Part shown: in pieces, positions 1 to 64,000 of the stretch
Position numbering within the stretch: the stretch's first letter is position 1
How the letters are laid out: every line of letters begins with the position of its first letter
Translations under genes and position numbers: made by a program
Source of the DNA: Patescibacteria group bacterium
GTDB taxonomy: Bacteria > Patescibacteriota > Patescibacteriia > UBA2591 > UBA6264
Length of the DNA: 64,000 bases
Reading direction: 5' to 3'
NCBI GenBank assembly: GCA_016784145.1
Contig: JADHVF010000001.1
Location: 90,367 to 154,366 of the forward strand
Notes under the pieces: model-generated
The model's input: the letters and a program-made list of their open reading frames with translations, nothing else
The model's database searches: none
What the model was told of the DNA's origin: nothing

Positions 1-239
1 TGCTCAACTTTTACTCCGAATGATTCTAATTCTGAAATAGTCCCTTCATCTTTTACTTTTTGACACCAGCCACAAGTGTCAAGATAATAAAAAATCATTT
101 TATTGATTTCACATTGATAAGCTACTGAATTGTTTTGTTTATTTCTTTCAATTTTGTTTCCTCTTGATTGAATGATCATTATTCCTCCTATTATTACTAC
201 AATAGCAATAATAATAAATGATAAATATTTTTTTGACAT
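1..239 (-). CDS. Membrane-anchored thioredoxin/glutaredoxin-like CxxC protein (partial; runs off the window start)
   Basis: Minus-strand translation from the ATG at 239 gives MSKKYLSFIIIAIVVIIGGIMIIQSRGNKIERNKQNNSVAYQCEINKMIFYYLDTCGWCQKVKDEGTISELESFGVKVEQ... It has an N-terminal TM helix and a CGWC redox motif in a thioredoxin-fold context. There is no stop codon before the window edge. It lies immediately downstream of, and co-directional with, csoR. Confidence 0.55.
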   Translation of the reverse strand, partial: MSKKYLSFIIIAIVVIIGGIMIIQSRGNKIERNKQNNSVAYQCEINKMIFYYLDTCGWCQKVKDEGTISELESFGVKVE

Positions 240-244
240 ATATT

Positions 245-517
245 TTATTTATTAAATAATTTAGTAACACCAAGGACTTCTTTTGTCATTTGTGTTTTTA
301 GTTTTTCGTTACTTGTCCCCATTGCTTTCTTAAAACAAGTTTTAAGATGGTTTTCCATTAATTTTTGATGAGCTGATTTTAATAGTCCAATAGCAGCTAA
401 ATTTTGTTGCATAATGTTAATGCAATATTCCTTGTTTTCTATCATACTATTAATTTTTGTCATTAGGCCTTGAACCTTTTTAAAATTAACAAGGACTTTC
501 TTTTTTTCATTGGTCAT
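245..517 (-). CDS. csoR: CsoR-family Cu(I)-sensing transcriptional repressor (DUF156)
   Basis: 90 aa. Has the YC motif (Cys32) and H57-x3-C61, i.e. the C-x24-H-x3-C spacing of the CsoR Cu(I) site. No N-terminal His, so it is not RcnR-like. Helical DUF156-like sequence. Confidence 0.8.
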   Translation of the reverse strand: MTNEKKKVLVNFKKVQGLMTKINSMIENKEYCINIMQQNLAAIGLLKSAHQKLMENHLKTCFKKAMGTSNEKLKTQMTKEVLGVTKLFNK

Positions 518-542
518 AATTTTTTATTAAAATATTTATTAA

Positions 543-569
543 AATACCTATACCCATGGTATAGGTATT
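543..569. promoter_or_regulatory. Perfect inverted repeat AATACCTATACC-cat-GGTATAGGTATT, candidate CsoR operator
   Basis: 12-bp arms with a 3-bp spacer, 26-52 bp upstream of the csoR start. It overlaps the predicted -10/+1 of the csoR promoter. The TACC...GGTA core is typical of CsoR/RcnR-type operators. Confidence 0.6.
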
Positions 570-570
570 A

Positions 571-599
571 TAATTATATAATCAAACAATTATATAATC
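571..599 (-). promoter_or_regulatory. Sigma70-like promoter for csoR (TTGATT-N17-TATAAT on the minus strand)
   Basis: On the minus strand: TTGATT (599-594), 17-nt spacer, TATAAT (576-571). This sits inside a tandem 14-bp direct repeat TTGATTATATAATT x2. Confidence 0.4.
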
Positions 600-698
600 A
601 AGTAATTTGATTGTGGATAACTTTTTGTCAGACACATACCATAACAACATTGATAGGCCTTGCTTCTTAATGGGGTGCTTTTCAATGGGATAAGTGAC

Positions 699-735
699 AA
701 AAAAAAGCCCTGTTTTTTAACAGGGCTTTTTATTT
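699..735. terminator. Bidirectional rho-independent terminator
   Basis: GCCCTG (707-712), loop tttttaa, CAGGGC (721-726), flanked by A/T runs on both sides. It separates the Cys-rich gene (749..1087) from the csoR unit. Confidence 0.6.
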
Positions 736-748
736 TACGGTTAATTAT

Positions 749-1087
749 TTAATTAACTGCTTGCATGCCTAGATCTGGTTGATTACAATTAATGCAACTT
801 GATCTGTGTCCGCGCCTCATTATGCCGGGGTCAGCACAATCAATGCATTGACCTCTTATTTTGCATATTTCATCAGTCCAGCCAATATGCTTTTCTACAA
901 ATTCAAATGTATCAAGCACTTCATCATTAGTTTCGTCTGAACTTTCTATTTCTACGATTAAGATGGGAATCAATTCGTCGTTATTGCTTGTTTTTAATTC
1001 CTTTGGTATTTGCCAAAGATTAAGCATGGCTTGAATTGTTTCCACGTCTTTTTTGATTTTTTCTATCTCTGTTTTTTCCCGAGGCAT
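749..1087 (-). CDS. Hypothetical acidic protein with a C-terminal Cys-rich (6 Cys) module, possible zinc ribbon
   Basis: 112-aa ORF. C-terminus reads CKIRGQCIDCADPGIMRRGHRSSCINCNQ. Terminator immediately downstream. No family recognised. Confidence 0.45.
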   Translation of the reverse strand: MPREKTEIEKIKKDVETIQAMLNLWQIPKELKTSNNDELIPILIVEIESSDETNDEVLDTFEFVEKHIGWTDEICKIRGQCIDCADPGIMRRGHRSSCINCNQPDLGMQAVN

Positions 1088-1185
1088 TTTTTACTCCTTT
1101 TTTTGTTGTAAGTAACTTATATTACATAAGCATGTATATAAATTTATCTTATCACAAAAAATAAATTTTGTCAAAATAAATTTTT

Positions 1186-1220
1186 ATTGACAAGAGGGCT
1201 TAAAAGTGATATGTTAAGAA
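1186..1220. repeat. Direct repeat copy 1 (35 bp, 33/35 identical to 4117..4151)
   Basis: att[g]acaa[g]agggcttaaaagtgatatgttaagaa. Overlaps the predicted 5' end of the ABC-F ORF. Confidence 0.7.
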
Positions 1221-3001
1221 TATATAATAAATCAAAATCATTTTATATGATAGCCAATAGCAATAATTTTGAATTTAATATCTTGAAAAAGGAAAAAATC
1301 AAAACAAAGGTTTTAAGAGTAGAAAAAATATCAAAATCTTTTAATAATAAAGATCTTTTTAAAGATATTAATTTTACCATGGCTAAAAAACAAAAAAAAG
1401 CTCTTGTTGGAAATAACGGGTCCGGCAAAAGTACTTTATTAAAAATAATGGCAGGGGAAGAAAATTCAGATTTTGGGAGAATTGAGACAAATAATATGAA
1501 AATAGAATATTTGCCACAAGAACTATCAATTAAAAATGATTTAAATTTAAATATTTTAGATTATTTAAAAAAAATAACACATATAATGCAGATAGAAAAA
1601 ACAATGAAAGAATTAGCAGAGGATCTAGCAGATAAAAAAAAATTAAAAGAATACGGAAAATTACAGGAACAGTATGAAAGATTAAATGGATATGACTTTG
1701 AATCAATTGCAGAGATAATCCTATCAGGATTTGGACTAGAGAAATATTTAGATAAAAAAGTAGAAGAGCTAAGTGGAGGAGAGAAATCTAAATTGATGTT
1801 TGTCGGAGCTTTGTTAAGAAGCCCAGACATGTTATTGTTAGATGAACCAACAAGTAATTTGGACTTACAATCAATTATTTGGCTAGAAAACTTTATTAAA
1901 CAAAGTGATATGGCTTGTTTGGTTGTTTCGCATGATAAAATATTTTTAGATAATATTATAGGAGGAACAATTGAAATAGATTCTTATAAAAAAAATATTA
2001 TTGAACAATCTGGTAGTTATTCTGAATTTTTAGAAAGAAAACAAAAAAAAAATGAAAGAGAAAAAAATGAATATAAAAAAGGACAAAAAAAAATTAGTAA
2101 TTTAGAAAAAATTGCTAAAAAGAAAAAACAATGGGCAATACAAGGATCTGGCCAATCTACTAAAGACAAGGATAAATATTTGCGCGGGCACCAAAGAGAT
2201 CGTTCTTCAAAAATGGGGAGCGGAGCAAAAGCTATTGACAGGCAAATTAAAAGAATAAAAGAAACAACGAAACAACCATTTCAAGAAAAAGAATTACAAA
2301 TAAAAATAGAATTTAAAGAAATAAGCACAAAAAATTCAATTCAATTAGATCAACTTAAAGTTGGCTACAAAGATGGGTTTTCATTGGGTCCAATAGATTT
2401 AGATATTAAACACGGAGAAAAGATTGTTTTTGTTGGAGATAATGGAGCTGGTAAAAGTACATTGCTTAAAACAATAGCTCAAAAAATTAAACCAATATCA
2501 GGAAAAATAGAAATAGGCAAGCAATTAAATGTTGGTAATTTTATGCAAAATCATGAAGATTTGCCGTTAGATCAGACAATTTTTTCTTATATTAAAAAAA
2601 ATTCTAATATAAGGGATGATGAAATCCATCGTATATTAAATCATTTTGAATTTCAATCTGATTATATAGATAAAAAAATCAAAAATTTAAGTCCAGGAGA
2701 AAGAACAAAGTTAATTTTAGCAAAGTTTTCAGTAAAAAAAGCGAATGTTTTAATTTTAGATGAACCAACAAATTATCTTGATATTAGAACAATGAAAGCA
2801 ATAGAAATTGCGTTAAAAAATTATGAAGGGACAATTATAATGTCTTCTCATGACCGTTATTTTTTAGAAAAAATAAATCCAGATAAATTTTATTTGGTAG
2901 CAGATAAAAAGGTCAAATATTTATCAGATTATAGTAAACATAGAAAATCAATAAAAAATAAAGTTCAAGGTTTAACTAAAAAAGTACAAAATTTTTTATA
3001 A
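1187..3001 (+). CDS. ABC-F family ATPase (two ABC cassettes with no TM domain; EttA/Uup/ARE-like)
   Basis: First Walker A is GNNGSGKST, first signature LSGGEKSKL, first Walker B LLLDEPTSNLD. Second Walker A is GDNGAGKST, second signature LSPGERTKL, second Walker B LILDEPTNYLD. An ~80-aa K/R/E-rich inter-domain linker separates them, and there is no membrane domain. The start is uncertain: TTG at 1187, ATG at 1211 or ATG at 1247. Confidence 0.85.
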   Translation: MTRGLKSDMLRIYNKSKSFYMIANSNNFEFNILKKEKIKTKVLRVEKISKSFNNKDLFKDINFTMAKKQKKALVGNNGSGKSTLLKIMAGEENSDFGRIETNNMKIEYLPQELSIKNDLNLNILDYLKKITHIMQIEKTMKELAEDLADKKKLKEYGKLQEQYERLNGYDFESIAEIILSGFGLEKYLDKKVEELSGGEKSKLMFVGALLRSPDMLLLDEPTSNLDLQSIIWLENFIKQSDMACLVVSHDKIFLDNIIGGTIEIDSYKKNIIEQSGSYSEFLERKQKKNEREKNEYKKGQKKISNLEKIAKKKKQWAIQGSGQSTKDKDKYLRGHQRDRSSKMGSGAKAIDRQIKRIKETTKQPFQEKELQIKIEFKEISTKNSIQLDQLKVGYKDGFSLGPIDLDIKHGEKIVFVGDNGAGKSTLLKTIAQKIKPISGKIEIGKQLNVGNFMQNHEDLPLDQTIFSYIKKNSNIRDDEIHRILNHFEFQSDYIDKKIKNLSPGERTKLILAKFSVKKANVLILDEPTNYLDIRTMKAIEIALKNYEGTIIMSSHDRYFLEKINPDKFYLVADKKVKYLSDYSKHRKSIKNKVQGLTKKVQNFL

Positions 3002-3073
3002 TTTATTTTTTTAACAAAAATTTAAGCATTGGAGAAATTGTAAAAAAATTAAATAAAAAAAAGAATAATAAAA

Positions 3074-3101
3074 ATCAGAAAAATAAAATTTCTGATTTTT
3101 T
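3074..3101 (+). terminator. AT-rich hairpin plus T-run after the ABC-F gene
   Basis: ATCAGAAA (3074-3081), loop, TTTCTGAT (3089-3096), then TTTTT. Confidence 0.4.
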
Positions 3102-3168
3102 AAAACAAGTAAAAAAAGAGTTAGCCACTCCATCTCAAGGAGGTTATCCAATTCTTGACAAAGAGCTT

Positions 3169-4134
3169 ATGGATGCACCGATTGCAATTGAATTACAAAT
3201 TACAGACAAATGTAATTTAAGATGCAAACATTGTTGTCAGGATAATTATTCAAAAATAATGCCCATGAATAAAATCAAAGAAATTTTGAAGATATTATAT
3301 AAAAAAAATGTTTTTGAAATTAGTTTGGTTGGCGGAGAATTATTTACACATCCAAATATTTGGGATATTTTAGATTTGTGTAATAATTATGATTTTGCAA
3401 TTAACATAATAACTAATGCTACATTGTTAGATAATAAATTCATAAAAAAATTAGCAAAATTCAAAAATATTGTATTTTTAGTTAGTTTGGAAGGCGTTCA
3501 CATGGTTAATGACAAGATAAGAGGAATAGGTGTTTTTAAAAAAGTTGATAAAGTTCTTCAAAATTTAAAAAAACATAATATACATGTAGAAATTTCTACA
3601 ACAATAAGTAAAAATAATATTAATAATTATCAAGAGATAATAGATTATAGTAAGTCGTTAGACATTCCTTGTAATTTTAATTTATTTAAACCATTTCATT
3701 GTAGTCAAAAAAATCTTATACTTGATCCAGACAAATATTTTAATTTTGTTCAAGATATTTTTAGTCAAAGATTAAAAAACAAAGCGAAAATTGGGTTAAC
3801 TAATGCAGCAATTGTTTCTTGTTTAATGTGCGAAAAAGATAGAAATGAATGCAGGGCCACATTGTCTGGATTAACAATAAATGTTGATGGAAAAATGGTT
3901 CCATGCCCTTTTTTAAAATTAGCTGGGTATTATAATAATAATATTTTGCCAACCTTTAATAAAAATTTTTTAAATGCATGGAAAAATAATTTTTTATTTA
4001 TGAAATTTCGGGAAGGAAACATTAAAGAATGTCAAGCTCGATCTTATATTTTTAGTAAAAATATAAATGGACTTGATCCATACGGAATTCAAGAGTTCAA
4101 AAAATATTTAAAACAGATTAACAAAAGGGCTTAA
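3169..4134 (+). CDS. Radical SAM enzyme with C-terminal SPASM/twitch-like Cys cluster
   Basis: N-terminal CNLRCKHCC (CxxxCxxC radical SAM cluster) followed by a GGE motif (LVGGELF). C-terminal CLMCEKDRNEC...VPCPF...C resembles a SPASM auxiliary-cluster motif. Strong GGAGG RBS at 3139-3143. The start may be TTG at 3154. Confidence 0.8.
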   Translation: MDAPIAIELQITDKCNLRCKHCCQDNYSKIMPMNKIKEILKILYKKNVFEISLVGGELFTHPNIWDILDLCNNYDFAINIITNATLLDNKFIKKLAKFKNIVFLVSLEGVHMVNDKIRGIGVFKKVDKVLQNLKKHNIHVEISTTISKNNINNYQEIIDYSKSLDIPCNFNLFKPFHCSQKNLILDPDKYFNFVQDIFSQRLKNKAKIGLTNAAIVSCLMCEKDRNECRATLSGLTINVDGKMVPCPFLKLAGYYNNNILPTFNKNFLNAWKNNFLFMKFREGNIKECQARSYIFSKNINGLDPYGIQEFKKYLKQINKRA

Positions 4135-4151
4135 AAGTGATATGTTAAGAA
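4117..4151. repeat. Direct repeat copy 2 (35 bp)
   Basis: att[a]acaa[a]agggcttaaaagtgatatgttaagaa. Overlaps the stop codon of the radical SAM gene. Flanking sequence differs from copy 1 on both sides. Confidence 0.7.
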
Positions 4152-4270
4152 AAGTTCATTGAATTTTTTAATAATAAAAAAAGATGCTGTTATGAAAATA
4201 TAGCGATTATTTGATATTATTGTAATTTTTAACGCAACATTGTTCTTTGTTTTAGAATATGGAGTTCTGG

Positions 4271-4310
4271 TAAAAAAATCTCCACAAAATTTTTATGGAG
4301 ATTTTTCTTT
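4271..4310 (+). terminator. Rho-independent terminator
   Basis: ATCTCCA (4278-4284), loop, TGGAGAT (4296-4302), then TTTTT. It lies ~140 nt of non-coding sequence after the rSAM stop codon. Confidence 0.5.
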
Positions 4311-4343
4311 ACTTTATTATAATATTTTTGTTATAATTAAAAC

Positions 4344-5054
4344 ATGTTTTTAAAGAAAGCAAAAAAAGTCAAAGTATTAATAGGGAAATTGATATCTAAA
4401 AGCAAGCAACCTAAAAAAATAAAAATAACAATTTTTAGTTCAGGCATACTTGGCTTAATCGCCCTTGTTTTAATTGTTGGAATGTATTCTAGGATGACAA
4501 CAGAACAAAATGTTATTAATAATAGAATTGATAAATTAGTATTAGAAATAAAAGAATTAAAAAACAGGACAATTACTTCAAGTCAAAAAATATTTAGAGA
4601 ACCAGCCACAATAATAGTTGATAAAAATGGTTTATGGGTTGTAGATCCAGCTGATTGTCCATATTTTGATTTGTCAATTTTCCCAGGGCAAAATTGTAAA
4701 CCAAATCAAATTTGCGGAAAAAGTAATAAAATAGCTCAATGTTACAATATGAATAAATTAATTCCCCCAAAATCAATTGCAATTTCAAATAAAAATTGGG
4801 CAGATTTTTTATATGATAATAAATTAGCCAATGGAGGATTTTTAATTAATTGTTATGCACCCATAGACAATAATGCGCCCTTTTGTGATAATAATGAAAA
4901 ATTTTGGTGTGACAGGAGTGATTTTTGTTACGACCAACAAAAAAGAGAAACTATTTGTTTGCCAGGGGGTTGGGGGAAATTTAAGTGCGGTGATTGTTTA
5001 GATGGATATGAAGATAAATTTGCTTCTGATATTTGTGAAATAAAAGAAAAATAA
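4344..5054 (+). CDS. Membrane-anchored Cys-rich (12 Cys) extracytoplasmic protein, hypothetical
   Basis: Basic N-terminus, one TM helix (IFSSGILGLIALVLIVGMY), then ~190 aa containing 12 Cys (CPYF, NCKPNQIC, QCY, NCY, FCD, WCD, FCY, ICL, KCGDC, ICE). Confidence 0.6.
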   Translation: MFLKKAKKVKVLIGKLISKSKQPKKIKITIFSSGILGLIALVLIVGMYSRMTTEQNVINNRIDKLVLEIKELKNRTITSSQKIFREPATIIVDKNGLWVVDPADCPYFDLSIFPGQNCKPNQICGKSNKIAQCYNMNKLIPPKSIAISNKNWADFLYDNKLANGGFLINCYAPIDNNAPFCDNNEKFWCDRSDFCYDQQKRETICLPGGWGKFKCGDCLDGYEDKFASDICEIKEK

Positions 5055-5085
5055 AAAAGCCCATTTTATATGGGCTTTTTTTTAA
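5053..5085. terminator. Rho-independent terminator (bidirectional)
   Basis: GCCCAT (5059-5064), loop tttta, ATGGGC (5070-5075), then T8. Confidence 0.7.
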
Positions 5086-5091
5086 GAAGAC

Positions 5092-5241
5092 TTACCAATT
5101 CATAAATCTGAGAAATGAGCCGAGAAATAGGCCAAATATAGTTCCACTGAAAAAGGCCATTATTACTACAACTCCTGGAGAAGAGGCATTTTTTATTATT
5201 TCTCTTATGAAAAGGTCAAAATCTGTTTGATTCTGTTTCAT
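5092..5241 (-). CDS. Small hydrophobic protein (49 aa), hypothetical
   Basis: MKQNQTDFDLFIREIIKNASSPGVVVIMAFFSGTIFGLFLGSFLRFMNW. A GGAGGA RBS lies 6 nt upstream of the ATG. Below the 60-aa cutoff of the supplied ORF track. Confidence 0.35.
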   Translation of the reverse strand: MKQNQTDFDLFIREIIKNASSPGVVVIMAFFSGTIFGLFLGSFLRFMNW

Positions 5242-5353
5242 TTTTTCCTCCGTTGATTGATTTTAAAGATGGCTTAATAATATCAATTATATTGTTTTTT
5301 GTCAAGATTGACGAGTATTTACTTTAAGCATAATATTCTTTATAATATTTAAC

Positions 5354-5755
5354 ATGATAATTAGTTCAAAAAAGTTTGGCAAGATTTTAGTGGTAATGGT
5401 GGCTATTTTTTTGATGTTTAATTATTCTAATTTAATTTCTAATAAAAATAATGAGCAAACACAAGTAAATTCAAATAAAAATAATGGGGAGGCAAGATTA
5501 AATGTGGCTGGGAAAATTTTAGGAGAAAATATTGAAATAGGTGGCATTAGAATAACTGATAATCCAGGCATAAATAAAGTTTTGACTGACTTAGATGGAA
5601 CTGGCACTGGCGTGTGGAAAGAAGTTGATGAGATAAAGATAACTCAACAAAAAATTGATGACAGGATTATAAATATTTTGATTATATTTTTGTCTACTTG
5701 TTTAGTGCTCTATCTCTTAAAAGATAGACAAAATAATAATAGATTTAAATTTTAA
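5354..5755 (+). CDS. Hypothetical protein with N- and C-terminal TM helices
   Basis: 133-aa ORF. TM segments near residues 10-30 and 105-125, with a G/T-rich middle. Confidence 0.45.
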   Translation: MIISSKKFGKILVVMVAIFLMFNYSNLISNKNNEQTQVNSNKNNGEARLNVAGKILGENIEIGGIRITDNPGINKVLTDLDGTGTGVWKEVDEIKITQQKIDDRIINILIIFLSTCLVLYLLKDRQNNNRFKF

Positions 5756-5757
5756 TT

Positions 5758-6255
5758 ATGCCTGAATTAAATAAGGAAAAAAAAATAGAGTCGGTTATAA
5801 AACCAGCCCCAGAAGGATTAAAAACATCTAAAACAGAATCCTTCCCAATTCCCGAAACAGAAACCAATGAACAATCAGAATCTGTTCCTCAAGCAGAACA
5901 TCCTCAAACCCCTATTCAATCAATTCAGCCAACTGTTCCTCAACAACCAGTTGAAGTAGTAGACAAGTCAGTTAGGTTGAAAAAGATTGAAGACATTTTA
6001 GCTGATGGAGTGGACTTGATTTATGATGAATTGCCAAATGATGTTAAAAAAGAATTTAAAAAGCAAGGAGAGGAAACAGCTTTTAAGATTGATGAAATTA
6101 TTTCAAAAACCAAAATAGCTATTTATAAAATCATTGGACTTATTAAAAAATGGTTAATAATTATCCCAGGAGTTAATAAGTTTTTTTTAGAACAAGAAAC
6201 AAAAATTAAAACAGAAAAAATATTAGAATTTGCTGACAAGTATAAAAAAGAATAA
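5758..6255 (+). CDS. Hypothetical P/Q/E-rich protein
   Basis: 165-aa ORF starting 3 nt after the previous gene. Low-complexity P/Q-rich N-terminal half. Confidence 0.45.
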   Translation: MPELNKEKKIESVIKPAPEGLKTSKTESFPIPETETNEQSESVPQAEHPQTPIQSIQPTVPQQPVEVVDKSVRLKKIEDILADGVDLIYDELPNDVKKEFKKQGEETAFKIDEIISKTKIAIYKIIGLIKKWLIIIPGVNKFFLEQETKIKTEKILEFADKYKKE

Positions 6256-8752
6256 ATATATTAAAATGTTTGAAACAATAACAATTACTTCTAACATGAT
6301 AGGGATAGCTTTAATAGGAATAGCCAGCATGGTTATTTTTATTATTTTAATTAAATATTTAAGAAAAATTAGTGCTTTTAAGTTTTCTTTTGAGAGAATT
6401 GTTTTATTGATTACAATTCCAAAACATTCAGGAGACAAGAACAAAGATAACCAGCAAAAATCAGCTAAAGAAATGTTAAAGCCAATGGAAGATTTTTTCA
6501 GTATTGTGGCTGGACTCAAGGCGCAGAAAGGCATAAAATCATATCTTTTTGGTAGAAGTGATGCTTTTTCATTTGAAATTGTATCTGATAAAGACGGCTT
6601 AATTTCTTTTTATTTTGTTATTCCAAAAGAATCTCAACAATTTTTTGAACAACAAATTCAAGCACAATATCCAAGTGCTAATGTAGAACAAGTGTCTGAT
6701 TATAATATTTTTATTCCCCAGGGAGAAGTAACAAGTTCTTATTTAAAACTAAAAAATTATTCAATGTTTCCTATAAAAACATACTTAAAATCAGAAACCG
6801 ATCTTTTAATTGCAGTAATAAATTCTCTAAGTCAAATTCCAAAAGAAGATGCAGCTTGTGTTCAATTTGTAGTTCAGTCAGCTAAAAAAGGTTGGCACAA
6901 TTGGGGAAGCAAGGTTGCTAGAGAGATGCAACAAGGCAAAAAGTTAGATAAAGCTATTTCAGTTGCCATGACTGGTCGTTTTATGTCTTTGATAAATAAT
7001 CTTTTAAGCTTGTTTGGAGGAGTAAAACAGTCAACAGAACAACCCAAAGAACATAAGCTTTCTCCAATGGATCAAGAGGTTATTAAATCATTGGAAGAAA
7101 AATCAAGCAAGGCAGGCCTTGATGTTAATATTAGAATTATTGTTTCTTCAAAGACAGTTCAAAAAGCAGAGATGTATTTAAATAATATTATAAATTCATT
7201 TGCTCAATTTACAACTTATGAATATGGTAATGGTTTTCTCCCAAACAAGAAAAAGCAAGCCAAAACAATTCATGACTTTATATACAGATTTCTAGATAGA
7301 AAAAGAGCTTGTTTGCTTAATGCAGAAGAAATGGCTAGTGTTTTTCATTTACCAACAGCTGAAATACAGACTCCAAATATAAATTGGCTTTTAGCAAAAA
7401 AAGCCCCGGGACCAATAAATATTCCTCAGCAAGGATTATTCTTGGGATATAATATTTTTAGGGGGGAGAAAACACCAATTAGAATTAAAAGAGGGGACAG
7501 AAGAAGACATATGTATGTTATTGGCATGACAGGAGTAGGTAAATCATGGTTTATTGAAGGACTATGCATGCAAGATATTGTTAATGGGGAAGGGGCTTGT
7601 TTTATTGACCCGCACGGAGACGCAATTGACCATCTTTTGGAAAGAATCCCTAAACAACGGGCAGAAGATGTTATTTTATTTGACCCGGCTGATATTGAGA
7701 GACCTTTAGCACTTAACTTGCTTGAATATGATACTCCTGAACAAAAAACATTTGTTGTTAATGAAGTAATGAATATTTTTGACAAACTATATGATTTAAA
7801 AGCAACCGGGGGGCCAATGTTTGAACAATATTTTAAAAATGCATGTTTACTAATAATGGATGACCCTGAATCAGGCTCAACCTTATTAGAGGTCCCAAGA
7901 GTTTTGGCTGATGAAGAATTTAGAAAAATGAAATTAGCAAAATGCAAGACAGAAGTTGTTAAGGATTTTTGGGAAAAACAAGCTCTTAAAGCTGGTGGAG
8001 AGGCTTCTTTACAAAACATGGTTCCGTATATTTCTAGTAAACTAACCCCTTTTATTGCTAATGATTTTATGAGGCCCATTATTTCACAACAAAAAAGTAG
8101 TTTAAATTTTAGTGAAGCCATGAATAATAAAAAAATTATTTTAGTAAAATTGTCAAAAGGGAAGATAGGGGATAATAATGCTTATTTATTAGGCATGATT
8201 TTAATCGCCAAACTTTTAATGGCTGCCCTGGGAAGAGGGGGCATCCCAGAAGAAGAAAGGAATGATTTTTATTTATACATTGATGAGTTTCAAAATTTTT
8301 TAACTGATAGCATGGAAACGATTTTATCAGAAGCTAGAAAATATCGTTTATGTTTAACCATTGCCCATCAATACATAGGCCAGTTAGTAAAGGCAGGGGA
8401 TACTAAATTTAAAGATGCTATTTTCGGTAATGTGGGGACAAAAGTTGCTTTTAGAATTGGAGTTGATGATGCAGAGGCCTTAACAAAAGAGTTTGCGCCT
8501 GTTTTTAGTGACAGTGATTTCTTGAATATGCCAAAATATACAACTTATACTAAACTGTTGATTGATAATGCTAATCCCCCTGGTTTTAGCATGGCCACGG
8601 TACCATTTGATGATATTCCAGGGGTTGGAGATGCTAATCCAGCCATGGCTGAAGCCATTGCTAAAATTTCCCGGCTTAAATATGGCAAAGACAGAACCAT
8701 AATAGAAAGAGAAATAGCAGACAGGGTTAATAAATTAAAAGAACTTGAATAA
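6230..8752 (+). CDS. VirD4/TraG/TraD-family (type IV coupling-protein-like) P-loop ATPase with N-terminal TM and a ~400-aa extension
   Basis: N-terminal TM helix. Walker A is GMTGVGKSW. A DPHGD block follows, and the Walker B-like region is YLYIDEFQNF...HQYIGQL, typical of TrwB/VirD4/TraG (FtsK-HerA superfamily). The start may be the ATG at 6266. Confidence 0.7.
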   Translation: MLTSIKKNKYIKMFETITITSNMIGIALIGIASMVIFIILIKYLRKISAFKFSFERIVLLITIPKHSGDKNKDNQQKSAKEMLKPMEDFFSIVAGLKAQKGIKSYLFGRSDAFSFEIVSDKDGLISFYFVIPKESQQFFEQQIQAQYPSANVEQVSDYNIFIPQGEVTSSYLKLKNYSMFPIKTYLKSETDLLIAVINSLSQIPKEDAACVQFVVQSAKKGWHNWGSKVAREMQQGKKLDKAISVAMTGRFMSLINNLLSLFGGVKQSTEQPKEHKLSPMDQEVIKSLEEKSSKAGLDVNIRIIVSSKTVQKAEMYLNNIINSFAQFTTYEYGNGFLPNKKKQAKTIHDFIYRFLDRKRACLLNAEEMASVFHLPTAEIQTPNINWLLAKKAPGPINIPQQGLFLGYNIFRGEKTPIRIKRGDRRRHMYVIGMTGVGKSWFIEGLCMQDIVNGEGACFIDPHGDAIDHLLERIPKQRAEDVILFDPADIERPLALNLLEYDTPEQKTFVVNEVMNIFDKLYDLKATGGPMFEQYFKNACLLIMDDPESGSTLLEVPRVLADEEFRKMKLAKCKTEVVKDFWEKQALKAGGEASLQNMVPYISSKLTPFIANDFMRPIISQQKSSLNFSEAMNNKKIILVKLSKGKIGDNNAYLLGMILIAKLLMAALGRGGIPEEERNDFYLYIDEFQNFLTDSMETILSEARKYRLCLTIAHQYIGQLVKAGDTKFKDAIFGNVGTKVAFRIGVDDAEALTKEFAPVFSDSDFLNMPKYTTYTKLLIDNANPPGFSMATVPFDDIPGVGDANPAMAEAIAKISRLKYGKDRTIIEREIADRVNKLKELE

Positions 8753-8756
8753 AATT

Positions 8757-9842
8757 ATGGTTATTTATAGAAAATATCGACCACAAAAATTTAAAGATGT
8801 GATTGGACAAGCCAATATTATTGAGATTTTACAAGGGCAAATAAAACAAGATAAAATAGCTCATGCTTATTTATTTACAGGCCCAAGAGGGCTAGGAAAA
8901 ACAACCATTTCTCGCTTAATCGCTAAAGCAGTAAATTGTCAAACAAGAAAAAAGGGAGAATCAGAACCATGCAATAAATGCTCAAATTGTCAAAACATCA
9001 CTCAAGCAAGATTTCTTGATTTAATAGAGCTTGATGCAGCTTCACATACAGGAGTTGATAATGTTAGGGAAAATATTATTTCAATTAGTCGTATTCCGCC
9101 ATCCGCTGGAAAATATAAAATATTTATTATTGATGAATGTCATATGCTTAGCAAGTCAGCTTTTAATGCCTTGTTAAAAACATTAGAAGAACCACCTGCT
9201 AATGTTATTTTTATTTTGGCAACCACGGAAATTTTTAAACTACCTGATACAATTATTTCAAGATGTCAGAGATTTGACTTGGCAAAAGTTTCTATTGATG
9301 AAATTATTAAAAGATTAGCTAAAATTGTTAAAGCAGAAAAAATTAGAGTTAATCCTCAAGTATTAGAATCAATTGCTATTAGAAGTGAAGGATGTGTCAG
9401 GGATGCTGAAAGTTTATTAAATCAGGTATTAGCTATTGATACTAAAAAAATAACAGCCAAACAAGCAGAATTAGTAATTCCGTTGGCTCAATCAGGATTG
9501 TTATTTGAGTTTTCATCTGTAATATTTAAAAAAAATGATGCTCGTGCAATTAAAATGATTAATGATTTTATAGATAAAGGAATGAATGTTGAACAATTTA
9601 ATACAGAATTGATTGAGTTTTTAAGAAGAATTATGCTTATAAAAATTGGCACTGTAAAACAGAGTGTTTTTTGGAAATATGATGAACAATTTTTCAAAAA
9701 AATGACTAAACTTGCCAAAGAAGTTGAATTAAATGATTTAATTTTATTTATAGAAGAGTTTATCAAAGCAAAAGTGCAATTCAGATACAATGAAATCGCA
9801 CAATTGCCTTTAGAATTAGCAGTTTTAAAAATTTGTAATTAA
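8757..9842 (+). CDS. dnaX: DNA polymerase III subunit gamma/tau (short, gamma-like)
   Basis: YRPQKFKDVIGQ, GPRGLGKTT, Zn module CQTRKKGESEPCNKCSNC, DEC box, SRCQ. 361 aa from the ATG at 8757; the ORF track begins at a TTG at 8745. Confidence 0.85.
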   Translation: MVIYRKYRPQKFKDVIGQANIIEILQGQIKQDKIAHAYLFTGPRGLGKTTISRLIAKAVNCQTRKKGESEPCNKCSNCQNITQARFLDLIELDAASHTGVDNVRENIISISRIPPSAGKYKIFIIDECHMLSKSAFNALLKTLEEPPANVIFILATTEIFKLPDTIISRCQRFDLAKVSIDEIIKRLAKIVKAEKIRVNPQVLESIAIRSEGCVRDAESLLNQVLAIDTKKITAKQAELVIPLAQSGLLFEFSSVIFKKNDARAIKMINDFIDKGMNVEQFNTELIEFLRRIMLIKIGTVKQSVFWKYDEQFFKKMTKLAKEVELNDLILFIEEFIKAKVQFRYNEIAQLPLELAVLKICN

Positions 9843-9955
9843 AAATATAATATGAGTGATTTTTTATTAGAAATAATTAGAGGAGTAATTATTTCGAGAA
9901 TTTTTCTCATATTTTTATAACTGGTAAAAAATTAGAAATAGAATAAATATATTGT

Positions 9956-10026
9956 TCGGGGGTCGTCTAATGGCAGGACATTAGGTTCTGGTCCTAAGAA
10001 TCGGGGTTCGAGTCCCTGCCCCCGAG
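9956..10026 (+). tRNA. tRNA-Gln (anticodon CUG)
   Basis: Manual cloverleaf. Acceptor TCGGGGG/CCCCCGA, D-stem GTCT/GGAC, anticodon stem TTAGG/CCTAA with loop TTCTGGT (anticodon CTG), T-stem CGGGG/CCCTG with TTCGAGT loop, discriminator G. Confidence 0.85.
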
Positions 10027-10121
10027 TTTAGATATTTTAAATTTTTTTAATAAAAAAGACTGGATTTTGATTATTTATGTGTTATAATTAATTTATATAA
10101 TTAGTATTAATTTTTAATCTT

Positions 10122-10508
10122 ATGGCATTATCTATTTTTCTGGCAAAAGTAATTGGACTTTTATTTGTAATAATGGGTCTGTTATTTTTCTTTTACAAAA
10201 AAAACTTTAAAATAATCTTTAAAGCAATAGCCAATGAAGAAGCAATGGTTTTATCTGGCTACCTTTCATTAGTGCTCGGGCTTTGCATGGTAGTTGGACA
10301 TGATTTCTGGTATGGCGGTATATGGAGAGTTATAATTACTCTTATTGGCTGGCTAGCTTTAATTAAGGGAATAGTCAGGCTTGCTTGTCCAAAATATACA
10401 GTTAAAATGATTCACAAGCTTCAAAAAAAAGACAGTATCTTGCAAGCAATGGTGGTCTTTATGATGGTGCTTGGGGCATATTTAGCATATATGGGATTTT
10501 CTTTATAA
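10122..10508 (+). CDS. Small integral membrane protein (4 predicted TM), hypothetical
   Basis: 128-aa ORF, highly hydrophobic. Confidence 0.5.
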   Translation: MALSIFLAKVIGLLFVIMGLLFFFYKKNFKIIFKAIANEEAMVLSGYLSLVLGLCMVVGHDFWYGGIWRVIITLIGWLALIKGIVRLACPKYTVKMIHKLQKKDSILQAMVVFMMVLGAYLAYMGFSL

Positions 10509-10520
10509 AATAATATAAAA

Positions 10521-10631
10521 AGGAGCGGACAATTTTGTCGCTGGGGATTAGAGGTTTTCTTTTCCTTCTTTAATCCAAGAATGCGCATGTTTTAGCCATA
10601 ATGCGTTCTTCTGTCCTCAGCGACCTTTTTA
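10521..10631 (+). promoter_or_regulatory. Candidate structured RNA / attenuator element ending in a T-run
   Basis: AAGGAG followed 8 nt later by a 12-codon TTG ORF. An 11-bp long-range stem GTCGCTGGGGA / TCCTCAGCGAC encloses ~70 nt. An alternative short hairpin AGCGGAC/GTCGCT uses the same 5' strand. Ends in CCTTTTT. Lies between the membrane-protein gene and the ABC transporter promoter. Confidence 0.25.
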
Positions 10632-10658
10632 TTATAAACATACTCCACAGAAATTTAT

Positions 10659-10686
10659 TTGACAAAATTTAATATTTTTTTATAAT
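10659..10686 (+). promoter_or_regulatory. Near-consensus sigma70 promoter TTGACA-N16-TATAAT abutting the start codon (leaderless mRNA predicted)
   Basis: TTGACA 10659-10664, TATAAT 10681-10686, ATG at 10693, only 6 nt after the -10 element. Confidence 0.5.
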
Positions 10687-10692
10687 ATTATT

Positions 10693-11622
10693 ATGATTGA
10701 AGTTAATAAACTAACAAAAAAATTCGGACATATTTTAGCGGTTGATAATGTTTCTTTTGATATAAATAAAGGAGAAGTGGTAGGATTTTTAGGACCAAAT
10801 GGAGCTGGTAAAACAACTACGATGAGAATTATCACAGGCTTTTTATCTCCGGACAGAGGAGATGTTAAAATTGTTGGCATTTCAGTAAACAAAGATCCAA
10901 TCAATGCTCGTAAATTGATTGGATATTTGCCTGAAAATAATCCACTATATGGAGATATGCTTGTATCGGAGATGGTTAATTTTACTGGAAAATTACAAAA
11001 TATAAAAAAAACAAAATTAAAAAAATCAATTGAATTTATAGTTAATGCAACTGGTATTTCAGAAATTTATTACAGACCAATTAAGGAGTTGTCTAAGGGG
11101 TATAAACAAAGAGTTGGGATTGCCTTGGCACTTTTGGGAAAACCAAAAGTTATTATTTTAGATGAACCAACCGAAGGGTTGGACCCTAATCAAAGAATTG
11201 AAATTAGAGAATTGATAAAAAATTTAGCAAAAGATAGAACTGTTATTTTGAGTACTCATGTTATGCAAGAGGCTTCAGCTGTTTGTAGTCGTTTGATTGT
11301 TATAAATAAAGGGAGAATAATAAGCGATGGTTCTCCAGAAGATATTGCTAGGTCAACTCAACCAGAAAACATCATTGTTGTTAAAATTCAAGGAAATGAT
11401 GTTCAAAAACATATTGAAAGATTGGATGATGTTCAAGAATTTGATTTATTACAATCAAATAAGGATGTTTTGGCTGCTAAAATAATAGTGAGACAAGACA
11501 GGGTTGTAGAACCTCAAATTTCTAAATTATCTCGCACATATAATTGGACTATTTGGAAAATGTATCCTCAAGAAAAACAACTTGAAGATGTATTTAGAAT
11601 TCTTACTTCGAGAAAAGATTAA
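10693..11622 (+). CDS. ABC transporter ATP-binding protein (GldA-like, ABC-2 type)
   Basis: MIEVNKLTKKFG start, GPNGAGKTT, LSKGYKQRV, ILDEPTEGLD. Confidence 0.85.
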   Translation: MIEVNKLTKKFGHILAVDNVSFDINKGEVVGFLGPNGAGKTTTMRIITGFLSPDRGDVKIVGISVNKDPINARKLIGYLPENNPLYGDMLVSEMVNFTGKLQNIKKTKLKKSIEFIVNATGISEIYYRPIKELSKGYKQRVGIALALLGKPKVIILDEPTEGLDPNQRIEIRELIKNLAKDRTVILSTHVMQEASAVCSRLIVINKGRIISDGSPEDIARSTQPENIIVVKIQGNDVQKHIERLDDVQEFDLLQSNKDVLAAKIIVRQDRVVEPQISKLSRTYNWTIWKMYPQEKQLEDVFRILTSRKD

Positions 11623-11629
11623 ATAAATT

Positions 11630-13855
11630 ATGAATAAAAAAAATATCTTAACAATTATAAAAAAAGAGTTATCAGCTTATTTTAATAATCCAACTGCTTA
11701 TGTTATTGTGGCTGCTTTTTTATTTATGGCCGAGTTTTTATTTTTCAAACAAGCATTTCTTATTGGACAAAGTTCTTTGCAATCTTTATTTTTTTTATTG
11801 CCATGGCTGTTTCTTTTATTTATACCAGCTATTACCATGGGCTCAATCTCGCAAGAAAAAAATCAATCAACTCTTGAGTTCCTTTTAACAAAACCTTTAA
11901 AAGAAATAGACCTTATTATTGGAAAGCTTTTATCATCTTTAATTTTTGTAACAATAAGTTTATCATTTTTTATTCCCATAGCAGCTAGCTTTTCTACTTT
12001 GGGAAATTTTGATTGGGGAGCATTTGTAACACAATATTTAGCAGCAGTATTTTTAGCAGGTGTTTTAATAAGTTTAGGTATATTTGTTTCAAGTTATTTT
12101 GACAATCAAATTTCATCATTTTTAATTTCTGCTATATCAAGTTTTTTTATTATAATTATTGGATTTGACATTATTACAGCTAGTTTGCCTTATTGGTTGG
12201 CAAATATTACAGGAGAATTGTCTGTTCTAACCCACTTTACTTCAATGTCTCGTGGAGTTATTGATTTTAGAGATGTCTGGTATTTTATATCTTTTGTATC
12301 GTTATTTTCAGCTTTGGCTTATTTGCGTCTAATGAAGAACAAATATAGCAATCAAGCCAAGAGATACAGGACATATAAAACAGGTATTTTATTATTTATT
12401 GGCATAGTCATCTTTACAAATATTATTGGTGCTCGCTTGCCTGGTAGAATTGATTTAACTCAAGATAAAATTTTTACATTAACAACCACAACCAAAAACA
12501 CACTGAAAGATTTAGATGATATTGTTAATATCACATTATATGTATCAAAAGATTTGCCTGCTCGTGTTAAGCCAGTTATGAATGAAATAAAATATACTTT
12601 AAATGATTATAAAAAACTAGCAAAAGGGAATATTCAGGTTGATTTAAAAAATCCAACAGTTAATCCAGCGGTTGTTAATGAAATGAGGTCATATGGAGTT
12701 AATGAAATGCAATTTAATGTTATTGAACAAGAGGAATTAAAAATAAAAAAAGGAACATTAGGAATTGTGGTTTCTTATGGTTCAAAATACGAAACAATAC
12801 CATTTGTTCAAGATACAAGAGATTTGGAATATAATTTAACTAAATTTATAACTAAATTAACAAATAAAAATAAAAAGAAAATTGTTTTTTTTGATGGTTA
12901 TGGGTCAAAAAAAATAGAAGACTTTAGCTTAATAAGACAAGAACTTGAACAACAATTTGAAGTTAGTAGTTTTGAAATTAATCTTGAAACACCAGAAGTT
13001 CCAAGTAATACTAACTTGTTAATTATTCCGGGAGTGTCAGAGCAAATTGATGAATCAGTTTTGCAAGGGCTTGATAACTATGTTAAAAACAAAGGAGCGA
13101 TTATGGTTTTATTGGACGGCGTTTTTATAAATCCTCAGGCACAGCAGATTAACAAAAATGAGACCAATTTGATATTATGGCTAAAAGATAATTACGGGAT
13201 AACATTAAATAATGATTTGGTTTATGATTTGCAGTCAAACGAGATGGTTTCTTTTGGTGGAGGATTTTTTAGCTATAGTTTACCATACCCATTATGGGTT
13301 AGGGGATTACCATTAGACAATATTCCAATCACTAATAGAATCTCTAATATTGTTTTGCCTTGGACCAGTTCTTTAAAGGTAAATGAAACAAAGGCATTGG
13401 AACAAGGATTTAATCCAATGGTTTTATTTACTACAAGTCAGTCAGCCGGGTCTATAAAAGAAAATTATAATATAGCTCCTGACCAAACTTTTCCTAAGGA
13501 TAATTTAGCTAAACAAGATTTAATAATTGCTTTAGAACCAAAGCAATTAAAATCAAATTTAGGCAGGATTATAGTGGTTCCAGATTCTGACTTTCTTTCT
13601 AATGCTCATATTCAGGGAAGTATTCAAAACAGCGCTTTTGCGCTTGAATCATCTTCATGGCTAAGTCAAGAGATATCATTGGCTGGTATAAAAATAAAAC
13701 AAAAAAATAATAATAAACTTTTATTTCAAAATCAAAATCAACCAAAATTAATTAAATATATTAATTTATCAATTAGTATCATAATCCCTTTTATAATTGG
13801 GTTTACTTATTTATTAAAAAGACGCAACAAGCAACAACTAACTTATTTGTCTTAA
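11630..13855 (+). CDS. Fusion of ABC-2 permease (GldF-like) and GldG-like ABC-type uncharacterized transport system domain
   Basis: N-terminal ~240 aa has 6 TM helices (ABC-2 permease). The remainder matches the GldG-like pattern (RIDLTQDKIFTLTTTT...ITLYVS...) and ends in a C-terminal TM anchor. Confidence 0.65.
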   Translation: MNKKNILTIIKKELSAYFNNPTAYVIVAAFLFMAEFLFFKQAFLIGQSSLQSLFFLLPWLFLLFIPAITMGSISQEKNQSTLEFLLTKPLKEIDLIIGKLLSSLIFVTISLSFFIPIAASFSTLGNFDWGAFVTQYLAAVFLAGVLISLGIFVSSYFDNQISSFLISAISSFFIIIIGFDIITASLPYWLANITGELSVLTHFTSMSRGVIDFRDVWYFISFVSLFSALAYLRLMKNKYSNQAKRYRTYKTGILLFIGIVIFTNIIGARLPGRIDLTQDKIFTLTTTTKNTLKDLDDIVNITLYVSKDLPARVKPVMNEIKYTLNDYKKLAKGNIQVDLKNPTVNPAVVNEMRSYGVNEMQFNVIEQEELKIKKGTLGIVVSYGSKYETIPFVQDTRDLEYNLTKFITKLTNKNKKKIVFFDGYGSKKIEDFSLIRQELEQQFEVSSFEINLETPEVPSNTNLLIIPGVSEQIDESVLQGLDNYVKNKGAIMVLLDGVFINPQAQQINKNETNLILWLKDNYGITLNNDLVYDLQSNEMVSFGGGFFSYSLPYPLWVRGLPLDNIPITNRISNIVLPWTSSLKVNETKALEQGFNPMVLFTTSQSAGSIKENYNIAPDQTFPKDNLAKQDLIIALEPKQLKSNLGRIIVVPDSDFLSNAHIQGSIQNSAFALESSSWLSQEISLAGIKIKQKNNNKLLFQNQNQPKLIKYINLSISIIIPFIIGFTYLLKRRNKQQLTYLS

Positions 13856-13870
13856 ACAAAACAATAAATT

Positions 13871-14425
13871 ATGTCTAAAAAATTAATAATTACATTTGCT
13901 GTTATATTTCTTTTGCTGGGGCTAATTGTTCTTTATCCTTTTATTGAAAATAGAAATACAAACAATAAAACAAAAATTGACACAAATTTTTTAGTAGGCA
14001 TAAATTTGAATTTAATTGAAAAAATAAGAATAAAATCAATTGATGAAGATGAAATTCTTTTAGAAAAAGACGATGATTTATGGTCAGTGAATGGCTTTCA
14101 AGCAGACAAGGAAATTGTAAATAATTTTTTGAATAGTTTAAAAAATATAAAAGTAGATAAAATTGTTTCAAAAAATCCAAGCAATCATAAAGAATTTTTG
14201 CTTGGGAATGACTTGGGTAAAGAAATTATTATAATCCAGGAAGATAATATAATAAGTTTTTTGACTGGGAAAAAAGGAGTTGAATACAATTCTGTTTATT
14301 TAAGATGGCCCAACCAAGATGAAGTATATCTAGTAAAAACAAATATAAATGATTTTTTGATTAAACAATCTCAAGAATGGGAGAATAAAGATATTAATGT
14401 AAATACAGATAAAAATATAGATTAA
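13871..14425 (+). CDS. Hypothetical membrane-anchored protein (possibly a short DUF4340-like partner of GldG)
   Basis: 184 aa with an N-terminal TM helix, located where a DUF4340 protein usually sits after gldG. Homology is not verifiable here. Confidence 0.4.
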   Translation: MSKKLIITFAVIFLLLGLIVLYPFIENRNTNNKTKIDTNFLVGINLNLIEKIRIKSIDEDEILLEKDDDLWSVNGFQADKEIVNNFLNSLKNIKVDKIVSKNPSNHKEFLLGNDLGKEIIIIQEDNIISFLTGKKGVEYNSVYLRWPNQDEVYLVKTNINDFLIKQSQEWENKDINVNTDKNID

Positions 14426-14506
14426 AAATTGTTTTTTAGTAAAAAAAAGTGTTATAATTTAACCTGTGTATAATTAATTACATTTAAGAAATTAATCTAA
14501 AAAAAT

Positions 14507-14881
14507 ATGGAAAAAAAGTATCTTTATTTATTAATCGCAATCATTGTGTTAATAATAATTGTTGTTGGCATGATTTCTCAGACCACAACCAAAAATCTTA
14601 CAGAAGAAGCATTAATTGATGCGACTGAAAAACAAGAAATAATTAAAACAGATTCAGAGGAATTGTTGGTTGACCCAACCAACAAAGACGCATTACTTGA
14701 TCCTTTTGGAGAAAAAATTAGTGGAGCAGAAACATTGGAAGCTAATTTAGAGGACATTGAAGAATCTCTTACAGGAGAAATAGATTCATTTTTAAATGAA
14801 CTTGAACAAATCGAAGAAGATTTAGGGGATGATAGTGCTTTAGAATCTCTTGATGATGAATTAGTTAACATTTTTGAATAA
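14507..14881 (+). CDS. Hypothetical acidic protein with N-terminal TM
   Basis: 124 aa. TM helix, then a D/E-rich tail. Confidence 0.45.
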   Translation: MEKKYLYLLIAIIVLIIIVVGMISQTTTKNLTEEALIDATEKQEIIKTDSEELLVDPTNKDALLDPFGEKISGAETLEANLEDIEESLTGEIDSFLNELEQIEEDLGDDSALESLDDELVNIFE

Positions 14882-14912
14882 AATAATAAAATAAAAAAAT
14901 AAAAATATTTTT

Positions 14913-15812
14913 ATGAAAAATAAAAACATCAAAAGCACTTTTATTATTGCTATAATTGGTACTATTTTGTCTAGCATTTTAGTTTCAGCCACATTGGCTC
15001 AGGCAGGTGATTTAAAGACCAAACAACAAATAAAAGCCCGTACTATTATGCTCGAATCTCCAACCGCTAAAAGCAAAAAACCTATATTAAAATATAAAAG
15101 CATTAAAAGTAGTTACAAGCAAGAAGTAGATGCATTTAAGAATACAAAAAAACAATTTTTAGATGCCAGGGGGAAATTCAAGAGCTTCAAAAATAAAGAA
15201 AACAAAGCAGTGCTTGAAGACAGTGCTAGGGATTATTTAAAAAAGACAATATTAGTATTAATAAAAAAAACAGAATCAATCAATGACTGGGTCTCTAATG
15301 ATAAAAGCATAGAAGACCAAGAAAAAAATAATATAATTACTGAGTTAGATTCAGATATTTCATGGCTAAATTCAATGGTTGACAATATAGATGAAGCAAC
15401 CCAAGAACAAGTAAAAGTCAAAGCAAAAGAAGTAAAAGATTACTGGAAAGAGCATCGTGTAAAGATGAAAAAAATTACTGGTCAAATCATGGCATCAAGA
15501 ATCAGTTTTCTTATTAAAAAAAGTGAATTAATTTCAACTAAAATTTCAAGCAGAATAGAAAAATTAAAACAAGCTGGTAAAGATGTTTCAGCCATAGAAG
15601 CAATTCCAAATGTTCTTAATGAGAAAATTAATTTAGCAAAAGTAAAAGCAACCTCAGCTAAAAGTACATTTTCGTCAATATCAAACTTGTCAGAGGCTAA
15701 TAATCTATTTTTAAAAGGTAGAGGGTTTGTTAGCCAAGCGCAGACATATATAAAAGAAGGCAGAAATAGTATTAAACAAATGATTTCAGCGCACAGACAA
15801 GCAAACAAGTAA
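14913..15812 (+). CDS. Hypothetical secreted K-rich coiled-coil protein
   Basis: 299 aa. Signal peptide ...VSATLAQA, then K/E-rich. Confidence 0.45.
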   Translation: MKNKNIKSTFIIAIIGTILSSILVSATLAQAGDLKTKQQIKARTIMLESPTAKSKKPILKYKSIKSSYKQEVDAFKNTKKQFLDARGKFKSFKNKENKAVLEDSARDYLKKTILVLIKKTESINDWVSNDKSIEDQEKNNIITELDSDISWLNSMVDNIDEATQEQVKVKAKEVKDYWKEHRVKMKKITGQIMASRISFLIKKSELISTKISSRIEKLKQAGKDVSAIEAIPNVLNEKINLAKVKATSAKSTFSSISNLSEANNLFLKGRGFVSQAQTYIKEGRNSIKQMISAHRQANK

Positions 15813-15844
15813 GAATACTTTATTAAAAATAATTTAAGTATATA

Positions 15845-15876
15845 AAAAAAGGGCTAGAATTTTCTAGCCCTTTTAT
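15845..15876 (+). terminator. Rho-independent terminator
   Basis: GGGCTAGA (15851-15858), loop aatt, TCTAGCCC (15863-15870), then TTTT. Confidence 0.7.
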
Positions 15877-16096
15877 GGTCTTGCTTACGCTTATTAAGGA
15901 GGATAGCAGAAACTGCCCAAAATCTTTATCCAAGATTTTTCAAAAGCAGAGAGATATTCAATAAAGGATAAGCATAGACCTTAAAAACCTCCATTTTTTT
16001 TGTATAATTTCTTAAGTATTATAACAATAGCATATTTAAATATTTTGTCAAGCTTTGTATGTTGAAAAAATAATGTATTTTTGATAATATAAAAAC

Positions 16097-17404
16097 ATGG
16101 AATATATTTCTAAAATTAAACAATCTGATTTAACTAAGATTTATTACTGGCTCATTGTTTTCGGTATTTTATCATTTTTATTATTTGGTAACTTTTTTTT
16201 AAAAAATATTGTTATAGCTCAAAACAATTCTAAAAACAATAATCAAACAAAACATGTTTTACCAAATAATCAGTCGGATAATTTATTAAACATTCCTAAT
16301 GTTGCTGAGAGGCAAACACAACCAGAATTTATTATCAAAGAATATATAGTGCAGTCAGGAGATGTGTTTTCACTACTAGCAGAAGAATTAGGCATAACTA
16401 ATGAACGAATTCATCAAATTATAAATAATTCAAACAATGTTTATGATTTTGCCAGCATAATGGCTGGAAATTCTATTCAGTCATTTTTTGATTTCAAAAC
16501 AAATGAATTTGTAAAAATGGTCTATAATATAAATGAAAATAATTATATTTTAATAGAAAATACTAATTTAGATATAATAGTAAAAAAAATTAAAAGAGAA
16601 TATGACATTAAACTAACAAAAGTGAGAGGCATTGTAGACGAATCTTTTTATCTTGCCGGACAAACTGCCGGACTTAAAGACAAAACCATAATGGAAATGG
16701 CTGATATTTTTGCATGGGACATTGATTTTGGCATGGAAGTCAAACAAGGAGATGTGTTTGAATTTTTATATGAAAAACGCTTTTTAGATGGACAAGAAGT
16801 GTCTCCTGGAAAAATATTAATTGCTAGTTATAATAATCAAAATAATGTTCATACGGCCTTATATTATAAAGACCCTGAAGGAAGTTGGGATTATTATGAT
16901 ATAAATGGTCATAATTTGCGTAGACAATTTCTTCGTTCGCCTATAAACTATAGGTATATTAGTTCAGGATTCAGTTATAAGCGAATGCATCCTGTTTGGG
17001 GAGTATATACAACTCATACTTCAATTGATTATGCTGCCTCTTGTGGTACGCCTGTGTATGTTCCCGGGGATGGCATAATTACATTCGCGGGTTGGAAAAA
17101 TTATGTTTATGGTTATACGGTTGAAGTAAGACATAATGGAGTTTATCAAACAAGATACTCTCATCTTTCTAATTTTGCCAAAGGAATAAAATATGGTACT
17201 AAAGTCAAACAAGGACAAATAGTTGCTTTTGTTGGCACAACAGGAACTTCAACAGGTTGCCATCTTGATTATGGAATGAAAAAATATGGACAAGCAGTAA
17301 ATCCGTTGTTACAAAAATTCGACCGTTCAGACCCGGTTAAAGCAGATTTTGTAGGAAATTTTGAATTTGAAAAAAATATCCTTATAAACCTATTGAAAGA
17401 ATAG
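16097..17404 (+). CDS. LysM domain-containing M23 family metallopeptidase
   Basis: N-terminal TM. LysM motif EYIVQSGDVFSLLAEELGIT. M23 motifs HTSIDYAA, RHNGVYQTRYSHL, GTTGTSTGCHLDY. Confidence 0.85.
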   Translation: MEYISKIKQSDLTKIYYWLIVFGILSFLLFGNFFLKNIVIAQNNSKNNNQTKHVLPNNQSDNLLNIPNVAERQTQPEFIIKEYIVQSGDVFSLLAEELGITNERIHQIINNSNNVYDFASIMAGNSIQSFFDFKTNEFVKMVYNINENNYILIENTNLDIIVKKIKREYDIKLTKVRGIVDESFYLAGQTAGLKDKTIMEMADIFAWDIDFGMEVKQGDVFEFLYEKRFLDGQEVSPGKILIASYNNQNNVHTALYYKDPEGSWDYYDINGHNLRRQFLRSPINYRYISSGFSYKRMHPVWGVYTTHTSIDYAASCGTPVYVPGDGIITFAGWKNYVYGYTVEVRHNGVYQTRYSHLSNFAKGIKYGTKVKQGQIVAFVGTTGTSTGCHLDYGMKKYGQAVNPLLQKFDRSDPVKADFVGNFEFEKNILINLLKE

Positions 17405-17454
17405 AAAATATATGTTATAATATAGTCATAAATAATAAACTAATTTTTAAATTT

Positions 17455-17598
17455 ATGGAAGGTTATTGCGTAAAATGTAAAGCAAAAAGAGAAATAGCAG
17501 AGGCCAAAGAAGTTACAATGAAGAACAAAAGAAAGGCATTAAAAGGAAAATGCCCAAAATGTGGTACTGGAATGTACAGAATTTTAGGAAAAGCATAA
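17455..17598 (+). CDS. Small zinc-ribbon protein (47 aa, CxxC...CxxC)
   Basis: MEGYCVKCKAKREIAEAKEVTMKNKRKALKGKCPKCGTGMYRILGKA. Resembles a conserved small archaeal/CPR zinc-ribbon family (recalled from memory, not verified). Below the ORF-track cutoff. Confidence 0.5.
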   Translation: MEGYCVKCKAKREIAEAKEVTMKNKRKALKGKCPKCGTGMYRILGKA

Positions 17599-17711
17599 AA
17601 AGGGTCTTTTAAAATCCTTTTTATTCTCAAATAGCAGAGTTTTGCTTTTAAGCAGAAATCGCCTTGGCTTTATTTTTGTCAAGGCGATAACACTTTATAA
17701 AATTAAATCAA

Positions 17712-18743
17712 ATGAATAATAAAATTAAAATAATATCAGAAAAAATCATTGCCAAAACCATTAAATATAAGTGGGGGAAAGATATGGCTGGGCGAAAAAT
17801 GATAAAGTTAATCCCAATTGTTAGTCCAGGAGATAGTATTGAGAAGATAAAAAATCAACTAGCAGATAAAATTAAGAATAAATACATAGATACAATAAAT
17901 TATATTTATGTAGTGGATTATAATAAAAAATTAGTTGGTGTTTTTTCAATAAAAAAAATATTTAAAGAGCCAAATAGCAAGCAAGCCAAAGACATAATGA
18001 TTAAAAATCTTATTTCGGTTTCTCCTAAAACAGATCAAGAGGATGTGGTTTGGTTGGCTCTTAAAAATAATATAAAGTCAATCCCGGTTGTTGACAAAAA
18101 CCAAGTTTTATTAGGGATTGTTCCAAGTGATAAAATTTTAAAGATATTAGATAAAGAATATGGAGAAGATTTATTACACATAGCTGGTATATATGCTCCT
18201 GGTTCGCATTTAAGTAACATTTTAAGTGTTTCTTTAATTGCTTTAATAAAACAAAGAATACCATGGTTAATTATAGGACTTGGTGGTGGACTACTTTCAG
18301 CTGCAATAATTGGATTTTTTAAAGAATCATTGGAGGAAAATCTAATTTTAGCAATGTTTATTCCTATCATTGTTTATATGAGTGGAGCAGTTGGATCTCA
18401 AACAAGAGTTCTTTTTGTGAGAGACATGGCCATGACTTCTAAATTGCCATTATTAAAATATTATTTAAAACATATAAAAATAAGTTTTTCTTTAGCAATC
18501 TTTTTAAGCTCACTTCTTTTTTTGGTTGTATTTTTTGTTGGTGATTCATTTAATTTAGCTTTAGCTCTTGGCATAGCTATGCTACTGACCATTTTATGGG
18601 GAGCTGTTTTATCTTTAGTGCTTCCTTATCTTTTAAATAGATTCAAATTTGACCCAGCTCTTAGTGCGGGCCCATTCACAACAACAATACAAGATATTTC
18701 AAGCATTATAATATATTTTTTAACAGCAAATATTATTCTTTAA
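17712..18743 (+). CDS. mgtE: Magnesium transporter MgtE (CBS pair plus MgtE TM domain; short form)
   Basis: CBS-like region (residues ~30-150), then 5 TM helices with GGLLSAAIIGFF and a C-terminal PFTTTIQDISSIIIYF motif typical of MgtE. Confidence 0.75.
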   Translation: MNNKIKIISEKIIAKTIKYKWGKDMAGRKMIKLIPIVSPGDSIEKIKNQLADKIKNKYIDTINYIYVVDYNKKLVGVFSIKKIFKEPNSKQAKDIMIKNLISVSPKTDQEDVVWLALKNNIKSIPVVDKNQVLLGIVPSDKILKILDKEYGEDLLHIAGIYAPGSHLSNILSVSLIALIKQRIPWLIIGLGGGLLSAAIIGFFKESLEENLILAMFIPIIVYMSGAVGSQTRVLFVRDMAMTSKLPLLKYYLKHIKISFSLAIFLSSLLFLVVFFVGDSFNLALALGIAMLLTILWGAVLSLVLPYLLNRFKFDPALSAGPFTTTIQDISSIIIYFLTANIIL

Positions 18744-18757
18744 TATAAAATAAATAA

Positions 18758-20473
18758 ATGGACAACAAACAAGTATCAGAGATTTTTAATCAAATGGCTG
18801 ATATTTTAGAGATAAAACAAGCTAATAGATTTAAAATTATTGCTTTTCGTAGAGCTGGAGAAACAATTAAACAAATGCCAGTTAATGTTAGGACTATTTA
18901 TCAATCAGGGAATTTGGAAGATATTCCGGGCGTAGGGATTGCGCTGGCAGGTAAAATTAAAGAACTAATTAAAACTGGAACATGTTCAGAGTTTGAAAAA
19001 TTAAAAAAGGAAATCCCCAGAGGAGTAGTAAAATTATTAGAAATACAAGGAATAGGTCCCAAAAGAGTGGCTCTTTTTTTTAATAAATTTAACGTAAAAT
19101 CAATTAGAGCGCTTGAAAAATTAATAAAATCAAAAAAATTAGATAAACTTAAGGGGTGGGGAGATAAAAGCCAAGCAGACATTCTTCATAAAATAACAGT
19201 TTATAAAAGATTTAAAAATCGTTTTTTATTAGGAAAAATTTATCCTTTAGCTAATAATATTATTAACCAACTAACCAAAGAAAAATTAATAGATAAAGCT
19301 GCTATTTGTGGTTCCGTAAGAAGAGGAAAAGAAACAGTAGGGGATTTAGATATTTTAGTGACATCTAAAAAACCATTGCAAGCAATTGATTTTTTTTGTT
19401 CAATGAATTTTGTAAAAAAAATATTATTAAAAGGAAACACCAAAGCTCGAGTTCTTATTAAAAGTGGCCCTGAGACAGATTTAAGAGTAGTAAAGCCAGC
19501 TAGTTTTGGGTCAGCTATGCATTATTTTACTGGTTCAAGGTCCCATAATATTAAGCTTCGTAAGTTAGGGATATCAAAAGGATTGAAAATTAATGAATAT
19601 GGTGTTTTTAAAAACAATCGAAAGATAGCTGGCCGAACAGAAACAAGTGTGTTTGAGGCAGTAAAAATCCCTTTTATTCCTCCTGAAATAAGGGAAGGGA
19701 TGAATGAAATAAAAATAGCTCAAGAGAACAAGTTGCCAAAATTAATAAATTTTAATGATATTAAAGGAGATTTACACTTGCACACAAAATGGTCTGATGG
19801 GACTAGAACAATAATTGAAATGGCTAAACATTGTCAGGCAATAGGATATAAATATATTGCAATCACAGATCATGCCTCTCCATTAAAAATTGTAAACGGA
19901 CTGGATAAGCATAGAATATTAAAATACATCAAAGCAATAAAATTGGCTGATAAAAAAGTAAAAGGAATAAAAATTTTAGCAGGAGCAGAAGTTGATATCA
20001 AAAAAGATGGTTCATTATTTTTGCCAGATAAAATTTTAAAAAAATTAGATTTAGTCATAGCTTCGGTTCATTCAGGGTTTAAGATGAACGAAATAGAGAT
20101 GACTAGAAGAATTAAAATAGCCATTAGAAATCCTTGTGTTCATATTATAGGACATCCAACTGGCAGATTAATAAACAGAAGAGAACCATATAAAGTTGAT
20201 ATGGAAGAAATTTTAAAAACAGCTAAAGATGCTCAGAAAATAATAGAAATAAATGCATTTTACACTCGCCTTGATTTAAATGCCATACATGTTAAAATGG
20301 CTAAAGACATTGGTGTTAAAATGGTTATTTCAACAGACTCGCATTCAACTAGCCATCTTAATACAATGTTTTACGGCATTTTAACTGCTCGGAGAGGGTG
20401 GTTAGAAGTAAAAGATGTAGTTAATGCCAAAAGCTTTAAACAATTTGCACGACAATTAAAAATTCAAGATTAA
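18758..20473 (+). CDS. DNA polymerase X family protein with C-terminal PHP domain (PolX)
   Basis: HhH motifs. Pol-beta nucleotidyltransferase signature GSVRRGKETVGDLDILV. PHP motifs HLHTKWSDG and ITDH. Confidence 0.85.
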   Translation: MDNKQVSEIFNQMADILEIKQANRFKIIAFRRAGETIKQMPVNVRTIYQSGNLEDIPGVGIALAGKIKELIKTGTCSEFEKLKKEIPRGVVKLLEIQGIGPKRVALFFNKFNVKSIRALEKLIKSKKLDKLKGWGDKSQADILHKITVYKRFKNRFLLGKIYPLANNIINQLTKEKLIDKAAICGSVRRGKETVGDLDILVTSKKPLQAIDFFCSMNFVKKILLKGNTKARVLIKSGPETDLRVVKPASFGSAMHYFTGSRSHNIKLRKLGISKGLKINEYGVFKNNRKIAGRTETSVFEAVKIPFIPPEIREGMNEIKIAQENKLPKLINFNDIKGDLHLHTKWSDGTRTIIEMAKHCQAIGYKYIAITDHASPLKIVNGLDKHRILKYIKAIKLADKKVKGIKILAGAEVDIKKDGSLFLPDKILKKLDLVIASVHSGFKMNEIEMTRRIKIAIRNPCVHIIGHPTGRLINRREPYKVDMEEILKTAKDAQKIIEINAFYTRLDLNAIHVKMAKDIGVKMVISTDSHSTSHLNTMFYGILTARRGWLEVKDVVNAKSFKQFARQLKIQD

Positions 20474-20493
20474 AATCTTAAAATTAATAAATT

Positions 20494-21021
20494 ATGAAAT
20501 CAAGACCTAGTAAGCATGAATATTATTTAAAAATTGCTGAAAAGATCGGCTCTCGTTCAACTTGTTTTCGCAATAAAATAGGGGTTGTAATTTTAACTAA
20601 AGATCAAATCGCAGCAACTGGATACATAGGGGCTCCTAGAAAAACAAAAGATTGTATTGTTAGGGGAAATTGTCTTAGAAATAAATTAAATATTTCACAT
20701 GGTAGTCAATACGAGATATGTCGTTCTGTTCATGCTGAACAAAATGCAATCATAAATGCTGCTAGAGCAGGTACAAATATTTTTGATGGGATTATGTATA
20801 TTGCCGGAATGACAACTAACAATGAAAAAATAAATATGTTTCCTTGTTTCATTTGTAAAAAAATGATTATAAATTCCGGCATTAAAAAAGTTATTTGTTC
20901 TATGAAAAATAATAAATTTAAAATTTTTGTTATAAAAGAATGGATTGAAGATTGGCAAAAAAAAGATATTATTAAAGACAAATATCAGTATGGACAAGAC
21001 CAAAATAAAAAATATGATTAA
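20494..21021 (+). CDS. dCMP deaminase (ComEB-like cytidine/deoxycytidylate deaminase)
   Basis: HAEQNAI and PCFICKKMI zinc-binding motifs. Confidence 0.8.
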   Translation: MKSRPSKHEYYLKIAEKIGSRSTCFRNKIGVVILTKDQIAATGYIGAPRKTKDCIVRGNCLRNKLNISHGSQYEICRSVHAEQNAIINAARAGTNIFDGIMYIAGMTTNNEKINMFPCFICKKMIINSGIKKVICSMKNNKFKIFVIKEWIEDWQKKDIIKDKYQYGQDQNKKYD

Positions 21022-21406
21022 AGAAATTACAATTTTAAGCAAGCAAAGATATGAAATGATTGATATTACTGATAAATTAGAAGAAATTATTAAAAAAGCA
21101 AGCATTAAAAATGGATTAGCTCTTATATTTGTTCGTCATTCTACGGCCGGAGTTATTTTAACTGAAAATGAAGCAGGATTAAAACAAGATTGGATTAATT
21201 TTTTTAAAAGAATGATGTCTGGGATTGATTTTAAACATAACCAAATTGACAATAATGCTGATTCACATATTTTGGCCGGCTTAATGGGGCAGGGGAGAAC
21301 TATTTCAATTGAGAATAATAAATTAAATAGAGGATTTTGGCAACAAATTTTTTTAGCTGAATTTGATGGCCCTAGAACAAGGACAATAATAATTAAAATT
21401 ATATAA
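21014..21406 (+). CDS. YjbQ/UPF0047 family protein (secondary thiamine-phosphate synthase-like)
   Basis: HSTAGVILTENE...DSHILAGLMGQGRTISI...LAEFDGPRTRTI matches the YjbQ pattern. The ATG at 21014 overlaps the previous stop (ATGATTAA). The ORF track begins earlier at 20945. Confidence 0.7.
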   Translation: MIKEITILSKQRYEMIDITDKLEEIIKKASIKNGLALIFVRHSTAGVILTENEAGLKQDWINFFKRMMSGIDFKHNQIDNNADSHILAGLMGQGRTISIENNKLNRGFWQQIFLAEFDGPRTRTIIIKII

Positions 21407-21416
21407 TTAATAAATC

Positions 21417-21977
21417 ATGGAATTATTTGATGAACTAAACACAAAGACAGCTGAAATTATAATGAAGGGAGGCCTTGGCGTAATTCCAACTGATACAATT
21501 TATGGAATTGTAGCCAGTGCCTTAAACAAAAGCGCAGTAACCATGATTTATAAAATAAGGAAAAGAGAGTTAGATAAACCAATGATTATTTTAATAGGGA
21601 ATTTAAATGATTTAGAAATATTTAATATAAGAGTAGATAATAAAATAAGAAAAGCTTTAGCTGGTTTTTGGCCAGGAAAAACAAGTATTATTTTTAAATG
21701 TTCTGACCCTAAGTTTTCATATCTTCATAGAGGAAAACAAACGTTAGCAATAAGATTACCTGCTGGCAAAAAATTAAGAAGTTGGTTAAAACAAACAGGA
21801 CCAATAGTAGCCCCTAGTGCTAACATAGCTGGCATGGCCTATTCTAAAACAGTCAGCCAAGCTCAAAAATATTTTTCTAATAAAATAGATTTTTATGTTG
21901 ACAAAGGACTAATTAGCGCTAAACCATCTAAGGTTATTGAAATAAGCAAACAAAAGATAATTATAAAAAGAAAATAA
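21417..21977 (+). CDS. tsaC: L-threonylcarbamoyladenylate synthase (YrdC/TsaC family)
   Basis: GGLGVIPTDTIYGIVASA...KIRKRELDKPMIILIGN. Confidence 0.8.
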   Translation: MELFDELNTKTAEIIMKGGLGVIPTDTIYGIVASALNKSAVTMIYKIRKRELDKPMIILIGNLNDLEIFNIRVDNKIRKALAGFWPGKTSIIFKCSDPKFSYLHRGKQTLAIRLPAGKKLRSWLKQTGPIVAPSANIAGMAYSKTVSQAQKYFSNKIDFYVDKGLISAKPSKVIEISKQKIIIKRK

Positions 21978-22036
21978 ACAGAAAATCCGTTAGTTGACTG
22001 ATATTTTTAATATAATAAAATTATAAAAAAGAGATT

Positions 22037-24757
22037 ATGAAAAATAAAATACAAATTCAAACTATTATTTTTATACTATTATTTTTAACAATTTTTTTGA
22101 TGCCAAATATTTTTAATATTTTAGTTGATTGGCATTGGTTTGCTAATATTGGATACTTATCAGTATTCAAGACGATTATTTGGTCACAAATTTTGATTGG
22201 CATAATTGCTGGAATAATTTCTTTTTTAATTATATTTTTAAACTTATTAATCAGTCAAAAAACAGCCAAATCATCAGATTTATCAGCAAAATACATTGAG
22301 ATTAATCCAGTCAAAAAAATAGCATTTAATGGAATTAATAAACTTAAAATAATATTAACATTAATATTGTCAATAATAATCGGGATTGCTTGTGCAAGTA
22401 ATTGGGAAGTCATTTTAAAATATTTTAATTCTACTAGTTTTGGGTTAAATGACCCTATATTTGGGAAAGATATTTCATTTTATTTTTTTCAACTTCCTTT
22501 TTTTCAATTTTTTATTTCTTTATGTTTTTGGCTAATAATTTTCTCTTTCATAGGAGTTATGATTACTTATAGTTTAAGGGGGCTAAAATCATTGAAAAGT
22601 TTTGATAGTTTTTTAATTAAAAATAAGCGAGCAAAAATACATCTTTCAATCTTGGCTGGCTTGTTTTTTCTTTTAATTGCCTTGAATATTAATTTTGTTA
22701 AAATTCCGAGCTTGCTTTATAGTTCTACGGGTCCTTTTATTGGAGCAAGTTATACTGATATTCATGCTATCTTGCCTTTTCTAAAAATATCAATAATATT
22801 TGCATTGCTAGTGGCTTGCTTATGTATTTTAAGTATTTTTAAATCAAGTAATAAATGGATTATATATTCAATTGGGTTGTATTTTGTCATCTCAATTTTA
22901 GGTGGGACTATTTATCCAGCCATGTTACAAAGATTTATTGTCTTGCCAAATGAACTTGTAAAAGAAACTCCCTATATGGAACATCATATTGCTGCCACTA
23001 GAAAAGCTTTTGGAATTGATAATATTATAGAAAGAAATTTAAAGGGAGAAGCGTCACTCACAATAGAGGATATTAATAATAATCAATCAACAATAAAAAA
23101 TGTTCGATTATGGGACAGAGAACCTTTATTAGATACATTTTCTCAAATTCAAGAAATTAGGACTTATTATGACTTTGTTTCAGTTGATAATGATAGATAT
23201 CAACTAAATGGCGATTATAGGCAAGTGTTGTTATCACCCAGAGAGCTTAATTCCTACAGTTTACCACAAAGAAATTTTATTAATGAACATTTAACTTTTA
23301 CACACGGATTTGGATTAACATTAAGTCCTGTTAATGAGGTTACTTCTGAAGGATTACCAGTGTTATTAATAAAAGACCTTCCGCCTGTTTCAAGTATTGA
23401 TTCTCTTTTAATAAACGACCCAGAGATATATTATGGCGAGCTTTCTAATGAATATGTTGTTGTGAAAACAAACGCTAAAGAATTCGATTATCCATCTGGA
23501 GAAGAAAATATTTTTACTAATTATAGCGGGAGCGGGGGAGTGAAGATTAATTCTTTTTTTAGAAAAGCATTATTTGCAATAAAATTTGGTTCTTTAAAAA
23601 TTCTTCTTTCAAATGACATAAATAATGACTCTAGGATAATGTATTATAGAGATATTAGAACAAGAGTGAAAAAAGTGTTGCCATTTTTAAAATTTGACAA
23701 TGATCCTTATTTAGTTATTGGAAAAGAAGGAGATTTAAAATGGATTTATGATGCTTATACGGTCAGTAACAAGTATCCGTATTCCATTTTTATGACAGGT
23801 TTTAATGATTATCAGTCATATATTTCCAATAACATAAATTATATTAGAAATTCTGTTAAAATAGTAATAGATGCTTATAATGGAGATATTAAAGTTTATA
23901 TTTCTGATAAAAATGACCCAATTATACAAACATATGCCAAAATTTTTAAAGATTTGTTTATGCCAATAGAAGAAATGAATACAACTTTAAGAGAACATAC
24001 AAGATATCCAGAAGATTTATTTGATTATCAAACCAAGCTTTATTCCACTTATCATATGGATAAAATTCAGATTTTTTATAACAAGGAAGACCAGTGGGTT
24101 ATTCCGTCAAGAATAGGACTCGACACAGATGACCCAATGATGCGTAGAATGATAATGAAACTTCCAGAAGAAGATAAAGAAGAGTTTATTTTAATGATTC
24201 CATTTACTCCAAGAGGCAAGGATAATTTAGCTGCTTGGATGGTGGCGAGAAATGATAATGAAAAATATGGAGAATTAATTATATATAAATTTCCAAAACA
24301 AAGATTAATTTTTGGTCCAACCCAAATAAACAATAGAATAAATCAAGACACAGAAGTATCTCAACAATTAACTTTATGGGACCAAAGAGGGTCAGAGGTA
24401 ATTAAAGGGAATTTATTGGTAATTCCAATTGAAGAATCGCTTATATATGTTCAACCAATTTATTTAAGAGCAGAAGGTGGTAAAATTCCAGAATTAAAAC
24501 GGGTAATAGTTGCTTATGAAAAACATATAGTTATGGCCGAAGACTTAGACACTGGCTTAGCTGAAATATTTGGAAATAATCAATATAATGATAAAATCGA
24601 TAAACAAGAAACAATAACAGCCCCTACAACCAATGACTTAATAAAGCAAGCCCAAAAATATTTTGAGGAAGCGATTCAAGCACAGCAACAAGGGGATTGG
24701 TCTAAATATGGAACTAAATTAGAAAATCTTGGTAATATCCTTAAAAAATTAAAATAA
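22037..24757 (+). CDS. UPF0182 family large membrane protein
   Basis: 906 aa, with ~7 N-terminal TM helices then a large soluble domain. YPAMLQRFIVLPNELVKETPYMEHHIAATRKAFGID resembles the UPF0182 signature. Confidence 0.65.
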   Translation: MKNKIQIQTIIFILLFLTIFLMPNIFNILVDWHWFANIGYLSVFKTIIWSQILIGIIAGIISFLIIFLNLLISQKTAKSSDLSAKYIEINPVKKIAFNGINKLKIILTLILSIIIGIACASNWEVILKYFNSTSFGLNDPIFGKDISFYFFQLPFFQFFISLCFWLIIFSFIGVMITYSLRGLKSLKSFDSFLIKNKRAKIHLSILAGLFFLLIALNINFVKIPSLLYSSTGPFIGASYTDIHAILPFLKISIIFALLVACLCILSIFKSSNKWIIYSIGLYFVISILGGTIYPAMLQRFIVLPNELVKETPYMEHHIAATRKAFGIDNIIERNLKGEASLTIEDINNNQSTIKNVRLWDREPLLDTFSQIQEIRTYYDFVSVDNDRYQLNGDYRQVLLSPRELNSYSLPQRNFINEHLTFTHGFGLTLSPVNEVTSEGLPVLLIKDLPPVSSIDSLLINDPEIYYGELSNEYVVVKTNAKEFDYPSGEENIFTNYSGSGGVKINSFFRKALFAIKFGSLKILLSNDINNDSRIMYYRDIRTRVKKVLPFLKFDNDPYLVIGKEGDLKWIYDAYTVSNKYPYSIFMTGFNDYQSYISNNINYIRNSVKIVIDAYNGDIKVYISDKNDPIIQTYAKIFKDLFMPIEEMNTTLREHTRYPEDLFDYQTKLYSTYHMDKIQIFYNKEDQWVIPSRIGLDTDDPMMRRMIMKLPEEDKEEFILMIPFTPRGKDNLAAWMVARNDNEKYGELIIYKFPKQRLIFGPTQINNRINQDTEVSQQLTLWDQRGSEVIKGNLLVIPIEESLIYVQPIYLRAEGGKIPELKRVIVAYEKHIVMAEDLDTGLAEIFGNNQYNDKIDKQETITAPTTNDLIKQAQKYFEEAIQAQQQGDWSKYGTKLENLGNILKKLK

Positions 24758-24764
24758 AAAAACT

Positions 24765-25469
24765 ATGAAAATTAAACTATTATTTTTACTTTTAATCCCT
24801 CTAGTTGTGTCTGGGTGTGTATCATCTGAGACAATAAAAAAGGAGGATGCAGAGACAATTAAAGAACCAGTTGTGAAAACAGTTAAAGATTTACCTGAAG
24901 CAATTAATCAGCCTAAAGACAAGTTAATTATGGAAATAGTTAAAGATGTTAAAAAAATAGAGCCAACTGAATTTGATGATTTGGTTAGCAAATACAAGCA
25001 AGCTATTATTAAAACAAGTTTAGGAGATATTAAGGTAGAACTTTATAACAATGATTCTCCTATTACTGTTAATAATTTTCTTAATTTAGCAAACAAAGAG
25101 TTTTATGATAACACAAAGTTTCATCGTGTAATAAAAAACTTCATGATTCAAGCAGGTGATCCAAATAGTAAAGACAATAATTGGGATGACGATGGCACAG
25201 GTGGTCCAGGATATTCATTTAAAGACGAGATAAATGAACATAAATTAGTAAAAGGAAGCTTAGCCATGGCTAACTCCGGACCAAATACAAATGGTTCTCA
25301 ATTTTTTATTGTTACTGCTAATCAAACTTCTTGGCTTGATGGCCTGCATACTAATTTTGGATATGTTATTGACGGCTTGGATGTTATTGAAAAAATTGAA
25401 AAAACAGAGGCTAATGCAAGGGACCATCCAATAAATGATATAATTATAAAAAGTATTGTTTTAGAGTAA
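24765..25469 (+). CDS. Cyclophilin-type peptidyl-prolyl cis-trans isomerase, lipoprotein
   Basis: Lipobox LVVSGC. Cyclophilin motifs FHRVIKNFMIQAGDP and GSLAMANSGPNTNGSQFFI. Confidence 0.85.
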   Translation: MKIKLLFLLLIPLVVSGCVSSETIKKEDAETIKEPVVKTVKDLPEAINQPKDKLIMEIVKDVKKIEPTEFDDLVSKYKQAIIKTSLGDIKVELYNNDSPITVNNFLNLANKEFYDNTKFHRVIKNFMIQAGDPNSKDNNWDDDGTGGPGYSFKDEINEHKLVKGSLAMANSGPNTNGSQFFIVTANQTSWLDGLHTNFGYVIDGLDVIEKIEKTEANARDHPINDIIIKSIVLE

Positions 25470-25470
25470 G

Positions 25471-25662
25471 ATGGAATGTCAACAAAATAAAAATATAGTC
25501 AATTGTCCTTGTACTTATCCAGGTTGTCCCAGGAAAGGGGTTTGTTGTGAATGTATTAAATATCACAACCAAAGAAAAGAATTGCCTGCTTGTGTATTTT
25601 CAAAGCAAGCGGAAGCAACTTATGACAGAACGATTGAGAAATTCATACAAGATCAGAAATAG
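25471..25662 (+). CDS. Small Cys-rich protein (9 Cys in 63 aa), conserved-hypothetical type
   Basis: MECQQNKNIVNCPCTYPGCPRKGVCCECIKYHNQRKELPACVF... Confidence 0.5.
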   Translation: MECQQNKNIVNCPCTYPGCPRKGVCCECIKYHNQRKELPACVFSKQAEATYDRTIEKFIQDQK

Positions 25663-25730
25663 GGAGCAAGAATAATTGTAAATTAGGTTAAATAATTTGT
25701 TTTATAAATTTTTGTAAATAAAATTTACAA

Positions 25731-25763
25731 TAAAAAAAGCCCTCTTTAATTAGAGGGCTTTTA
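25731..25763 (+). terminator. Rho-independent terminator
   Basis: GCCCTCT (25739-25745), loop ttaatt, AGAGGGC (25752-25758), then TTTT. Confidence 0.7.
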
Positions 25764-26048
25764 ATGGTAGGCATTAAAAAAATATTTGGTCTGTTTTTTA
25801 ATCAGAGCGTCAATCCAATCCAAGGAGTATGTTGGAAGGCAATAGGAGAGAAGAGGTTCCTATTTAACTATAATTGCTCGAGAAAAACAGATATTGGAAA
25901 AAAGGAGGTTTTTCCAAATAAGCCAACATATAATTTTAATGCCTGAATTTTTCCACTCCTTAATTATATTTATATGATAACATATTTTTTTAAAAAAGTT
26001 ATCCACAAACTATGATAAAAACAAATAATTTGATATACTAAATATAAC

Positions 26049-26960
26049 ATGAAATACAAAAATGAAATAAAATTATATAAAAGAACAAGAGCATCTAGAC
26101 ATTCTACTAGTAGAAAAAGATTCTTGCGCAAGCGTAATAAAAAATTAAAAATTTTAATATTTATATTGGCAATAATATTGGCAATAATATTTATTTTTTA
26201 TTTTTTATTTTTTAGCAATTTTTTTAAAATTGATAAGGCAGCCATATCTTTTAATAACAGAAAATCTGAATTAATTTTAGAAGATGAAATTCAAGAAATA
26301 ATTTCTGATTTCATGAATAAAAAATATTTTTCTATTTTAGCTGGAAATAATTTAATTCTTCTTAAAACTAATTTACTTAAAAATAAAATTAAGCAAGATT
26401 CAAGAATAAGTTCTGTTTTTATTAATAAAAAATTGTTTCCTCGTTGCAAATTGCTTGTAAAAATAGAGCAAGTTGAACCAGTAGCTAATTTAATTATCTT
26501 GGGAGATAAAAAAATATATTATTTAAACTCTCTAGGACAGATAATTATGCCTTCTACTAATAATTCTGGCAATCAATTATTATATGAAATGCCTGTATTT
26601 TATGACCAGAGTTCTATAAATATAAAAAAAGCAAATGTGGTAAAATTTTTTAATAATTTATTGTCCTTTATAAATAATTCTATTTTAAAAAATATAAATG
26701 GAGTAAATATAAACAAAATAGACATAGACGAAGAGGGGAGTATACTAACAGCCAAAATGACAACAATAGATAATTGGCAAATATTTATTAACTCAGAAAT
26801 TAATATTAATGAACAATTAGTTAAATTAAATAAAATTTTATCGCAAAAAATTGGGATAGAGGAAAGAAAAGAATTAAAATATATTGACTTACGTTATGGC
26901 AACAAAATATTTCATAAATTCATAGATTTAGACGAAGAAGAAATAGAATCATTAGAATGA
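26049..26960 (+). CDS. FtsQ/DivIB-like cell division protein (TM plus POTRA-like region), tentative
   Basis: Basic N-terminus, single TM (ILIFILAIILAIIFIFYFLFF), then a beta-rich ~230-aa ectodomain. Confidence 0.4.
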   Translation: MKYKNEIKLYKRTRASRHSTSRKRFLRKRNKKLKILIFILAIILAIIFIFYFLFFSNFFKIDKAAISFNNRKSELILEDEIQEIISDFMNKKYFSILAGNNLILLKTNLLKNKIKQDSRISSVFINKKLFPRCKLLVKIEQVEPVANLIILGDKKIYYLNSLGQIIMPSTNNSGNQLLYEMPVFYDQSSINIKKANVVKFFNNLLSFINNSILKNINGVNINKIDIDEEGSILTAKMTTIDNWQIFINSEININEQLVKLNKILSQKIGIEERKELKYIDLRYGNKIFHKFIDLDEEEIESLE

Positions 26961-27045
26961 TATTGACAAAAGTGATTTTTTTTGATATATATTGATATGT
27001 TCATATAAAATTCATTAAAACAACAATTAAAGGAGGAATATCACA

Positions 27046-27345
27046 ATGAATCACACAGAAACAGGCAAGAAACGCGCCGTATTGATGCTAAAAGAGCTAA
27101 TTGACAAGCAATTTGATGCACGGGCCAAAGTTCGAACATCTATTGAATTCAAGAAGCAAAAATGCATTGCAGTATCATTAATTCTTGATAATACTATTTC
27201 ATCCAAAATACATTTTCAACCACCATTTGAATCATTTTTTGCTACTATTGACAAACCATCTAATGAAGATGATATAATGGAAACAATTGAAAGATGTGAT
27301 GGACGACAAGCATTTATTCTTTGTGAAAAAAAACAAGAGGGCTAA
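27046..27345 (+). CDS. Hypothetical protein (99 aa)
   Basis: Strong SD AAAGGAGGA 7 nt upstream. Has its own terminator. Locally higher GC than neighbours. Confidence 0.5.
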   Translation: MNHTETGKKRAVLMLKELIDKQFDARAKVRTSIEFKKQKCIAVSLILDNTISSKIHFQPPFESFFATIDKPSNEDDIMETIERCDGRQAFILCEKKQEG

Positions 27346-27364
27346 TAATTGGCCCTCTTTTTTG
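27334..27364 (+). terminator. Rho-independent terminator
   Basis: AGAGGGC (27336-27342), loop, GCCCTCT (27352-27358), then TTTTTT. Confidence 0.7.
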
Positions 27365-27469
27365 TATAAAATTAATTATTGAATAAAGAGTAGTGTTCAA
27401 GCGACGTAAAATGTATATTGTGCGACACTATCTATAACAAAACAGATACTACTCTCTCTTTATTTATTT

Positions 27470-27742
27470 CTATGGTAATATTGTTTTTTTAAGAAATGTT
27501 TCCTTTTCCGGGAAAAATACTCTTTGTTGCTGATGTTGCTCTATTTCAGCCCATATTTTAACATATTCTCTAACAAACACCGCTCCTAAGAAAAAAATTC
27601 CAAAAGTTATGATTCCCAACATAATTAAAGAAATAATTGGATGAATACTCTGCCTCCAAAAGCTGTTTAACCCATTTCTGTTATAATTTGACATAAATAA
27701 ATTTTTATAATAAATAATCTTCTGGATTAACTGGCATGCCAT
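27470..27742 (-). CDS. Small membrane protein, hypothetical
   Basis: A likely true start is the ATG giving MSNYNRNGL..., near 27694, since the ORF-track start overlaps the upstream gene by 38 nt. One TM helix. Confidence 0.4.
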   Translation of the reverse strand: MACQLIQKIIYYKNLFMSNYNRNGLNSFWRQSIHPIISLIMLGIITFGIFFLGAVFVREYVKIWAEIEQHQQQRVFFPEKETFLKKTILP

Positions 27743-28937
27743 TTAATCTTACCTCAAAATGTAAATGTGGTCCAGTGGAAAACCGACCAGCCCCATATGT
27801 TCCAGGCATCCCGCCTGTTCTAGCTACCCCCTGCCCTCTTTTTATGTATTCCCCTTCTTCCACTAAAAACTCACTCACATGTCCATATAAAGTTGAAAAA
27901 TCATCATTATGAACAAGCAATAAATAACTATATCCAAGCCCCGCATTACGTGTTTTAGCCACATATCCAGAGGCAGGGGCTCTAATAAGTGTTCCCTGAC
28001 TTGCTCTTAAATCTAGCCCCGAGTGTTCTCCTATCCAATTTCTATAAGGATAATCAGGGTCATGAAATCTAGATGTAATTCCCCTATTTGTTACAGGCCA
28101 TGAAAAAATAATAATACCAGCTGGTTCCATCAAAGTTTCTCCTGACTCTTCTTTTGCTAGTTTGGCCCTAATCTCTCTTTCCATGCTAGCTATTTCATTT
28201 TCAATTTGTTTGTTTTCAGCTAAAATCTCTGCTAATAAGCTTTGGAACTTCCATTCTGCTCCTTGTGTTTCTGCTAATATATTTTTTTTTGTCTGCTCGG
28301 TTGAACTTAGTCGAGATTTTTTATTTATCAATTCAGCATCCATGTCAATCAAGTCATTTAATTCAACTCTAAGATTCTTTTCTTGAATTTCAAGTCCTTG
28401 TTTGACAAATTTTATTTGTTTTAAAAAATGATTTGTTTTTGATTGAAGCGAATTTAAATATCTAATACTATTAAAAATGGCTGATATTGAGTCATTAAAT
28501 AAGATAATTTCTACAAAGCTTTGCTCGTCAGCAGAATTAATTGTTTGTAGGATATTTGATAAACTTGCTTTAATATTTATTATTTCTTTTTTATTATCTT
28601 CAATATTATATTGAATGTTTTTTATTGATAAATTTTTTGAATCAATTTTGACTTCTTGTTGTTGTATTTCTGTATTACTTTTAAATATTTGTATTTTTAA
28701 AATATCAATTTGATTTTTTAAGGTTACTGACTCATCTCTTTTTATATCAATTTTATCTTGATAAAATTCTTTCTGATTTTTTAAATCATTTATTTTTTGC
28801 TCCTTTGCTTTTATCTGTTTTTGAATTTCTTCTATTTCTTCTGAAAAAGAATTAGAAGCAAAAATATTTCTATTTTTAATAGGGGAAAAAATTATAATTA
28901 GTATAAAAATAAAAATTATTTTTTTATTATTTTTCAT
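27705..28937 (-). CDS. M23 family peptidase with long N-terminal coiled-coil (EnvC-like)
   Basis: Signal/TM, ~230 aa of coiled-coil (KEQKINDLKNQKEFYQDKID...), then M23 motifs HSGLDL, GHVSEF and GPHLHFEV. Confidence 0.8.
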   Translation of the reverse strand: MKNNKKIIFIFILIIIFSPIKNRNIFASNSFSEEIEEIQKQIKAKEQKINDLKNQKEFYQDKIDIKRDESVTLKNQIDILKIQIFKSNTEIQQQEVKIDSKNLSIKNIQYNIEDNKKEIINIKASLSNILQTINSADEQSFVEIILFNDSISAIFNSIRYLNSLQSKTNHFLKQIKFVKQGLEIQEKNLRVELNDLIDMDAELINKKSRLSSTEQTKKNILAETQGAEWKFQSLLAEILAENKQIENEIASMEREIRAKLAKEESGETLMEPAGIIIFSWPVTNRGITSRFHDPDYPYRNWIGEHSGLDLRASQGTLIRAPASGYVAKTRNAGLGYSYLLLVHNDDFSTLYGHVSEFLVEEGEYIKRGQGVARTGGMPGTYGAGRFSTGPHLHFEVRLNGMPVNPEDYLL

Positions 28938-30435
28938 TATTTTTTATTTTAATTAAAATTTGATTGAGTATATTTAATACTTTTTCTTTGCCAAAAATTT
29001 CAGCAATTTGTTCTGGTGGAGGAGATTGTTTTTGCTTGGTTAAAGCTACTCTAAGAGGCCAAAAAAATTCTCCTAAACTTGAACAATTAGCTGTCCTTTT
29101 TTTTAAAACTTTCCTGATTTTTTTAGCAGTAAACAATATTTTAGGAATGCTTGATAAATCTTGCTTAATTTGTTTCAAATTAATCGCTACATCATTGATA
29201 TCCATTTTTTTCCATAAAAGCATTTCTAAATCATATTTTAAGTTATCAACAAAAAAGAATTTACTTAAATCCCCTATTTCATTTAAATGCTTAATCCTGT
29301 CTTGCTCTAATTTTACAATTTTTTTTATCCTTTTAAAATTTATTAATTTGCCTGTAGCTTTTATCCTATATTTTTGTTTGTATTTGACTATTAATTCATC
29401 TTCAATCAAATAAGGAATACATTTGGTTGTTAATTTTTTTAATTTCATTTTTCTAATATAATGACCATTCATCCAATTAAGTTTTTTTAAATCAAAAATA
29501 GCGCCTGCTTTTTGAATATCTTTTAAGAAAAAATTATTAATTATTTGTTTTAAACTCAATATTTCTTTGTCATTATTGGGGTTCCATCCAAGTAATACTA
29601 AAAAATTAATTAAAGAGTTTTTTAAATATCCTTTTTTCAAATAATCTTCAACAGATACGCTTGCTTCTCTTTTTGATAATTTTGAACGATCAGTATTAAG
29701 AATAAGAGGCATGTGAGCAAATATTGGAATATTCCATGCCAATGCTTTATAAACCAGAATATGCTTTGGAGTTGATGACAACCACTCTTCTCCTCTAATA
29801 ACATGCGTAATCCCCATTAAATGGTCATCTATTACATTTGCTAGATGATAAGTCGGCCATTTGTCAGATTTTAATAAAATAGGGTCATCAACGTGTTTTA
29901 AATCAAATTTAACCTTACCTCTAATTTTGTCTTTGAATTCAATACTCCCCTGCTCGGGTACTTTTAATCTAATAACATATTGGTCTCCTCTTTTTAATTT
30001 TATATCTATTTCTGCTTGGGTTAGGTGTTTACATCGACGGTCATATTTTGGAGCTTGCTTCACAGCAATTTGTTTGGCTCTCATTTCATCCAGGTCATTT
30101 TTTGAACAAAAACAATAATATGCTTTATTTTTATCTATTAACTGGTAAGCTATTTTTCTATATGTCTCGACCCTAGTTGACTGATAATAAGGCCCTTTAT
30201 CCCATTTTAGTCCCATTTTTTTTAAAATTTTAATTAATTTTTTGTCAGCCCCTGGGATGTATCTCTCTCTGTCTGTATCCTCTATACGCAAAATTAACTT
30301 ACCTTTATTTTTTTTAGCATAAAGCCAATTATAAAGATAAGTCCTAAATCCTCCTATATGTAAATAGCCTGTTGGGCTAGGAGCAAAACGTACTTTGACC
30401 ATAAAAATATGTAATTTATTATTTAGTGCTTTCAA
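28927..30435 (-). CDS. gltX: Glutamate--tRNA ligase
   Basis: HIGH motif (PSPTGYLHIGG) and KLSKR (KMSKS-type), 502 aa. Confidence 0.9.
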   Translation of the reverse strand: MKALNNKLHIFMVKVRFAPSPTGYLHIGGFRTYLYNWLYAKKNKGKLILRIEDTDRERYIPGADKKLIKILKKMGLKWDKGPYYQSTRVETYRKIAYQLIDKNKAYYCFCSKNDLDEMRAKQIAVKQAPKYDRRCKHLTQAEIDIKLKRGDQYVIRLKVPEQGSIEFKDKIRGKVKFDLKHVDDPILLKSDKWPTYHLANVIDDHLMGITHVIRGEEWLSSTPKHILVYKALAWNIPIFAHMPLILNTDRSKLSKREASVSVEDYLKKGYLKNSLINFLVLLGWNPNNDKEILSLKQIINNFFLKDIQKAGAIFDLKKLNWMNGHYIRKMKLKKLTTKCIPYLIEDELIVKYKQKYRIKATGKLINFKRIKKIVKLEQDRIKHLNEIGDLSKFFFVDNLKYDLEMLLWKKMDINDVAINLKQIKQDLSSIPKILFTAKKIRKVLKKRTANCSSLGEFFWPLRVALTKQKQSPPPEQIAEIFGKEKVLNILNQILIKIKNNEK

Positions 30436-31300
30436 CTCTTTGCCAAATTTTTGCCAGTTTTGGTTGAAATATTTTTATTTTTAAAAAAATTAAAAACCAT
30501 AAATATATTCTAGCCAAAAAAAGTACAAAAGTCCAAAGAAATTCTTTAATTGTTTTAGGAAAAAATAAGAATAAAATTACTCCATCTTTTATTTCTTGCC
30601 AAAATGTTCTAGTTTTTAATTTATGATTAGTTGTTTGTATAAATTTTTGTTTATATCCTCCTGTTGACCTAAGTTTTTGCTTCATCCAGTCCTTAAAATT
30701 ATCAGGATACTTAACATAAACAATTGATTTAGGAGAATATGATATGTTATATCCCTTTGATTTGATGATTTGCGTTATTAATCCATCTTCTGCTAGAACA
30801 TTTTTTGGAATTTGGCTAATTATATTTCTAAATGAATATAAATATCCTGAACAAGGAAAGTTTGTTTTTGTCATTCTCCACTTATGAGCCGCATGAGTTA
30901 AAAAATGAGACCAATATCCTAGCATTTGTTTTCTTGAGTTAAGACTAACGGGCCTGCCAGTAATTGCTCCTATTTTTTTATCTTTAAATGGCCTTATAAG
31001 AGATTCAAGCCCTTTATTATCAATATAAACATCTCCATCAGTTAAAATTAAAATATCTCCTTTTGCTTTTTTAAAGGCGAGATTAAGGGCAGCTGGTTTA
31101 CCTTCTGCTTTGTCTTTTAAATATTTAATATATTTATATCTTTGAGATAATTTAGTCACAATTTTAGCTGTTTGCTTGTCAGGACCAATAACTAAAATTT
31201 CAATTTTATAATTTTTATCTAATCGGCTACGCAATATTTCATCAATTGCTTTTAAAAGAGTTCCCTCTTCTCTGCAGGTTGTAATAATAATAGAAATCAT
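30419..31300 (-). CDS. Family 2 glycosyltransferase
   Basis: MISIIITTCRE start, DGD (DxD) motif ILTDGDVYI, C-terminal TM. Confidence 0.8.
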   Translation of the reverse strand: MISIIITTCREEGTLLKAIDEILRSRLDKNYKIEILVIGPDKQTAKIVTKLSQRYKYIKYLKDKAEGKPAALNLAFKKAKGDILILTDGDVYIDNKGLESLIRPFKDKKIGAITGRPVSLNSRKQMLGYWSHFLTHAAHKWRMTKTNFPCSGYLYSFRNIISQIPKNVLAEDGLITQIIKSKGYNISYSPKSIVYVKYPDNFKDWMKQKLRSTGGYKQKFIQTTNHKLKTRTFWQEIKDGVILFLFFPKTIKEFLWTFVLFLARIYLWFLIFLKIKIFQPKLAKIWQRVESTK

Positions 31301-31445
31301 TTTATTTTTCTTTCAATATTATTTTATAATTATAGCATAATTACAAAATAATCAAAATGCTTTACCAAGTTAAAATATTTTAGTAAAATATAAAATAATT
31401 CTTAATTTAAAAATTTTAATTTTCTTTTCTTAGCACTCTATGTCC

Positions 31446-31473
31446 TTGACTGCTAATATTATTATGTTATAAT
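31446..31473 (+). promoter_or_regulatory. Sigma70 promoter TTGACT-N16-TATAAT, 7 nt before the clpB ATG (leaderless predicted)
   Basis: TTGACT 31446-31451, TATAAT 31468-31473, ATG at 31481. Confidence 0.45.
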
Positions 31474-31480
31474 ATATATT

Positions 31481-34096
31481 ATGAATAACTTTACTATCAA
31501 AGCGCAGGAAGCAATTCAAACAGCGCATAATATAGCAATTGAAAACAATCAACAACAAGTTGATGTAAGTCATCTAATACTTGCCCTGCTGACACAAACA
31601 GATGGTGTTATTTTAGCTGTCTTAAAAAAAATGGAAATAGACATAGCTAAATTAAAAATAAAAGCTGATAATTTAATTAAATCAGCTCCAAAAATTAAGC
31701 AAGAACAAACTGCTAATGTTGCAGAAATGTTTATTTCTCCCTTGCTTCAAAAAACTATATTCATGGCATCAAGAGAAGCAAAAAAAATAAAAGATGAATA
31801 TGTTAGTACAGAACATTTTTTTCTAGCAATTCTTACAATCCCCTCAACATTAAAAGATGCATTAAATAAAGAATTTCAAATTGATTATGAGAAAATATTA
31901 AAAATATTAGCAGATGTTCGTGGTTCTGAAAGAATAACTGAGCCAGACCCTGAGAGCAAGTATCAAGCATTAGAAAAATATACTGTAAATTTAACAAAAA
32001 TGGCTCGTAACGAAGAAATTGATCCAATTATTGGTAGAGATAATGAAATAAGAAGGATTATTCAAGTATTGAGTAGAAGAAAAAAAAATAATCCTGTTTT
32101 AATTGGTGAAGCAGGTGTTGGCAAAACAGCTATTGCAGAAGGATTAGCCCAAAGAATTGTAGCCAAGGATGTTCCAGAGTCATTAAAAAATAGAGAATTA
32201 GTTTCGCTTGACCTAGGAGGAATGATTGCTGGTACAAAATTTAGAGGAGAATTTGAAAGCCGATTAAGGGCAGTTTTAAGAGAAATAAAAAAATCAGGGA
32301 ATTATATCCTTTTTATTGACGAAATGCATACTTTGGTTGGTGCAGGTGGAGCAGAAGGGTCAATTGATGCTTCAAATATGTTAAAACCAGCCTTGGCCAG
32401 AGGAGAATTGCATTGCATAGGGGCAACAACCTTAAAAGAATACCAAAAACATATTGAAAAAGATGCAGCTTTAGAACGTCGATTTCAACAAGTTTACGTG
32501 AAAGAACCAAATATAGAAGATGCAATTACTATTTTGCGAGGGATAAAAGAAAAATATGAAATACATCATGGCGTAAGAATCACGGACAAGGCAATTATAG
32601 CTGCTGTTAATCTATCAAAAAGATATATAAGTGATCGATTTTTGCCAGATAAAGCAATTGATTTAATGGATGAAGCCTGTTCAGCACTAAGAATGGAAAT
32701 AGAAAGCCAGCCAGAAGAATTAGATAAATTGCAACGAAAATATAGACAAATTGAATTAGAAATTGCTGTTTTAAAAAAAGATAAAAAAGCCAAACAGCAA
32801 AAAGCAAAGTTAAACAAAAAATTAGCAAATTTAAGAGAAAAAATTAAAGCAATTAAAATTAGATGGAAGACAGAAAAAGACATTATTACTAAAATCCATA
32901 AAACAAAAGAAACTATTGATAAATTAAAACAAGAATCTGAAATTGCTGAAAGAGAAACAAAATTACAAAAAGTAGCCGAAATAAAATACGGATTAATCCC
33001 AGAATTAAATAAAAAAATAAAAACATATCAATCCAGATTAAAAAAGATTCAAAAAAATGAAAGAATATTAAAAGAAGAAATTGGAGAAGAAGAAATAGCT
33101 AAGATTGTATCTAGGTGGACAGGAATTCCAGTATCTAAAATGATGCAAGCAGAGAGCGAAAAACTAGCCAACATGGAACAAGAGATTCATAAAAGATTAA
33201 TTGGTCAAGCAAAAGCTGTCATGGCCGTTGCTAATGCAATTAGAAGGTCTATGGCAGGAATATCAGAAGAAAACAAACCAATTGGTTCATTTATTTTTCT
33301 TGGTCCAACAGGGGTTGGCAAAACAGAATTAGCAAAAAGTTTAGCAGAATTTTTATTTAATACTGAAGAAGCGTTAGTTCAAATAGATATGTCAGAATAT
33401 ATGGAAAGTCATGCTGTCTCAAAAATAATTGGGTCCCCTCCTGGTTACATAGGATATGATGAGGGGGGGCAATTAACAGAAATTGTTAGAAAAAGACCGT
33501 ATTCTGTAATTCTTTTTGATGAAATAGAAAAAGCCCATCCAAAAATATTTAATATTTTATTACAAATATTAGACGAAGGAAAGCTTACTGACGCTAAAGG
33601 CAGAACAGTTAATTTTAAAAATACTGTTATTATAATGACTTCGAATATCGGAACTGATTTAATAAAAGATTATTCATCAAAATCTAATATTGGATTTGAA
33701 TCAGAAAAAACCAAGCAAACGCAAGGAGAAATAATAGAGGAAAAGATTTATGAATCCCTAAGAAAAACATTTAAACCAGAATTTTTAAATAGAATTGACG
33801 AAACAATTATATTTCATACTCTCGCAAAAAAACATATTAAAAAAATTGTTGACTTGCAATTAAAAAAAGTAGCTATTAGATTAAAAACAAAAAAGCTTAA
33901 ATTAGTGGTTACAGATAAGGCAAAAGATCTTTTAACAGAGCTTGGGTATGATATAACATATGGAGCTAGGCCGTTAAAAAGAGTAATTCAAAAAGAAATT
34001 CTTGACAAACTTGCTTTAAAAATGATTAGTGGACAAGCAGACAAAAAAAGAGTCTTTAGGGTTGATGTAAGGAATAAAAAAATATTTATAAAATAA
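31481..34096 (+). CDS. clpB: ATP-dependent chaperone ClpB
   Basis: Clp N domain, two AAA+ modules ([16 protein letters not shown]) and a long middle coiled-coil, 871 aa. Confidence 0.9.
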
Positions 34097-34101
34097 ATTT
34101 A

Positions 34102-35484
34102 ATGCCTAGATTTTTACACATACTATTAATTTCTATTTTAGGATTTCTATTTTTCCCTCTTAATGTCTTCGCTCTTTTTGAGCCAAATTATATTATTTCT
34201 GATCATGACCTAACTAATTATCAAGCAATGGATGTTGGACAAATTCAAGCATTTTTAGATAAAAAAGGAGGAGGAATTGCAAATTATTACACTAATGACG
34301 TTGATGGTATTAAAAAATCAGCTGCAACCATAATACATAGAGCCGGTCAAGAATATAAAATAAATCCAGAATTTCTAATAACATTATTACAAAGAGAAAA
34401 AAGCTTGATAACCAAGCAATCTCCTACACAAGATGATTATAATTGGGCTACTGGTTTTACTTGCTATGACTATCAATCCCCTGTTAGTAAATACAGGGGC
34501 TTTGCTTTGCAAGTAGATAGAGCTGCATGGAGATTTAATTATTATTTAGACCATCCTTGGCAATTTAGATATAAGATTGGAACAAAAACAACCACTCTTA
34601 TCAACTGGAAAGACCGCCCGCTTGTTCAAGAACACGGCCACATTATTTATCCTAGTAATATGGCCACGGCTGGTCTTTACAACTATGCTCCTCATCTTTT
34701 TGATAATTGGCTATTCAAAGAAATCTGGGATAATTGGTTTGTACAAGAGATTGCTAAAGAGACAAATGGGACAATTGTAAGAGCTGAAAATGAAGCAGGC
34801 GTTTGGCTTATTCAAAATAACAAAAAAAGACCCTTTCGCTCAAAAAGTGTTTTTTTAATTGGATATGATTTTAAAAATGTTAAAATAATAGACAAAGAAA
34901 AGCTTGATTCTTACGAGATTGGCGAACCAATGGGCTTTCCAAATTATTCTTTGATTCAATCCCCTGATAAAATAATATATATGATTGTTGAAGACAAAAA
35001 ACGCCCTATTTCAGAAGAAATATTTAAAGCAATTGGATTTCATCCTGATGAAATTATAGAAGTTGAATTTAATGATATTAATCTTTACAAGACAGGCAAT
35101 ACAATAAAATCACCATACCCAACCGGGGCCTTATTGCAGGACAGTAAAACAAATAGCGTTTTTTATGTTAAAGGAGATATCAAATATCCAATTATTGACA
35201 TAACAATTTTAAAAAACAATTATCCATATAGCTCTCTTATAAAAGTAGATTCAGACGAACTTAATCAGTATAAAATGTCTAGCCCAATTAAATTCAAGGA
35301 TGGATCATTGATAAAAATAGTAAATGATCCATGTGTCTATCTTATTAGCAATAGTAAAAAAATGCCTATTTTCTCGGAAGAAGTATTCAAAACAATGGGA
35401 TATCAATGGGAATCGGTTATTAATGTGTCAAAACCAGTATCAAATATACATGAATTAGGAGATGTTTTAATGATTACACAATAA
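34102..35484 (+). CDS. Secreted protein with four ~48-aa repeats also found in the 771-aa giant protein
   Basis: Signal peptide ...NVFALFEPN. C-terminal repeats of the pattern VY(L/V)IxNNKKRP(I/F)xSxxVFxxxGxxWxxVxxV...ELxxYxxG. Confidence 0.55.
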   Translation: MPRFLHILLISILGFLFFPLNVFALFEPNYIISDHDLTNYQAMDVGQIQAFLDKKGGGIANYYTNDVDGIKKSAATIIHRAGQEYKINPEFLITLLQREKSLITKQSPTQDDYNWATGFTCYDYQSPVSKYRGFALQVDRAAWRFNYYLDHPWQFRYKIGTKTTTLINWKDRPLVQEHGHIIYPSNMATAGLYNYAPHLFDNWLFKEIWDNWFVQEIAKETNGTIVRAENEAGVWLIQNNKKRPFRSKSVFLIGYDFKNVKIIDKEKLDSYEIGEPMGFPNYSLIQSPDKIIYMIVEDKKRPISEEIFKAIGFHPDEIIEVEFNDINLYKTGNTIKSPYPTGALLQDSKTNSVFYVKGDIKYPIIDITILKNNYPYSSLIKVDSDELNQYKMSSPIKFKDGSLIKIVNDPCVYLISNSKKMPIFSEEVFKTMGYQWESVINVSKPVSNIHELGDVLMITQ

Positions 35485-35488
35485 AATT

Positions 35489-36253
35489 ATGTTATCTTTT
35501 TCTGTTATAATTCCAAATATGCCAATTATTATTCCTGAAATTAATTCAGGCAAACTTGATTTATTCAAAAAAACAAATCATTCAATCAAAAATATATCTC
35601 AAGCAAAATCTTTATTAGCTCCTGATTCAATAATAGTTTTATCTAGTCATTTGCCAATTTTTAATAATGCTATGGCTCTTAATTTGTCTGAAGAATATAT
35701 TACTAATTTTGCTAAATTTGGCAATTTAAAAACAACAATTAAATTTAAACCAGCTATTGAACTCTCTCATAAAATTAAAGAAAAATTTGAAACAGATAAA
35801 ATTAAATTAACAATGATAACTCAAACAAATATCGACCATCAAATATCTATTCCTTTGTATTATTTTGATAAAAACTGTCCCATAGTGCCAATCTCTCATT
35901 CATGTTTGAGCCCCAAAGACCATTATAATTTCGGGAAAAAATTAAAACAAGAGATTTTATTTACAAATAAAAAAATAGGAATAATTGCTTCTTCTAATTT
36001 TTTTCATGGACCTAAAAATAACAAAGATGAAGTTAATAAAAAACTTATAAAATATATTAAAAAAAATCAAATTCATGATTTTTTAGAATTTTTAAGTAAA
36101 CTTATCGCGAGCAACAAAGAATACATGGACTTGCTGTCTTTATGTCTTCTTTTTGGTATACTATATAAAACAAATTATAAAACAAAAATTCTGTCCTATG
36201 AGTCAATGGATAATAAAGGATTTTTAGTGACAGACTTTGATATAATTAATTAA
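35489..36253 (+). CDS. Hypothetical protein (weak resemblance to Memo/LigB-type dioxygenase-fold proteins)
   Basis: Motifs IVLSSHLP and IIASSNFFHG. Assignment is weak. Confidence 0.3.
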   Translation: MLSFSVIIPNMPIIIPEINSGKLDLFKKTNHSIKNISQAKSLLAPDSIIVLSSHLPIFNNAMALNLSEEYITNFAKFGNLKTTIKFKPAIELSHKIKEKFETDKIKLTMITQTNIDHQISIPLYYFDKNCPIVPISHSCLSPKDHYNFGKKLKQEILFTNKKIGIIASSNFFHGPKNNKDEVNKKLIKYIKKNQIHDFLEFLSKLIASNKEYMDLLSLCLLFGILYKTNYKTKILSYESMDNKGFLVTDFDIIN

Positions 36254-36268
36254 CTTTTAATAAATATT

Positions 36269-36829
36269 ATGACTAATTATTATTTATGGATTTTAATAGG
36301 GATTATTGCTGTAATTATTTTATGGATAATTGCATCATATAATTCTTTAATTCGTTGGCAAAACAGAACAAAAGAATCATGGTCAGACATTGATGTTCAA
36401 TTGAAGCGTCGCTATAATTTAATTCCGAATTTAATTAAAACCGTCAAAGCATATGCTACTCACGAAAAAGAAGTTTTTGAAAAAGTTACAAAAGCCAGAA
36501 CAACAGCCATGGGAGCACAAAATCCAACTAAAAAAGCCAGTGCTGAAAAAGGTTTATCAGGAGCTTTAAAATCTCTTTTTGCAGTATCAGAAAATTATCC
36601 TGAATTAAAAGCATCTGCTAATTTTAAATCTCTTCAAGATGAACTTGTTGATACAGAAAATAAAATTCAAGCAGCTAGACGATTTTATAATAGTAATGTT
36701 CGAGACTTTAATACAAAACAAGAAATTTTCCCCACTAATTTAATAGCTCAAATATTTAATTTTAAAAAATCTGAATTTTTTGAACTTGAAGAAAAAGATG
36801 CTAGGACAGTTCCAGAAGTAAATTTTTAA
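36269..36829 (+). CDS. LemA family protein
   Basis: N-terminal TM plus IRWQNRTKESWSDIDVQLKRRYNLIPNL, a typical LemA sequence. Confidence 0.8.
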   Translation: MTNYYLWILIGIIAVIILWIIASYNSLIRWQNRTKESWSDIDVQLKRRYNLIPNLIKTVKAYATHEKEVFEKVTKARTTAMGAQNPTKKASAEKGLSGALKSLFAVSENYPELKASANFKSLQDELVDTENKIQAARRFYNSNVRDFNTKQEIFPTNLIAQIFNFKKSEFFELEEKDARTVPEVNF

Positions 36830-36843
36830 ATTTTAAATAGACC

Positions 36844-37335
36844 ATGAAAAAAAATAAAGAAATAAAAACTACCTTAAAACGCAAGACCTCTATTCATAAA
36901 GCTAAAAAAAATAAAACAACTAAAGAAACAGATATACAAAAAGTTGTTAATCATTTTTTTTATAGCAAAGGAATAAATTTAGAACAAATAAAAAAAGATT
37001 GTAAGAAAAGAAAAATAATATATTCTCGTTTTACCAGGCCAGCTAAACAATTATTAGAATTAGCTGGTTCTTTAAAAAAATCAAAACAAGCAATTGATAA
37101 AATTTCACAATGGGCAAAATCAAGAAACCTTGATTATTCTATTGAAACAATCTTTAAAAAATGGCTCGAATTAGATAAATTAAAACCAAAAGAAATTGTT
37201 AAAAAACCATTTTATCAAGGAAACCCAATGATATGGAGTCAATCAAAAAAGGCCTGGTTTGTAATAGTTGATGATAATGAGTGGCGCGAATTTGCAGGAG
37301 AAGAAAAAGATATTAAATGGAAAAAGATAAAATAA
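36844..37335 (+). CDS. Hypothetical K-rich protein
   Basis: 163-aa ORF with no recognisable motifs. Confidence 0.45.
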   Translation: MKKNKEIKTTLKRKTSIHKAKKNKTTKETDIQKVVNHFFYSKGINLEQIKKDCKKRKIIYSRFTRPAKQLLELAGSLKKSKQAIDKISQWAKSRNLDYSIETIFKKWLELDKLKPKEIVKKPFYQGNPMIWSQSKKAWFVIVDDNEWREFAGEEKDIKWKKIK

Positions 37336-37348
37336 ATTTTATAATCTA

Positions 37349-38290
37349 ATGAATAAAAAATATAAAATTGTTTTTTTTGGTACACCTGAATTTGCTGAAA
37401 TAATATTAAAAAAATTAATTAAAACAAAATTCAAACCAATAGTAACTATCACTTGTCCTGATAAATTAATTGGTCGGAAGCAAATTTTATCCCCATCTTT
37501 GACTAAAAAGATAAGCATTAATAATAAAATTGATGTTTGGCAACCAAAATCTTTAAACAATAATGATAAAATTACAAATAAATTATTAAAAATTCAGCCA
37601 GATTTATTCATTGTAACAGCTTATGGGCTAATTCTACCTAAAAAAATTTTAGATATACCAAAATATGGATGTATTAATATACATCCATCTCTTTTGCCAA
37701 AATATAGAGGTGCCTCCCCTATTCATCAATCTATTCTCTCTTTAGACAAACAAACAGGAGTTAGTATTATTCTTATGGATGAAAAAATGGATCACGGCGA
37801 TATAATTATTCAGCAAGAAATTGAAATTAAATTAACTACTTATAAAGAATTATCTAAAAAATTAGCAAACATAGGAGCTGATTTATTAATTGAAATTTTA
37901 CCAAAATGGTTTAAAAATAAATTAAAACCAATTCCACAAAATCATCAACAAGCAAGCTTTACATATAAAATAAAAAAAACAGATGGGAAAATTAATTGGA
38001 ACCAATCTGCTAAAAAAATTGAAGCGAGTATTAGGGCCTATAATCTTTGGCCTAATTCATATACTATTTTAGATAATAAAATTTTAAAAATTATTGAAGC
38101 TAATATTTTAAAAATTAAAAAAAGAGAGCCCGTGGGTAAAGTTTTTTTATCTAAAGATAAAAAAATATGTGTTAGTTGTCAAAAAAACGCTTTAATTCTT
38201 GAAAAAATACAAATACAAGGAAAGAAAATAATAACATCTAGGGATTTCTATAATGGTCACCCTGATATTATTAATTTTGTTTTGTTATAA
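37349..38290 (+). CDS. fmt: Methionyl-tRNA formyltransferase
   Basis: IVFFGTPEFA start, HPSLLPKYRGASPI and C-terminal domain. Confidence 0.85.
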   Translation: MNKKYKIVFFGTPEFAEIILKKLIKTKFKPIVTITCPDKLIGRKQILSPSLTKKISINNKIDVWQPKSLNNNDKITNKLLKIQPDLFIVTAYGLILPKKILDIPKYGCINIHPSLLPKYRGASPIHQSILSLDKQTGVSIILMDEKMDHGDIIIQQEIEIKLTTYKELSKKLANIGADLLIEILPKWFKNKLKPIPQNHQQASFTYKIKKTDGKINWNQSAKKIEASIRAYNLWPNSYTILDNKILKIIEANILKIKKREPVGKVFLSKDKKICVSCQKNALILEKIQIQGKKIITSRDFYNGHPDIINFVLL

Positions 38291-38296
38291 TTTTTT

Positions 38297-38614
38297 TTAT
38301 TCCAACTTTTCAGGTGAATCATCTGAAAAATCTTCTGAATCCGAAGGAATATTTTCAGATGATGAAGGAATATTTTCAGAAAACTCTGGGGCAGATGGCT
38401 GTACTGGAGTTTTTTCTTCTTCTGTCTTGGTTGGCAGAGAAGGTTCTTTAGCTACAATTGGTAAATTTTTTTCTCCTTTTAATGACAAAAAAAGCAAAAT
38501 TAAACCAATTAAAGCGATTCCAATAATAATCAAATAATGAATATCAAGAAAGAGTAATACGATTGCAATTAAAAGAAAAATTATTCCAATTATTAGGTTA
38601 ATTTTTTTGTTCAT
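38297..38614 (-). CDS. Small membrane protein with acidic C-terminal tail
   Basis: Two TM helices, then an S/E/D-rich tail. The overlapping plus-strand ORF 38253..38537 is judged spurious. Confidence 0.4.
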   Translation of the reverse strand: MNKKINLIIGIIFLLIAIVLLFLDIHYLIIIGIALIGLILLFLSLKGEKNLPIVAKEPSLPTKTEEEKTPVQPSAPEFSENIPSSSENIPSDSEDFSDDSPEKLE

Positions 38615-38692
38615 ATTTCTTAAAATAATTATTTAATTAAATATCGACTTTTATTTTCTAAATTATAACAATTTTATTTGACTAAAACAAGC

Positions 38693-40618
38693 TTATTCAT
38701 CAAAAAACCATTCTAAAAGCTCTTTGGCAACCGGAACAGCTACTTTGCTCCCTTCTCCCCCGTTTTCTATCAAAACAACAAAAGCTATCTCTGGATTTTC
38801 ATATGGAGCAAACCCAATAAACCATGCGTGTGGCTCTTTATCTCCTCCAACCTGAGCTGTACCAGTTTTGCCAGCCACATTTATTTTAAGTGTAGATAAT
38901 CTTTTAGCACTCCCGGTTGTGACAGCTCTTCTTAGCCCTGTTTTTATTAATTCAATGCTTTCTTGAGATACAAAATTTTGTCTTAAAATTTTTGGAGATA
39001 TTTGTTGATTTGTTTGATTAGCTTGTGCTTGTATTTCTTTAACCAAAGACGGTTCAAACAATGTGCCATTATTTGCTATAGCAGAAATATAATTAACTAC
39101 TTGAATTGGAGTAACTAAAACATCTCCTTGTCCTATTGAAACATGATAAGTATCTCCAATATACCATTGTTCTTTTTTTACTGCTTGTTTCCATTCTGGA
39201 TTTGCTATTAAGCCAGCCCTTTCAGTTGGTAAATCAATATTTGTTAGTTGATTTAATCCAAATAAATTAGTATAAAAATGTATTTTATCAATACCCAACC
39301 CGTTAAATTTTTCAAAACCGCCTCCAATATAATAAAAAAATGTATTAACTGATTCTGATAATGCTTTTATAACATCTGTATATCCATGCCCTCCTTTTTT
39401 CCAGTCAGCAAAAAACCATTTATCAACATTTATTCCTCCGGTAGAATAAATTAATGTTCTCCCGCTAATTACTTCTTCTTCAAGAGCTCCAATTGCAATA
39501 ATTGGTTTTATAATTGATCCAGATGGATATTCTCCAGCTATTGCTCTAAAAACAAGTGGTTTATCTGGGTTATTAATAATGCTCTCATATTTTATTTTGT
39601 CAGAATCAATAAAAATATTATTATCATAACTAGGCCAGCTAAACATCGCTAAAATTTGACCATTAGATGGATTCATTGCTATTATTGTGCCAGCTCTACT
39701 TTTGTTTTTTTTAATATGTTTTATTAAAATTTCAGATATTTTCCTTTGCAATTCAGCATTTATTGAAAGAACTATATTTTGCCCTGAAATAGATTTTTCT
39801 TGAAAAATTATATTTTTTTCTTTACCCAAAGAATCAACTTCTATTTTTTTTCTGCCATATTTACCTTTTAAAACATCTTCGTAATACAATTCTATTCCCG
39901 TCTTCCCTATATTATCTGTAATTAAATAATCTGGATACTTGGTTAATTCAAGTTTGTTTAATTTACCAACATATCCCAAAATATGAGAAAAATTTGCTGG
40001 CATTAAATAATAACGTTGACTACTTGGCTCAAGTAAAATGCCTTGCAAATTATTGACCACTAGCATTAATTTCATTGCATTTAAATGACTTAAATTATTT
40101 TTGAGAATAACTTTATTATATGAATATGTATTTAAATTTTCAAAAATTTTAATTTGTTCTTGGGTGGATATTTCAAGTTCCTCCATCTTTTTATTCAAAG
40201 CATTGATAATGGTTGCCTTGATTAGCTCGTCTTTTGGCAGGTCTCCGGGCACTACAATTAATGAAAATTTTGGAATATTTTCTACTAATAAATTAAGATT
40301 TGAGTCATAAATAAGCCCTCTATCTGGTTTTATTTTAGTTATTCTAATTCTATTCCCTTCTGCAATATTTTCATATTTATTTCCTAAAACAATTTGTAGC
40401 CAAGTAATTCGCCCAATAATAATTAAAAAACAGAAGATAAATAAAAAATAGAGCCAATAAATTCTACTATTTTTAATTGGCTCAACCAAAGTTGATGCAT
40501 CCATGCTTTCTTGGTTGGTTGAGGTGTAGTCAAACTCTACTGGATTATATGAAGATTTTTCTATTTTATTATCTCTAATACTATTATCTTTTAATTTTAT
40601 TGAAAACAAATCTTTCAT
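38693..40618 (-). CDS. mrdA: Penicillin-binding protein 2 (peptidoglycan D,D-transpeptidase)
   Basis: N-terminal TM and dimerisation domain. Transpeptidase motifs SIIK (SxxK), SxN and KTGTA. Confidence 0.85.
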   Translation of the reverse strand: MKDLFSIKLKDNSIRDNKIEKSSYNPVEFDYTSTNQESMDASTLVEPIKNSRIYWLYFLFIFCFLIIIGRITWLQIVLGNKYENIAEGNRIRITKIKPDRGLIYDSNLNLLVENIPKFSLIVVPGDLPKDELIKATIINALNKKMEELEISTQEQIKIFENLNTYSYNKVILKNNLSHLNAMKLMLVVNNLQGILLEPSSQRYYLMPANFSHILGYVGKLNKLELTKYPDYLITDNIGKTGIELYYEDVLKGKYGRKKIEVDSLGKEKNIIFQEKSISGQNIVLSINAELQRKISEILIKHIKKNKSRAGTIIAMNPSNGQILAMFSWPSYDNNIFIDSDKIKYESIINNPDKPLVFRAIAGEYPSGSIIKPIIAIGALEEEVISGRTLIYSTGGINVDKWFFADWKKGGHGYTDVIKALSESVNTFFYYIGGGFEKFNGLGIDKIHFYTNLFGLNQLTNIDLPTERAGLIANPEWKQAVKKEQWYIGDTYHVSIGQGDVLVTPIQVVNYISAIANNGTLFEPSLVKEIQAQANQTNQQISPKILRQNFVSQESIELIKTGLRRAVTTGSAKRLSTLKINVAGKTGTAQVGGDKEPHAWFIGFAPYENPEIAFVVLIENGGEGSKVAVPVAKELLEWFFDE

Positions 40619-41148
40619 GATTTATGAAAATTAAATTTTGTCATTTTTAAAACAAAAATCATAAAAACAACTAAAAACCCTTGCAAAAATAACAATAAAA
40701 AAATATTAGATATATAAATTTCATTAATATTAATTTTTGTTTCTAATAAATTAAAAAAATAATAGATGTAATTAAGCCCTAAAAAAAATATTTGCCAAAC
40801 AAAACTCATTAAAAATCCAGTAATAAAAATATTTAAAGAACTTGATAAATTTAATTTTTGAACAATAAATTTATAACTAATACAGGCACTTAAAAATAAT
40901 GACAAAAACATTAATCCTTTTGGAAAAATAGAATATATGTCTAACAAAATTCCAGCCCAAGCAAAGAATATCAATAGATTATAAGGAATATTTTTATTAG
41001 ATGGCATTTTGATTGAATATATTATCGCCAAGACAATAATTAAAACAAAAACTAAAGAAATGTCTTTAAATATAAATGTTAAAGATAAATTTAATACAAA
41101 AAAAATTAAAATTAGTAAAAGAATTGAAAAAAATTTAAAAATTTCCAT
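40615..41148 (-). CDS. mreD: Rod shape-determining protein MreD-like polytopic membrane protein
   Basis: 177 aa with ~5 TM helices. Located between the mreC-like gene and PBP2, overlapping PBP2 by 4 nt. Confidence 0.5.
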   Translation of the reverse strand: MEIFKFFSILLLILIFFVLNLSLTFIFKDISLVFVLIIVLAIIYSIKMPSNKNIPYNLLIFFAWAGILLDIYSIFPKGLMFLSLFLSACISYKFIVQKLNLSSSLNIFITGFLMSFVWQIFFLGLNYIYYFFNLLETKININEIYISNIFLLLFLQGFLVVFMIFVLKMTKFNFHKS

Positions 41149-41152
41149 ATGT

Positions 41153-41932
41153 TTATTTTGGAAGTATAATAGAAGCTATCCTAAAATTCTTATTAAAAAA
41201 AGATTTTATAATTATATCCTTAAAAATAGTGCTCGTATTTTCATTTATTGCATCTATTTTTCCAATAATTATACCTCTTCTAATATTTTCTTGTAACCCA
41301 GAAGTAATAATAAAATCATCAATATTTACTTTTTTATTTGATGGAACATATTCTATTTTTATGGTTGATTCATACTGCCCCTTGATAATTCCTGACACAA
41401 TATTGTTTGTTTGTTCATTATCATTAACATTGCTTAAAATATCTGCTGAAATTAAAGACCTATAGTCAAATATTGGCATTAAAAATGAATAATAATCCGT
41501 TGTTTTGTATATTTTACCTATCAAAAACCCTCTGGCATCAACAACTGCTAGCCCGTTGATTACCCCATCATTTTTTCCTTTATCTAATAATGTCCAGTTG
41601 GAATCAACTCCTATTTTTCTACCGATAACGTTAGTTAAAATAAATTTATCTTTTGATTTCTCAAGAAAATTAAGATGTTTTCTTAAAATTTGATTTTCAT
41701 TTTGAAATATTTTAATTTGAGTTTTTTCATCACAAATATTATTATCAAGATTGTTTTGAACTAAAGAAAAAGAAAAAAATCTTTGTAAAGGGCTTAAAAG
41801 AAAATAAAAAACATTTTCTCCTTTAAAGAGAAAAATGAAAAAAAATAAAACAATAATAATTAAAAATATTATTTTTTTTATCATAAAAAAATTATTCTGA
41901 ACCAGGAGTTGAAGTCGTGTTACCTTCTTCAA
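41153..41932 (-). CDS. mreC: Rod shape-determining protein MreC
   Basis: TM helix, coiled-coil (ENQILRKHLNFLEKSKDK), then a beta domain ending ...DFIITSGLQENIRRGIIIGKI. The ATG at 41884 is the likelier start; 41932 is a TTG. Confidence 0.65.
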   Translation of the reverse strand: MKKVTRLQLLVQNNFFMIKKIIFLIIIVLFFFIFLFKGENVFYFLLSPLQRFFSFSLVQNNLDNNICDEKTQIKIFQNENQILRKHLNFLEKSKDKFILTNVIGRKIGVDSNWTLLDKGKNDGVINGLAVVDARGFLIGKIYKTTDYYSFLMPIFDYRSLISADILSNVNDNEQTNNIVSGIIKGQYESTIKIEYVPSNKKVNIDDFIITSGLQENIRRGIIIGKIDAINENTSTIFKDIIIKSFFNKNFRIASIILPK

Positions 41933-44207
41933 TGACTGGAGTTATTGATGATGTGTTTCCAATTATTGGACCATCTTCATATATTTCTCCAACCAAAATC
42001 TCTATTACATCTTCCCATTTAAACCCTAGCATTTCAAATATTTCTCCTGATTGAAAAGCTCTTTTTTTATTATCTTCAATAAAATAAATACCTGAACTGT
42101 TAGGATATTTAATCAAAGTCCCATTTAATCGTCCGCTTATGATATCGCCATCCTCATAAACTTCATTGATGGGAATTTCTATTACGTCTTCCCATTTAAA
42201 TCCTATCATCTCAAATATTTCTCCTGATTGAAAAGCTCTTTTTTTATTATTTTCAATAAGATAAACTCCCGGACTATCAGGATACTTAATCAATGTATTA
42301 TTAGGTCTTCCTTGTATTTGAACAATGAATTGGAAACTATTTATTAACATTTCAAAACAGGTTTTGAAATTTGATTTTTTTTCTATACCAATGTTATAAG
42401 AAATTGCATAGACCCTATCCTCTTTAGCAGTATATATTGTTAATTTTTCAGGATTCCATATAGCTGGTTGATTGTCTATAATTGTCTCAAATAATAATTC
42501 TTCTGCAATGTCTGGAGATTGTCTTAAATACCATTCTTTTGGAGATAATTTTTCTAAATTATTTTCCACTGTGATGCTAAAAAATTCTCCAGTATTAGTA
42601 ATCACTAATACTTCTTGATTAGCTGTTTCTGGCAATGCTCTGGCCAACCATGAACTTGGATAGAAAAAACTATAGGAATAAGTTGGGTTGGTATAAACAT
42701 TAATTAACCCAGAACTGGCAAGTTGTGCTTCTCCAGAATTTAATGGGTGCATTAATGTAAGAACCTCTTGTCCATCAGGGTTTCCGTCACCATCAGTGTC
42801 AGGATTATTTATTTGAGTTGTAAAAATATTTTCTTCTATATTAGTTAATCCATCATTATCTGAATCAATGCTTAGAGGGATATTTGGAGCAATTTGGAAT
42901 TTCTCAATTTTTGGAGTTGTTTTATCCTTGGCAACTAGAATAGCAAAAATTTTTGAAGGCAAAATATCAAAATTAATAGATAACGTATTCTTATTCGTGT
43001 CCAAAATAGATTCAAGAGGTGTCCATAGATTATCTTTAAAATATCCTAAAACTAAGTGCTCTTCCCAATCAGCATTAATAAATTCTTGATTATATGATAT
43101 TTTTAGTCTAACTGACTCAGAAAAAACAAGTGAAAAATCATTTGGCTCAATATTAAAATTATAGATGGTTTCAATAACCTTGTATGAAGATTCTTCTACC
43201 AAAAATTCTTGCTGTAATTTATTTGTCCATAATTGAGATGTAATATTCATTTCAAATGTAGTATTCTCATTAATTGCTCCGGCTGGCAAATAAAATTCAA
43301 TTTCTGCAATTTTTTTGTTTTCATTATTAACCGCCTCGGTTGTAATTATTTGTTCTGCTGATAAAACCTCTTCAATTATCGATTCTTCCTCTATTGGCTG
43401 TTCTTCTTCTTTAATTGTCTCTTCTGCTTGTTCTTCTTCTTTTACCTCTCCTTCTGTTGGCGCTGGCTCTGCTTGTTCTTCTTCTTTTACCTCTGTTTGT
43501 GGTTGAGGTTGTTCTTGAACTGATTGATAATAATTATTCATCCACATAAAAAAACCAAAGCCACCGCCACCAAGTAGTAAAATAATTAAAATTACAAAAA
43601 TTATTATATTTTTCTTTTTCTTTCTTTTTTTCTTTTTTGGTTTAAATTTTTTAAATTTACCGGGCATTGTATAAACCTTTCCCTTAGAAGATGCTCCTTC
43701 TTGGGCTGCTTTTTCAATAATTTCTTTTTTAGCTAACTCAGGCGTTTCAAATTCCTCTTGTTTTGTATCAATCTTCTGGAGCTGAGGAGCTGGAACTGAA
43801 CCAGCCGGCTTTGGGGCTGGTTGAGGCACAGAAGTTGGCTGAGGAGCAGGAACTGAACCAGCCGACTCAGGGGCTGGTTGAGGAGCAGGAGTTGGCTGAG
43901 GAACTGGAACCGAACCAGCCGACTCAGGGGCTGGCTGAGGAGCAGGAGTTGGCTGAGGAGCAGGAACTGAACCAGCCGACTCAGGGGCTGGTTGAGAAGC
44001 AGGAGTTGGCTGAGGAACTGGAACCGAACCAGCCGACTTTGGGACTGGTTGAGGAGCAGGAGTTGGCTGAGGAGCAGGAGTTGGCTGAGAAACAGGAGTT
44101 GGCTGAGGAACTGGAACCGAACCAGCCGGCTTTGGGGCTGGTTGAGGAGCAGGAGTTGGCTGAGATTGAGGAGACGAATTATTTGTTTTATTTTTATCTT
44201 CAAACAT
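41892..44207 (-). CDS. Giant membrane/surface protein: cytoplasmic Pro-rich tandem repeats, one TM, then an extracellular region with Ca-binding and ~48-aa repeats
   Basis: N-terminal ~190 aa consist of 6-7 copies of PQPTPAPQPAPESAGSVPV. A KKKKRKKKK stretch and a TM helix follow. After that come an E/Q-rich segment, DSDNDGLTN...DTDGDGNPDG, and two C-terminal VYLIENNKKRAFQSGEIFEM repeats. Confidence 0.6.
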   Translation of the reverse strand: MFEDKNKTNNSSPQSQPTPAPQPAPKPAGSVPVPQPTPVSQPTPAPQPTPAPQPVPKSAGSVPVPQPTPASQPAPESAGSVPAPQPTPAPQPAPESAGSVPVPQPTPAPQPAPESAGSVPAPQPTSVPQPAPKPAGSVPAPQLQKIDTKQEEFETPELAKKEIIEKAAQEGASSKGKVYTMPGKFKKFKPKKKKRKKKKNIIIFVILIILLLGGGGFGFFMWMNNYYQSVQEQPQPQTEVKEEEQAEPAPTEGEVKEEEQAEETIKEEEQPIEEESIIEEVLSAEQIITTEAVNNENKKIAEIEFYLPAGAINENTTFEMNITSQLWTNKLQQEFLVEESSYKVIETIYNFNIEPNDFSLVFSESVRLKISYNQEFINADWEEHLVLGYFKDNLWTPLESILDTNKNTLSINFDILPSKIFAILVAKDKTTPKIEKFQIAPNIPLSIDSDNDGLTNIEENIFTTQINNPDTDGDGNPDGQEVLTLMHPLNSGEAQLASSGLINVYTNPTYSYSFFYPSSWLARALPETANQEVLVITNTGEFFSITVENNLEKLSPKEWYLRQSPDIAEELLFETIIDNQPAIWNPEKLTIYTAKEDRVYAISYNIGIEKKSNFKTCFEMLINSFQFIVQIQGRPNNTLIKYPDSPGVYLIENNKKRAFQSGEIFEMIGFKWEDVIEIPINEVYEDGDIISGRLNGTLIKYPNSSGIYFIEDNKKRAFQSGEIFEMLGFKWEDVIEILVGEIYEDGPIIGNTSSITPVIEEGNTTSTPGSE
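43760..44200. repeat. In-frame 57-nt tandem repeat array (~7 units) inside the 771-aa gene
   Basis: Units such as ctgaggagcaggaactgaaccagccgactcaggggctggttgaggagcaggagttgg repeat with minor variation. Coding, not CRISPR. Confidence 0.6.
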
Positions 44208-44211
44208 AAAA

Positions 44212-44826
44212 TTATTTTAATTTTTTTATTTCTTCTTGTAAATTAAATAATAAAGCACCTACGTCTGGATTATTTGGGTCTTTTCTGTTTTTTATTTCAT
44301 CTCCGTCAGTATTTCCATCTCCATCAGTATCTTTATTTAAAGGATCTGTTAAATAAATTTTTACTTCTTCATAATCTGATAATCCATCATCATCTGAATC
44401 TATTTTATTTTTATTTGTGCCCAACGCTGATTCTTCTTCGTCTTTAAGTCCATCCCTGTCAGCATCATCGTTGATGTCTTTTTTAATAATTGATTCATCT
44501 TTTTCTTGAACATTTACTTCTGGAGCTGGATTGACTATCGGAATAATAATTTCTGGCTGGTTAGTTTGTTTTAAATTTTTCCAACCATACAATGCTCCCC
44601 CAACAACCATTATTACTATAATTATAAGTATGGTTGGTTTTAAAAATTTTTTCAATAATAATTTTTTTGGCAAAGGATTATCAACATTCACTTGTCTCAC
44701 TTTAATTGGAGATTTGTTCTTGTTAGCCATTAAATCAGCTTCTTGCTTAAATGTCTCTTGATTTGTTTGTTTTTTAGAAGACCTTTCAACTTCTTTAAAA
44801 ATATCTTCTATTTTTTCTTCTGACAT
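44212..44826 (-). CDS. Membrane-anchored protein with thrombospondin-type-3-like Ca-binding repeats
   Basis: TM helix. DADRDGLKDEEE, DSDDDGLSDYEE and DTDGDGNTDGDE match the DxDxDGxxDxxE motif. Confidence 0.55.
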   Translation of the reverse strand: MSEEKIEDIFKEVERSSKKQTNQETFKQEADLMANKNKSPIKVRQVNVDNPLPKKLLLKKFLKPTILIIIVIMVVGGALYGWKNLKQTNQPEIIIPIVNPAPEVNVQEKDESIIKKDINDDADRDGLKDEEESALGTNKNKIDSDDDGLSDYEEVKIYLTDPLNKDTDGDGNTDGDEIKNRKDPNNPDVGALLFNLQEEIKKLK

Positions 44827-44853
44827 AAATATAATTTTTTATTTTTTTATAAA

Positions 44854-47800
44854 TTAATTACACGAAGAACAACCTTCTTGATAGAAGAAACAATAATAAT
44901 TAACCATAACTTCATTGGAATATTCCGATGTATTATTAATATTATATGCTTTTATTCTATAATGATAAATATCGCCAGTATTTCCCATAACATTTTCGTC
45001 ATTATATAAATATTCATTAGCTGGAATACTGTCTGTTAGAATTAGCCATGATTCACTGTTGAATTTTCTTTCTAAAATAAAACCCGTTTGTCCATTATCA
45101 CCATAATCTGGCCATAACAAGCGAATCTCTTCATCATCTATTTGACAAAAATTTAATGCAGGAGCAGGCAACAATGTAGTCACTTCTGACTGATTAGAAT
45201 AGCCAGAACTACCACCACTATTATAGGCCTTGACCTTGTAATTATAAGTCATATTTATTCCAAGCCCAGTATCATTATTGTATGAATTTTCATTTACTCC
45301 GAGAGCTACGATTTCTACCCAGCTTGTCCATGTTCCATCAATTAAATCAGCTCTTTCAATTATAAACCCTGTTTCGTTTGTAGAATTATCACTCCATGAT
45401 AAATTTACTTGAGACGAAGATACTGCTAAAGCCGATAAACCGCTTGGAGCAAGTGGGGCCAATGGATGGGTTGTTTCAAAAGCAATGTTTGAATAAGTTG
45501 AATCCCCACCATTATTATAGGCCTTTATTTGATAATGATAAAGAGTATTTGGAGCTAAACTTCCATCAATATATGATGTTACATCATAAGCAACCGTGTT
45601 AATCTCTTGCCAAATAACTCCATCAGAGCTTCTTTCTATTTTAATTCCTGTTTCAGTATCAGCATTGTCTGTCCATGATAATTCTATTTGTGATGAAGAT
45701 ATTACGGTTGCTGATAAATCGCTTGGAGTTGATGGAATATCAATAACACAACTATCATCGCCTACTTGGTGATAGCCATTAATACAATTATCTACCAAAC
45801 AAGTTATTCCACTCCAATTGGGCCAAGCAGGAGGATGAATACTAAAATTGCAATCCCTATGCTGTGTTCCGTCTCCGCAATCAACTTGAGTTCCATATAA
45901 ATCACAATACAAGTCACAAACTTGTGTTTCTGAATTATTGGCAGGTACATCCGGGTTTGTAAAAGCATCTGTACAATGAGCTACTTCACACTGATTGTTA
46001 TAAATTCTATAATAGCCATCAGTTGGATTATAAAGACATTCATTTAAAACACATGACCAATTTTGCCAAAAAGGAGGATGGCTATCAATGCATTCTCTTG
46101 ATTCATCAGCATCTTGAGCATGTTCTTTTAGGGCTGTGCAATCTCTTGTGTCAAAATCCCCTATAGTTCCCCATGTATTTTCATCATCAGAACAATGATC
46201 TAATTCACAAATATTATATGATTGATAAATCCTATAGCCATAATCACATGCTGTAACATAACAAGTCCCCCATGCTCCCCAGTCAGGATTAGGGCAAGAA
46301 TCAAGACAAGTTCTTTCTTGTTCGCCATTTCCATTGGCCATGCCACAATCTCTTGTTTGTGATTGATCAATATCTGTATTTGGAGACACACAATGGTCTA
46401 GTCCACAATAAATACAATCGTTATTGGCTAGTAAACATGTCTGCCCAGGAGTACATCCCCTGTAATCATTATTGCAAGTAGTAGCATAACAACTTCCCCA
46501 TGCTCCCCAGTCAGGCGTTGGTTGAGTTGGGTAATAATCTTCGCAATACCTCTGTTGTTCGCCCTGTCCATTAGCGATTGAACATGTTTGAGCATTAGAA
46601 TCATTAATTTCTCCAGCTGGTGATTGACACTGGTCTAACTGACATGTGTTTTGCCAACCCCGATAATTCTCATTACAAGACCAACTACATTCTCCATCAA
46701 TACATTGAGATGTTCCATTGTCAGGCACATAACAAATATTTCCACAAACATCACAATTGTCAGCAGAGCCACCAATATGAGTTTCGCAACCATTTGAAGT
46801 ATCTTCTTGAAGGTCTCCATTACAATCAGCCCAATCTATCTCACAAGCCCACCCAAAACAAAGAGTAGTTTGATTACAAAAAGCATTTTCTTTAGAATTT
46901 TGATTTTGATCACAAACTTCTCCACATTCCATGATATTATTGCCACAAACAGGAGCTTCTGGCGGACTATATGAAAAATTGGAAATACCTATTTCGTCTA
47001 ATTGAGAAATTATTATATTATCTTCATTACCAGAAATATCTTCTCCTTGCCAAGTAACATATCCATCAGTTGGCTTATATTCAAAATTAGCAGCCCCGGT
47101 ATAATAATCCCCTAAGCAAGCCGAATCTTCTGGAGCATAATATTGATAAACATAAGAGCCATTAGGATGTTCAAAATAAAAAGTATTTGAATTATAACAA
47201 GTATTATTACATTGATAATCAGACGAATCAGTGTCTGATGGACAGCCAGCACAAAATCCATTAAATTCATTAATAGGGTCAATCGGTAGTGTTTGCCCCA
47301 ATAAAGACCCAAAGACATTTTGCCATGAAATCCATTTACTATTTGTTTGCCCCTGGATATAGGTGCCTGATGTTAATTCTGGATAATTTCCTGATGAATT
47401 TTTATAATTTTTTAAATTAGGAATAATTGCTTGCTTAAAGTCATAAATTCTATTTAAATCCCTTTTAATCTGATTCTTGTGATTTTCGTCTTCAATATTA
47501 ACATTAAATCTCCAGTTGCTTAACATTTGATTAAAAATATTTATGGTGTCTGAGCTAGCATTATCATTGCGAGAAATAAGATAAATTCTAGTGTTAATAA
47601 CTGGACTTGTTTCTTCATCCATAACATCAGCTACTCCAACATAAATTGTTCTGCCGTCATTAAGCCCGTTATAGCCATCAATAACTACATTGGTTGGGCT
47701 TCCAGGAGAATAAGCATATTCATTATACCAGTCCAAAACCTTAAAACGTTTAGGATTTTTATATACTCTCAAACCAATCACATCGTCATTCCCTGTTATT

Positions 47801-47970
47801 GGGAAAATGATTTCCTTGACCATGTTTTCGGTTGGCATTAAAAATACAGGAGTATCTATCTCAGGTAAAAGATCCTGTGCAGACGTGAATTTATAATTAA
47901 TAAAAATCAAAAATAATACAGCCACCATACTGATAAATAATAAAATTTTTATTATTGTTTTTTTAAACAT
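44854..47970 (-). CDS. Giant secreted protein (1038 aa): Cys-rich central region plus three C-terminal fibronectin type III-like repeats
   Basis: Signal-anchor, >60 Cys in the middle ~500 aa, then repeats of the form LSxxxxSSSQIxLSWxDN...TGxxIER...YxYxxKAYNxGG. Confidence 0.6.
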   Translation of the reverse strand: MFKKTIIKILLFISMVAVLFLIFINYKFTSAQDLLPEIDTPVFLMPTENMVKEIIFPITGNDDVIGLRVYKNPKRFKVLDWYNEYAYSPGSPTNVVIDGYNGLNDGRTIYVGVADVMDEETSPVINTRIYLISRNDNASSDTINIFNQMLSNWRFNVNIEDENHKNQIKRDLNRIYDFKQAIIPNLKNYKNSSGNYPELTSGTYIQGQTNSKWISWQNVFGSLLGQTLPIDPINEFNGFCAGCPSDTDSSDYQCNNTCYNSNTFYFEHPNGSYVYQYYAPEDSACLGDYYTGAANFEYKPTDGYVTWQGEDISGNEDNIIISQLDEIGISNFSYSPPEAPVCGNNIMECGEVCDQNQNSKENAFCNQTTLCFGWACEIDWADCNGDLQEDTSNGCETHIGGSADNCDVCGNICYVPDNGTSQCIDGECSWSCNENYRGWQNTCQLDQCQSPAGEINDSNAQTCSIANGQGEQQRYCEDYYPTQPTPDWGAWGSCYATTCNNDYRGCTPGQTCLLANNDCIYCGLDHCVSPNTDIDQSQTRDCGMANGNGEQERTCLDSCPNPDWGAWGTCYVTACDYGYRIYQSYNICELDHCSDDENTWGTIGDFDTRDCTALKEHAQDADESRECIDSHPPFWQNWSCVLNECLYNPTDGYYRIYNNQCEVAHCTDAFTNPDVPANNSETQVCDLYCDLYGTQVDCGDGTQHRDCNFSIHPPAWPNWSGITCLVDNCINGYHQVGDDSCVIDIPSTPSDLSATVISSSQIELSWTDNADTETGIKIERSSDGVIWQEINTVAYDVTSYIDGSLAPNTLYHYQIKAYNNGGDSTYSNIAFETTHPLAPLAPSGLSALAVSSSQVNLSWSDNSTNETGFIIERADLIDGTWTSWVEIVALGVNENSYNNDTGLGINMTYNYKVKAYNSGGSSGYSNQSEVTTLLPAPALNFCQIDDEEIRLLWPDYGDNGQTGFILERKFNSESWLILTDSIPANEYLYNDENVMGNTGDIYHYRIKAYNINNTSEYSNEVMVNYYCFFYQEGCSSCN

Positions 47971-47977
47971 AAATTAT

Positions 47978-50900
47978 TTAATCCCTACAATATAATAATT
48001 CAAAATTGGTTTCTTCATTTTCACCAACAGCATTACCATAATTGGTTCCTCCTGTCCAATCCTGATAAAACCAAGGATTTTCACATAAAAAAACCTTGGT
48101 TTGAATCTTTTTTAAATATTGATCCCCAACTGTCTGATTAAGAGCATCAATAATGATTTCAATGCCTCCTATTATTTCAGAGTTCCCATTATTATTTTGA
48201 ACCACCCCTGTTTCATTATCAGTAGTTGACGAATCATTAATATTGATTATCTCTTGGTCAGAAGATGACCATAACCATTGCCATTCATATAGGTTTGTCA
48301 CTTGTATAATTTGATTATTGTCATCATCTTTTACTGTTGCCATAAAATCAATATCATCTCCTGCATTAAAAAAGATAAAATCATTCTCTGAAATTTCTTG
48401 AGTATTTTCAATAATTTCAGGAATTACGTCTATATCTATTAAGTTTGCCGAACAAATATCTTCTTTGGTTGAAAATTCAAACAAATAATCATTTCCCATG
48501 ACAATATCATAAAAACTATATATTCCATTTTCTCCTCCACTGATTTCTATCTTATAATCATTATTGGCTATTAATAATCCTACATTTATATAAACTTCTG
48601 TTTTATTATTAGCATTATGAAATTTAGATATAACAATTGGCAATTCACACCACCAAACACCTTGCGCTTCTTCATAACAATTTAATTCTGTCTGAGATGC
48701 CTCATATTTGCCATAAAAATTTATTGTGGTTGATGAAATAGTGGCTAAGTTTGCCTTTTGATTAAATACAATAATAGGAAAAATATTTCTACAAACACCA
48801 GATTCATTATTACTTGGATTGATTGACTCTATATTAATTTGTGTAGCAACCTCTAAATGAATTTGTGCTTCCGTATCTTGCCCATCAAGAGTTGTGGTTG
48901 AAACAATATCAATTTCACCCAAAGAAACAGATTCTGCTTGAGCTTGAGATGGTTCTGTTTGTGGTGTTATTGTAGCAATGCCAATATCTGATGATGCCCA
49001 TGCCCATGTCATACCACTTGTTAAAATCTGACAATTTGGACCAATGGCAGAAGAAAAATAATCTCTTGTATTAGGGTGGATAATTTTTCCTGGCAATTCA
49101 TCTGCTGGAACATTTTCAATAAGCATAACCTGTTCAACCGGACAAAGTTCTTCTTGATTATTTGTTTTAAATTTCCAAACATAATCATCATTAGGAGTGT
49201 TATCTTCAAATCCATTTTCGTTACCATCTAATTGATTGCCTGTTTCTCCTACAACACCGCTAGGACCACTTTTAATAATTGCCTGATACCAATAATTAGC
49301 ATCTAAAAGATTATCTGGTTCAAATTTAACCCCAGTATAATTTGATAATTGCATTTCTATTATTGAGCCACTAATTACAACGCAATCCTCTTGATCAAAA
49401 TCTTCATTAGCAGAATTACATTTTTTAATAATAATATTATTATTATTTAACCCAGTAGTTACAATTTGATTAAATTCAACTAAAATGCCTGCGTTTTTAC
49501 AAGCATAATCTGAGTCAGGCCATGGGTTTGGAGTTCTGTATGAAGAAGAACAATCATTCCTTTGGGCTACCATTAATAACTCTTCTCCTTCTGGAATTTC
49601 AGTCATAAAATGTAAAGAATTGCTATTTATCCATTCTTCATCCCATATTTCTTCCCAATCACCAAAACAGGTCTCCCCAAACTGAAAACCATTACAAACT
49701 AAACGAAAATTTGTTTTAATTTTTTTCCTTACAAACACTCCTCCTGTAACTGCTTGAGCTGGTACAGCAATATCATCTATTAAAGTATCAGATACCCATG
49801 ATAAAACTCCAGCCAATTTATTATTTTTAAAAATTAGTTCTCTACCCGTAATTTCAGGTTCTAAGGTAAATCTCACTCCCTTTATTTCAATAGGAGAATA
49901 CCCTACTAGCCCATAATAAGGATCTATTGAACACAAAGCTGGGCCTAATGGGCTTTTATTAACTTCCCATGATTTTTCATTACTATTAATTCCAGCTGAT
50001 GTTTCAATGAAAACATCAACATCATAATTATTTGATTCTTCTGAAAGAGCAGGCAATTCGTTTGGCACCACAACAATAATTTGTTCATTAGTCCAGTTAG
50101 ATGGACAAAAATCTGGCAAAGAATCAGCTAAATAATTAATTCCATTATATTTAAAATAAACATTTCCAAAAGATGAACCAAAGTTTTCGCCTTTAATAGT
50201 TATCCAAGTTGTCAAGGGCCCATTATCAGGAGTAATTTTAATAATTTTAGGTGGTTTATAAAATGGAACCGGATTAGACGCCTTTAAGGGAAATCCTGTT
50301 TCAATTGGTGAGCGAACCCTAACAATAACATCTGCTTCTTGTTCTTGATTGTTTGGCACATTAAAACCAATTGATATATTTTCCCAATTATTCTCGTCAA
50401 TTCCATCAATAGTTGTGCCCGCAAAAGTAACATTACTATCCCCAATATCATTACCAAAACTAATTCCATTAATATCAATATTATCTCCAACATTACCATT
50501 ATTTGGGTTTAATTTACAAATTGCCGGATGAAATTCAGCAGTAACGAAGAAATCTTCTTTATTGCTTTCTCCCCAATAAGGATCAATTACAGCTACCTGA
50601 TAACTTTCATCCATTGTTAGCTCTGCTGGAACAACTGCTACAATTTTTGTATCTGACCAATTATTACAACCTATTTCAGCTGTATAAATGTTTTCTTGTG
50701 AATCCTTAAACCCAATATATTTTTGTCCTTTATTATTACTAAAATGTTCCCCCGTAATAGTAATATAAGTTGGGATGGTAATATCATTTGTTCCTCTATT
50801 TGGACTAATTTCCGTGATAACTGGCAATTGATGGTCTAAAGAAGTGAAAGGCAAAGGATTGCTTTGACCAATGTTATTAATTAAAACAACATCACCTGTG

Positions 50901-53017
50901 ACTGTTCCAAGAGGAACCAGTGCTGAAGATACTTTAATATCTGTCCATGAATCATAAGAAGCAATTTTATTAGAATAAAACCTTACTTGAGATAATTCAG
51001 ATTCCTCATCAAATCTTATTCCTCTTAAATCAACATTATTTATGTTTGGATAACCATAAGCAGGTGTTATTTTAAATAAGCATGGTCCTTGTGCCTGAAA
51101 CAAACTATCAACATAAAATTGAGAAGAATTACTTTCCAAGGACTGCCCACTATCTTCATAAACAATTGATGTTTTAACATCAAGTATATCCCCCTCCAAG
51201 TAGTCTGCCCCTTCATTGTCAGACGGAACCATTGTAGTAATGTATCGCCCGTCATAACCTTGAACAGGCATTGTGATAATAGTACTTGTGGCTGCCCCGG
51301 CAACAAAATTAACATCAAAAGGTTCGGCTGGCTGATAAGTTGTCCCGGCCAAACATGAACCATGAATTGTCAAACACTCCCCTTCTGATCCTTGATCCGG
51401 GGTTAACCGCGAAATAAATGGAGAACAAACACATGTTTCTAAAGTAGCTGAAGTAAAATCCCATGAATGTGTGAGTAAATCTCCTTGCTGATTCATCACT
51501 AAATCAGTCATTATAGATACATTATATGGTGTATTATTTTGCAAATTATTGTCTAATTCAAGTATAAAAACCTTGAATTTGTTCATATTTTGAACATCAT
51601 CAACCCTAAATGTTCCACCCGCAAATTGAACAGAGTATGGTTCGCCAACTTGAGATGGGTTTATGCTTATGTTTATATTGTCCCCTCCCCCTGTTAAAGT
51701 AATTTCAACCCGTTTGTTATACATAGATGTATTGAAAACAGCCATAATGTCAGCATCTGGACAGGTATTGTCTCCAGTAGGATGCCATGATTTTATGCCA
51801 GGAGATGAATCATTTGTTTGAAATTCCCACTCTTTTGCTTCAGTCATTTCATTGCCACAAAGGTCCATAATATGTTCAACGTGAATTCTATACCAAGTAA
51901 ATGATTCCAATAAATTACTATCAATTAATTCTAAATTAAAACCATTACCAGCCATCTCTACCTCCCAAACATCAGCCATAAATGTTTCTTCTATTGCTCC
52001 TCCTTCTTCACTCAATTTGTCTACCCAAATATTATTTGCTATTAAATTATTGTTTTCGTCCATTACTGTCGTCACATCAATCGGCTCTGAAAATCTTACT
52101 TGAATAACTGGGTTCATGGAGACATTTGTGTCTGGATAATCAAGGTCATTAATATCAGAAATTGGATAAGTTGAAGTAACTTCCGGATTAATGATGTCTG
52201 TTGTTTCTCCGGTTGTAAAATCCCAAATAAAATTACTGCCTGTTTCTTGACAATTACCCGAGGCAATACATTCTTGTAATGTCCGGCCCTGCGAATCTAA
52301 TATTTGTTTTGGTAAATAAGCAGAATAATTAGTATTAGCATCAAAAAGTGTAGCCACATGTTTAAAAATAATAGCATTATTACGTGTTTGCCATGTTCCA
52401 GTAAAAATTTCTCCAACATTATTAGTTATTTTTATGCTTTCATCAAGAACTAAATCATCTATTTTCCCGCTATTAACCCTAGAATTAAAAAGGGGCTGAA
52501 CAGCTGAACAAAGATATACATCTTGATGATAGCTTGCCTCATCCCCACCATGAGTTGTCTCAATTTTGGTTATTTTAAAAACATCACCATATGAACCAGA
52601 ACCACCTGGGTCTCCTCCTGATCCTGTCCACCCCTCCCCTGTAATTCCAGCAAATCTAGTCATTATAAAAGCCACTATTGCATACGAAGAAAGAATAATT
52701 ATCATTCCAATTATGCCTTCTTGCATAATTCTTCTAGCTTTTTTTATTTTTTCAGGGTCACCAGCTGAAGTTAACCAAATAACCCCTCCTGTTATTATTA
52801 TAATTACACCGATTAATCCGAGTAAACCAAGCACGATTTTTATAATATTGCCAACAACTTGAGGTAAATCAGCTTGTCCATACCCGGCTGTGTTGCCAAA
52901 ATCTGACAAGCCTTGGTTAAGATTCATTTCATTTTGAGCTAAAACATTAGCAAGAGGTGAAAAAAATAAAAAAGCAAAAAATAATAATAAAAATATAATT
53001 TTAAAAATATTCTTCAT
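47978..53017 (-). CDS. Giant protein (1679 aa) with N-terminal TrbC/VirB2-like T4SS-pilin module fused to a ~1500-aa extracellular region
   Basis: Signal peptide ...LANVLA/QNE, then the two-helix module VVGNIIKIVLGLLGLIGVIIIITGGVIWL-TSAGDPEKIKKARRIMQEG-IIGMIIILSSYAIVAFIM, characteristic of VirB2/TrbC-type pilins. Then a G-rich linker and a long beta-rich region. Confidence 0.55.
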   Translation of the reverse strand: MKNIFKIIFLLLFFAFLFFSPLANVLAQNEMNLNQGLSDFGNTAGYGQADLPQVVGNIIKIVLGLLGLIGVIIIITGGVIWLTSAGDPEKIKKARRIMQEGIIGMIIILSSYAIVAFIMTRFAGITGEGWTGSGGDPGGSGSYGDVFKITKIETTHGGDEASYHQDVYLCSAVQPLFNSRVNSGKIDDLVLDESIKITNNVGEIFTGTWQTRNNAIIFKHVATLFDANTNYSAYLPKQILDSQGRTLQECIASGNCQETGSNFIWDFTTGETTDIINPEVTSTYPISDINDLDYPDTNVSMNPVIQVRFSEPIDVTTVMDENNNLIANNIWVDKLSEEGGAIEETFMADVWEVEMAGNGFNLELIDSNLLESFTWYRIHVEHIMDLCGNEMTEAKEWEFQTNDSSPGIKSWHPTGDNTCPDADIMAVFNTSMYNKRVEITLTGGGDNINISINPSQVGEPYSVQFAGGTFRVDDVQNMNKFKVFILELDNNLQNNTPYNVSIMTDLVMNQQGDLLTHSWDFTSATLETCVCSPFISRLTPDQGSEGECLTIHGSCLAGTTYQPAEPFDVNFVAGAATSTIITMPVQGYDGRYITTMVPSDNEGADYLEGDILDVKTSIVYEDSGQSLESNSSQFYVDSLFQAQGPCLFKITPAYGYPNINNVDLRGIRFDEESELSQVRFYSNKIASYDSWTDIKVSSALVPLGTVTGDVVLINNIGQSNPLPFTSLDHQLPVITEISPNRGTNDITIPTYITITGEHFSNNKGQKYIGFKDSQENIYTAEIGCNNWSDTKIVAVVPAELTMDESYQVAVIDPYWGESNKEDFFVTAEFHPAICKLNPNNGNVGDNIDINGISFGNDIGDSNVTFAGTTIDGIDENNWENISIGFNVPNNQEQEADVIVRVRSPIETGFPLKASNPVPFYKPPKIIKITPDNGPLTTWITIKGENFGSSFGNVYFKYNGINYLADSLPDFCPSNWTNEQIIVVVPNELPALSEESNNYDVDVFIETSAGINSNEKSWEVNKSPLGPALCSIDPYYGLVGYSPIEIKGVRFTLEPEITGRELIFKNNKLAGVLSWVSDTLIDDIAVPAQAVTGGVFVRKKIKTNFRLVCNGFQFGETCFGDWEEIWDEEWINSNSLHFMTEIPEGEELLMVAQRNDCSSSYRTPNPWPDSDYACKNAGILVEFNQIVTTGLNNNNIIIKKCNSANEDFDQEDCVVISGSIIEMQLSNYTGVKFEPDNLLDANYWYQAIIKSGPSGVVGETGNQLDGNENGFEDNTPNDDYVWKFKTNNQEELCPVEQVMLIENVPADELPGKIIHPNTRDYFSSAIGPNCQILTSGMTWAWASSDIGIATITPQTEPSQAQAESVSLGEIDIVSTTTLDGQDTEAQIHLEVATQINIESINPSNNESGVCRNIFPIIVFNQKANLATISSTTINFYGKYEASQTELNCYEEAQGVWWCELPIVISKFHNANNKTEVYINVGLLIANNDYKIEISGGENGIYSFYDIVMGNDYLFEFSTKEDICSANLIDIDVIPEIIENTQEISENDFIFFNAGDDIDFMATVKDDDNNQIIQVTNLYEWQWLWSSSDQEIININDSSTTDNETGVVQNNNGNSEIIGGIEIIIDALNQTVGDQYLKKIQTKVFLCENPWFYQDWTGGTNYGNAVGENEETNFELLYCRD

Positions 53018-53024
53018 CTTAAAA

Positions 53025-53483
53025 TTAAATATTAGATAATTGCTTTTGAACTATTTGTTTAATTTTGTCGCCTGAAGCTCTGCCTTTTATTTCTTTTATC
53101 GCCATGCCCATTACCTTGCCAAAATCTTTCATTCCCTGAGCATTTATGTTTTTTATAATTTCTGAAACTATTTTAATAATAATTGCTTTATCAAGTTCAA
53201 CTGGTAAATATTTTGATAAAATTTTTAATTCATTGGCTTCTTTCTCAAGCAAATCCTTTCTGCCTCCTTTTTTATAAAACTCAATTGCTTCTGTCCGTTT
53301 CTTGGCTTGTTTTTGAATTATATTAACTGCAATCTCATCTGTCATTAATTGCTCAAGAGGACGTAATTCAACTTCTTTATTTAATAAAGCAGTTTTTATA
53401 TCTCTTAAAACAACTGCCAAATCACGGTCTTTTGATTTTATAGATTTTATTAAATCTACTTCAATTTGTTTTAATAATTCCAT
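53025..53483 (-). CDS. GatB/YqeY domain-containing protein
   Basis: 152 aa. Typical yqeY sequence, and adjacent to rpsU as in Bacillus. Confidence 0.75.
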   Translation of the reverse strand: MELLKQIEVDLIKSIKSKDRDLAVVLRDIKTALLNKEVELRPLEQLMTDEIAVNIIQKQAKKRTEAIEFYKKGGRKDLLEKEANELKILSKYLPVELDKAIIIKIVSEIIKNINAQGMKDFGKVMGMAIKEIKGRASGDKIKQIVQKQLSNI

Positions 53484-53487
53484 AAAA

Positions 53488-53706
53488 TTATTTTATTCTA
53501 CCTGTTTTTTTTAAATAAAATAATTGCTCTGACGTTTTCTTTTTCTTGAGTGCGTTTTCTTTCCTGGCCCTTTTATTTAAGGGTTTGGTTAGAAATTTTG
53601 TTTTTTTCTTTTGGTTAAGAATACCACTACGTTTTACTCTGTCAGAAAATTTTTTTAGAAAAAAATTCATTGGTTCATTTTGTTTTCTTTTGCTTTCAAT
53701 TGCCAT
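53488..53706 (-). CDS. rpsU: 30S ribosomal protein S21
   Basis: 72-aa basic protein (MAIESKRKQNEPMNFFLKKFSDRVKRSGIL...) matching the S21 pattern. Confidence 0.8.
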   Translation of the reverse strand: MAIESKRKQNEPMNFFLKKFSDRVKRSGILNQKKKTKFLTKPLNKRARKENALKKKKTSEQLFYLKKTGRIK

Positions 53707-53746
53707 AATAATTTCATTTTAACAAACATAAATTAAAAAGTAAATA

Positions 53747-54604
53747 TTATTTATGTTTTTGTATTTTATTTATTATTCTATTTAAATCATCATTATTATA
53801 TGCTTCAATAATAATTTTAACTTTTTTCACGGTTGGCTGTAATTTAACTTTTGTTTCAAGAAATAATGATAATTCTTCTTCTTTGGCTAATAAATTTCTA
53901 TCAGGAGTTATTTTTTTTCTAAATTTATTGCCAGCTGCTATTTGAGCTGTTTCCCTAACAGTCAATCCTGCTCCAAGTATTCTTTTTAACATTAATTTTC
54001 TACTTTGTTCATTTTTAATTGCTAGTAAGGCCTTAGCATGTCCCTCTGTTATCCTTTCGTCTCTAACTGCTTGTTGAATTATGTCTGGCAAAGTTAATAA
54101 TCGTAATGTATTAGCAATGTTTGCTCTTGACTTCCCTATCCTCTCTGATATTTGCTCTTGAGTTAGATTAAATTCATCAATTAATCTTTGATAAGCAACT
54201 GCATTTTCCATTGGATTTAAGTCTTTTCTTTGAATATTTTCTATTAAAGAAATTTCTAATTTTTCATTATTTTTAATTGAGCGAACCAATGACGGCACTT
54301 CATCCATTTCTAAAAATTTAGCAGACCGCCAACGTCTTTCTCCTGCAATTATTTCATATTTATCAGGCGATGAAGAAATTTTAGTAAGAATTATTGGCTG
54401 AATAATCCCATTTTTTTTAATTGAATTAATTAATTCTTCCATTTCAGAATGAGCAAAATTTTTTCTTGGTTGATTTGGGTTTGGATTAATTTGATTTATT
54501 GGTATTAACAAAACATTTTCTTTTGTTTTTCCCAAAACTTCTTGTGAGTGTTTTCTAATTGATTTTGAAGGGATTAAAGCCCCTATTCCTCTTCCTAAAG
54601 ACAT
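53747..54604 (-). CDS. parB: Chromosome partitioning protein ParB/Spo0J
   Basis: ParB box IELIENIQRKDLNPMENAVAYQRL plus HTH region. Confidence 0.9.
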   Translation of the reverse strand: MSLGRGIGALIPSKSIRKHSQEVLGKTKENVLLIPINQINPNPNQPRKNFAHSEMEELINSIKKNGIIQPIILTKISSSPDKYEIIAGERRWRSAKFLEMDEVPSLVRSIKNNEKLEISLIENIQRKDLNPMENAVAYQRLIDEFNLTQEQISERIGKSRANIANTLRLLTLPDIIQQAVRDERITEGHAKALLAIKNEQSRKLMLKRILGAGLTVRETAQIAAGNKFRKKITPDRNLLAKEEELSLFLETKVKLQPTVKKVKIIIEAYNNDDLNRIINKIQKHK

Positions 54605-54607
54605 AAT

Positions 54608-55387
54608 TTAAAAATTTTTATGTTCAAATAAAATTTCTTTGGCTAATCTTTTATAGGCATTAGCACCTTTTGATTTTGGAGCATGCTCTAAAATTGTTTT
54701 ACTATGACTAGGAGCTTCTGCTAAAGAAGTATTTCTTGGTATTACTGTTCTAAATATTTTATAAGGAAAATTCTTATAAAGTTCTTGCCAAACATCATAT
54801 GAAAGTTTATTTCTTTTATCATACATTGTTAAAACAGCTCCCATGATTGATAAATCTGGTTTCAATTCTTGTTTTATTAAGTTAATTGATTGAATGAGCT
54901 GTGTGAGCCCCTCTAAAGCATAGTATTCTGTTTGAACAGGGATAAGTATTTCATCTGCTGCCACCATTGCATTCAATGTAATTAATCCAAAAGAAGGAGG
55001 TGTGTCAATAAAAACAAAATCAAATTCATTTTCAGTATTATTAAAAAATGATTTTACAACTTGAGATAAAATTGATTCTCTATTATCTGCATTTACTAAC
55101 TCAATGTCAGCTCCCACTAAATTAGGAGTTGCCGGGGAAAGCCAAAAGTTAGGTAAAACCTCGTTCATTGATGCCCCTAAAGATATCTCTTTACTTAATA
55201 CTTCATAAATTCCCTTGTCATTATTTTCCTGTCCTAATCCAGAACTTGCGTTTGATTGAGGGTCTAAATCAATTAATAAAACTTTTTTGCCAAAATAAGC
55301 CAGAAAAGCTGGCAAATTTACAGCTATATTTGTTTTGCCAGTTCCTCCTTTTCTATTACAAATTGCTATTACAATTGGTTTTTGCAT
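54608..55387 (-). CDS. parA: Chromosome partitioning ATPase ParA/Soj
   Basis: Deviant Walker A KGGTGKTN and the usual ParA motifs. Confidence 0.9.
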   Translation of the reverse strand: MQKPIVIAICNRKGGTGKTNIAVNLPAFLAYFGKKVLLIDLDPQSNASSGLGQENNDKGIYEVLSKEISLGASMNEVLPNFWLSPATPNLVGADIELVNADNRESILSQVVKSFFNNTENEFDFVFIDTPPSFGLITLNAMVAADEILIPVQTEYYALEGLTQLIQSINLIKQELKPDLSIMGAVLTMYDKRNKLSYDVWQELYKNFPYKIFRTVIPRNTSLAEAPSHSKTILEHAPKSKGANAYKRLAKEILFEHKNF

Positions 55388-55396
55388 CTTAAAAGA

Positions 55397-55777
55397 TTAT
55401 AACATTAATAATAAAAAAATGCCACCCATTAAATCTGCCATAATGTCCCAAAAAGTATCAACCCTTCCTTGTTGTAGTGCCATTAAATTATAAGAAATCC
55501 CAATACTGTGATCAATTATATATTCTGATATTTCCCATATTATTCCAATTAAAAAAACAAGCATAATTGATTTTATCTTTACATGTTTCTGTTTTTTTTC
55601 TTGTAAAGTCCATATAGATAATAGCCCAATACTTGCTCCGGCTAAAAAATGAAGAACTTTATCATATAAGAAAATCGTATAATAATACTCCCTCCACCCC
55701 AACCAATGCAAAAGCATAAAAAATGGTATACAAATTAAAAAATATATTTTTATTTTTTTAGAATAATTCATAAACAA
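55397..55777 (-). CDS. VanZ-like membrane protein, tentative
   Basis: 4 TM helices. DKVLHFLAG and a C-terminal DxxxDxxG pattern reminiscent of the VanZ family. Confidence 0.35.
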   Translation of the reverse strand: MFMNYSKKIKIYFLICIPFFMLLHWLGWREYYYTIFLYDKVLHFLAGASIGLLSIWTLQEKKQKHVKIKSIMLVFLIGIIWEISEYIIDHSIGISYNLMALQQGRVDTFWDIMADLMGGIFLLLML

Positions 55778-55816
55778 GGAAAGAGGCCATAAGTTTTATC
55801 AAATAGCCTCTTTTTT

Positions 55817-56368
55817 TTAAAACGGGAGTTTAGTTTTTTGCTTATATTCTTCATATTCCTTAAACCATGATGTTAAAAAATATTCCTCTTGCCTCATGCA
55901 ATTAATTATAAATGCAGTCCCAAGAGTTAGAACAATTATTAAGAAATAACTTGCCAAAGTCATCTCAAAGCCAATCCCCATTAATAAGCTACCAATATAA
56001 ATTGGATGTCTTACATATTTATACGGACCAGTATCAACTAATATCTTTGGCTTGGCTATACAACGAGCTGTTCTCCAATTATTTTTAAGTTCTTTTCTCC
56101 CCCAAACAGATATAAATACTCCTGCTAAGAAAATTAAAAAACCAATTGATTGATATGGTTCTATTAAAGACCATGCCCAAACATCAACAAATAACTGAAA
56201 AACAATTACGCTTATAGTGATTATTTCTGCCAGGATAATAGAAATAAAATAAAATTTTATTCTCCACCCTTTATCATTAAAATCACCATTTAGCCCTACA
56301 ACTGAAAATCTACTCAAAAAATAAACTATAATCCCTGTAATTAACAATATCTTCATATCGCCCTCCAT
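55817..56368 (-). CDS. Isoprenylcysteine carboxyl methyltransferase / phospholipid methyltransferase family membrane protein
   Basis: Motifs YKYVRHPIYIGSLL and EEYFL...EYEEY at the C-terminus. Confidence 0.7.
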   Translation of the reverse strand: MEGDMKILLITGIIVYFLSRFSVVGLNGDFNDKGWRIKFYFISIILAEIITISVIVFQLFVDVWAWSLIEPYQSIGFLIFLAGVFISVWGRKELKNNWRTARCIAKPKILVDTGPYKYVRHPIYIGSLLMGIGFEMTLASYFLIIVLTLGTAFIINCMRQEEYFLTSWFKEYEEYKQKTKLPF

Positions 56369-56444
56369 TGTTTGATTTTGTGATGAACTATAAAGGATTA
56401 TATCAAATTTTAGCTATTTTGTCAATCCAATGTCATTTAATGAT

Positions 56445-56822
56445 TTAAAGATGTTTTTCAATTTTATCTAATATTTCAGTTAAATGAATATCTGCCTTAA
56501 TCAAATAATCAACCGCCCCCAAAGCTTTACCCTTGGCAACTTCTTTTTCTTGCCCCATGTTAGACAGAATAATAACTGGCGTATTTTGTAAAGCTGGGTT
56601 GTATTCCATTTTTTTCAAAACTTCAAACCCATCTAATTTGGGCATTATAATATCAAGCAATATCAAGTTTGGCTTTTCTTTGATAGCCAAATTTATTGCT
56701 TGTTCTCCGTTTTCAGCCGTAATCACAATATAGCCGGCACTGGATACCATGCCTTTTAAAATATTGCGCATATCTGGCTCGTCTTCTGCAATTAAAATTT
56801 TAATTTTTTTTGTTGCTGACAT
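56445..56822 (-). CDS. Response regulator, receiver domain only (CheY-like)
   Basis: KILIAEDEPDMR...LILLDIIMPKLDG...K. 125 aa with no output domain. Confidence 0.85.
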   Translation of the reverse strand: MSATKKIKILIAEDEPDMRNILKGMVSSAGYIVITAENGEQAINLAIKEKPNLILLDIIMPKLDGFEVLKKMEYNPALQNTPVIILSNMGQEKEVAKGKALGAVDYLIKADIHLTEILDKIEKHL

Positions 56823-56846
56823 AATTTATTAATTTTATTTTGTTAT

Positions 56847-59327
56847 TTATTTATTATAAGGTAATTTAAAATAAAAAGTAGCCCCTTGATTCTCTTTTGA
56901 TTTAAAGCCCATCTCTCCACCAAAAGCTTCTATTAGCCCTTTGGCTAAATAAAGCCCTAGCCCTGTACCAGGTTTTTGAGATACATTTTCAGCTCTAAAA
57001 AATCGATTAAATATCTTATCTTTTTCTTTAGCAGGAATACCAACTCCATTATCTTTTACTGAATAAATAATTTGTTGTTTCACATCATCTGTATGAATCT
57101 CTATTGTAATTTCCCCTCCCTCTGGAGAATATTTAACCGCATTATCAAGTAAAATAATAATAATTTGCCGCATTTTCTCTAAATCAACTTCAACTTTTGG
57201 CAAAGATTTTAAATTTTTATTAAAGATTACTTTTGCTTTTTTCTTGGCCAAATATGGCTTATATTCTTCTATTATTTTATCAGTCAATTCTTTTAATTGT
57301 ATTTGTTTTAAGTCAAAAACCAATCTACTTGATTCCATTCTAGAGACATCAAGTAAATCATTAATTAACTCAATCATTCTAGTAGCCCCTCTATGAACTC
57401 TTTGTATTTGTTCTACTTCTTGCTTGTCTGCATTGTCTTTTTTTTGATGTAACATCATTTCTACCCCCCATTTAATAATTGTGGCAGGGGTTCTTAATTG
57501 ATGAGAAGCCAAAGAAACAAACTCTGACTTTATTCTTTCTATTTCTCTTTCTTGAGTAATGTCCCTAAAAACAATCACCGCTCCAATAATATTTTTATTT
57601 TCGTCTTTAATAGGAGCAGATGAACAAGCTATTGGAATTTTGTTTTTATTTTTATGAACAAGCACAGTATGATTTCGCATACTTGTTGTTCTACCGCTAT
57701 CTATTGCTTTAATAATAAATTTTTTATTAACAGAATTATCATTTTCTTTTAAAAATTCAAAAACTTTATCATATTTTTTGCCTAAACAATTATTGGCTTC
57801 AAAACCTGATATTTTAACTGCTGAAGGATTTATTAAAATTAATTTTTGGCCATTATCAATAACAAAAACGCCGTCACCAATGCTATTTAGCATTGCTTGA
57901 ATCCTGTTTTTCTCTCTTTCAATCTGATTTTTCGCTTGAGCTAGCTGTTTTGTTCTTTGTCTCACTTTGGCTTCCAAAGTAGCATAATATTGTTTTAATT
58001 TAACAGCCATTTCATTAAACTTTTCACCCAAAACTTGAATTTCATCTTTTGTTTTGATTTTGATTTGATATGAAAGATTCCCTCTGCTCATTTCATCAAC
58101 TCCTTTAACTAGCTCTTCCATTGGTTTTGTAATTAATTTTGACCCAAAAAATATTATTATTAAAAGAAAAAAACAAGCCAAAAAAAGAATTGCTATTATA
58201 AAATTTTTCACTAACACAGCACTCTGAATAACTTCATTAACTGGCACAACAAAACCAAGTACCCATCCTGTATTTTCAATTGGATGTGATGCAATGTATT
58301 TTTTTACTTTATTGAATTCAACTATTTTTGGCTCATGAACATGTTTTTGTTCTATCATTTCTGATATAACATTTTTAAATTGTTGATTTGAAAGATTAGC
58401 TAATAAATTATATTTTCTAATTTCGGAAATTTTTAAATTTTCTTTTTTATATTCTAAATCCGCTCCTGCTCTAACTGGAAAACTAATTGCCATGGCCTGA
58501 GAATCAATTAAAAAAGCATAACCTGTTTCCCATAACTTAATATCAATTATTCTGTTTGTAATATTTGACAATTTCATATCCATGCCTGTTACGGCAATCA
58601 TTTTATCGTCTTTATAAACAGGGGCTAATACAGAAGTAACTAATCCATGACCACTAACATCAAGATATGGTGGACTCCATTTTGCTTGTTTGCCTGGATT
58701 TAATTTTTTATCAAGATTGTCCCAAAAAATAGGGTCTATTCCATCTTTATTTAAATCAGCTGGCAAAACATCAATAGCAACTCCGCCTTGTTTCTCAGGC
58801 ACAGCATCATAATTTGGATAAAGACGATACCAAGAATAATTGTCTCCTATAATATATAAACTATCTATATTTTTATTCTCTTGCTTTATAGAAGGAAAAA
58901 TAAAATCCAAATTAGAAGATAGTGTTAAATTCTTTTTTATCTCATCATTAAAGTCAACCCAATTAAAAACAATTACTGAACTCTGTTCATTTGCGCTATT
59001 ACCATATTGTCCGTCTTTCCCTTGAAAAAGATTATCAGTTGACCATTGGTCAGGACGATAAAACATGGCTTGATTATTATAAACATTAGTTGCAAAATCA
59101 GCTAAATTTTTAGTACTTGATTTTACTTTTGACAAAACAGCGTCAATTCTCTTTGCCTCTATGTGATAAGAATCAAATCGTTCAAAGGCTTCTTTTTCTA
59201 ATGCCTTGGTTGTATAGGAAACAGATACAAATCCTATTATTGAAATTGGCAAAATAGATAATAATAAAAAAATGAGAATAATTTTTTTATTAAATCCAAA
59301 TTTTATTTTTTTGTTAAAATCGTCCAT
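56847..59327 (-). CDS. Sensor histidine kinase (TM, Cache-like periplasmic domain, TM, HAMP, PAS, HisKA, HATPase)
   Basis: H-box LASHQLRTPATI. G-boxes DNGVGI and GTGLGL. Two TM helices flank a ~300-aa extracytoplasmic domain. Confidence 0.85.
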   Translation of the reverse strand: MDDFNKKIKFGFNKKIILIFLLLSILPISIIGFVSVSYTTKALEKEAFERFDSYHIEAKRIDAVLSKVKSSTKNLADFATNVYNNQAMFYRPDQWSTDNLFQGKDGQYGNSANEQSSVIVFNWVDFNDEIKKNLTLSSNLDFIFPSIKQENKNIDSLYIIGDNYSWYRLYPNYDAVPEKQGGVAIDVLPADLNKDGIDPIFWDNLDKKLNPGKQAKWSPPYLDVSGHGLVTSVLAPVYKDDKMIAVTGMDMKLSNITNRIIDIKLWETGYAFLIDSQAMAISFPVRAGADLEYKKENLKISEIRKYNLLANLSNQQFKNVISEMIEQKHVHEPKIVEFNKVKKYIASHPIENTGWVLGFVVPVNEVIQSAVLVKNFIIAILFLACFFLLIIIFFGSKLITKPMEELVKGVDEMSRGNLSYQIKIKTKDEIQVLGEKFNEMAVKLKQYYATLEAKVRQRTKQLAQAKNQIEREKNRIQAMLNSIGDGVFVIDNGQKLILINPSAVKISGFEANNCLGKKYDKVFEFLKENDNSVNKKFIIKAIDSGRTTSMRNHTVLVHKNKNKIPIACSSAPIKDENKNIIGAVIVFRDITQEREIERIKSEFVSLASHQLRTPATIIKWGVEMMLHQKKDNADKQEVEQIQRVHRGATRMIELINDLLDVSRMESSRLVFDLKQIQLKELTDKIIEEYKPYLAKKKAKVIFNKNLKSLPKVEVDLEKMRQIIIILLDNAVKYSPEGGEITIEIHTDDVKQQIIYSVKDNGVGIPAKEKDKIFNRFFRAENVSQKPGTGLGLYLAKGLIEAFGGEMGFKSKENQGATFYFKLPYNK

Positions 59328-59358
59328 ATTGTTTTAATTATAAACAAAAAACCATATA

Positions 59359-59387
59359 TTGACAAATGGTTATTTTTTTGATATATT
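59359..59387 (+). promoter_or_regulatory. Sigma70-like promoter TTGACA-N17-TATATT
   Basis: Upstream of the 59432 gene, with a ~40-nt leader carrying an AAGGAGG SD. Confidence 0.4.
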
Positions 59388-59431
59388 TAATTTAGTACAT
59401 TAAAAATAAAACAAAACCCAAGGAGGTTATA

Positions 59432-60139
59432 ATGAATTATTCTCAAAATCCAACTAGATTGAGAAGTTTACTTACCATCTATCAAATAAAAATTAATTTA
59501 TTAAAAGAAGGTATATATAAATTAATATACTTAATTGATAGCACGGAAAAGGAAATCAATGAAACATTTATTGAGCAAGCTACTAGCGCTGGTTCTAATA
59601 ATGCTGAACTAATTGAAGAATTTTGGGAGTTTGCATCAGACAACATAGATGAAATGACAGAAATTTCCAAGCTCTACGTTGGAGCAATGATAATAGAAGG
59701 ATCAGCTTTAATAGAAAGAATGATAATACAAGTCTCATTCATTGTCCAAGATATTGAACAATGTCCAGATGCGCCAGACAAAGAAAATCAATCAAATTAT
59801 TTCACTGATTCAATCAAAGCAATGGAATATATTGATAACCTTACTCAAATATCTCTTAAGAAGTCTCATTCATGGGAAAAAATAAAACTATTAAGAGATT
59901 TGCGACAAAAATTGGCTCATGGTTTTTTCTCTTTTAGGTTAAAACCAAATGAATTTAAAAATTATAATGCCAAGTTCAAAACAAGCAAGCATCCTCTTCT
60001 AATTAAAATTAATGAAAAAAATAATCTGTATGAATGTTCTTTATATGGAGATATTGAAATTTTAATGAGAATAGGTTGGAATTTTCTTGACTTTATTAAT
60101 GAAGTTGAAACAGCGTTAAGGATAAAATATTCCTTTTAA
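59432..60139 (+). CDS. Hypothetical protein (235 aa)
   Basis: Strong SD, own promoter and terminator. No recognisable motifs. Confidence 0.5.
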   Translation: MNYSQNPTRLRSLLTIYQIKINLLKEGIYKLIYLIDSTEKEINETFIEQATSAGSNNAELIEEFWEFASDNIDEMTEISKLYVGAMIIEGSALIERMIIQVSFIVQDIEQCPDAPDKENQSNYFTDSIKAMEYIDNLTQISLKKSHSWEKIKLLRDLRQKLAHGFFSFRLKPNEFKNYNAKFKTSKHPLLIKINEKNNLYECSLYGDIEILMRIGWNFLDFINEVETALRIKYSF

Positions 60140-60159
60140 AGTAACCTTGAGTAAATAAA

Positions 60160-60192
60160 TAAAAAGGAGCGATAAAAAATCGCTCCTTTTTT
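60160..60192 (+). terminator. Rho-independent terminator
   Basis: GGAGCGAT (60166-60173), loop aaaaa, ATCGCTCC (60179-60186), then TTTTTT. Confidence 0.7.
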
Positions 60193-60396
60193 CTTTCTCT
60201 TTTATCAACTTAAGCACCCCTCTTCAATGGTTGGCAAGAGGCCATACCTTCCTTGAAAGCCGATCCTCTAAAGTACAAATTCTCTGCTTTTTTTAAAAGC
60301 AGAGGCATAAAATAATATAATCCAAATATTGACAATCGCCCCTTTTTCTGCTACCCTTAAAATATTGTTCATTAAAATAAAAAAAGGAGGGAACAA

Positions 60397-61128
60397 ATGG
60401 AAAAACTAATAAAAATTCTTTCTCAATTTTTGGTAAAAATCCATAATTATAAAGAAAAGTGGATTCAATCAAAAATAAAAGAATATATTGATGATTTTGA
60501 GAAAAGAGCTAAAAAGAAAAAACAGTATTGGTTTGAGAAAATAGCAGATATAATTATTCTCCCTTTAATAAGAAAAAAAATAGTGAATGGGCCTAATCTT
60601 ATATCTATCTTTAGAATAATATTAGCAATACCTATTTTTATTTTTGTTATTGATGAACATTATATTATATCTTTAATATTTTTTATCTCAGCCATGCTAC
60701 TTGATGTAATTGATGGACCATTAGCAAGAGTATTAAACCAAGAAAGCGAACTAGGAGCAAAACTTGATCCTTTAGGAGACAAGTTAGTATTTGCGGCTGT
60801 TTTTCTTCCGCTTGGATTTAATTGGTTAGCACCATGGATTTTTTGGACTGTTTTAATCCTTGAACTAAACATGGTGTTTATCTTTTTTATGTTAACACCA
60901 TTAGCTCGTAGATTAAACTTTGGTTGGAGACAAAAATCTACTTTGCCTGGTAAAACCAAATTATTTCTACAAGTAATTGGTTGTAGTTTTCTTATTTTGA
61001 GTTGCGTGTTGCATGTTTCAAAAAATATGAATGTTGTTGCAAGTATATTTCTTGTCGCTAGCATTCCGTTTTCAGTAATTGCAATCATCTCTCATCTCAT
61101 TTCAATCAAAAAAAACACCCTTAAATAA
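60397..61128 (+). CDS. CDP-alcohol phosphatidyltransferase family protein (PgsA-like)
   Basis: DGPLARVLNQESELGAKLDPLGDKL matches the D-G-x2-A-R-x8-G-x3-D-x3-D signature. Multiple TM helices and a ~60-aa N-terminal extension. Confidence 0.8.
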   Translation: MEKLIKILSQFLVKIHNYKEKWIQSKIKEYIDDFEKRAKKKKQYWFEKIADIIILPLIRKKIVNGPNLISIFRIILAIPIFIFVIDEHYIISLIFFISAMLLDVIDGPLARVLNQESELGAKLDPLGDKLVFAAVFLPLGFNWLAPWIFWTVLILELNMVFIFFMLTPLARRLNFGWRQKSTLPGKTKLFLQVIGCSFLILSCVLHVSKNMNVVASIFLVASIPFSVIAIISHLISIKKNTLK

Positions 61129-61186
61129 AAATTTAGGGGTGTATTTTTTTATCCCTATTATCAAGTAAAGAAAAACAAATTAAAAA

Positions 61187-62113
61187 TTAATAAAATATTT
61201 TTTTATACCACTTAACTGTCAATTTAGCGCCTTTTTTAATATTATATTTTGGATTATATCCCAACAACTTTTTTGCTTTTGAAATATCAGCCATATATTG
61301 CAAAACCTCCCCTGCTCTATTATTCTTAAGCAAAACATGACTGTTGCTTTTCATTTCTCTGATTATTAATTTTGCTACATCAAGCAATCTATGAGATTGA
61401 CCAGAACTTAAATTAAATGTATTATTTTTAATTTTTGAAAATTTTTTAATAGCCAAGTAAATACCAGAAATACAATCATCAATATACGTAAAATCTAGCA
61501 TCTTCTCTTCCCCATAAATAAATATATTTTTATTCTGATTGGCTTTTGAAATGAAAAGAGGAAATAAACGGTCTGATTTATCATATTTTCCATAAACATT
61601 TGAAAACCGAAATATAATATAATCAATGTCATAAGAATTGCCATAAGACGCTATTAAGGCCTCGCCAGCCATTTTACTAGCTGCATAAGGACTAGCACAG
61701 CTATCAATATTTTCATTGTCATTTTCTTTATAAACCATGGCTCCATTATTACCATAAACCTCCCTGCTGCTTGAAAAAATAATTTTACATATCTTATTTT
61801 TTCTAACAACCTCTAATATATTATATATCATTTCCATGTTCTCAAATGCAAGCCGAGGATTAACAACTAAATCATAAACTCTAGCATTAGCTGCCAAATG
61901 AATTATTAAATCAATATTTTTAGGAATTTTTTCAATATCTTTATTTTTAAGCAAATCCCCTCTTATTGTTAATTTATTCAACTTTTTCTCCCAGACATTT
62001 TCTTTTTTATCAATTCCAATTACATTATATCCCTTGTCTAATAAAAACATAAACAAAGCCGTCCCAATTGTTCCGCTTGAACCAGTTATTAAAATTTTTA
62101 ATTTTTTATTCAT
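61187..62113 (-). CDS. NAD-dependent epimerase/dehydratase (extended SDR)
   Basis: ILITGSSGTIGTAL Rossmann motif and YAASK (YxxxK). Confidence 0.85.
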   Translation of the reverse strand: MNKKLKILITGSSGTIGTALFMFLLDKGYNVIGIDKKENVWEKKLNKLTIRGDLLKNKDIEKIPKNIDLIIHLAANARVYDLVVNPRLAFENMEMIYNILEVVRKNKICKIIFSSSREVYGNNGAMVYKENDNENIDSCASPYAASKMAGEALIASYGNSYDIDYIIFRFSNVYGKYDKSDRLFPLFISKANQNKNIFIYGEEKMLDFTYIDDCISGIYLAIKKFSKIKNNTFNLSSGQSHRLLDVAKLIIREMKSNSHVLLKNNRAGEVLQYMADISKAKKLLGYNPKYNIKKGAKLTVKWYKKIFY

Positions 62114-63365
62114 GTTTTAAGGCTTTAATTGGATTAAGTTTAGCTGCTTTTTTAGCAGGATAAATACCGAAAACAAGACCAATGATTACTGCAATCAAAA
62201 AAGCAATGCTAACTGCTAACCAAGAAATTGTTAAAGGCCAGGTCAGGCCCTGTTGTTGAGCACCAAATCCTATTAAAAATGAAAATAATATTCCTGTTAA
62301 AGTCCCAATCAGCCCACCTACACCAGTAATAATAAGTCCTTCAATTAAAAATTGACCCAAGATATCTCTACTTGAAGCCCCTAGTGATTTTCTTAACCCT
62401 ATTTCTTTTGTCCTTTCAGTAACATTTACCAACATTATATTCATTATTCCAACTCCACCGACCAACAAAGAAATAGCTGCTAAAAACCCTAACAATAAAT
62501 TCAAGACATAACTAATTTCATTTATTTGATTTAAGATTTCTTCCATGGTTGTAATTTGAAAATCATCTTTACTAGGGTCAATAATATTATGATTTTGACG
62601 CAACATTCTAGATATTTCTTTTATTGCTCGCGCAGAATATGTTTCATCTTTAATTGTCAGAGCTATTTCAGTTAAATAATTAATTCCTAAAATTTGTTTA
62701 AGGGCTGTCTCTAATGGAATGTAAAGAAAATCATTCATATCTATGCCCCCCATAGCAATCCCCCCCATTGGCTTTAATACTCCAATTATCTCATAATTTT
62801 GTCCTTTTATTTTTATTTTCTTTTCTAAAGGATTATTTTTTTTAAAAAAATGATTAGCCAAATTATTTCCCAAAACAACCACCCTGGCCAATGACTTTTC
62901 TTCTGAATCAGTGTAAAATCTTCCCTTGTCTATTTTAGCTGTTTTTATAACCAAAGGAAAATCAGCGCTAGCCCCATAAAAAATTGTTCTTTTCTCGTTA
63001 TTTTTATAAGCCACCCAATCCTGTCCAAATGCTTGTCCATAAACAGCTTCTATGTATGGAAATCTTTGTTTGTTTTTAAGCGCTTTAATATCATCTGTTT
63101 TTAAAGTTGTTATCTTTATCCCCTTGGCAACTGAAACAATTGTACCCATTTGATTGTCTCCGGGGACCTTAATAGCTATATCAAGAATATTTGGACCAAA
63201 TGCTTCTATTTCGTTCGTCACAAACCCTTTTAATCCCTGTCCCACTGAAAGAATAATAACAACCGAGGCCACTCCTATTACAATTCCTAAAATTGAAAAA
63301 AAACTACGCAGTTTGTTTAATTTCAAGGCAATAATTGATTGTTTTAAAATAGAAATTTTATTCAT
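62106..63365 (-). CDS. ABC transporter permease, MacB/FtsX family (MacB periplasmic domain plus FtsX C-terminal 4-TM)
   Basis: N-terminal TM, large periplasmic domain, and the C-terminal FtsX signature LLVGGVGIMNIMLVNVTERTKEIGLRKSLGA. Confidence 0.8.
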   Translation of the reverse strand: MNKISILKQSIIALKLNKLRSFFSILGIVIGVASVVIILSVGQGLKGFVTNEIEAFGPNILDIAIKVPGDNQMGTIVSVAKGIKITTLKTDDIKALKNKQRFPYIEAVYGQAFGQDWVAYKNNEKRTIFYGASADFPLVIKTAKIDKGRFYTDSEEKSLARVVVLGNNLANHFFKKNNPLEKKIKIKGQNYEIIGVLKPMGGIAMGGIDMNDFLYIPLETALKQILGINYLTEIALTIKDETYSARAIKEISRMLRQNHNIIDPSKDDFQITTMEEILNQINEISYVLNLLLGFLAAISLLVGGVGIMNIMLVNVTERTKEIGLRKSLGASSRDILGQFLIEGLIITGVGGLIGTLTGILFSFLIGFGAQQQGLTWPLTISWLAVSIAFLIAVIIGLVFGIYPAKKAAKLNPIKALKHE

Positions 63366-64000
63366 ACCTTAGTGCATCTATAGCATTTAATTTAGAAGCT
63401 TTGTTAGCTGGCCAAAGTCCAAAGATTAAACCAATGCTCACAGCCATTATGGTCGCATAAAAAATAGCAATTGGTTCAATAATAAACTGCCAATCATATC
63501 CAAAATAATTTACAATAATGCTCGCCAATAAAGCAATCAAAATTCCTAAAACAATTCCAATTATTCCACCAATTAATGTAATGACAGCACTTTCAATTAA
63601 AAATTGAATAATAATATCCTTTTTACTTGCTCCCAAGGCCTTCCTCAACCCAATTTCCTGAGTTCTTTCATTTACATTCACAAACATAATATTCATAATA
63701 CCAATTCCGCCAACAATTAAAGAAATAGCTGCCACAGCAGCTAAAAATAATTGAAGTGCCTGAGTAACTGTTCCTAAAATATCCATTGCTTGAACAGTTG
63801 TTTTAATAGTAAAATCGTCTTTACTCGGGTCTTTTATATTATGTCGATAACGAATTAATCTAGCTATTCTTGCTTGAACCAGAGAAACATTATCTGATTT
63901 ATCAACCTTAGCCCTTATAAAAGCCAAATGATTTACCCCTAGAAGTAATTTTTGGGCTGTTTTCAAAGGTACAAAAATTAACTGATCTTGATTCTCAAAC
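63358..64000 (-). CDS. Second MacB/FtsX family permease (C-terminal part; N-terminus beyond the window end)
   Basis: FtsX signature LIVGGIGIMNIMFVNVNERTQEIGLRKALGA. The reading frame stays open to position 64000. Confidence 0.7.
   Translation of the reverse strand, partial: FENQDQLIFVPLKTAQKLLLGVNHLAFIRAKVDKSDNVSLVQARIARLIRYRHNIKDPSKDDFTIKTTVQAMDILGTVTQALQLFLAAVAAISLIVGGIGIMNIMFVNVNERTQEIGLRKALGASKKDIIIQFLIESAVITLIGGIIGIVLGILIALLASIIVNYFGYDWQFIIEPIAIFYATIMAVSIGLIFGLWPANKASKLNAIDALRYE

Follow-up and report, generated by a model that had tools for sequence, protein, structure and literature searches.

In a Patescibacteria metagenome-assembled genome (MAG) of ~29% GC, two genes on the plus strand lie between two copies of a 35-bp direct repeat within the 64-kb stretch of DNA analysed here (the window). 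The first (1247..3001) encodes a 584-aa ABC-F ATPase with two ABC_tran stretches, whose score against NF000355 (427.5 bits; cutoff 380) suggests that it belongs to the ARE-type, ribosomal-protection-like family and has a putative role in resistance. Its start was assigned by homology: the longest ORF opens at TTG 1187 and one gene caller chose ATG 1211, but the closest homologues begin at the position of ATG 1247 (MIANSNNFEFN versus MMSRESNFEFN), and in L099 an in-frame stop stands just upstream of the homologue's start. The original prediction that the ABC-F gene takes its 5' end from the left repeat copy (copy 1) thus holds formally, for the longest ORF, but not for the start indicated by homologues; because these set the start at ATG 1247, copy 1 would be promoter or 5'-UTR sequence, not coding sequence.

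The second gene (3004..4134, plus strand) encodes a 5'-truncated radical-SAM peptide maturase with a SPASM/twitch-like C-terminus. Its frame is open from 3004, the first ATG lies at 3169, and the stop codon (TAA, 4132-4134) falls within copy 2 of the repeat, as had been claimed. It has an intact CNLRCKHC motif and a Radical_SAM score of 68.9 bits; SPASM scored 19.2 bits, under its cutoff of 21.5. The C-terminus is full length compared to homologues, and a truncation of the gene by copy 2 was rejected, since the protein reaches the ends of its homologues, whose tails vary in length; because of this variation, the direction of duplication cannot be inferred from them. Copy 2 is followed by ~120 nt of non-coding sequence and then by an intrinsic-terminator-like hairpin, AAAAAUCUCCA...UGGAGAUUUUU, with a U-run (plus strand, about 4270..4312; hairpin and U-run about 4270-4310), in agreement with the arrangement first described and likely marking the end of a predicted ABC-F/radical-SAM transcript.

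To the left lies a divergent 112-aa Cys-rich ORF (749..1087, minus strand) with a candidate promoter on the minus strand at 1174-1146, and to the right a 236-aa ORFan (4344..5054, plus strand) with its own signal, TTTACT-18-TATAAT, which ends 7 nt before its ATG. Gene orientation and skew at the locus are divergent, not convergent, and the only tRNA lies at 9955-10027. No stretch of the window is richer in AT than the bracketed 2.9 kb (GC 24.8% versus a window mean of 29.2%), so the proposed comparison with the surrounding DNA does reveal a deviation.

Comparison with relatives shows that this segment is the broken remnant of a three-gene cassette. At a deletion junction at 2990..3010 (plus strand), about 418 nt present in L099 are absent, comprising the intergenic spacer, a gene for a precursor peptide and ~41 codons at the start of the radical-SAM gene (the RRE/PqqD N-terminus); compared with its homologues (400-420 aa), the maturase here accordingly has an RRE without its first ~41 residues. 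No precursor ORF with the ESGCC..SCGG motif was found anywhere in the 64-kb window. The 5' truncation and precursor loss had escaped the original prediction, and the intact ABC-F gene is probably the part still under selection.

The complete unit, composed of a precursor peptide, a radical-SAM maturase with an RRE and an ABC-F protein, was found at nine independent loci in relatives, and in all nine a precursor gene with the motif E[SAT]GCC[FL][TR]SCGG (in one form, E-S-G-C-C-F-T-S-C-G-G) is present. Four gene orders occur in unrelated neighbourhoods, among them precursor/radical-SAM/ABC-F, precursor/ABC-F/radical-SAM and ABC-F/precursor/radical-SAM; the last is the order in L018, L019 and the closest relative, L099, which weakened a first model, built on L011 and L015, of a circular permutation of radical-SAM→ABC-F. 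In L011, two radical-SAM/ABC-F pairs stand in succession. L099 and L100 share synteny with positions 30.4-36.3 kb of the window (GT2...ClpB-460aa-LigB) and carry the cassette inside this region, where the window has just 180 nt; relatives that share p165-VirD4-DnaX synteny are without the cassette. The idea that the segment is a cassette is therefore sustained by its recurrence as an accessory unit at unrelated loci in several gene orders, by its absence from the syntenic position in relatives, by the genome-specific direct repeats that bracket it at six of ten loci and by its AT-richness. It appears to be scattered among ultra-small Patescibacteria and was present in no family library or paper searched.

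The two copies of the repeat, ATTGACAAGAGGGCTTAAAAGTGATATGTTAAGAA at 1186-1220 (copy 1) and ATTAACAAAAGGGCTTAAAAGTGATATGTTAAGAA at 4117-4151 (copy 2), have the same orientation, are spaced 2931 nt apart and are identical at 33 of 35 positions, both mismatches falling in the left 9 nt. Its edges are sharp: similarity drops at once on both sides, and the 100-nt flanks align no better than shuffles. With up to three mismatches allowed, the 35-mer matched only these two sites in the window, and a scan of a further 6.8 kb upstream on contig L001 found no third copy, giving two copies in a total of about 71 kb. Searches with the full repeat and with each half, mismatches allowed, returned only chance matches within coding regions, and a dispersed repeat family was rejected on this basis; an exact 22-mer from the repeat had no match in JGI metagenomes or in IMG/VR. 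At ~29% GC, short AT-rich matches are common and could suggest a coincidence or an assembly artefact, but this reading is effectively refuted: 100 dinucleotide-preserving shuffles yielded no matching pair even with three mismatches, self-BLAST of the pair gave an E-value of 8.7e-08, and the repeat contains a G-rich block, AGGGC. The structure moreover recurs in assemblies made independently (SPAdes, Logan and NCBI MAG) for more than 10 samples, which span both copies in an identical arrangement at 99.7-100% identity. The identity, position and differing outer flanks of the repeat and its excess over chance were thus confirmed.

In addition to bracketing the two genes, the repeat reads as a predicted sigma-70-type core promoter (about -36 to -2), a feature that, like its position outside the ABC-F coding region, the original prediction had apparently missed. 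Copy 1, 26 nt upstream of the ABC-F start, comprises a -35 hexamer TTGACA (1187-1192), a 17-nt spacer and a TG-extended -10 element TATGTT (1210-1215), i.e. TTGACA-17-TGnTATGTT, matching sigma-70 at 10 of 12 positions plus the TG extension. Copy 2 (TTAACA-17-TGnTATGTT, 9/12) overlaps the end of the radical-SAM gene, its first 18 nt forming the last five codons and the stop (INKRA*). Both copies fit the hexamers and the 16-18-nt spacer, and copy 1 is oriented toward a nearby gene start. Their promoter activity is inferred from these motifs, and sigma-70-like matches are common in AT-rich DNA here (55 found versus 39 expected in 6 kb). An alternative -10 element, TATAATAAAT (1223..1232, plus strand), lies 2 nt to the right of copy 1, and the same 10-mer is found upstream of the closest ABC-F homologue in L099.

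This anatomy raises the possibility that both copies are working promoters, or sites of one regulator, maintained by selection, with the bracketing incidental. One copy would then serve the ABC-F/radical-SAM pair, and the other a short transcript (about 4153-4310) or, through attenuator read-through, the 236-aa gene. Both copies match an extended -10 promoter, and copy 2 followed by ~120 nt and a terminator has the anatomy of a small RNA or leader; consecutive intergenic regions of control Patescibacteria loci often share repeated motifs, and the flanking repeats of L197 and L011, which lie upstream of the next gene, also begin with a promoter match of 12/12 or 11/12. Selection for a promoter, however, would not conserve 16 of 17 spacer bases, an identity that argues for a recent common origin of the copies. 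The predicted RNA from 4152-4312 has a fold of ordinary stability (z = -1.7) and no Rfam match, a separate promoter-like signal stands immediately in front of the ATG of the 236-aa gene, and the 64 kb contain no other full or half copies. We therefore consider a purely regulatory origin rather improbable. A structured RNA or riboswitch at the repeat was rejected on the same fold and on an Rfam search of 1000-4500, which returned nothing at the gathering threshold or at E≤1; a structured-RNA search of the flanking repeats of L197, L195 and L011 likewise found nothing. Leader-peptide attenuation of the ARE-type ABC-F gene, through a mini-ORF within the repeat (GAGGG-7-GTG ATA TGT TAA), was dropped; no promoter was found on the plus strand upstream of this mini-ORF and no attenuator hairpin before ATG 1247.

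We then considered whether the copies could be attL/attR-type cores, as originally proposed, acted on by a recombinase in trans (an integrase elsewhere, a Xer-type host recombinase as in IMEX-like elements, or an integron-like system) that could loop out a 2931-bp circle. The part of the proposal that stands is the direct repeat at both junctions of an accessory block with unique outer flanks; both mismatches lie in its left 9 nt, as expected if the crossover occurred to their right. The cassette also occupies different loci in related genomes, and the closest ABC-F homologue (62%) resides on a circular contig of 6.76 kb, in which repeats separate the gene modules. What failed is the recombinase, the tRNA, the conserved target and the common core. 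Consistent with the earlier observation that the window encodes no integrase or transposase, Pfam scans of its ORFs gave no integrase, transposase or resolvase match in any scanned ORF, and precomputed Pfam annotation contained no recombinase within -8 to +17 kb, nor, on L001, from -6.8 kb to +14 kb. No motif links the flanking repeats of other genomes to the 35-mer or to one another, and at the family level the cassette boundaries in relatives lie at other sequences. No polymorphism was seen: all same-species contigs, from near-identical strains, carry both copies in the same arrangement, and the sampled strains and contigs yielded neither an empty site nor a deletion variant or circular junction. 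The next most similar genomes, in which VirD4 is at most 69% identical, have no flanking genes in common with the window; VirD4-anchored relatives share only p165-VirD4-DnaX with it, and the 236-aa right-flank gene proved to be an ORFan in the homologue search for an empty site. Contigs L187 and L189, which have a SNP in common and are probably from one low-coverage sample, end at 1230, and L010 begins at 4099. A structural variant at these ends was rejected, as a 1230|4099 junction is not what de Bruijn branching would give, and they were assigned to coverage gaps.

Known site types fit no better. A tRNA insertion target was rejected, the only tRNA being off the site. As originally noted, the repeat is far longer than a transposon target-site duplication (35 bp versus a fixed 2-14 bp), and neither inverted termini in the junction sequences nor a transposase was found. 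Integron attC sites are 55-141 nt long, with an imperfect palindrome R''(RYYYAAC)...R'(GTTRRRY) and IntI nearby; GATTAAC...GTTAAGA in the repeat fits at 6/7 each but spans 33 nt only, without L''/L' arms or IntI, so that a 33-35-nt repeat is too short and too asymmetric. A dif site consists of 28 nt (XerC arm, 6-nt spacer, XerD arm) and occurs as a single site at the replication terminus. The repeat contains TATGTTAA, which we take to be the conserved core of the XerD arm, but this is the only part of that arm that matches; the putative XerC arm (~5/11) and spacer do not fit, there is no inner palindrome, and base composition predicts about 16 occurrences of TATGTTAA alone in the window. We regard att-type cores as quite improbable.

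Direct repeats bracket the cassette at six of ten loci, the window included: 35 nt at 94% identity in the window, 239 nt at 93% in L011, 185 nt at 88% in L019, ~68 nt at 81% in L020, 39-44 nt at 82-85% in L195 and ~195 nt at 83% in L197. The other four cassette loci (L015, L018, L099 and L193, two of them with short flanks) have none, and none was found around the L099/L100 insertion. The repeat sequence is distinct in each genome, with no motif common to different genomes. In two of the six, the end of an adjacent host gene is duplicated. The L011 gene is intact, and its 3' end recurs as a displaced fragment; the L019 gene is also intact, and its 5' end recurs as a pseudo-copy that contains a stop. 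On sequence comparison, this intact-plus-fragment pattern carries the predicted signature of single-crossover integration. In 932 kb of control Patescibacteria DNA, 22 repeat pairs, some overlapping, occurred at 2.5-6 kb spacing in 15 loci, roughly one independent pair per 50-60 kb, and regulatory or terminator-type repeats also flank genes there, e.g. around VirD4. Since L197 and L020 have extra repeat copies nearby, some flanking repeats may be ordinary dispersed intergenic repeats.

Together, we tentatively favour, at somewhat less than an even chance, the explanation that the 35-bp repeat is a junction duplication left by recombinational insertion or rearrangement of the ABC-F/precursor/radical-SAM cassette. 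Such an event would have left one short stretch, spanning exactly the putative core promoter, at both ends of the block, through single-crossover (Campbell-type) integration of a circular intermediate via short homology or an equivalent duplication-type insertion; a site-specific recombinase encoded by the cassette is unlikely, and the mechanism and the direction of the duplication are inferred. Copy 1 would now act as the ABC-F promoter or its -35 region, and copy 2, overlapping the radical-SAM stop, would face only the untranslated stretch and terminator. The cassette has since decayed, losing the precursor gene together with the maturase's N-terminal recognition domain and keeping the ABC-F gene intact. 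Against this explanation, a length of 35 bp is close to the minimum for RecA-dependent recombination, the near-identical sampled strains offer no empty site, deletion variant or circle, and the flanking repeats of relatives are heterogeneous, with 4/10 loci lacking one.

A different history, which we consider unlikely, would make the repeat the remnant of a tandem duplication or amplification, in which a 2931-bp unit (e.g. 1221-4151) was doubled head-to-tail and a later deletion spared only 35 bp of one copy, beside the junction. Resistance and immunity genes under dosage selection often duplicate in tandem, and the structure is exactly one unit plus 35 bp, so that two events suffice, the right edge being the duplication junction and the left edge a deletion endpoint. 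Circularly permuted gene orders among genomes are expected from duplication followed by loss, and L011 has two successive radical-SAM/ABC-F pairs. This history nevertheless needs a second, arbitrary deletion that stopped at the upstream edge of the promoter, and the same two steps each time in five other genomes with a block plus short duplicate; no trace of a second unit was seen in 1088-1185 or 4152-4343.

A further reading, which we hold to be rather improbable, is that the cassette is a recombinase-less mobile unit that travels as a small circle and whose entry into chromosomes duplicates a promoter-sized or larger piece of target, the 35-mer pair still being competent for loop-out. If so, the 6.76-kb circular contig would be an example of the travelling molecule, both the cassette and the downstream gene that it displaced would gain a promoter from the duplication, and the cassette would encode an undescribed ribosome-targeting RiPP with ABC-F immunity.

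By itself, the repeat is of modest significance, as a recombination scar that doubles as a predicted promoter. The compact cassette, however, pairs a Cys-rich precursor and a radical-SAM maturase with a ribosomal-protection-type ABC-F protein, and this pairing suggests that ultra-small, host-dependent Patescibacteria may produce ribosome-targeting peptides or resist them. The cassette, which has been shuffled and relocated, often has genome-specific duplications on either side and encodes no recombinase, offers a concrete case for studying the movement of accessory genes in reduced genomes, and the window shows an end state, with decay of the biosynthetic part and retention of the putative resistance gene.

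Among known systems, Campbell-type integration likewise brackets an inserted block with a direct duplication of the homology segment, requires no element-encoded recombinase, and resembles the present loci in that one copy completes an intact host gene while the other is a truncated fragment (L011 and L019) and in a divergence of a few per cent between the copies, as would follow from unlike donor and recipient sequences; here, however, the homology is only 35 bp and the block lacks a whole-plasmid backbone. Like the attL/attR sites of genomic islands, imperfect direct repeats end an accessory, compositionally deviant segment and their mismatches cluster on one side, but there is no integrase, no tRNA, tmRNA or conserved gene-end target, no core common to genomes, and no observed empty site or circle. 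Sedentary chromosomal integrons (VCRs) and CALINs also hold promoterless cassettes separated by repeats that are alike within a genome and unlike between genomes, which the repeat-cassette-repeat-cassette-repeat structure of L011 recalls, whereas the 35-mer lacks the length, R''/R' cores and paired-strand symmetry of attC, IntI is absent, and several repeats consist of parts of host genes or of promoters. Duplication-amplification scars at resistance genes share the structure of one unit plus a short piece of a second, with an ABC-F resistance or immunity gene inside, but no strain with more than one unit was seen and an extra deletion would be needed. Finally, ARE-type ABC-F self-resistance genes are known from antibiotic clusters, including LmrC, OleB, CarA, TlrC, VarM and others (PMC8546547, PMC12421871). 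As in those clusters, a ribosomal-protection-like ABC-F gene (NF000355) is tightly linked to biosynthetic genes at the present locus; different from the macrolide, lincosamide and streptogramin clusters of Actinobacteria, its partner here is a predicted radical-SAM RiPP system of Patescibacteria.

The 35-bp direct repeat of the original prediction was confirmed at window 1186-1220 (copy 1, ATTGACAAGAGGGCTTAAAAGTGATATGTTAAGAA) and 4117-4151 (copy 2, ATTAACAAAAGGGCTTAAAAGTGATATGTTAAGAA), in direct orientation and 2931 nt apart, with 33 of 35 positions identical. Within the 64 kb, these two copies were the only matches to the 35-mer with three or fewer mismatches, and shuffled sequences produced no 35-mer match when three mismatches were allowed; self-BLAST of the pair gave E = 8.7e-08, showing that the repeat exceeds chance even in AT-rich DNA, as had been proposed. 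Half-site searches returned a few two-mismatch matches, all inside coding regions. The 100-nt flanks on both sides aligned no better than shuffled sequence, indicating that the repeat is sharply bounded and, as predicted, that the sequence outside each copy differs. Moreover, assemblies of more than 10 samples (SPAdes, Logan and NCBI) show the two-copy arrangement with 99.7-100% identity, ruling out an assembly artefact; samples with this strain include ERR13319542, ERR13319543, ERR13319637, ERR13319652, ERR13319669, SRR29139949, SRR29139953, SRR19040528 and the runs underlying ERZ24794644-666. Both chance and artefact are excluded as the source of the repeat.

The first bracketed gene (window 1247-3001, plus strand) encodes an ABC-F protein scoring 427.5 bits, above the curated cutoff of 380, with the NCBIfam model NF000355 "ribosomal protection-like ABC-F". 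Its closest homologues, 59-62% identical, start at the position of ATG 1247, and an in-frame stop lies just upstream of the ABC-F start in L099, a locus of a relative. Copy 1 is therefore wholly non-coding, ending 26 nt before the start codon, and supplies the 5' end of the ABC-F ORF, as first thought, in a formal sense only. The second gene encodes a radical-SAM (rSAM) enzyme with a SPASM/twitch-like C-terminus (ORF 3169-4134, plus strand; frame open from 3004, 376 codons). Its homologues are 400-420 aa long with an N-terminal PqqD-like recognition domain (RRE), and the window frame aligns to them from residue ~42 (FFNK...), so that ~41 codons for the RRE N-terminus are lost from its start, with the ABC-F stop in their place. 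The C-terminus is full length compared with homologues, so truncation of the gene by copy 2 was rejected; because C-terminal tails vary across the family, this end does not identify which copy of the repeat is original.

Neighbourhoods of rSAM and ABC-F homologues revealed a three-gene unit recurring at nine independent Patescibacteria loci, in which a precursor peptide gene (an ORF of 51-65 aa whose core, E[S/A/T]GCC[F/L][T/R]SCGG, looks invariant) accompanies an rSAM maturase gene with an RRE and an ABC-F gene. This cassette occurs in four gene orders: precursor-rSAM-ABC-F (L011, 5840-8932; L015, 5821-8890; L020; L195), precursor-rSAM with a convergent ABC-F (L193), ABC-F-precursor-rSAM (L018, L019 and L099/L100; L099, 4857-8154) and precursor-ABC-F-rSAM (L197). 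L099 is the closest relative of the window and has the same gene order (ABC-F 60%, rSAM 58%). Compared with L099, ~418 nt are gone from the window, and with them the spacer, the whole precursor gene and the start of the maturase; no precursor-like ORF was found anywhere in the 64 kb. The cassette of the window has therefore decayed, with its ABC-F gene left intact. The 376-codon rSAM frame is still open, which implies either a recent deletion or continued use of the shortened protein.

Copy 1 contains TTGACA (1187-1192), a 17-nt spacer, TG-n-TATGTT (1210-1215) and five further bases, corresponding to about -36 to -2 of a predicted sigma-70 promoter directed at ABC-F, and copy 2 reads TTAACA-17-TGnTATGTT. 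Because a candidate alternative -10 (TATAAT, 1223-1228) lies just outside the repeat, inside a 10-mer common to the L099 upstream region, the repeat may contribute the -35 region alone. Promoter-like matches are frequent in this AT-rich DNA (55 in 6 kb versus 39 expected), and the anatomy serves as supporting evidence, not proof. It would fit a regulatory duplicate maintained by selection, but a spacer identical at 16 of 17 positions does not, and we consider this explanation rather unlikely. Downstream of copy 2, ~120 nt without a credible ORF precede the expected terminator, a strong hairpin with a U-run; no Rfam family matched this region.

The source genome is a Patescibacteria (CPR) MAG of ~29% GC. 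To the left of the repeat segment lie a 112-aa Cys-rich ORF and, beyond it, a copper-related block and csoR on the minus strand (245-517); a near-perfect palindrome, ATACCTATACCCATGGTATAGGTAT (545-569), 30-50 nt upstream of csoR, looks like a candidate CsoR operator. Gene orientation and GC skew change sign near 1.1 kb, where the Cys-rich ORF and ABC-F diverge. To the right are a 236-aa ORFan, two small ORFs, a VirD4-like coupling protein and DnaX. TATAAT ends 7 nt before the ATG of the 236-aa ORF and of a 133-aa ORF (4332-4346 and 5341-5356), and neither has a Shine-Dalgarno sequence, which suggests leaderless mRNAs. Further away, on the minus strand, are ParB and ParA genes (53747-55387) and a 771-aa ORF (41892-44207) with no Pfam hit and internal tandem repeats at 43781-44164 and 41997-42296 (114-nt period, 80-92% identity; 177-nt pair, 88%).

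Self-comparison of the cassette loci showed direct repeats around the cassette, sometimes together with one extra gene, at 6 of 10 loci: the window (35 nt, 94% identity), L011 (239 nt, 93%), L019 (185 nt, 88%), L020 (~68 nt, 81%), L195 (39-44 nt, 82-85%) and L197 (~195 nt, 83%). No two genomes have related repeat sequences, and extra copies lie nearby in L197 and L020. Two of the four loci without a flanking repeat have short flanks. A control search for repeat pairs at 2.5-6 kb spacing, run on 932 kb from other Patescibacteria loci, yielded 22 pairs, some overlapping, in 15 loci, or about one independent pair per 50-60 kb; we estimate that any one 3-5-kb block has a 1-2% chance of lying between such repeats. 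Among the control repeats are arrays of regulatory motifs, terminators and a MITE, and several of them lie beside VirD4. In L158, a related Patescibacteria contig, a 191-nt element at 4004-4194 and 8087-8277 (97% identity) has terminal inverted repeats, TTAGGACTTACGCG...CGCGTAAGTCCTAA, and is MITE-like. In L113, L118 and L121, short iterated motif arrays (TTACGGAT, ATTCGTA, AATCTGTAC) recur in the intergenic DNA that flanks VirD4-like genes on each side and may be shared, putative regulator-binding arrays.

In L011, an intact 241-aa gene has its 3' end in the left repeat copy; the right copy is a displaced piece that carries a stop of its own. The repeat occurs three times (5418-5656, 9035-9273 and 12863-12929) in the arrangement repeat-cassette-repeat-cassette-repeat, the third copy being partial and following a second rSAM-ABC-F pair; the second and third copies start with a TTGACG-17-TATAAT promoter-like site. 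In L019, an intact 374-aa gene begins with one copy, and the other repeats the first 59 codons of this gene as a pseudo-copy that contains a stop. When a circle that bears part of a gene integrates by a single crossover, the outcome is an intact gene, the block and a gene fragment, and we infer this origin for the patterns in L011 and L019; the L011, L019 and L197 repeats have the length that homologous recombination requires. In the window (1186), L197 (3669) and L011 (9035), a strong -35 hexamer lies 1-4 nt downstream of the point where the flanking repeat starts, with promoter scores of 10/12 plus TG, 12/12 and 11/12, respectively, and similarity falls abruptly at this starting edge. Selection for a promoter before both the block and the displaced gene would explain the retention of the repeat, but not its sharp edge.

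Our tentative preference is that the window repeat is a junction duplication: recombinational insertion or rearrangement of the cassette would have duplicated the junction sequence, and copy 1 would now provide all or part of the ABC-F promoter. Its closest rival, a tandem-duplication remnant, would account for "one unit + 35 bp" and for the permuted gene orders, but requires one extra deletion each time and seems unlikely. As a junction duplication, the repeat would be an ordinary type of feature, an insertion or rearrangement scar overlapping promoter-like sequence.

The segment between the copies (1221-4116) deviates from its surroundings, with the lowest GC in the window (24.8% versus a mean of 29.2%; 1.3rd percentile). 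Relatives syntenic across p165-VirD4-DnaX (VirD4 at most 69% identical) have neither the cassette nor any of the flanking ORFs. Furthermore, the GT2(-)...ClpB-460aa-LigB/Memo synteny at window 30.4-36.3 kb (30419-36253) is common to L099/L100, where ~6 kb between GT2 and ClpB holds LigT, two ORFs, the cassette and a KsgA/Erm-type RrnaAD methyltransferase; the window has a 180-nt spacer at this position, and thus the cassette loci differ between related genomes. The first and last 141 nt of contig L098 (1-6904; GCA_030656375, JAUSOG010000713) are identical, indicating a 6.76-kb circle. Besides the closest ABC-F homologue (62%), this circle encodes Fic, a GNAT acetyltransferase and two unknown ORFs; repeated elements of 50-100 nt with GGGGACTGTCCCC hairpins stand between its modules, and its bin label "Bacteroidales" is probably a mis-binning. 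The occurrence at several loci and the deviant GC agree with the predicted cassette, but its att-like ends fared less well: Pfam scans of the window ORFs found no integrase, transposase or resolvase, consistent with the first reading. We regard a true att site with a recombinase acting in trans as quite improbable: neither an enzyme nor a conserved core turned up for it, and no circle was seen, nor any empty site among the relatives available. Set against the dif and attC consensus sequences, the 35-mer fails on the defining features.

The repeat is genuine and not just an oddity of AT-rich sequence, and the more promising lead lies in the biology around it: an apparently undescribed RiPP-like cassette with putative ABC-F immunity in CPR bacteria, which would be mobile without its own recombinase and is decaying here. 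The maturase scored below the cutoff of every NCBIfam model, the precursor peptides had no credible match in the family libraries searched, and a literature search returned no paper combining the precursor, rSAM and ABC-F features. A KsgA/Erm-family rRNA adenine dimethylase (PF00398) adjoins the cassette in L099 (8194-8889) and L011 (3995-4906), and may be a second ribosome-directed protection gene. ABC-F proteins are known from antibiotic clusters, where they act in self-resistance or signalling (PMC8546547, PMC12421871). The cassette may specify a ribosome-targeting RiPP with ABC-F immunity.

Follow-up and report, generated by a model that had tools for sequence, protein, structure and literature searches.

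The open reading frame at 6266..8752 of the window, which is the whole 64-kb stretch of DNA that was analysed, encodes an ATPase belonging to a Patescibacteria-wide family in which the Pfam domain DUF8128 is joined to a TrwB/VirD4-like P-loop motor. We consider it, with a probability of about one half, to be an exapted coupling ATPase of monoderm type that, we infer, serves the relaxase-less T4SS of the CPR. Patescibacteria can synthesise neither nucleotides nor lipids nor most of the amino acids, and they take material from their hosts; their T4SS, an essential apparatus, has neither a recognised coupling ATPase nor a relaxase. A gene that is near-universal, conserved at the level of a replisome subunit and, if the orthology discussed below holds, essential, is therefore a concrete candidate for the missing T4SS motor. 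The features of the locus are the following:

5053..5081, no strand: hairpin with a perfect 12-bp stem and flanking A- and T-runs (terminator scan)
5354..5755, + strand: 133-aa ORF, first gene of the operon, with two hydrophobic segments
5758..6255, + strand: U1, 165 aa, conserved small partner, directly upstream of the ATPase
6266..8752, + strand: ATPase ORF, ATG start, 828 aa
6230..8752, + strand: ATPase ORF from an alternative TTG start, 840 aa
6296-6352, + strand: N-terminal TM segment MIGIALIGIASMVIFIILI, residues 11-29, a single helix, from sequence
6392..7480, + strand: N-domain, residues 43-405, PF26449/DUF8128, with a predicted fold like that of the VirB4 N-terminal domain
7481..8635, + strand: P-loop motor (NBD) of TrwB/VirD4 type (Pfam, PDB profile search, hhalign, Foldseek)
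7523-7546, + strand: Walker A, GMTGVGKS, read in sequence
7607-7621, + strand: DPHGD, read in sequence
7736..8125, + strand: all-alpha insertion in the NBD, residues 491-620, from the secondary structure of the model, positioned as the all-alpha domain of TrwB
8267-8296, + strand: Walker B, FYLYIDEFQN, read in sequence
8357-8386, + strand: motif C, TIAHQYIGQL (AHQY), read in sequence
8757..9842, + strand: dnaX, clamp-loader gamma/tau (Pfam DNA_pol3_delta2, 2.7e-43)

The initial annotation had described three ORFs here, an 840-aa ATPase preceded by a two-TM and a P/Q-rich small protein. All three are present, every ATPase motif quoted is found in the sequence together with the N-terminal TM segment, and the 133-aa ORF indeed contains a pair of hydrophobic segments. 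The ATPase, however, most likely starts at ATG 6266 rather than at TTG 6230, the former being the call used for a 100%-identical database protein of 828 aa; it thus begins 10 nt past the 165-aa ORF, and the overlap that had been noted disappears. The flanks of the TM helix are positive-inside, and the KYLRK that follows it indicates an N-out/C-in topology with the bulk of the ATPase in the cytoplasm; an N-terminal hydropathy peak is common to all full-length non-fused homologues. Upstream, the hairpin lies directly after the stop codon of a 236-aa ORF and is probably a bidirectional terminator, closing off the genes before it and setting the upstream limit of the operon, while downstream dnaX begins 4 nt past the ATPase stop and ends the operon. 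The ATPase gene belongs to the chromosomal core and shares a housekeeping operon with dnaX; there is no sign of a mobile element. The reported absence of VirB4, relaxase and T4SS core genes from the window holds and extends to the surroundings of 84 homologous loci, since no relaxase, VirB4, VirB6 or TcpE-like gene was found in the window with Pfam or in the related loci with phmmer, nor was any other conjugation gene found in either. A 1679-aa protein of the window, 40 kb away, that had been singled out as VirB2-like carries a T4SS_pilin domain (9e-7), but it has no link to the ATPase locus.

The assignment of the motor to the VirD4/TrwB type was confirmed by several procedures. Pfam models of T4CPs scored above their thresholds, namely TraG-D_C (PF12696, 36.6 bits against a gathering score of 22), TrwB_AAD_bind (PF10412, 33.5 against 20.5) and, as a borderline case, T4SS-DNA_transf (PF02534, 20.3 against 20.1), and the sole sequence relatives in a profile search of the PDB were TrwB (2.4e-5) and DotL (8.5e-4). 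A comparison of the motor with TrwB by hhalign gave a probability of 95%, and Foldseek aligned the AlphaFold model of the full-length protein (pLDDT 87, pTM 0.78) with TrwB at E 7e-12 and TMt 0.62-0.66 over some 420-460 columns. NCBIfam equivalogs of TraD and VirD4 scored far below their cut-offs, the best being TIGR03743 with 38.9 bits against 366. The all-alpha insertion, which in the model consists of eight helices placed after the Walker A half and before the Walker B half, is unusually conserved: its mean pairwise identity is 0.56, where the NBD core has 0.61, and KAGGEA (7988-8005) is invariant in the family alignment. The protein hence has the NBD models, the all-alpha insert and the N-terminal TM segment of a T4CP, the last as one helix where two are usual. 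An assignment to FtsK/SpoIIIE, raised initially as a class to be checked, was rejected, as no PF01580 motor, gamma (KOPS-binding) domain or 4-TM N-terminal region was detected; HerA was likewise rejected, the matches being limited to DUF87 (27.6 bits, above the gathering threshold but weak) and a weak PADLOC HerA/mad8 P-loop match, with a VirB4-like N-domain and with U1 and dnaX as neighbours.

The first 400 or so residues, previously left unassigned, correspond to a defined domain, PF26449/DUF8128, according to the precomputed Pfam annotation of the 100%-identical protein. A model of this domain alone (360 aa; pLDDT 88.7, pTM 0.85) was compared with the PDB by Foldseek, and all 14 matches at E<1e-3 were TrwK/VirB4 chains that include the N-terminal domain (best E 2.2e-6, TMq 0.41-0.43), with neither crystal structures of the VirB4 CTD nor TrwB being matched. 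The N-terminal part of the ATPase is therefore predicted to fold like the N-terminal domain of VirB4 (TrwK), and it is new in this analysis that, as modelled, it matches only that domain in the PDB. The full-length model was likewise matched to full-length TrwK/VirB4 (E 1e-13, about 900 columns). The likeness is at the level of fold only (TM about 0.42), without sequence signal, which counts against a role as T4SS motor: PF03135 (CagE_TrbE_VirB) and PF12846 (AAA_10) gave no Pfam match in the ATPase, hhalign of the family alignment with TrwK gave a probability of 1.5%, and phmmer with TrwK found nothing in the related loci.

The same architecture of N-domain plus ATPase was found in proteins of Bacillus plasmids, of the phages G (a Bacillus phage; gp156) and CP-51 (gp91), both under phrog_5156, and of haloarchaeal conjugative plasmids, which are 20-25% identical to the ATPase over about 85% of its length and whose N-domains were matched by hhalign at 97.2% and 98.6%. 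In phage G the homologue follows a TrbL/VirB6-like gp153 and a VirB4-like gp155; in a Bacillus subtilis plasmid it is followed in its operon, in this order, by a replication-relaxation protein, a conjugal transfer protein, TcpE and a VirB4-like protein; and in a Haloterrigena plasmid the ATPase stands with a split-off ORF for the N-domain, a pilin and a conjugal transfer protein, so that the haloarchaeal counterpart is made of two ORFs where that of the CPR is a single one. In these gene orders the distant full-length homologues hold the position of the coupling protein in T4SS or conjugation-like modules. No experimental characterisation of them was found in the literature. They lie inside T4SS-like modules and have no TM helix, whereas the CPR ATPase is isolated and has one. 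That the CPR ATPase might serve DNA uptake or the export of proteins, as had been proposed from the window, becomes more plausible through these contexts.

The source of the window was confirmed to be a patescibacterium (CPR), and within the Patescibacteria the family is large. More than 1,960 homologues are 55-70% identical over the full length, all of them from Patescibacteria and all with PF26449; the 120 that were listed, and the identical protein, combine PF26449 with PF10412, PF01935 or PF12696. At least 570 species-level genomes from across the CPR lineages carry the gene at 40-70% identity, a second paralogue clade exists in the CPR, and members from Saccharimonadales fall at the base of a neighbour-joining tree. 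The mean pairwise identity of the ATPase (0.478) is comparable to that of DnaX in the same genomes (0.458). The gene is a near-universal member of the patescibacterial core, as conserved as DnaX, and no peculiarity of this window; its class, orphan T4CP homologues far from virB4, had been reported already. Quinonero-Coronel et al. described in 2025 a total of 5,713 VirD4-type homologues in 2,918 of 3,035 CPR genomes, of which 148 were near virB4, and raised exaptation as a possibility (PMC12102498). Our ATPase is almost certainly one of these orphan T4CP homologues, and as such a typical family member; the N-domain, the small partners and the two paralogue clades were not described in that study.

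Of the two small genes that precede the ATPase, just U1 is conserved along with it. Among the 70 loci whose upstream DNA was long enough, 31 have a U1 homologue directly before the ATPase gene and in the same orientation, mostly at a spacing of -25 to +20 nt. The earlier description as P/Q-rich applies to its N-half, which is variable, of low complexity and rich in P, Q and E, but not to the helical C-half of about 90 aa (about nt 5977-6240), which is conserved in the alignment and in which the motif WLK.IPGVNKFFLEQEAKIKTDKI is found. Homologues of U1 in the database number at least 1,711, all from Patescibacteria, all annotated as hypothetical and none with a Pfam domain, and U1 has no sequence relative in the PDB. 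In 21 loci the ATPase is preceded by U2, a small protein unrelated to U1, which in 6 loci is fused to it. U1 is therefore a conserved partner of the ATPase, in place of which other lineages carry a different, sometimes fused, small protein. On the other hand, the 133-aa ORF had no homologue by tblastn or jackhmmer in the 84 related loci beyond the same strain (L001) and no match in Pfam, PADLOC or PHROG, so that it is strain-specific and stands outside the conserved module.

An indication of the importance of the gene comes from Southlakia epibionticum. One of the related loci (L084; ATPase 38% identical, with PF26449) has the order ATPase, a 192-aa ORF (- strand), a DUF11 gene (- strand), gyrB and gyrA. 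This is identical to the order of SEML1_0142-0146, and SEML1_0142 is therefore its counterpart by synteny; from synteny and family membership, not from a direct alignment, it is probably the counterpart of our ATPase. The basal place of the Saccharimonadales members in the tree and the existence of a second paralogue clade weigh against this orthology. In a Tn-seq study SEML1_0142 was scored ES at T0-T2 and SEML1_0141, the small gene upstream of it, GD/ES/ES (PMC10633639 Table S1). Whereas most T4SS genes belong to class II, SEML1_0142 is of class I, being essential already at T0 (PMC10633639), a difference in timing that counts against a role as T4SS motor. The homologue referred to as the t4cp of strain ML1 has been stated to be non-essential (PMC12102498), a statement that fits SEML1_0293, while the DUF8128-type SEML1_0142 is essential in the same Tn-seq table; its scoring corrects the impression, given by the literature, that the T4CP homologue of the CPR can be dispensed with.

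The T4SS of the CPR derives from the MPF-FATA type; it lacks a relaxase, and its cluster contains no coupling gene (PMC12102498, PMC10633639). According to the reading that we favour, the CPR ATPase would have descended from a monoderm- or archaeal-type coupling ATPase of plasmid or phage modules, and would have become fixed in the chromosome, parted from the other T4SS genes and provided with a membrane anchor. It is predicted to assemble as a membrane-associated, hexameric, NTP-driven translocase that would dock at the relaxase-less T4SS through its VirB4-like N-domain and, together with the small partner, would recruit and pump a polymer, either nucleic acid or unfolded protein, at that chromosomal T4SS. 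Two further observations count against such a motor: T4SS genes almost never adjoin the ATPase in the CPR (0 of 84 loci here), and the TM helix is lacking in the six U2-fused CPR variants as well as in the plasmid and phage homologues. A wider proposal, which we regard as rather unlikely, is that DUF8128 ATPases form a third, hitherto unrecognised class of T4SS-type motors, with a VirB4 N-domain and a VirD4 motor, which in Patescibacteria would be essential, vertically inherited, equipped with lineage-specific small adaptors, and would use the relaxase-less T4SS to take up (or export) macromolecules of the host, for instance nucleic acids.

It can also be the case, although we find it doubtful, that the ATPase is a housekeeping translocase of DNA (or RNA) independent of any T4SS, a membrane-anchored hexamer acting with replisome or topology machinery, for instance at division, for which a T4SS ancestry would be of historical interest only. 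The genes that recur beside it are those of replication, dnaX, downstream and co-oriented, in 31 of the 84 loci and gyrB-gyrA in Saccharimonadales, and could point to such a function, as could the absence of T4SS genes nearby, a conservation on a par with DnaX and the fact that the presumed counterpart in Southlakia is essential in class I, as are DnaG, RpoD and GyrB. However, CPR housekeeping gene order is often kept without functional linkage, all non-CPR homologues of the same architecture stand within T4SS or conjugation-like modules, and Pfam revealed no domain that, like FtsK-gamma, binds DNA. Moreover, a canonical FtsK that is itself essential, SEML1_0096, with 4TM, alpha, beta and gamma domains, is present in S. 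epibionticum, so that the obvious translocase slot is already filled.

A function as a VirB4-like assembly ATPase, which by means of its N-domain would extract pilin-like or other membrane proteins and build a surface filament or envelope structure, is quite improbable. The whole-protein fold is best matched by full-length TrwK/VirB4 and the N-domain by VirB4 only, VirB2-like pilin-domain proteins are numerous in the CPR (PMC12102498), including the one in this window, and the TM-less variants recall the peripheral VirB4; but the motor is nearer to T4CPs in sequence (95% for TrwB against 1.5% for TrwK) and has the TrwB-like all-alpha insert, bona fide VirB4 and TrsD already exist in CPR genomes (PMC12102498), the plasmid and phage modules hold a VirB4-like gene in addition to the ATPase homologue, and no pilin-like ORF was found near the gene in the 84 loci. 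Finally, the view that the gene merely encodes the usual coupling protein of a prophage or of an integrated element, conjugative or mobilisable, which the T4CP domains, a full-length match to the phage family phrog_5156 (6e-85) and the existence of plasmid and phage homologues might suggest, is effectively refuted by the lack of relaxase, VirB4, integrase and phage genes in the 64 kb, a GC content equal to that of the surroundings, a housekeeping synteny kept over dozens of CPR lineages, and an identity of 40-70% among at least 570 species against 20-25% to the plasmid and phage relatives.

If the wider proposal of a third class of motors is correct, the DUF8128 ATPase would be the missing motor behind the epibiotic, nucleotide-auxotrophic way of life. 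Should the orthology deduced from synteny hold, the family is essential in the only CPR organism that is open to genetics. The VirB4-like N-domain, the dedicated and sometimes fused small partners, and the relatives in plasmid and phage T4SS modules provide experimental handles.

Among known systems, FtsK/SpoIIIE and HerA are of the same ATPase superfamily (Foldseek HerA E 1e-10, and the weak DUF87 match), but the ATPase has no FtsK_SpoIIIE domain, gamma domain or 4TM region, and no HAS-barrel or NurA (or Sir2/DUF4297) partner. VirB4, as in TrwK of R388 (PDB 7O42, 7O43, 8RTD), has the same layout of two parts of about 400 aa each, first an N-domain and then a RecA-like ATPase, and the small protein encoded directly upstream and at times fused recalls VirB3-VirB4; nevertheless, there is no sequence similarity with VirB4, the motor has a TrwB-like all-alpha insert, a separate genuine VirB4 is present in CPR genomes (PMC12102498), and U1 and U2 were not VirB3-like by any test run. 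With respect to VirD4, TrwB, TraD and TraG, the ATPase differs in the additional 360-aa VirB4-like N-domain between anchor and NBD, in having one TM helix instead of two, in an all-alpha insert that is highly conserved rather than variable, and in being a chromosomal core protein, probably essential, unlinked to relaxase and T4SS genes; with all of them it shares the NBD of the FtsK/HerA superfamily, Walker A and B, motif C, an all-alpha domain in the same place and an N-terminal anchor.

The coupling-type ATPase of the window lies in a compact group of genes. The three reading frames described in the initial annotation were found at the positions assigned to them, except that the ATPase, first read as 6230-8752, starts at the ATG at 6266 in a database protein that is 100% identical (828 aa); with this start, the overlap proposed between the ATPase and the 165-aa gene becomes a gap of 10 nt. 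The features of this region are:

3169-4134, +, gene for a radical-SAM enzyme
4344-5054, +, gene for a membrane-anchored 236-aa protein
5053-5081, perfect hairpin ending the preceding genes
5354-5755, 133-aa ORF with two hydrophobic segments
5758-6255, 165-aa ORF, member of the small partner family U1
6266-8752, +, ATPase

The start of dnaX is located 4 nt past the ATPase stop codon. Because of this tight spacing and of the hairpin that closes the upstream genes, the 133-aa gene, the 165-aa gene, the ATPase gene and dnaX look like a single operon. The 236-aa protein has a very Cys-rich C-terminal half and could form an enzyme-substrate pair with the radical-SAM enzyme.

The Walker A and DPHGD motifs and the N-terminal TM segment reported previously are present in the ATPase, together with Walker B and AHQY motifs. 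Its C-terminal half scores above the Pfam thresholds for TraG-D_C, TrwB_AAD_bind and DUF87, and marginally for T4SS-DNA_transf; scores against the NCBIfam TraD/VirD4 equivalogs fall tenfold short of the cut-offs. A profile of 50 homologues matched only TrwB (2.4e-5) and DotL in the PDB, and hhalign gave a probability of 95% for TrwB and of 1.5% for TrwK/VirB4. Since no FtsK/SpoIIIE signal was found, the classification as a VirD4/TrwB-type ATPase stands. A replacement of FtsK was also rejected, as the protein lacks an FtsK Pfam signal and Southlakia epibionticum has a complete, essential FtsK. An anti-phage defence system was discarded as well: PADLOC rendered only weak P-loop matches to mad8 and HerA, and the small genes matched nothing.

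Within its family, which is already catalogued, the gene in the window is typical. More than 1,960 database homologues share 55-70% identity with the protein over the full length. All those with an organism name are Patescibacteria, and PF26449 (DUF8128) covers the N-terminal half in each of the 120 homologues listed. When one genome per species was scanned, at least 570 carriers were detected, among them Uhr-, Falkow-, Komeili-, Magasanik-, Moran-, Nomura-, Sung-, Peregrini-, Dojka-, Berkel- and Doudnabacteria, and Saccharimonadales. Contigs that carry the gene in typical CPR synteny are often titled 'uncultured Gammaproteobacteria', 'Bdellovibrionales', 'Methylomirabilota' or 'Bacillota' (e.g. 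L005, L008, L026, L049 and L068) and look like mislabelled or mis-binned MAGs. In the 27 genomes with both genes the ATPase is as conserved as DnaX (mean identity 0.478 vs 0.458), and the correlation between the two identities, calculated with regard to vertical inheritance, was weakly positive (r=0.28). Identity is highest in the core of the P-loop motor (0.61), followed by an all-alpha insert (0.56), the N-domain (residues 43-405; 0.41) and the TM segment (0.17). A search with a single N-domain sequence rendered 1,782 cluster representatives, in which this domain always starts ca. 40-80 residues from the N-terminus.

In order to compare gene neighbourhoods, ORFs were called in 84 related loci and the window and then searched iteratively. 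A check on the co-conservation of the two small upstream genes had been suggested; conservation holds for U1, a homologue of which lies directly upstream and on the same strand in 31 of the 70 loci with enough upstream DNA, and not for the 133-aa gene, which, like the 236-aa gene, is not conserved among related loci. Wherever a U1 locus has a named lineage, it belongs to the Uhr-, Falkow-, Komeili-, Magasanik- or Buchananbacteria type. The conserved portion of U1 is its C-terminal ca. 90 aa. Of the at least 1,711 proteins in this family, every one is annotated as hypothetical and none has a Pfam domain. The same upstream position is occupied in 21 other loci by a second small protein of about 140 aa, U2, whose homology to U1 was rejected (hhalign probability 0.3%), and in two Saccharimonadales loci by a third, U3. 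In six Nomurabacteria-like loci (L062, L071, L072, L077, L079 and L083), U2 and the ATPase are joined into single in-frame ORFs of 908-936 aa. These are exactly the loci in which the TM helix is missing, with U2 in its place, and the fused ATPase is predicted to be soluble. The six fusions were taken as strong evidence for a physical cooperation between the small upstream protein and the N-terminus of the ATPase. Downstream, dnaX follows the ATPase in 31 of the 84 loci, and in 27 of 73 loci the gene directly after the ATPase encodes a conserved protein of about 200 aa, D1, which often separates the ATPase from dnaX (L002:10599-11210, L003:10505-11125, L004:10677-11243 and 24 further loci). D1, which is absent from the window, has the C-terminal core EGVFDGQ.MIG.DGK.Y.VPANYASKSKLVEGD.LKL; neither U1 nor D1 has sequence relatives in the PDB or a match in Pfam.

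A connection with genetic data is provided by a Saccharibacteria UBA2018 locus (L084), whose family member has 946 aa, shows 38% identity across residues 20-828 and belongs to clusters that carry PF26449. Small ORFs precede this gene, and a 192-aa ORF (-), a DUF11 protein (-), gyrB and gyrA follow it. In S. epibionticum ML1 (NZ_CP124550.1) the order is SEML1_0141 (139 aa), SEML1_0142 (annotated as containing a TraM recognition domain, 1,019 aa), SEML1_0143 (-), SEML1_0144 (DUF11, -), SEML1_0145 (gyrB) and SEML1_0146 (gyrA) (PMC10633639, Tables S1 and S2), so that SEML1_0142-0146 are matched exactly. From synteny and family membership we infer that SEML1_0142 is orthologous to the window ATPase; the Southlakia protein, sought by name, was not among the best 120 homologues of the search seeded with the L084 protein. 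By Tn-seq, SEML1_0142 was classed as essential (class I; ES at T0, T1 and T2), with insertions falling from 114 in the input to 11, and it counts among the core genes enriched in Patescibacteria; SEML1_0141 was scored GD/ES/ES with zero surviving insertions (PMC10633639); the main text of that study does not discuss either gene. The other T4CP-like gene, SEML1_0293, is non-essential (PMC10633639), and a survey from 2025 describes 'the' t4cp homologue of ML1 as non-essential (PMC12102498). SEML1_0292 was considered as an equivalent of D1, which would make SEML1_0293 the orthologue, and was rejected because it encodes a GNAT protein; what lies downstream of SEML1_0293 is a GNAT, not D1.

The dnaX and gyrBA neighbours and the class I essentiality favour the main alternative to a T4SS function, namely that the ATPase is a nucleic-acid pump tied to replication and independent of any T4SS, an explanation that is weakened by the presence of a canonical FtsK. 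The distribution of T4CP homologues bears on this independence. VirD4-type homologues number 5,713, in 2,918 of 3,035 CPR genomes (PMC12102498), or roughly two per genome, which fits the existence of two paralogues. A second full-length paralogue, B, ca. 35% identical to clade A, was found in two loci, in tandem in L065 (1128-3587 and 3587-6163) and 3 kb apart in L066 (7920-10487 and 13621-16548), and L072 encodes a partial one of 496 aa; paralogue B aligns with the window ATPase at about 423 bits over residues 98-823. By our own estimate, if each paralogue were detected at about the rate of VirB4 (80% of draft genomes), at least one would be seen in 1-0.2^2 = 96% of genomes, and hence the wider spread of T4CP homologues is not evidence of independence from the T4SS. 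The Saccharimonadales proteins branch basally in an NJ tree (identity 0.37 to clade A and 0.35 to B); rooting on TrwB left open the order of this branch and paralogue B.

The N-terminal ca. 400 aa, previously unassigned, could be given a modelled structure and a likely fold. AlphaFold produced a confident full-length model (pLDDT 87, pTM 0.78), which comprises a long N-terminal helix, the alpha/beta N-domain, a RecA-like motor and the all-alpha insertion (491-620). Its best Foldseek match in the PDB is full-length TrwK/VirB4 of R388 (E ~1e-13, ~900 aligned columns), followed by TrwB (E ~1e-11, TM 0.62-0.66 normalised to TrwB) and then HerA, Cag-beta and DotL. When the N-domain was modelled alone (pLDDT 88.7, pTM 0.85), all 14 matches at E<1e-3 were TrwK/VirB4 chains that include the N-terminal domain (best 2.2e-6, TMq 0.41-0.43), and the next ones were unrelated (E>0.02). 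Since neither TrwB nor the crystal structures of the VirB4 C-domain were matched, the likeness is to the VirB4 N-domain. Searching the PDB with the N-domain profile, scanning 12 N-domains with Pfam and comparing with TrwK by hhalign detected no homology at the sequence level, so the assignment, from a predicted model, is at the level of fold and with a moderate TM-score. The ATPase thus appears to join a VirB4-N-domain-like module to a VirD4-like motor. A VirB4-like role in assembly is the second alternative to be weighed, with the TrwK matches of the model on one side and the TrwB-type motor on the other.

The two-domain architecture is also found outside the CPR. The protein has a full-length match to phrog_5156 (6e-85), and tblastn detected relatives with 20-25% identity that cover about 85% of the query. 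These are phage proteins, from Bacillus phage G (gp156, 1e-47) and Herelleviridae (among them CP-51, SP-10 and Goe26), and proteins encoded by plasmids, both of haloarchaea and of Bacillus, Peribacillus and Clostridium botulinum. Relatives of the ATPase part alone were detected in Sulfolobus, Streptomyces and others. The N-domain profile matched gp156 and a Bacillus plasmid protein (hhalign 98.6% and 97.2%). None of the plasmid and phage homologues has the TM helix. The jumbo phage G (NC_023719, 86952-97108), like CP-51 a lytic Bacillus phage, has a compact T4SS-like set, gp153 (TrbL/VirB6-like), gp154 (small), gp155 (VirB4-like; P-loop_TraG, AAA_10) and gp156 (DUF8128-type ATPase), and CP-51 encodes a weak pilin-like gp97 and an actin-like segregation protein (gp96) besides the homologue, gp91, and gp90, a Replic_Relax protein. 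On a 24.7-kb B. subtilis plasmid (NZ_CP032854) the homologue comes first, genes for one replication-relaxation and one conjugal transfer protein come next, and then TcpE and a VirB4-like ATPase matching PDB 4AG5; Haloterrigena pHTS138 encodes a pilin, a conjugal transfer protein of 1,099 aa, an ORF of 399 aa matching the N-domain, and the ATPase. Because its homologues sit within such contexts, the N-domain plus ATPase architecture is that of the second ATPase, in the T4CP slot, of monoderm/archaeal-type T4SS modules. In this reading, the CPR protein would still recruit or translocate substrates as the motor of a T4SS that is dispersed and lacks a relaxase, and U1 may be an adaptor or anchor subunit.

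Ordinary conjugation is effectively excluded. As had been noted, VirB4 and relaxase genes are absent from the 64-kb window; no integrase was found either, and with a uniform GC content of ca. 28% a conjugative element or prophage was rejected. The other genes are housekeeping ones (ABC-F, radical SAM, ABC transporters, MgtE, PolX, UPF0182, ClpB, gltX, fmt, MreC, PBP2, ParAB, histidine kinase). Gene orientation and GC skew both change sign at ca. 26000-38000, from + strand genes and positive skew up to ca. 26 kb, where cumulative skew is maximal, to - strand genes and negative skew past ca. 38 kb, and parA/parB lie at 53747-55387 (-); the switch may mark a replication terminus or simply reflect coding-strand bias. 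Just upstream of mreC-PBP2 there is a run of genes for large predicted surface proteins:

47978-53017, -, 1679-aa protein with signal peptide, VirB2-like T4SS_pilin domain (51-118), Big_5 and TIG
44854-47970, -, 1038-aa fn3 protein
44212-44826, -, 204-aa TSP3-repeat protein
41892-44207, -, 771-aa protein without Pfam match

It is unusual for a pilin-type membrane hairpin to anchor an extracellular protein of such a large size. A tie between the 1679-aa protein and the ATPase was rejected, since pilin-like ORFs occur near the ATPase in none of the 84 loci.

Orphan T4CP homologues in CPR have already been published (PMC12102498). Within the literature searched, no paper mentions DUF8128, and four points appear undescribed: the VirB4-like N-domain (at the fold level), the existence of small partners devoted to the ATPase and in some cases fused to it, the division into paralogues, and the finding that the DUF8128 paralogue is probably essential. 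The T4CP-slot assignment agrees with the published conclusion that the CPR T4SS derived from the MPF-FATA class. Two separate, neighbouring ORFs encode the N-domain and the ATPase on haloarchaeal plasmids (7758-8957 and 8947-12051 in the pHTS138 locus, L101, with the tblastn match in two pieces), which parallels the TrsD/VirB4 split described for CPR. Some members, including those of the Saccharimonadales type, have Pro/Ala-rich disordered C-terminal tails of 100 to ca. 1,200 aa (P0319, P0333, P0363, P0351, P0348, L081:5850-9176, L084:7950-10790), many of which begin with FLDEWLAKR and end in the conserved motif GEV[FY][VI]DE.GNV..GE; the extensions of the 1,000-2,000-aa members contain only such disorder and no domains, and the window ATPase has no tail of this kind. 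These tails recall the C-tails through which TraD and DotL bind their partners.

Follow-up and report, generated by a model that had tools for sequence, protein, structure and literature searches.

Which genes stand before mreC when mreB does not, and is their company with the wall-synthesis genes functional? We addressed this question in one ultra-small Patescibacteria (CPR) lineage in which three envelope or surface genes occupy the usual place of mreB, starting from a 64-kb stretch of DNA (hereafter, the window). A first-pass annotation had described a minus-strand series running from rpsU to the PBP2 gene. The ORF list agrees with that order and with its coordinates, the genes being separated by 4-27 nt or overlapping by 4 nt:

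53716-53744, minus strand: promoter-like site TTTACT-17-TAAAAT with an upstream TG, in the 40-nt parB–rpsU gap (consensus match only)
53488-53706, minus strand: rpsU-like gene (divergent ribosomal protein S21, 72 aa); then a 4-nt gap
53025-53483, minus strand: yqeY (GatB/YqeY-domain protein, 152 aa); then 7 nt
47978-53017, minus strand: N-terminal part of a giant protein (1679 aa); then 7 nt
44854-47970, minus strand: C-terminal part of the giant protein (1038 aa); then 27 nt
44212-44826, minus strand: single-span TSP3 protein (204 aa); then 4 nt
41892-44207, minus strand: single-span envelope protein (771 aa); then 7 nt to the mreC ATG
43781-44079: 57-nt tandem repeat (5.2 copies, found with TRF) encoding a Pro-rich tail
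41153-41884, minus strand: mreC (243 aa), ATG at 41884; then 4 nt
40615-41148, minus strand: mreD (177 aa, polytopic membrane protein); 4-nt overlap with the PBP2 gene
38693-40618, minus strand: mrdA (PBP2, elongation-type class B transpeptidase, 641 aa)

At the elongasome end of this block, PBP2 passed TIGR03423 (pbp2_mrdA; 560.8 bits versus a cutoff of 455) and has the Pfam domains PBP_dimer and Transpeptidase. MreC, identical to NCBI MBL7053704.1 and named MreC there, passed PF04085 (89.4 bits versus 28) and scored 88.9 bits with TIGR00219, below the cutoff of 92.75. Its ATG at 41884 agrees with the calls in public assemblies; an alternative TTG start at 41932 would overlap the 771-aa gene. 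The 177-aa MreD had no match in Pfam or NCBIfam. An alignment of its clade members (A4) matched one of bona fide MreDs (A5) with an hhalign probability of 94% (E = 1.2e-7), G…D motif included, and its position between mreC and the PBP2 gene is conserved. At the other end, YqeY passed PF09424 (E = 9.5e-37), and the rpsU product stayed below threshold in both libraries (PF01165, 20.3 bits versus a GA of 27, E = 4.6e-4; TIGR00030, 24.9 bits versus 28.95, E = 1.3e-5). An S21 gene lies at the equivalent position in one relative (L052), and YqeY is directly 5' of the giant gene in three (L044, L046, and L052); rpsU–yqeY is a common pair upstream of the surface module.

Between these ends, the first-pass annotation had seen giant surface-protein genes. 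Surface-protein genes are indeed present, but the 1679-aa and 1038-aa genes are, by their alignments, two parts of one ~3,000-aa ancestral gene that underwent fission. The 1679-aa protein aligns to the first two-thirds of the single 2865-3043-aa ORFs of relatives, and residues 25-480 of the 1038-aa protein align to their C-terminal part (best matches, residues 25-344 in L048 and 125-480 in L046). The L048 protein is continuous across the junction ('FFYCRDADPLLPEL'); at the same point, the window reads 'LLYCRD*', 7 nt, and then 'MFKK…TSAQDLLPEI'. In the 1679-aa protein, a signal peptide is followed by a VirB2-like two-span T4SS_pilin domain (residues 51-118; PF18895, 29.3 bits, GA 26.6) and then by Big_5 and IPT/TIG domains (PF13205 and PF01833). 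The 1038-aa protein starts from a new Met of its own with a hydrophobic signal or anchor, and it also contains Cys-rich repeats and three FN3 domains (PF00041).

The VirB2-like pilin domain at the start of the giant protein suggests that this protein and its two partners might belong to the Patescibacteria type IV secretion or pilus apparatus for epibiotic growth, the adjacency to mreCD being incidental. The pilin match passes its gathering score, and the NCBIfam model for the Mbov_0395 family of pilin-like conjugal transfer proteins, matched below threshold (27.7 bits versus a cutoff of 40), points the same way. Pilins of the VirB2 type occur widely among Patescibacteria, some of them being essential (PMC12102498). 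The window also holds a TraG/VirD4-like ATPase gene (6230-8752), but this gene is 40 kb off and on the opposite strand, and virB4, virB6, virB3, and trsD are absent near the block in every locus examined. Moreover, the pilin-like segment makes up only ~70 of ~3,000 residues and may simply be a two-span membrane anchor. We consider a secretion or pilus apparatus improbable.

The two partners are single-span proteins. In an alignment of eight orthologs, the 204-aa protein has a conserved cytoplasmic N terminus (M-P/S-E-E…EDIF) ahead of its single membrane span, followed by three thrombospondin-type-3 calcium-binding repeats (PF18884, 36.6 bits, GA 25) and a conserved C-terminal helix. In every locus retrieved, its gene separates the giant gene from the 771 homolog. 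The 771-aa protein begins with MFED (residues 1-4), followed by a Pro-rich 19-aa repeat (~12-147), a conserved motif 'TPELAKKEI…(Y/H)(V/T)MPxKF' with a Lys-rich stretch (~153-190), a membrane span (~197-220), and an acidic linker. Its ectodomain, modeled by AF2 with a pLDDT of 92.1, comprises an Ig-like sandwich (~286-426), a TSP3 loop forming a calcium site (446-482), a PsbP-fold domain (~502-624; Foldseek match to PsbP, E = 1e-5, probability 1.0, TM 0.54), and two wall-binding-type repeats of ~55 aa each (~634-749). Sequence and structure model are thus consistent with the topology first proposed for it: N terminus inside, one span, ectodomain outside. In other proteins, the terminal repeats are found together with Amidase_2, SpoIID, and CAP; they also recur in the window's own 460-aa secreted protein and show a weak similarity to EccB. 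Since the ectodomain ends in repeats of this peptidoglycan-hydrolase type, the 771-aa protein probably binds the wall. We also considered it as an actin-like MreB analog and rejected this, as its fold is not that of actin and most of it lies outside the cell.

The Pro-rich PxxP tail had been put forward as a structural link to the elongasome. The 771 family counts 590 representatives at E up to 1e-30. Comparison among homologs does not favor the proposed link: the tail is a variable tandem repeat, from absent to ~250 aa long among homologs, and is therefore a poor candidate for a conserved interaction surface. The 57-nt repeat encoding it also generates spurious overlapping ORFs at 43733-44203 (minus strand) and 43763-44209 (plus strand). 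What homologs do conserve are two short cytoplasmic motifs, the MFE… N terminus and (Y/H)(V/T)MPxKF.

Is the tight packing of the block itself informative? The co-directional spacing is real, but it is nothing special for this genome: coding density reaches 93%, same-strand gaps have a median of 14.5 nt, gaps of ≤30 nt occur in 30 of 50 same-strand pairs, and unrelated genes are packed equally tightly (e.g., ClpB to fmt). Likewise, the co-directional run exists but extends further than first described, from 38297 to 59327, on one side of a switch in GC skew and gene orientation. As tight co-directional packing is the genome norm and joins unrelated genes too, spacing alone says little. The block is notable through its conservation.

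We retrieved in-clade loci by two routes, through homologs of the 771-aa protein and, independently, through MreC. The order giant–TSP3–771 homolog–mreC–mreD–PBP2 is kept in all 20-plus related Patescibacteria loci, down to ~30%-40% MreC identity. It is found in seven of seven independent relatives with 771 homologs (45%-59% identity), which also have YqeY, or S21 and YqeY, on the 5' side wherever the flank reaches. All 16 metagenome loci found via MreC alone (32%-48% identity) have a 771 homolog directly upstream of mreC and no mreB, and a still more distant member (L071) has mreC downstream too. In no in-clade locus does mreB precede mreC with the giant genes elsewhere. By comparison, mreB is directly 5' of mreC in ~30 other bacteria, including one Patescibacteria locus (L019), and two outgroup Parcubacteria (L073 and L074) read mreB–mreC–mreD–PBP2–greA–aspS(–serS). 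Downstream of mreC, six in-clade loci (L046, L050, L059, L060, L063, and L066) have genes identical in order to these outgroups. Because many in-clade loci share this downstream stretch, the breakpoint falls exactly between mreB and mreC; since the outgroups have mreB just 5' of mreC, the 771-aa gene occupies the mreB slot in an evolutionary sense, as the first reading of the locus had it.

Such conservation could also be inherited synteny without functional coupling. One neutral ancestral rearrangement would have moved rpsU–yqeY and the surface module beside mreC, or mreB away, and slow CPR rearrangement in compact, strand-biased genomes would have kept the order; the surface proteins would then serve host attachment or a surface layer and be separate from the elongasome. 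This account is consistent with two features: closely spaced genes in long co-directional runs are the norm genome-wide, and the run lies on one side of the skew switch. In two loci (L069 and L070), a 771-like gene accompanies a TSP3 protein and a large protein, with no mreC. Such a distant copy away from mreC indicates that the module predates the present arrangement, and the association of the trio with mreC is not obligatory, since the trio exists without it (L069). Furthermore, all in-clade loci may descend from a single rearrangement, so that many loci are not independent events. MreB is encoded by 75%-95% of Patescibacteria MAGs (PMC8672522; PMC11809585), and mreB has therefore probably just moved. 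Against neutral inheritance, however, all seven internal junctions are intact in at least 15 distinct genomes with MreC identity down to ~30%-40%, and the 771-to-mreC spacer stays at ≤49 nt, whereas the flanks are less stable: within the same genome set, at least two alternatives are found 3' of the PBP2 gene (greA… or a small ORF and fmt), reflecting at least one rearrangement, and L044 carries an insertion. We regard inheritance without coupling as unlikely, if a serious contender, and think that selection probably holds the block together.

The absence of mreB from the locus invites a second account, in which the clade lost MreB and the 771-type protein, possibly with the TSP3 and giant proteins, positions MreC, MreD, and PBP2 in its stead. 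As a scaffold of RodZ-like or outside-in type, the 771-type protein would read the wall with its ectodomain and recruit cytoplasmic partners by way of its MFEE and VMPxKF motifs. The first-pass annotation had found no mreB in the window; our searches of the 64 kb by tblastn and an MreB HMM agree, the HMM having no match at E up to 10 in the six-frame translation, and no mreB was found in 468 kb comprising the window and in-clade loci. The 771-type gene sits exactly at the mreB position, the protein has a RodZ-like topology (cytoplasmic N terminus, juxtamembrane basic stretch, one span, extracellular domain), and its short cytoplasmic motifs are conserved. In addition, in-clade MreCs share a motif after the membrane span, (K/R/H)GEN(V/I)F, that is absent from the mreB-bearing outgroups. 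Retention of mreCD in the absence of mreB is also known from ovococci such as Streptococcus pneumoniae. But the DNA sampled is only ~3%-10% of each genome, and MreB is present in most Patescibacteria and in the nearest outgroups. The cytoplasmic motifs span the whole 771 family, many distant members included, and are present in one distant member with checked context (P0046) that is not beside mreC; hence they do not point specifically to a role in the elongasome. The 771-aa protein also has no HTH or RodZ_C domain in a Pfam search. Loss of MreB with replacement by this scaffold thus seems to us quite unlikely.

Is the block one transcription unit? As the first-pass annotation stated, no terminator was found in any intergenic gap between block genes: the ten terminator-like sites in the region (8.7 expected by chance) are all intragenic. 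The promoter-like site at 53716-53744 is a possible start of a transcription unit, although such consensus matches are frequent in this AT-rich DNA (127 found versus 103 expected). Those within the block, e.g., at 53345-53317 (within yqeY) and at 44242-44214 (immediately 5' of the 771 start codon), are about as frequent as chance predicts. Among relatives, the spacer between the TSP3 and 771 genes widens to 23-326 nt and sometimes holds a hairpin, a stable one in L044 (z = -3.0), while the 771-to-mreC gap is 7-49 nt in all loci. Because this spacer widens and can hold a hairpin, a single rpsU-to-mrdA transcript is doubtful in at least some members, and there may be two transcription units, with 771–mreC–mreD–PBP2 the tightest. 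Co-transcription of the surface and elongasome genes is thus only inferred.

Taken together, we favor, at somewhat better than even confidence, a conserved clade block in which a surface module stands next to mreC–mreD–mrdA with plausible functional coupling. We are highly confident of its descriptive part, namely the anatomy, the conservation, and the breakpoint. The present order would go back to one ancestral rearrangement that broke between mreB and mreC. The module consists of a ~3,000-aa giant protein (VirB2-like hairpin anchor; Big_5, TIG, and FN3 domains), a ~200-aa TSP3 protein, and a 771-type protein, and would be transcribed with the elongasome genes as one unit or two adjacent units, of which 771–mreC–mreD–mrdA would be the tightest part. 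We suggest that, where MreC, MreD, and PBP2 lay down wall, the two single-span proteins might fix the giant adhesin- or S-layer-like protein to this wall or assemble it there, and that surface-layer growth and side-wall synthesis might thereby be co-expressed. Functional coupling of the surface proteins and the elongasome is plausible; a direct physical or functional link is a tentative proposal that we would not yet back. The interpretation first given to this locus is, overall, partly supported.

How does the block compare with known systems? With bacterial TSP3-repeat surface proteins (Myxococcus CglD and MtsD), the block proteins share DxDxDG calcium-binding repeats, and with PsbP/Mog1-fold proteins, the 771-aa middle ectodomain shares the PsbP fold; the likeness is confined to individual domains, and overall homology or a common gene context was not found. 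Residues 51-118 of the 1679-aa protein match Patescibacteria VirB2-like pilins (PF18895; PMC12102498) above the gathering score, but known pilins are small and often arrayed near virB4, whereas in the block this domain anchors a ~3,000-aa multi-domain protein at its N terminus, with no T4SS genes nearby. RodZ, a single-span MreB-binding elongasome protein, resembles the 771-aa protein in topology: both have a cytoplasmic N terminus, a juxtamembrane basic segment, and a single span, followed by a low-complexity linker and a beta-rich domain outside the cytoplasm; it differs in that no helix-turn-helix or RodZ_C/DUF4115 was detected in the 771-aa protein, whose ectodomain is instead Ig-like, TSP3 loop, PsbP fold, and wall-binding-type repeats. 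MreB-less ovococci likewise have mreC and mreD without an adjacent mreB. In pneumococci, mreB is absent genome-wide and no surface-protein module precedes mreCD, whereas in the block the absence of mreB is local only and a surface module precedes mreC. Finally, compared with the canonical rod-shape operon, mreB–mreC–mreD(–mrdA–rodA), as in E. coli, B. subtilis, L073, and L074, the block has no mreB at its 5' end, where the 771-type gene stands with the TSP3 and giant genes before it, and rodA is not adjacent. The order mreC–mreD–mrdA is the same, with frames overlapping or nearly abutting, and many clade members share the downstream greA–aspS–serS synteny of L073 and L074.

The side-wall genes of this stretch form an mre cluster in which a conserved module of envelope and surface proteins occupies the position of mreB. 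An ORF check bore out the first-pass annotation in its coordinates, gene order and gaps, with every gene between 53706 and 38693 on the minus strand, including the close approach of the 771-aa gene to the start of mreC. The block reads as follows:

53488-53706, minus strand, S21-like rpsU; 4 nt to the next gene
53025-53483, minus strand, yqeY; 7 nt to the next gene
47978-53017, minus strand, 1679-aa gene; 7 nt to the next gene
44854-47970, minus strand, 1038-aa gene; 27 nt to the next gene
44212-44826, minus strand, 204-aa gene; 4 nt to the next gene
41892-44207, minus strand, 771-aa gene; 7 nt to the mreC ATG at 41884
41153-41884, minus strand, mreC; 4 nt to the next gene
40615-41148, minus strand, 177-aa gene (mreD); 4-nt overlap with the PBP2 gene
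38693-40618, minus strand, PBP2 gene (mrdA); last of the block

The window is low in GC (~28%) and 93% coding, and its organism has also been assembled from several ENA metagenomes (loci L001-L006). Its MreC is identical to NCBI MBL7053704.1, which bears the same name there and is encoded on a 237-kb contig. Taking an MreC to be a protein with a PF04085 match above the gathering score, a single span, and a coiled coil, we count the mreC product as one: the beta-barrel core scores 89.4 bits against a gathering score of 28, and the score on TIGR00219 (88.9 bits) lies slightly below the cutoff of 92.75. PBP2 passes the pbp2_mrdA equivalog TIGR03423 (560.8 bits against a cutoff of 455). Neither Pfam nor NCBIfam gives a direct match for the 177-aa protein. 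We accept it as MreD because an alignment of its clade matches a bona fide MreD profile (hhalign probability 94%, E 1.2e-7), 7 of whose 9 sequences match PF04093; a PF04093-type match in a polytopic protein encoded between mreC and mrdA was our definition of MreD, and the gene keeps that place across loci. The rpsU product is a divergent S21, under threshold in both libraries, and an S21 gene occupies the rpsU position in the relative L052.

To the 771-aa protein we found 26 close homologues (45-59% identity), all from Patescibacteria, and looked up the contexts of seven, among them the 640-kb contig JAQUPP010000001.1 and a 266-kb JGI contig. All seven contexts hold the giant protein, a ~200-aa TSP3 protein, the 771 homologue, MreC, MreD, and PBP2, with YqeY, or S21 and YqeY, upstream wherever the flank is long enough. 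We repeated the search from the other side by scanning metagenomes with an MreC alignment, which returned 16 loci whose MreC is 32-48% identical. A 771 homologue lies directly upstream of mreC in every one of the 16, TSP3 and giant genes lie upstream of it where the flank permits, and mreB is absent from all of them. A more distant family member, P0033 in locus L071, likewise has mreC downstream. A genome scan with a single MreC gave only distant MreCs (25-31% identity) and no close relatives; these served as mreB–mreC controls. The gene order giant–TSP3–771–mreC–mreD–PBP2, for which conservation in relatives had been proposed as a check, is kept in every in-clade locus, and the gap between the 771 gene and mreC is 7-49 nt and unstructured in all loci.

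The nearest MreCs outside the clade (29-32% identity) belong to Parcubacteria-type genomes. Two of these outgroup loci (L073 and L074) read mreB–mreC–mreD–PBP2–greA–aspS-type synthetase(–serS), and a third (L072) reads mreB–mreC–murB. Six in-clade loci (L046, L050, L059, L060, L063, and L066) read …771–mreC–mreD–PBP2–greA–aspS–serS. The downstream synteny is thus common to clade and outgroups, and the difference between them starts exactly at the mreB/mreC junction. The Patescibacteria locus L019 and ~30 unrelated bacteria likewise have mreB as the immediate upstream neighbor of mreC. Given the shared downstream synteny and the outgroup mreB, the first-pass placement of the 771-aa gene in the usual mreB slot therefore holds in an evolutionary sense. 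Within the clade, the 3' end of the block has seen at least one change: PBP2 is followed either by greA… or, as in the window, by a small ORF and a convergent fmt. No internal junction of the block is broken in any locus examined. Intact internal junctions beside a changed 3' border argue for selection holding the block together, a conclusion in which we have moderate confidence. In the in-clade locus L044, genes for PIG-L and for a beta-helix protein have been inserted as well.

We next consider mreB itself. The window contains none, as first noted: tblastn with E. coli MreB was negative, and so was an MreB HMM, which gave no match below E 2 in the six-frame translations of the window and all in-clade loci, a sample of ~64 kb of the window genome and ~20 kb of each relative. 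Three longer clade contigs (640,230, 265,956, and 237,493 bp) were absent from the best 120 of 8000 matches in a search seeded with the MreB of L019, and the clusters of outgroup MreBs have no member on them. Because 75-95% of Patescibacteria MAGs, and most of the classes, have MreB in published surveys (PMC8672522; PMC11809585), and because the closest outgroups (L072-L074) carry mreB, we favor relocation over loss and hold it, as a prior, to be probable that mreB has moved elsewhere in these genomes. Loss of MreB from the clade, with MreC–MreD–PBP2 positioned instead by a wall-reading 771-type scaffold together with its TSP3 partner and the giant protein, strikes us as improbable. The clade MreCs (window and L044-L071) share a conserved (K/R/H)GEN(V/I)F right after the membrane span, and this motif is missing from outgroup MreCs with an adjacent mreB. 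If the clade does lack MreB, it would be a natural experiment in actin-independent elongasome organization, encoded where mreB used to be. If mreB has merely moved, the block keeps its use as a marker for envelope genes that are co-regulated, a more modest finding.

That the 771-aa protein stands in for MreB is not supported: it contains no actin-family Pfam domain (e.g., PF06723 MreB_Mbl). Nor does its domain content make it a RodZ, taken as an N-terminal cytoplasmic HTH (HTH_25/XRE type) with a C-terminal RodZ_C/DUF4115, since no HTH or RodZ_C/DUF4115 appears among its Pfam matches at E up to 0.01. NCBIfam matches to FliL, a PASTA kinase, GltJ, and YidC were discarded, as they fall on the span or on low-complexity sequence and lie far under their cutoffs.

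We analyzed the 771 family through alignments of 21 and then 60 members and a survey of the sequences before the membrane span. The topology first proposed was upheld: the protein has one span with its N-terminus inside by the positive-inside rule, and the span is followed by an acidic linker and an ectodomain. The cytoplasmic part, modeled as disordered except for one helix, begins with a conserved MFE(E/D). Its Pro-rich tail had been put forward as a possible link to the elongasome, an idea that is not supported, as this spacer varies in the family from absent to ~250 aa and is not conserved. In the window the tail is encoded by 5.2 copies of a 57-nt tandem repeat (89% matches, 43781-44079), which raises local GC and yields two long spurious ORFs at 43733-44203 (minus strand) and 43763-44209 (plus strand). 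Conserved elements lie at residues ~153-190 (window 43638-43751), where a helix, TPELAKKEI, and a strikingly conserved (Y/H)(V/T)MPxKF occur 15-25 residues before a Lys-rich stretch. The (Y/H)(V/T)MPxKF motif, 15-25 residues ahead of the membrane span, and an MFE N-terminus recur in hundreds of otherwise divergent single-span proteins of Patescibacteria (P0029-P0163). The motif survey found the cytoplasmic motifs in many distant family members, including P0046, the one distant member of checked context that lacks an adjacent mreC; therefore, they cannot be read as elongasome-specific.

A full-length AF2 model of the 771-aa protein reached a pLDDT of 58 with no significant PDB match, and the family alignment, used as a profile against PDB sequences, returned nothing. 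Modeled alone with the 60-sequence alignment, the ectodomain reached a pLDDT of 92 and is predicted to comprise an Ig-like beta-sandwich, a TSP3 calcium loop, a PsbP-fold domain, and two C-terminal repeats of ~55 aa. The predicted PsbP-fold domain matches cyanobacterial PsbP (2xb3) in Foldseek (E 1e-5, probability 1.00, TM(target) 0.54), with a Pfam PsbP_2 match that is only sub-threshold. The TSP3 score is also sub-threshold (17.8), and the DxDxDG residues are invariant across the 60 homologues. The C-terminal repeats give a weak EccB signal and recur in other CPR proteins with Amidase_2, SpoIID, and CAP domains; because of this co-occurrence, we infer that they probably bind the cell wall. 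In a library clustered at 50% identity, the family numbers 590 representatives at E up to 1e-30.

Two side observations concern this family. A 460-aa secreted protein in the window (34102-35484, plus strand), without a Pfam or NCBIfam match, carries several copies of the 771-type ~55-aa repeat and may be wall-binding or wall-modifying; a homologue adjoins ClpB in L051, L055, and L064 too. In L001, an assembly of the window's organism, the 771 gene (3739-6054) has 2 mismatches to the window copy over 2316 nt and appears as two ORFs of 191 and 551 aa; either some of the population carries a premature stop, or the low-coverage (~5x) assembly is in error.

The giant surface protein is encoded in most relatives by a single ORF of 2865-3043 aa that spans both the 1679-aa and the 1038-aa genes, which are thus halves of one gene. 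The protein of the relative L048 reads through the split junction (…FFYCRDADPLLPEL…). At the window junction (47971-47977), …LLYCRD is followed by a stop and 7 nt, after which a fresh Met starts a hydrophobic signal or anchor that precedes DLLPEI…; the split (…YCRD to DLLPE…) falls at a domain boundary. The giant gene of L051 is also split (2159-2229), independently or ancestrally. That locus further holds a RuBisCO large-subunit homologue (14154-16358) beside an IF-2B-family (ribose-1,5-bisphosphate isomerase-like) gene, a pairing typical of the CPR nucleotide-salvage pathway. The giant protein of L046 (3043 aa; 231-9362) has a Hint/intein module (PT-HINT, Intein_splicing) that the window version does not.

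The giant protein opens with a signal peptide, behind which lies a two-span VirB2-like T4SS_pilin domain (PF18895, 29.3 bits against a threshold of 26.6, residues 51-118), followed by Big_5, IPT/TIG, Cys-rich, and FN3 modules. The giant proteins of relatives carry the pilin domain too. VirB2-like pilins are common in Patescibacteria (PMC12102498). A functional type IV secretion system would be marked by a pilin gene clustered with virB4, virB6, virB3, or trsD, but in no locus does any of these four come within 10 kb of the block, and we read the pilin domain of the giant protein as a membrane anchor. Elsewhere in the window, on the opposite strand and 40 kb from the block, lies a gene for a TraG/VirD4-like 840-aa coupling ATPase (6230-8752, plus strand; TraG-D_C, TrwB_AAD_bind, DUF87), which fits the type IV secretion systems described for Patescibacteria.

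The 204-aa protein crosses the membrane once. Both its cytoplasmic N-terminus (MPEE…EDIF) and its C-terminal helix are conserved, and it contains three TSP3 calcium-binding repeats, for which it passes PF18884 (36.6 against 25). In L069 and L070, the loci of P0046, a TSP3 protein and a large protein precede the 771-like gene, which is followed by unrelated opposite-strand genes (ligA) and not by mreC. Because the trio occurs there without mreC, the three surface genes form a module that stays together by itself and is joined to mreCD–mrdA only in the present clade.

Can the block be taken for an operon, as the first-pass annotation suggested? Several features of the window bear on this. First, same-strand neighbors are separated by 30 nt or less in 30 of 50 pairs (median gap 14.5 nt), and the unrelated genes for ClpB, the 460-aa secreted protein, LigB, LemA, and fmt are equally tightly packed; the spacing of the block is not special in the window. 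Second, the co-directional run is real and longer than had been claimed, spanning 38297-59327. GC skew and gene orientation switch at ~26-38 kb, and because the run falls wholly to one side of that switch, replication-strand bias alone would yield the shared direction. Third, the gaps between block genes hold no terminator-like sites, as had been noted; the region has ten, all intragenic and not above chance in number. Fourth, no Shine-Dalgarno sequence precedes any block gene (eleven genes inspected across 38297-59327), and the start codons inspected follow AT-rich leaders of the aatttt type; therefore, ribosome-binding sites offer no argument for translational coupling. The 40-nt gap between parB and rpsU contains a promoter-like site whose -10 element is extended. 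For a single rpsU…mrdA transcript, the short gaps, the lack of intergenic terminator-like sites, and the conserved gene order are indirect evidence. The window taken alone thus gives weak grounds for an operon. As a side observation, GC skew changes sign and orientation converges (left plus, right minus) between ~26000 and 38300, a switch that resembles the terminus type, yet parA/parB (53747-55387) are only ~16 kb off.

The relatives bear on the transcription units through the gap between the TSP3 and 771 genes, which is 4 nt in the window versus 23-326 nt in relatives. The 326-nt spacer of L044 (9675-10000) folds into a markedly stable hairpin (-30.7 kcal/mol, z -3.0) that may be a terminator or serve in regulation. 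Hairpins at this site are weaker in L050 and L048, and none is found in L051 or L052, for which reason we rejected a conserved terminator or hairpin there. On the most conservative reading, 771–mreC–mreD–mrdA would be the tightest unit, and rpsU–yqeY–giant–TSP3 would be either transcribed onward into it or a separate unit beside it; the spacers of relatives argue for a possible boundary before the 771 gene.

The interpretation first offered, co-transcription of elongasome and giant surface genes with a structural link between them, is partly supported. We suggest, with low to moderate confidence, that the two single-span proteins would tie the giant surface protein to the wall made by MreC, MreD, and PBP2, and that surface-layer assembly and side-wall synthesis would thereby be co-expressed. 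Little is known of how CPR bacteria build and shape their envelopes and display huge surface proteins, which are thought to mediate host attachment, and the literature searched holds no account of this neighborhood, a surface module beside side-wall genes at the mreB site. The block offers a concrete hypothesis open to test, in which CPR bacteria would couple the assembly of a surface layer or adhesin to peptidoglycan elongation, and defines a large uncharacterized family (at least 590 representatives at 50% clustering) with MFE… and VMPxKF motifs, a confidently modeled ectodomain, and probable wall-binding repeats. Such coupling has a counterpart in other bacteria, where surface-layer insertion is coupled to sites of wall growth.
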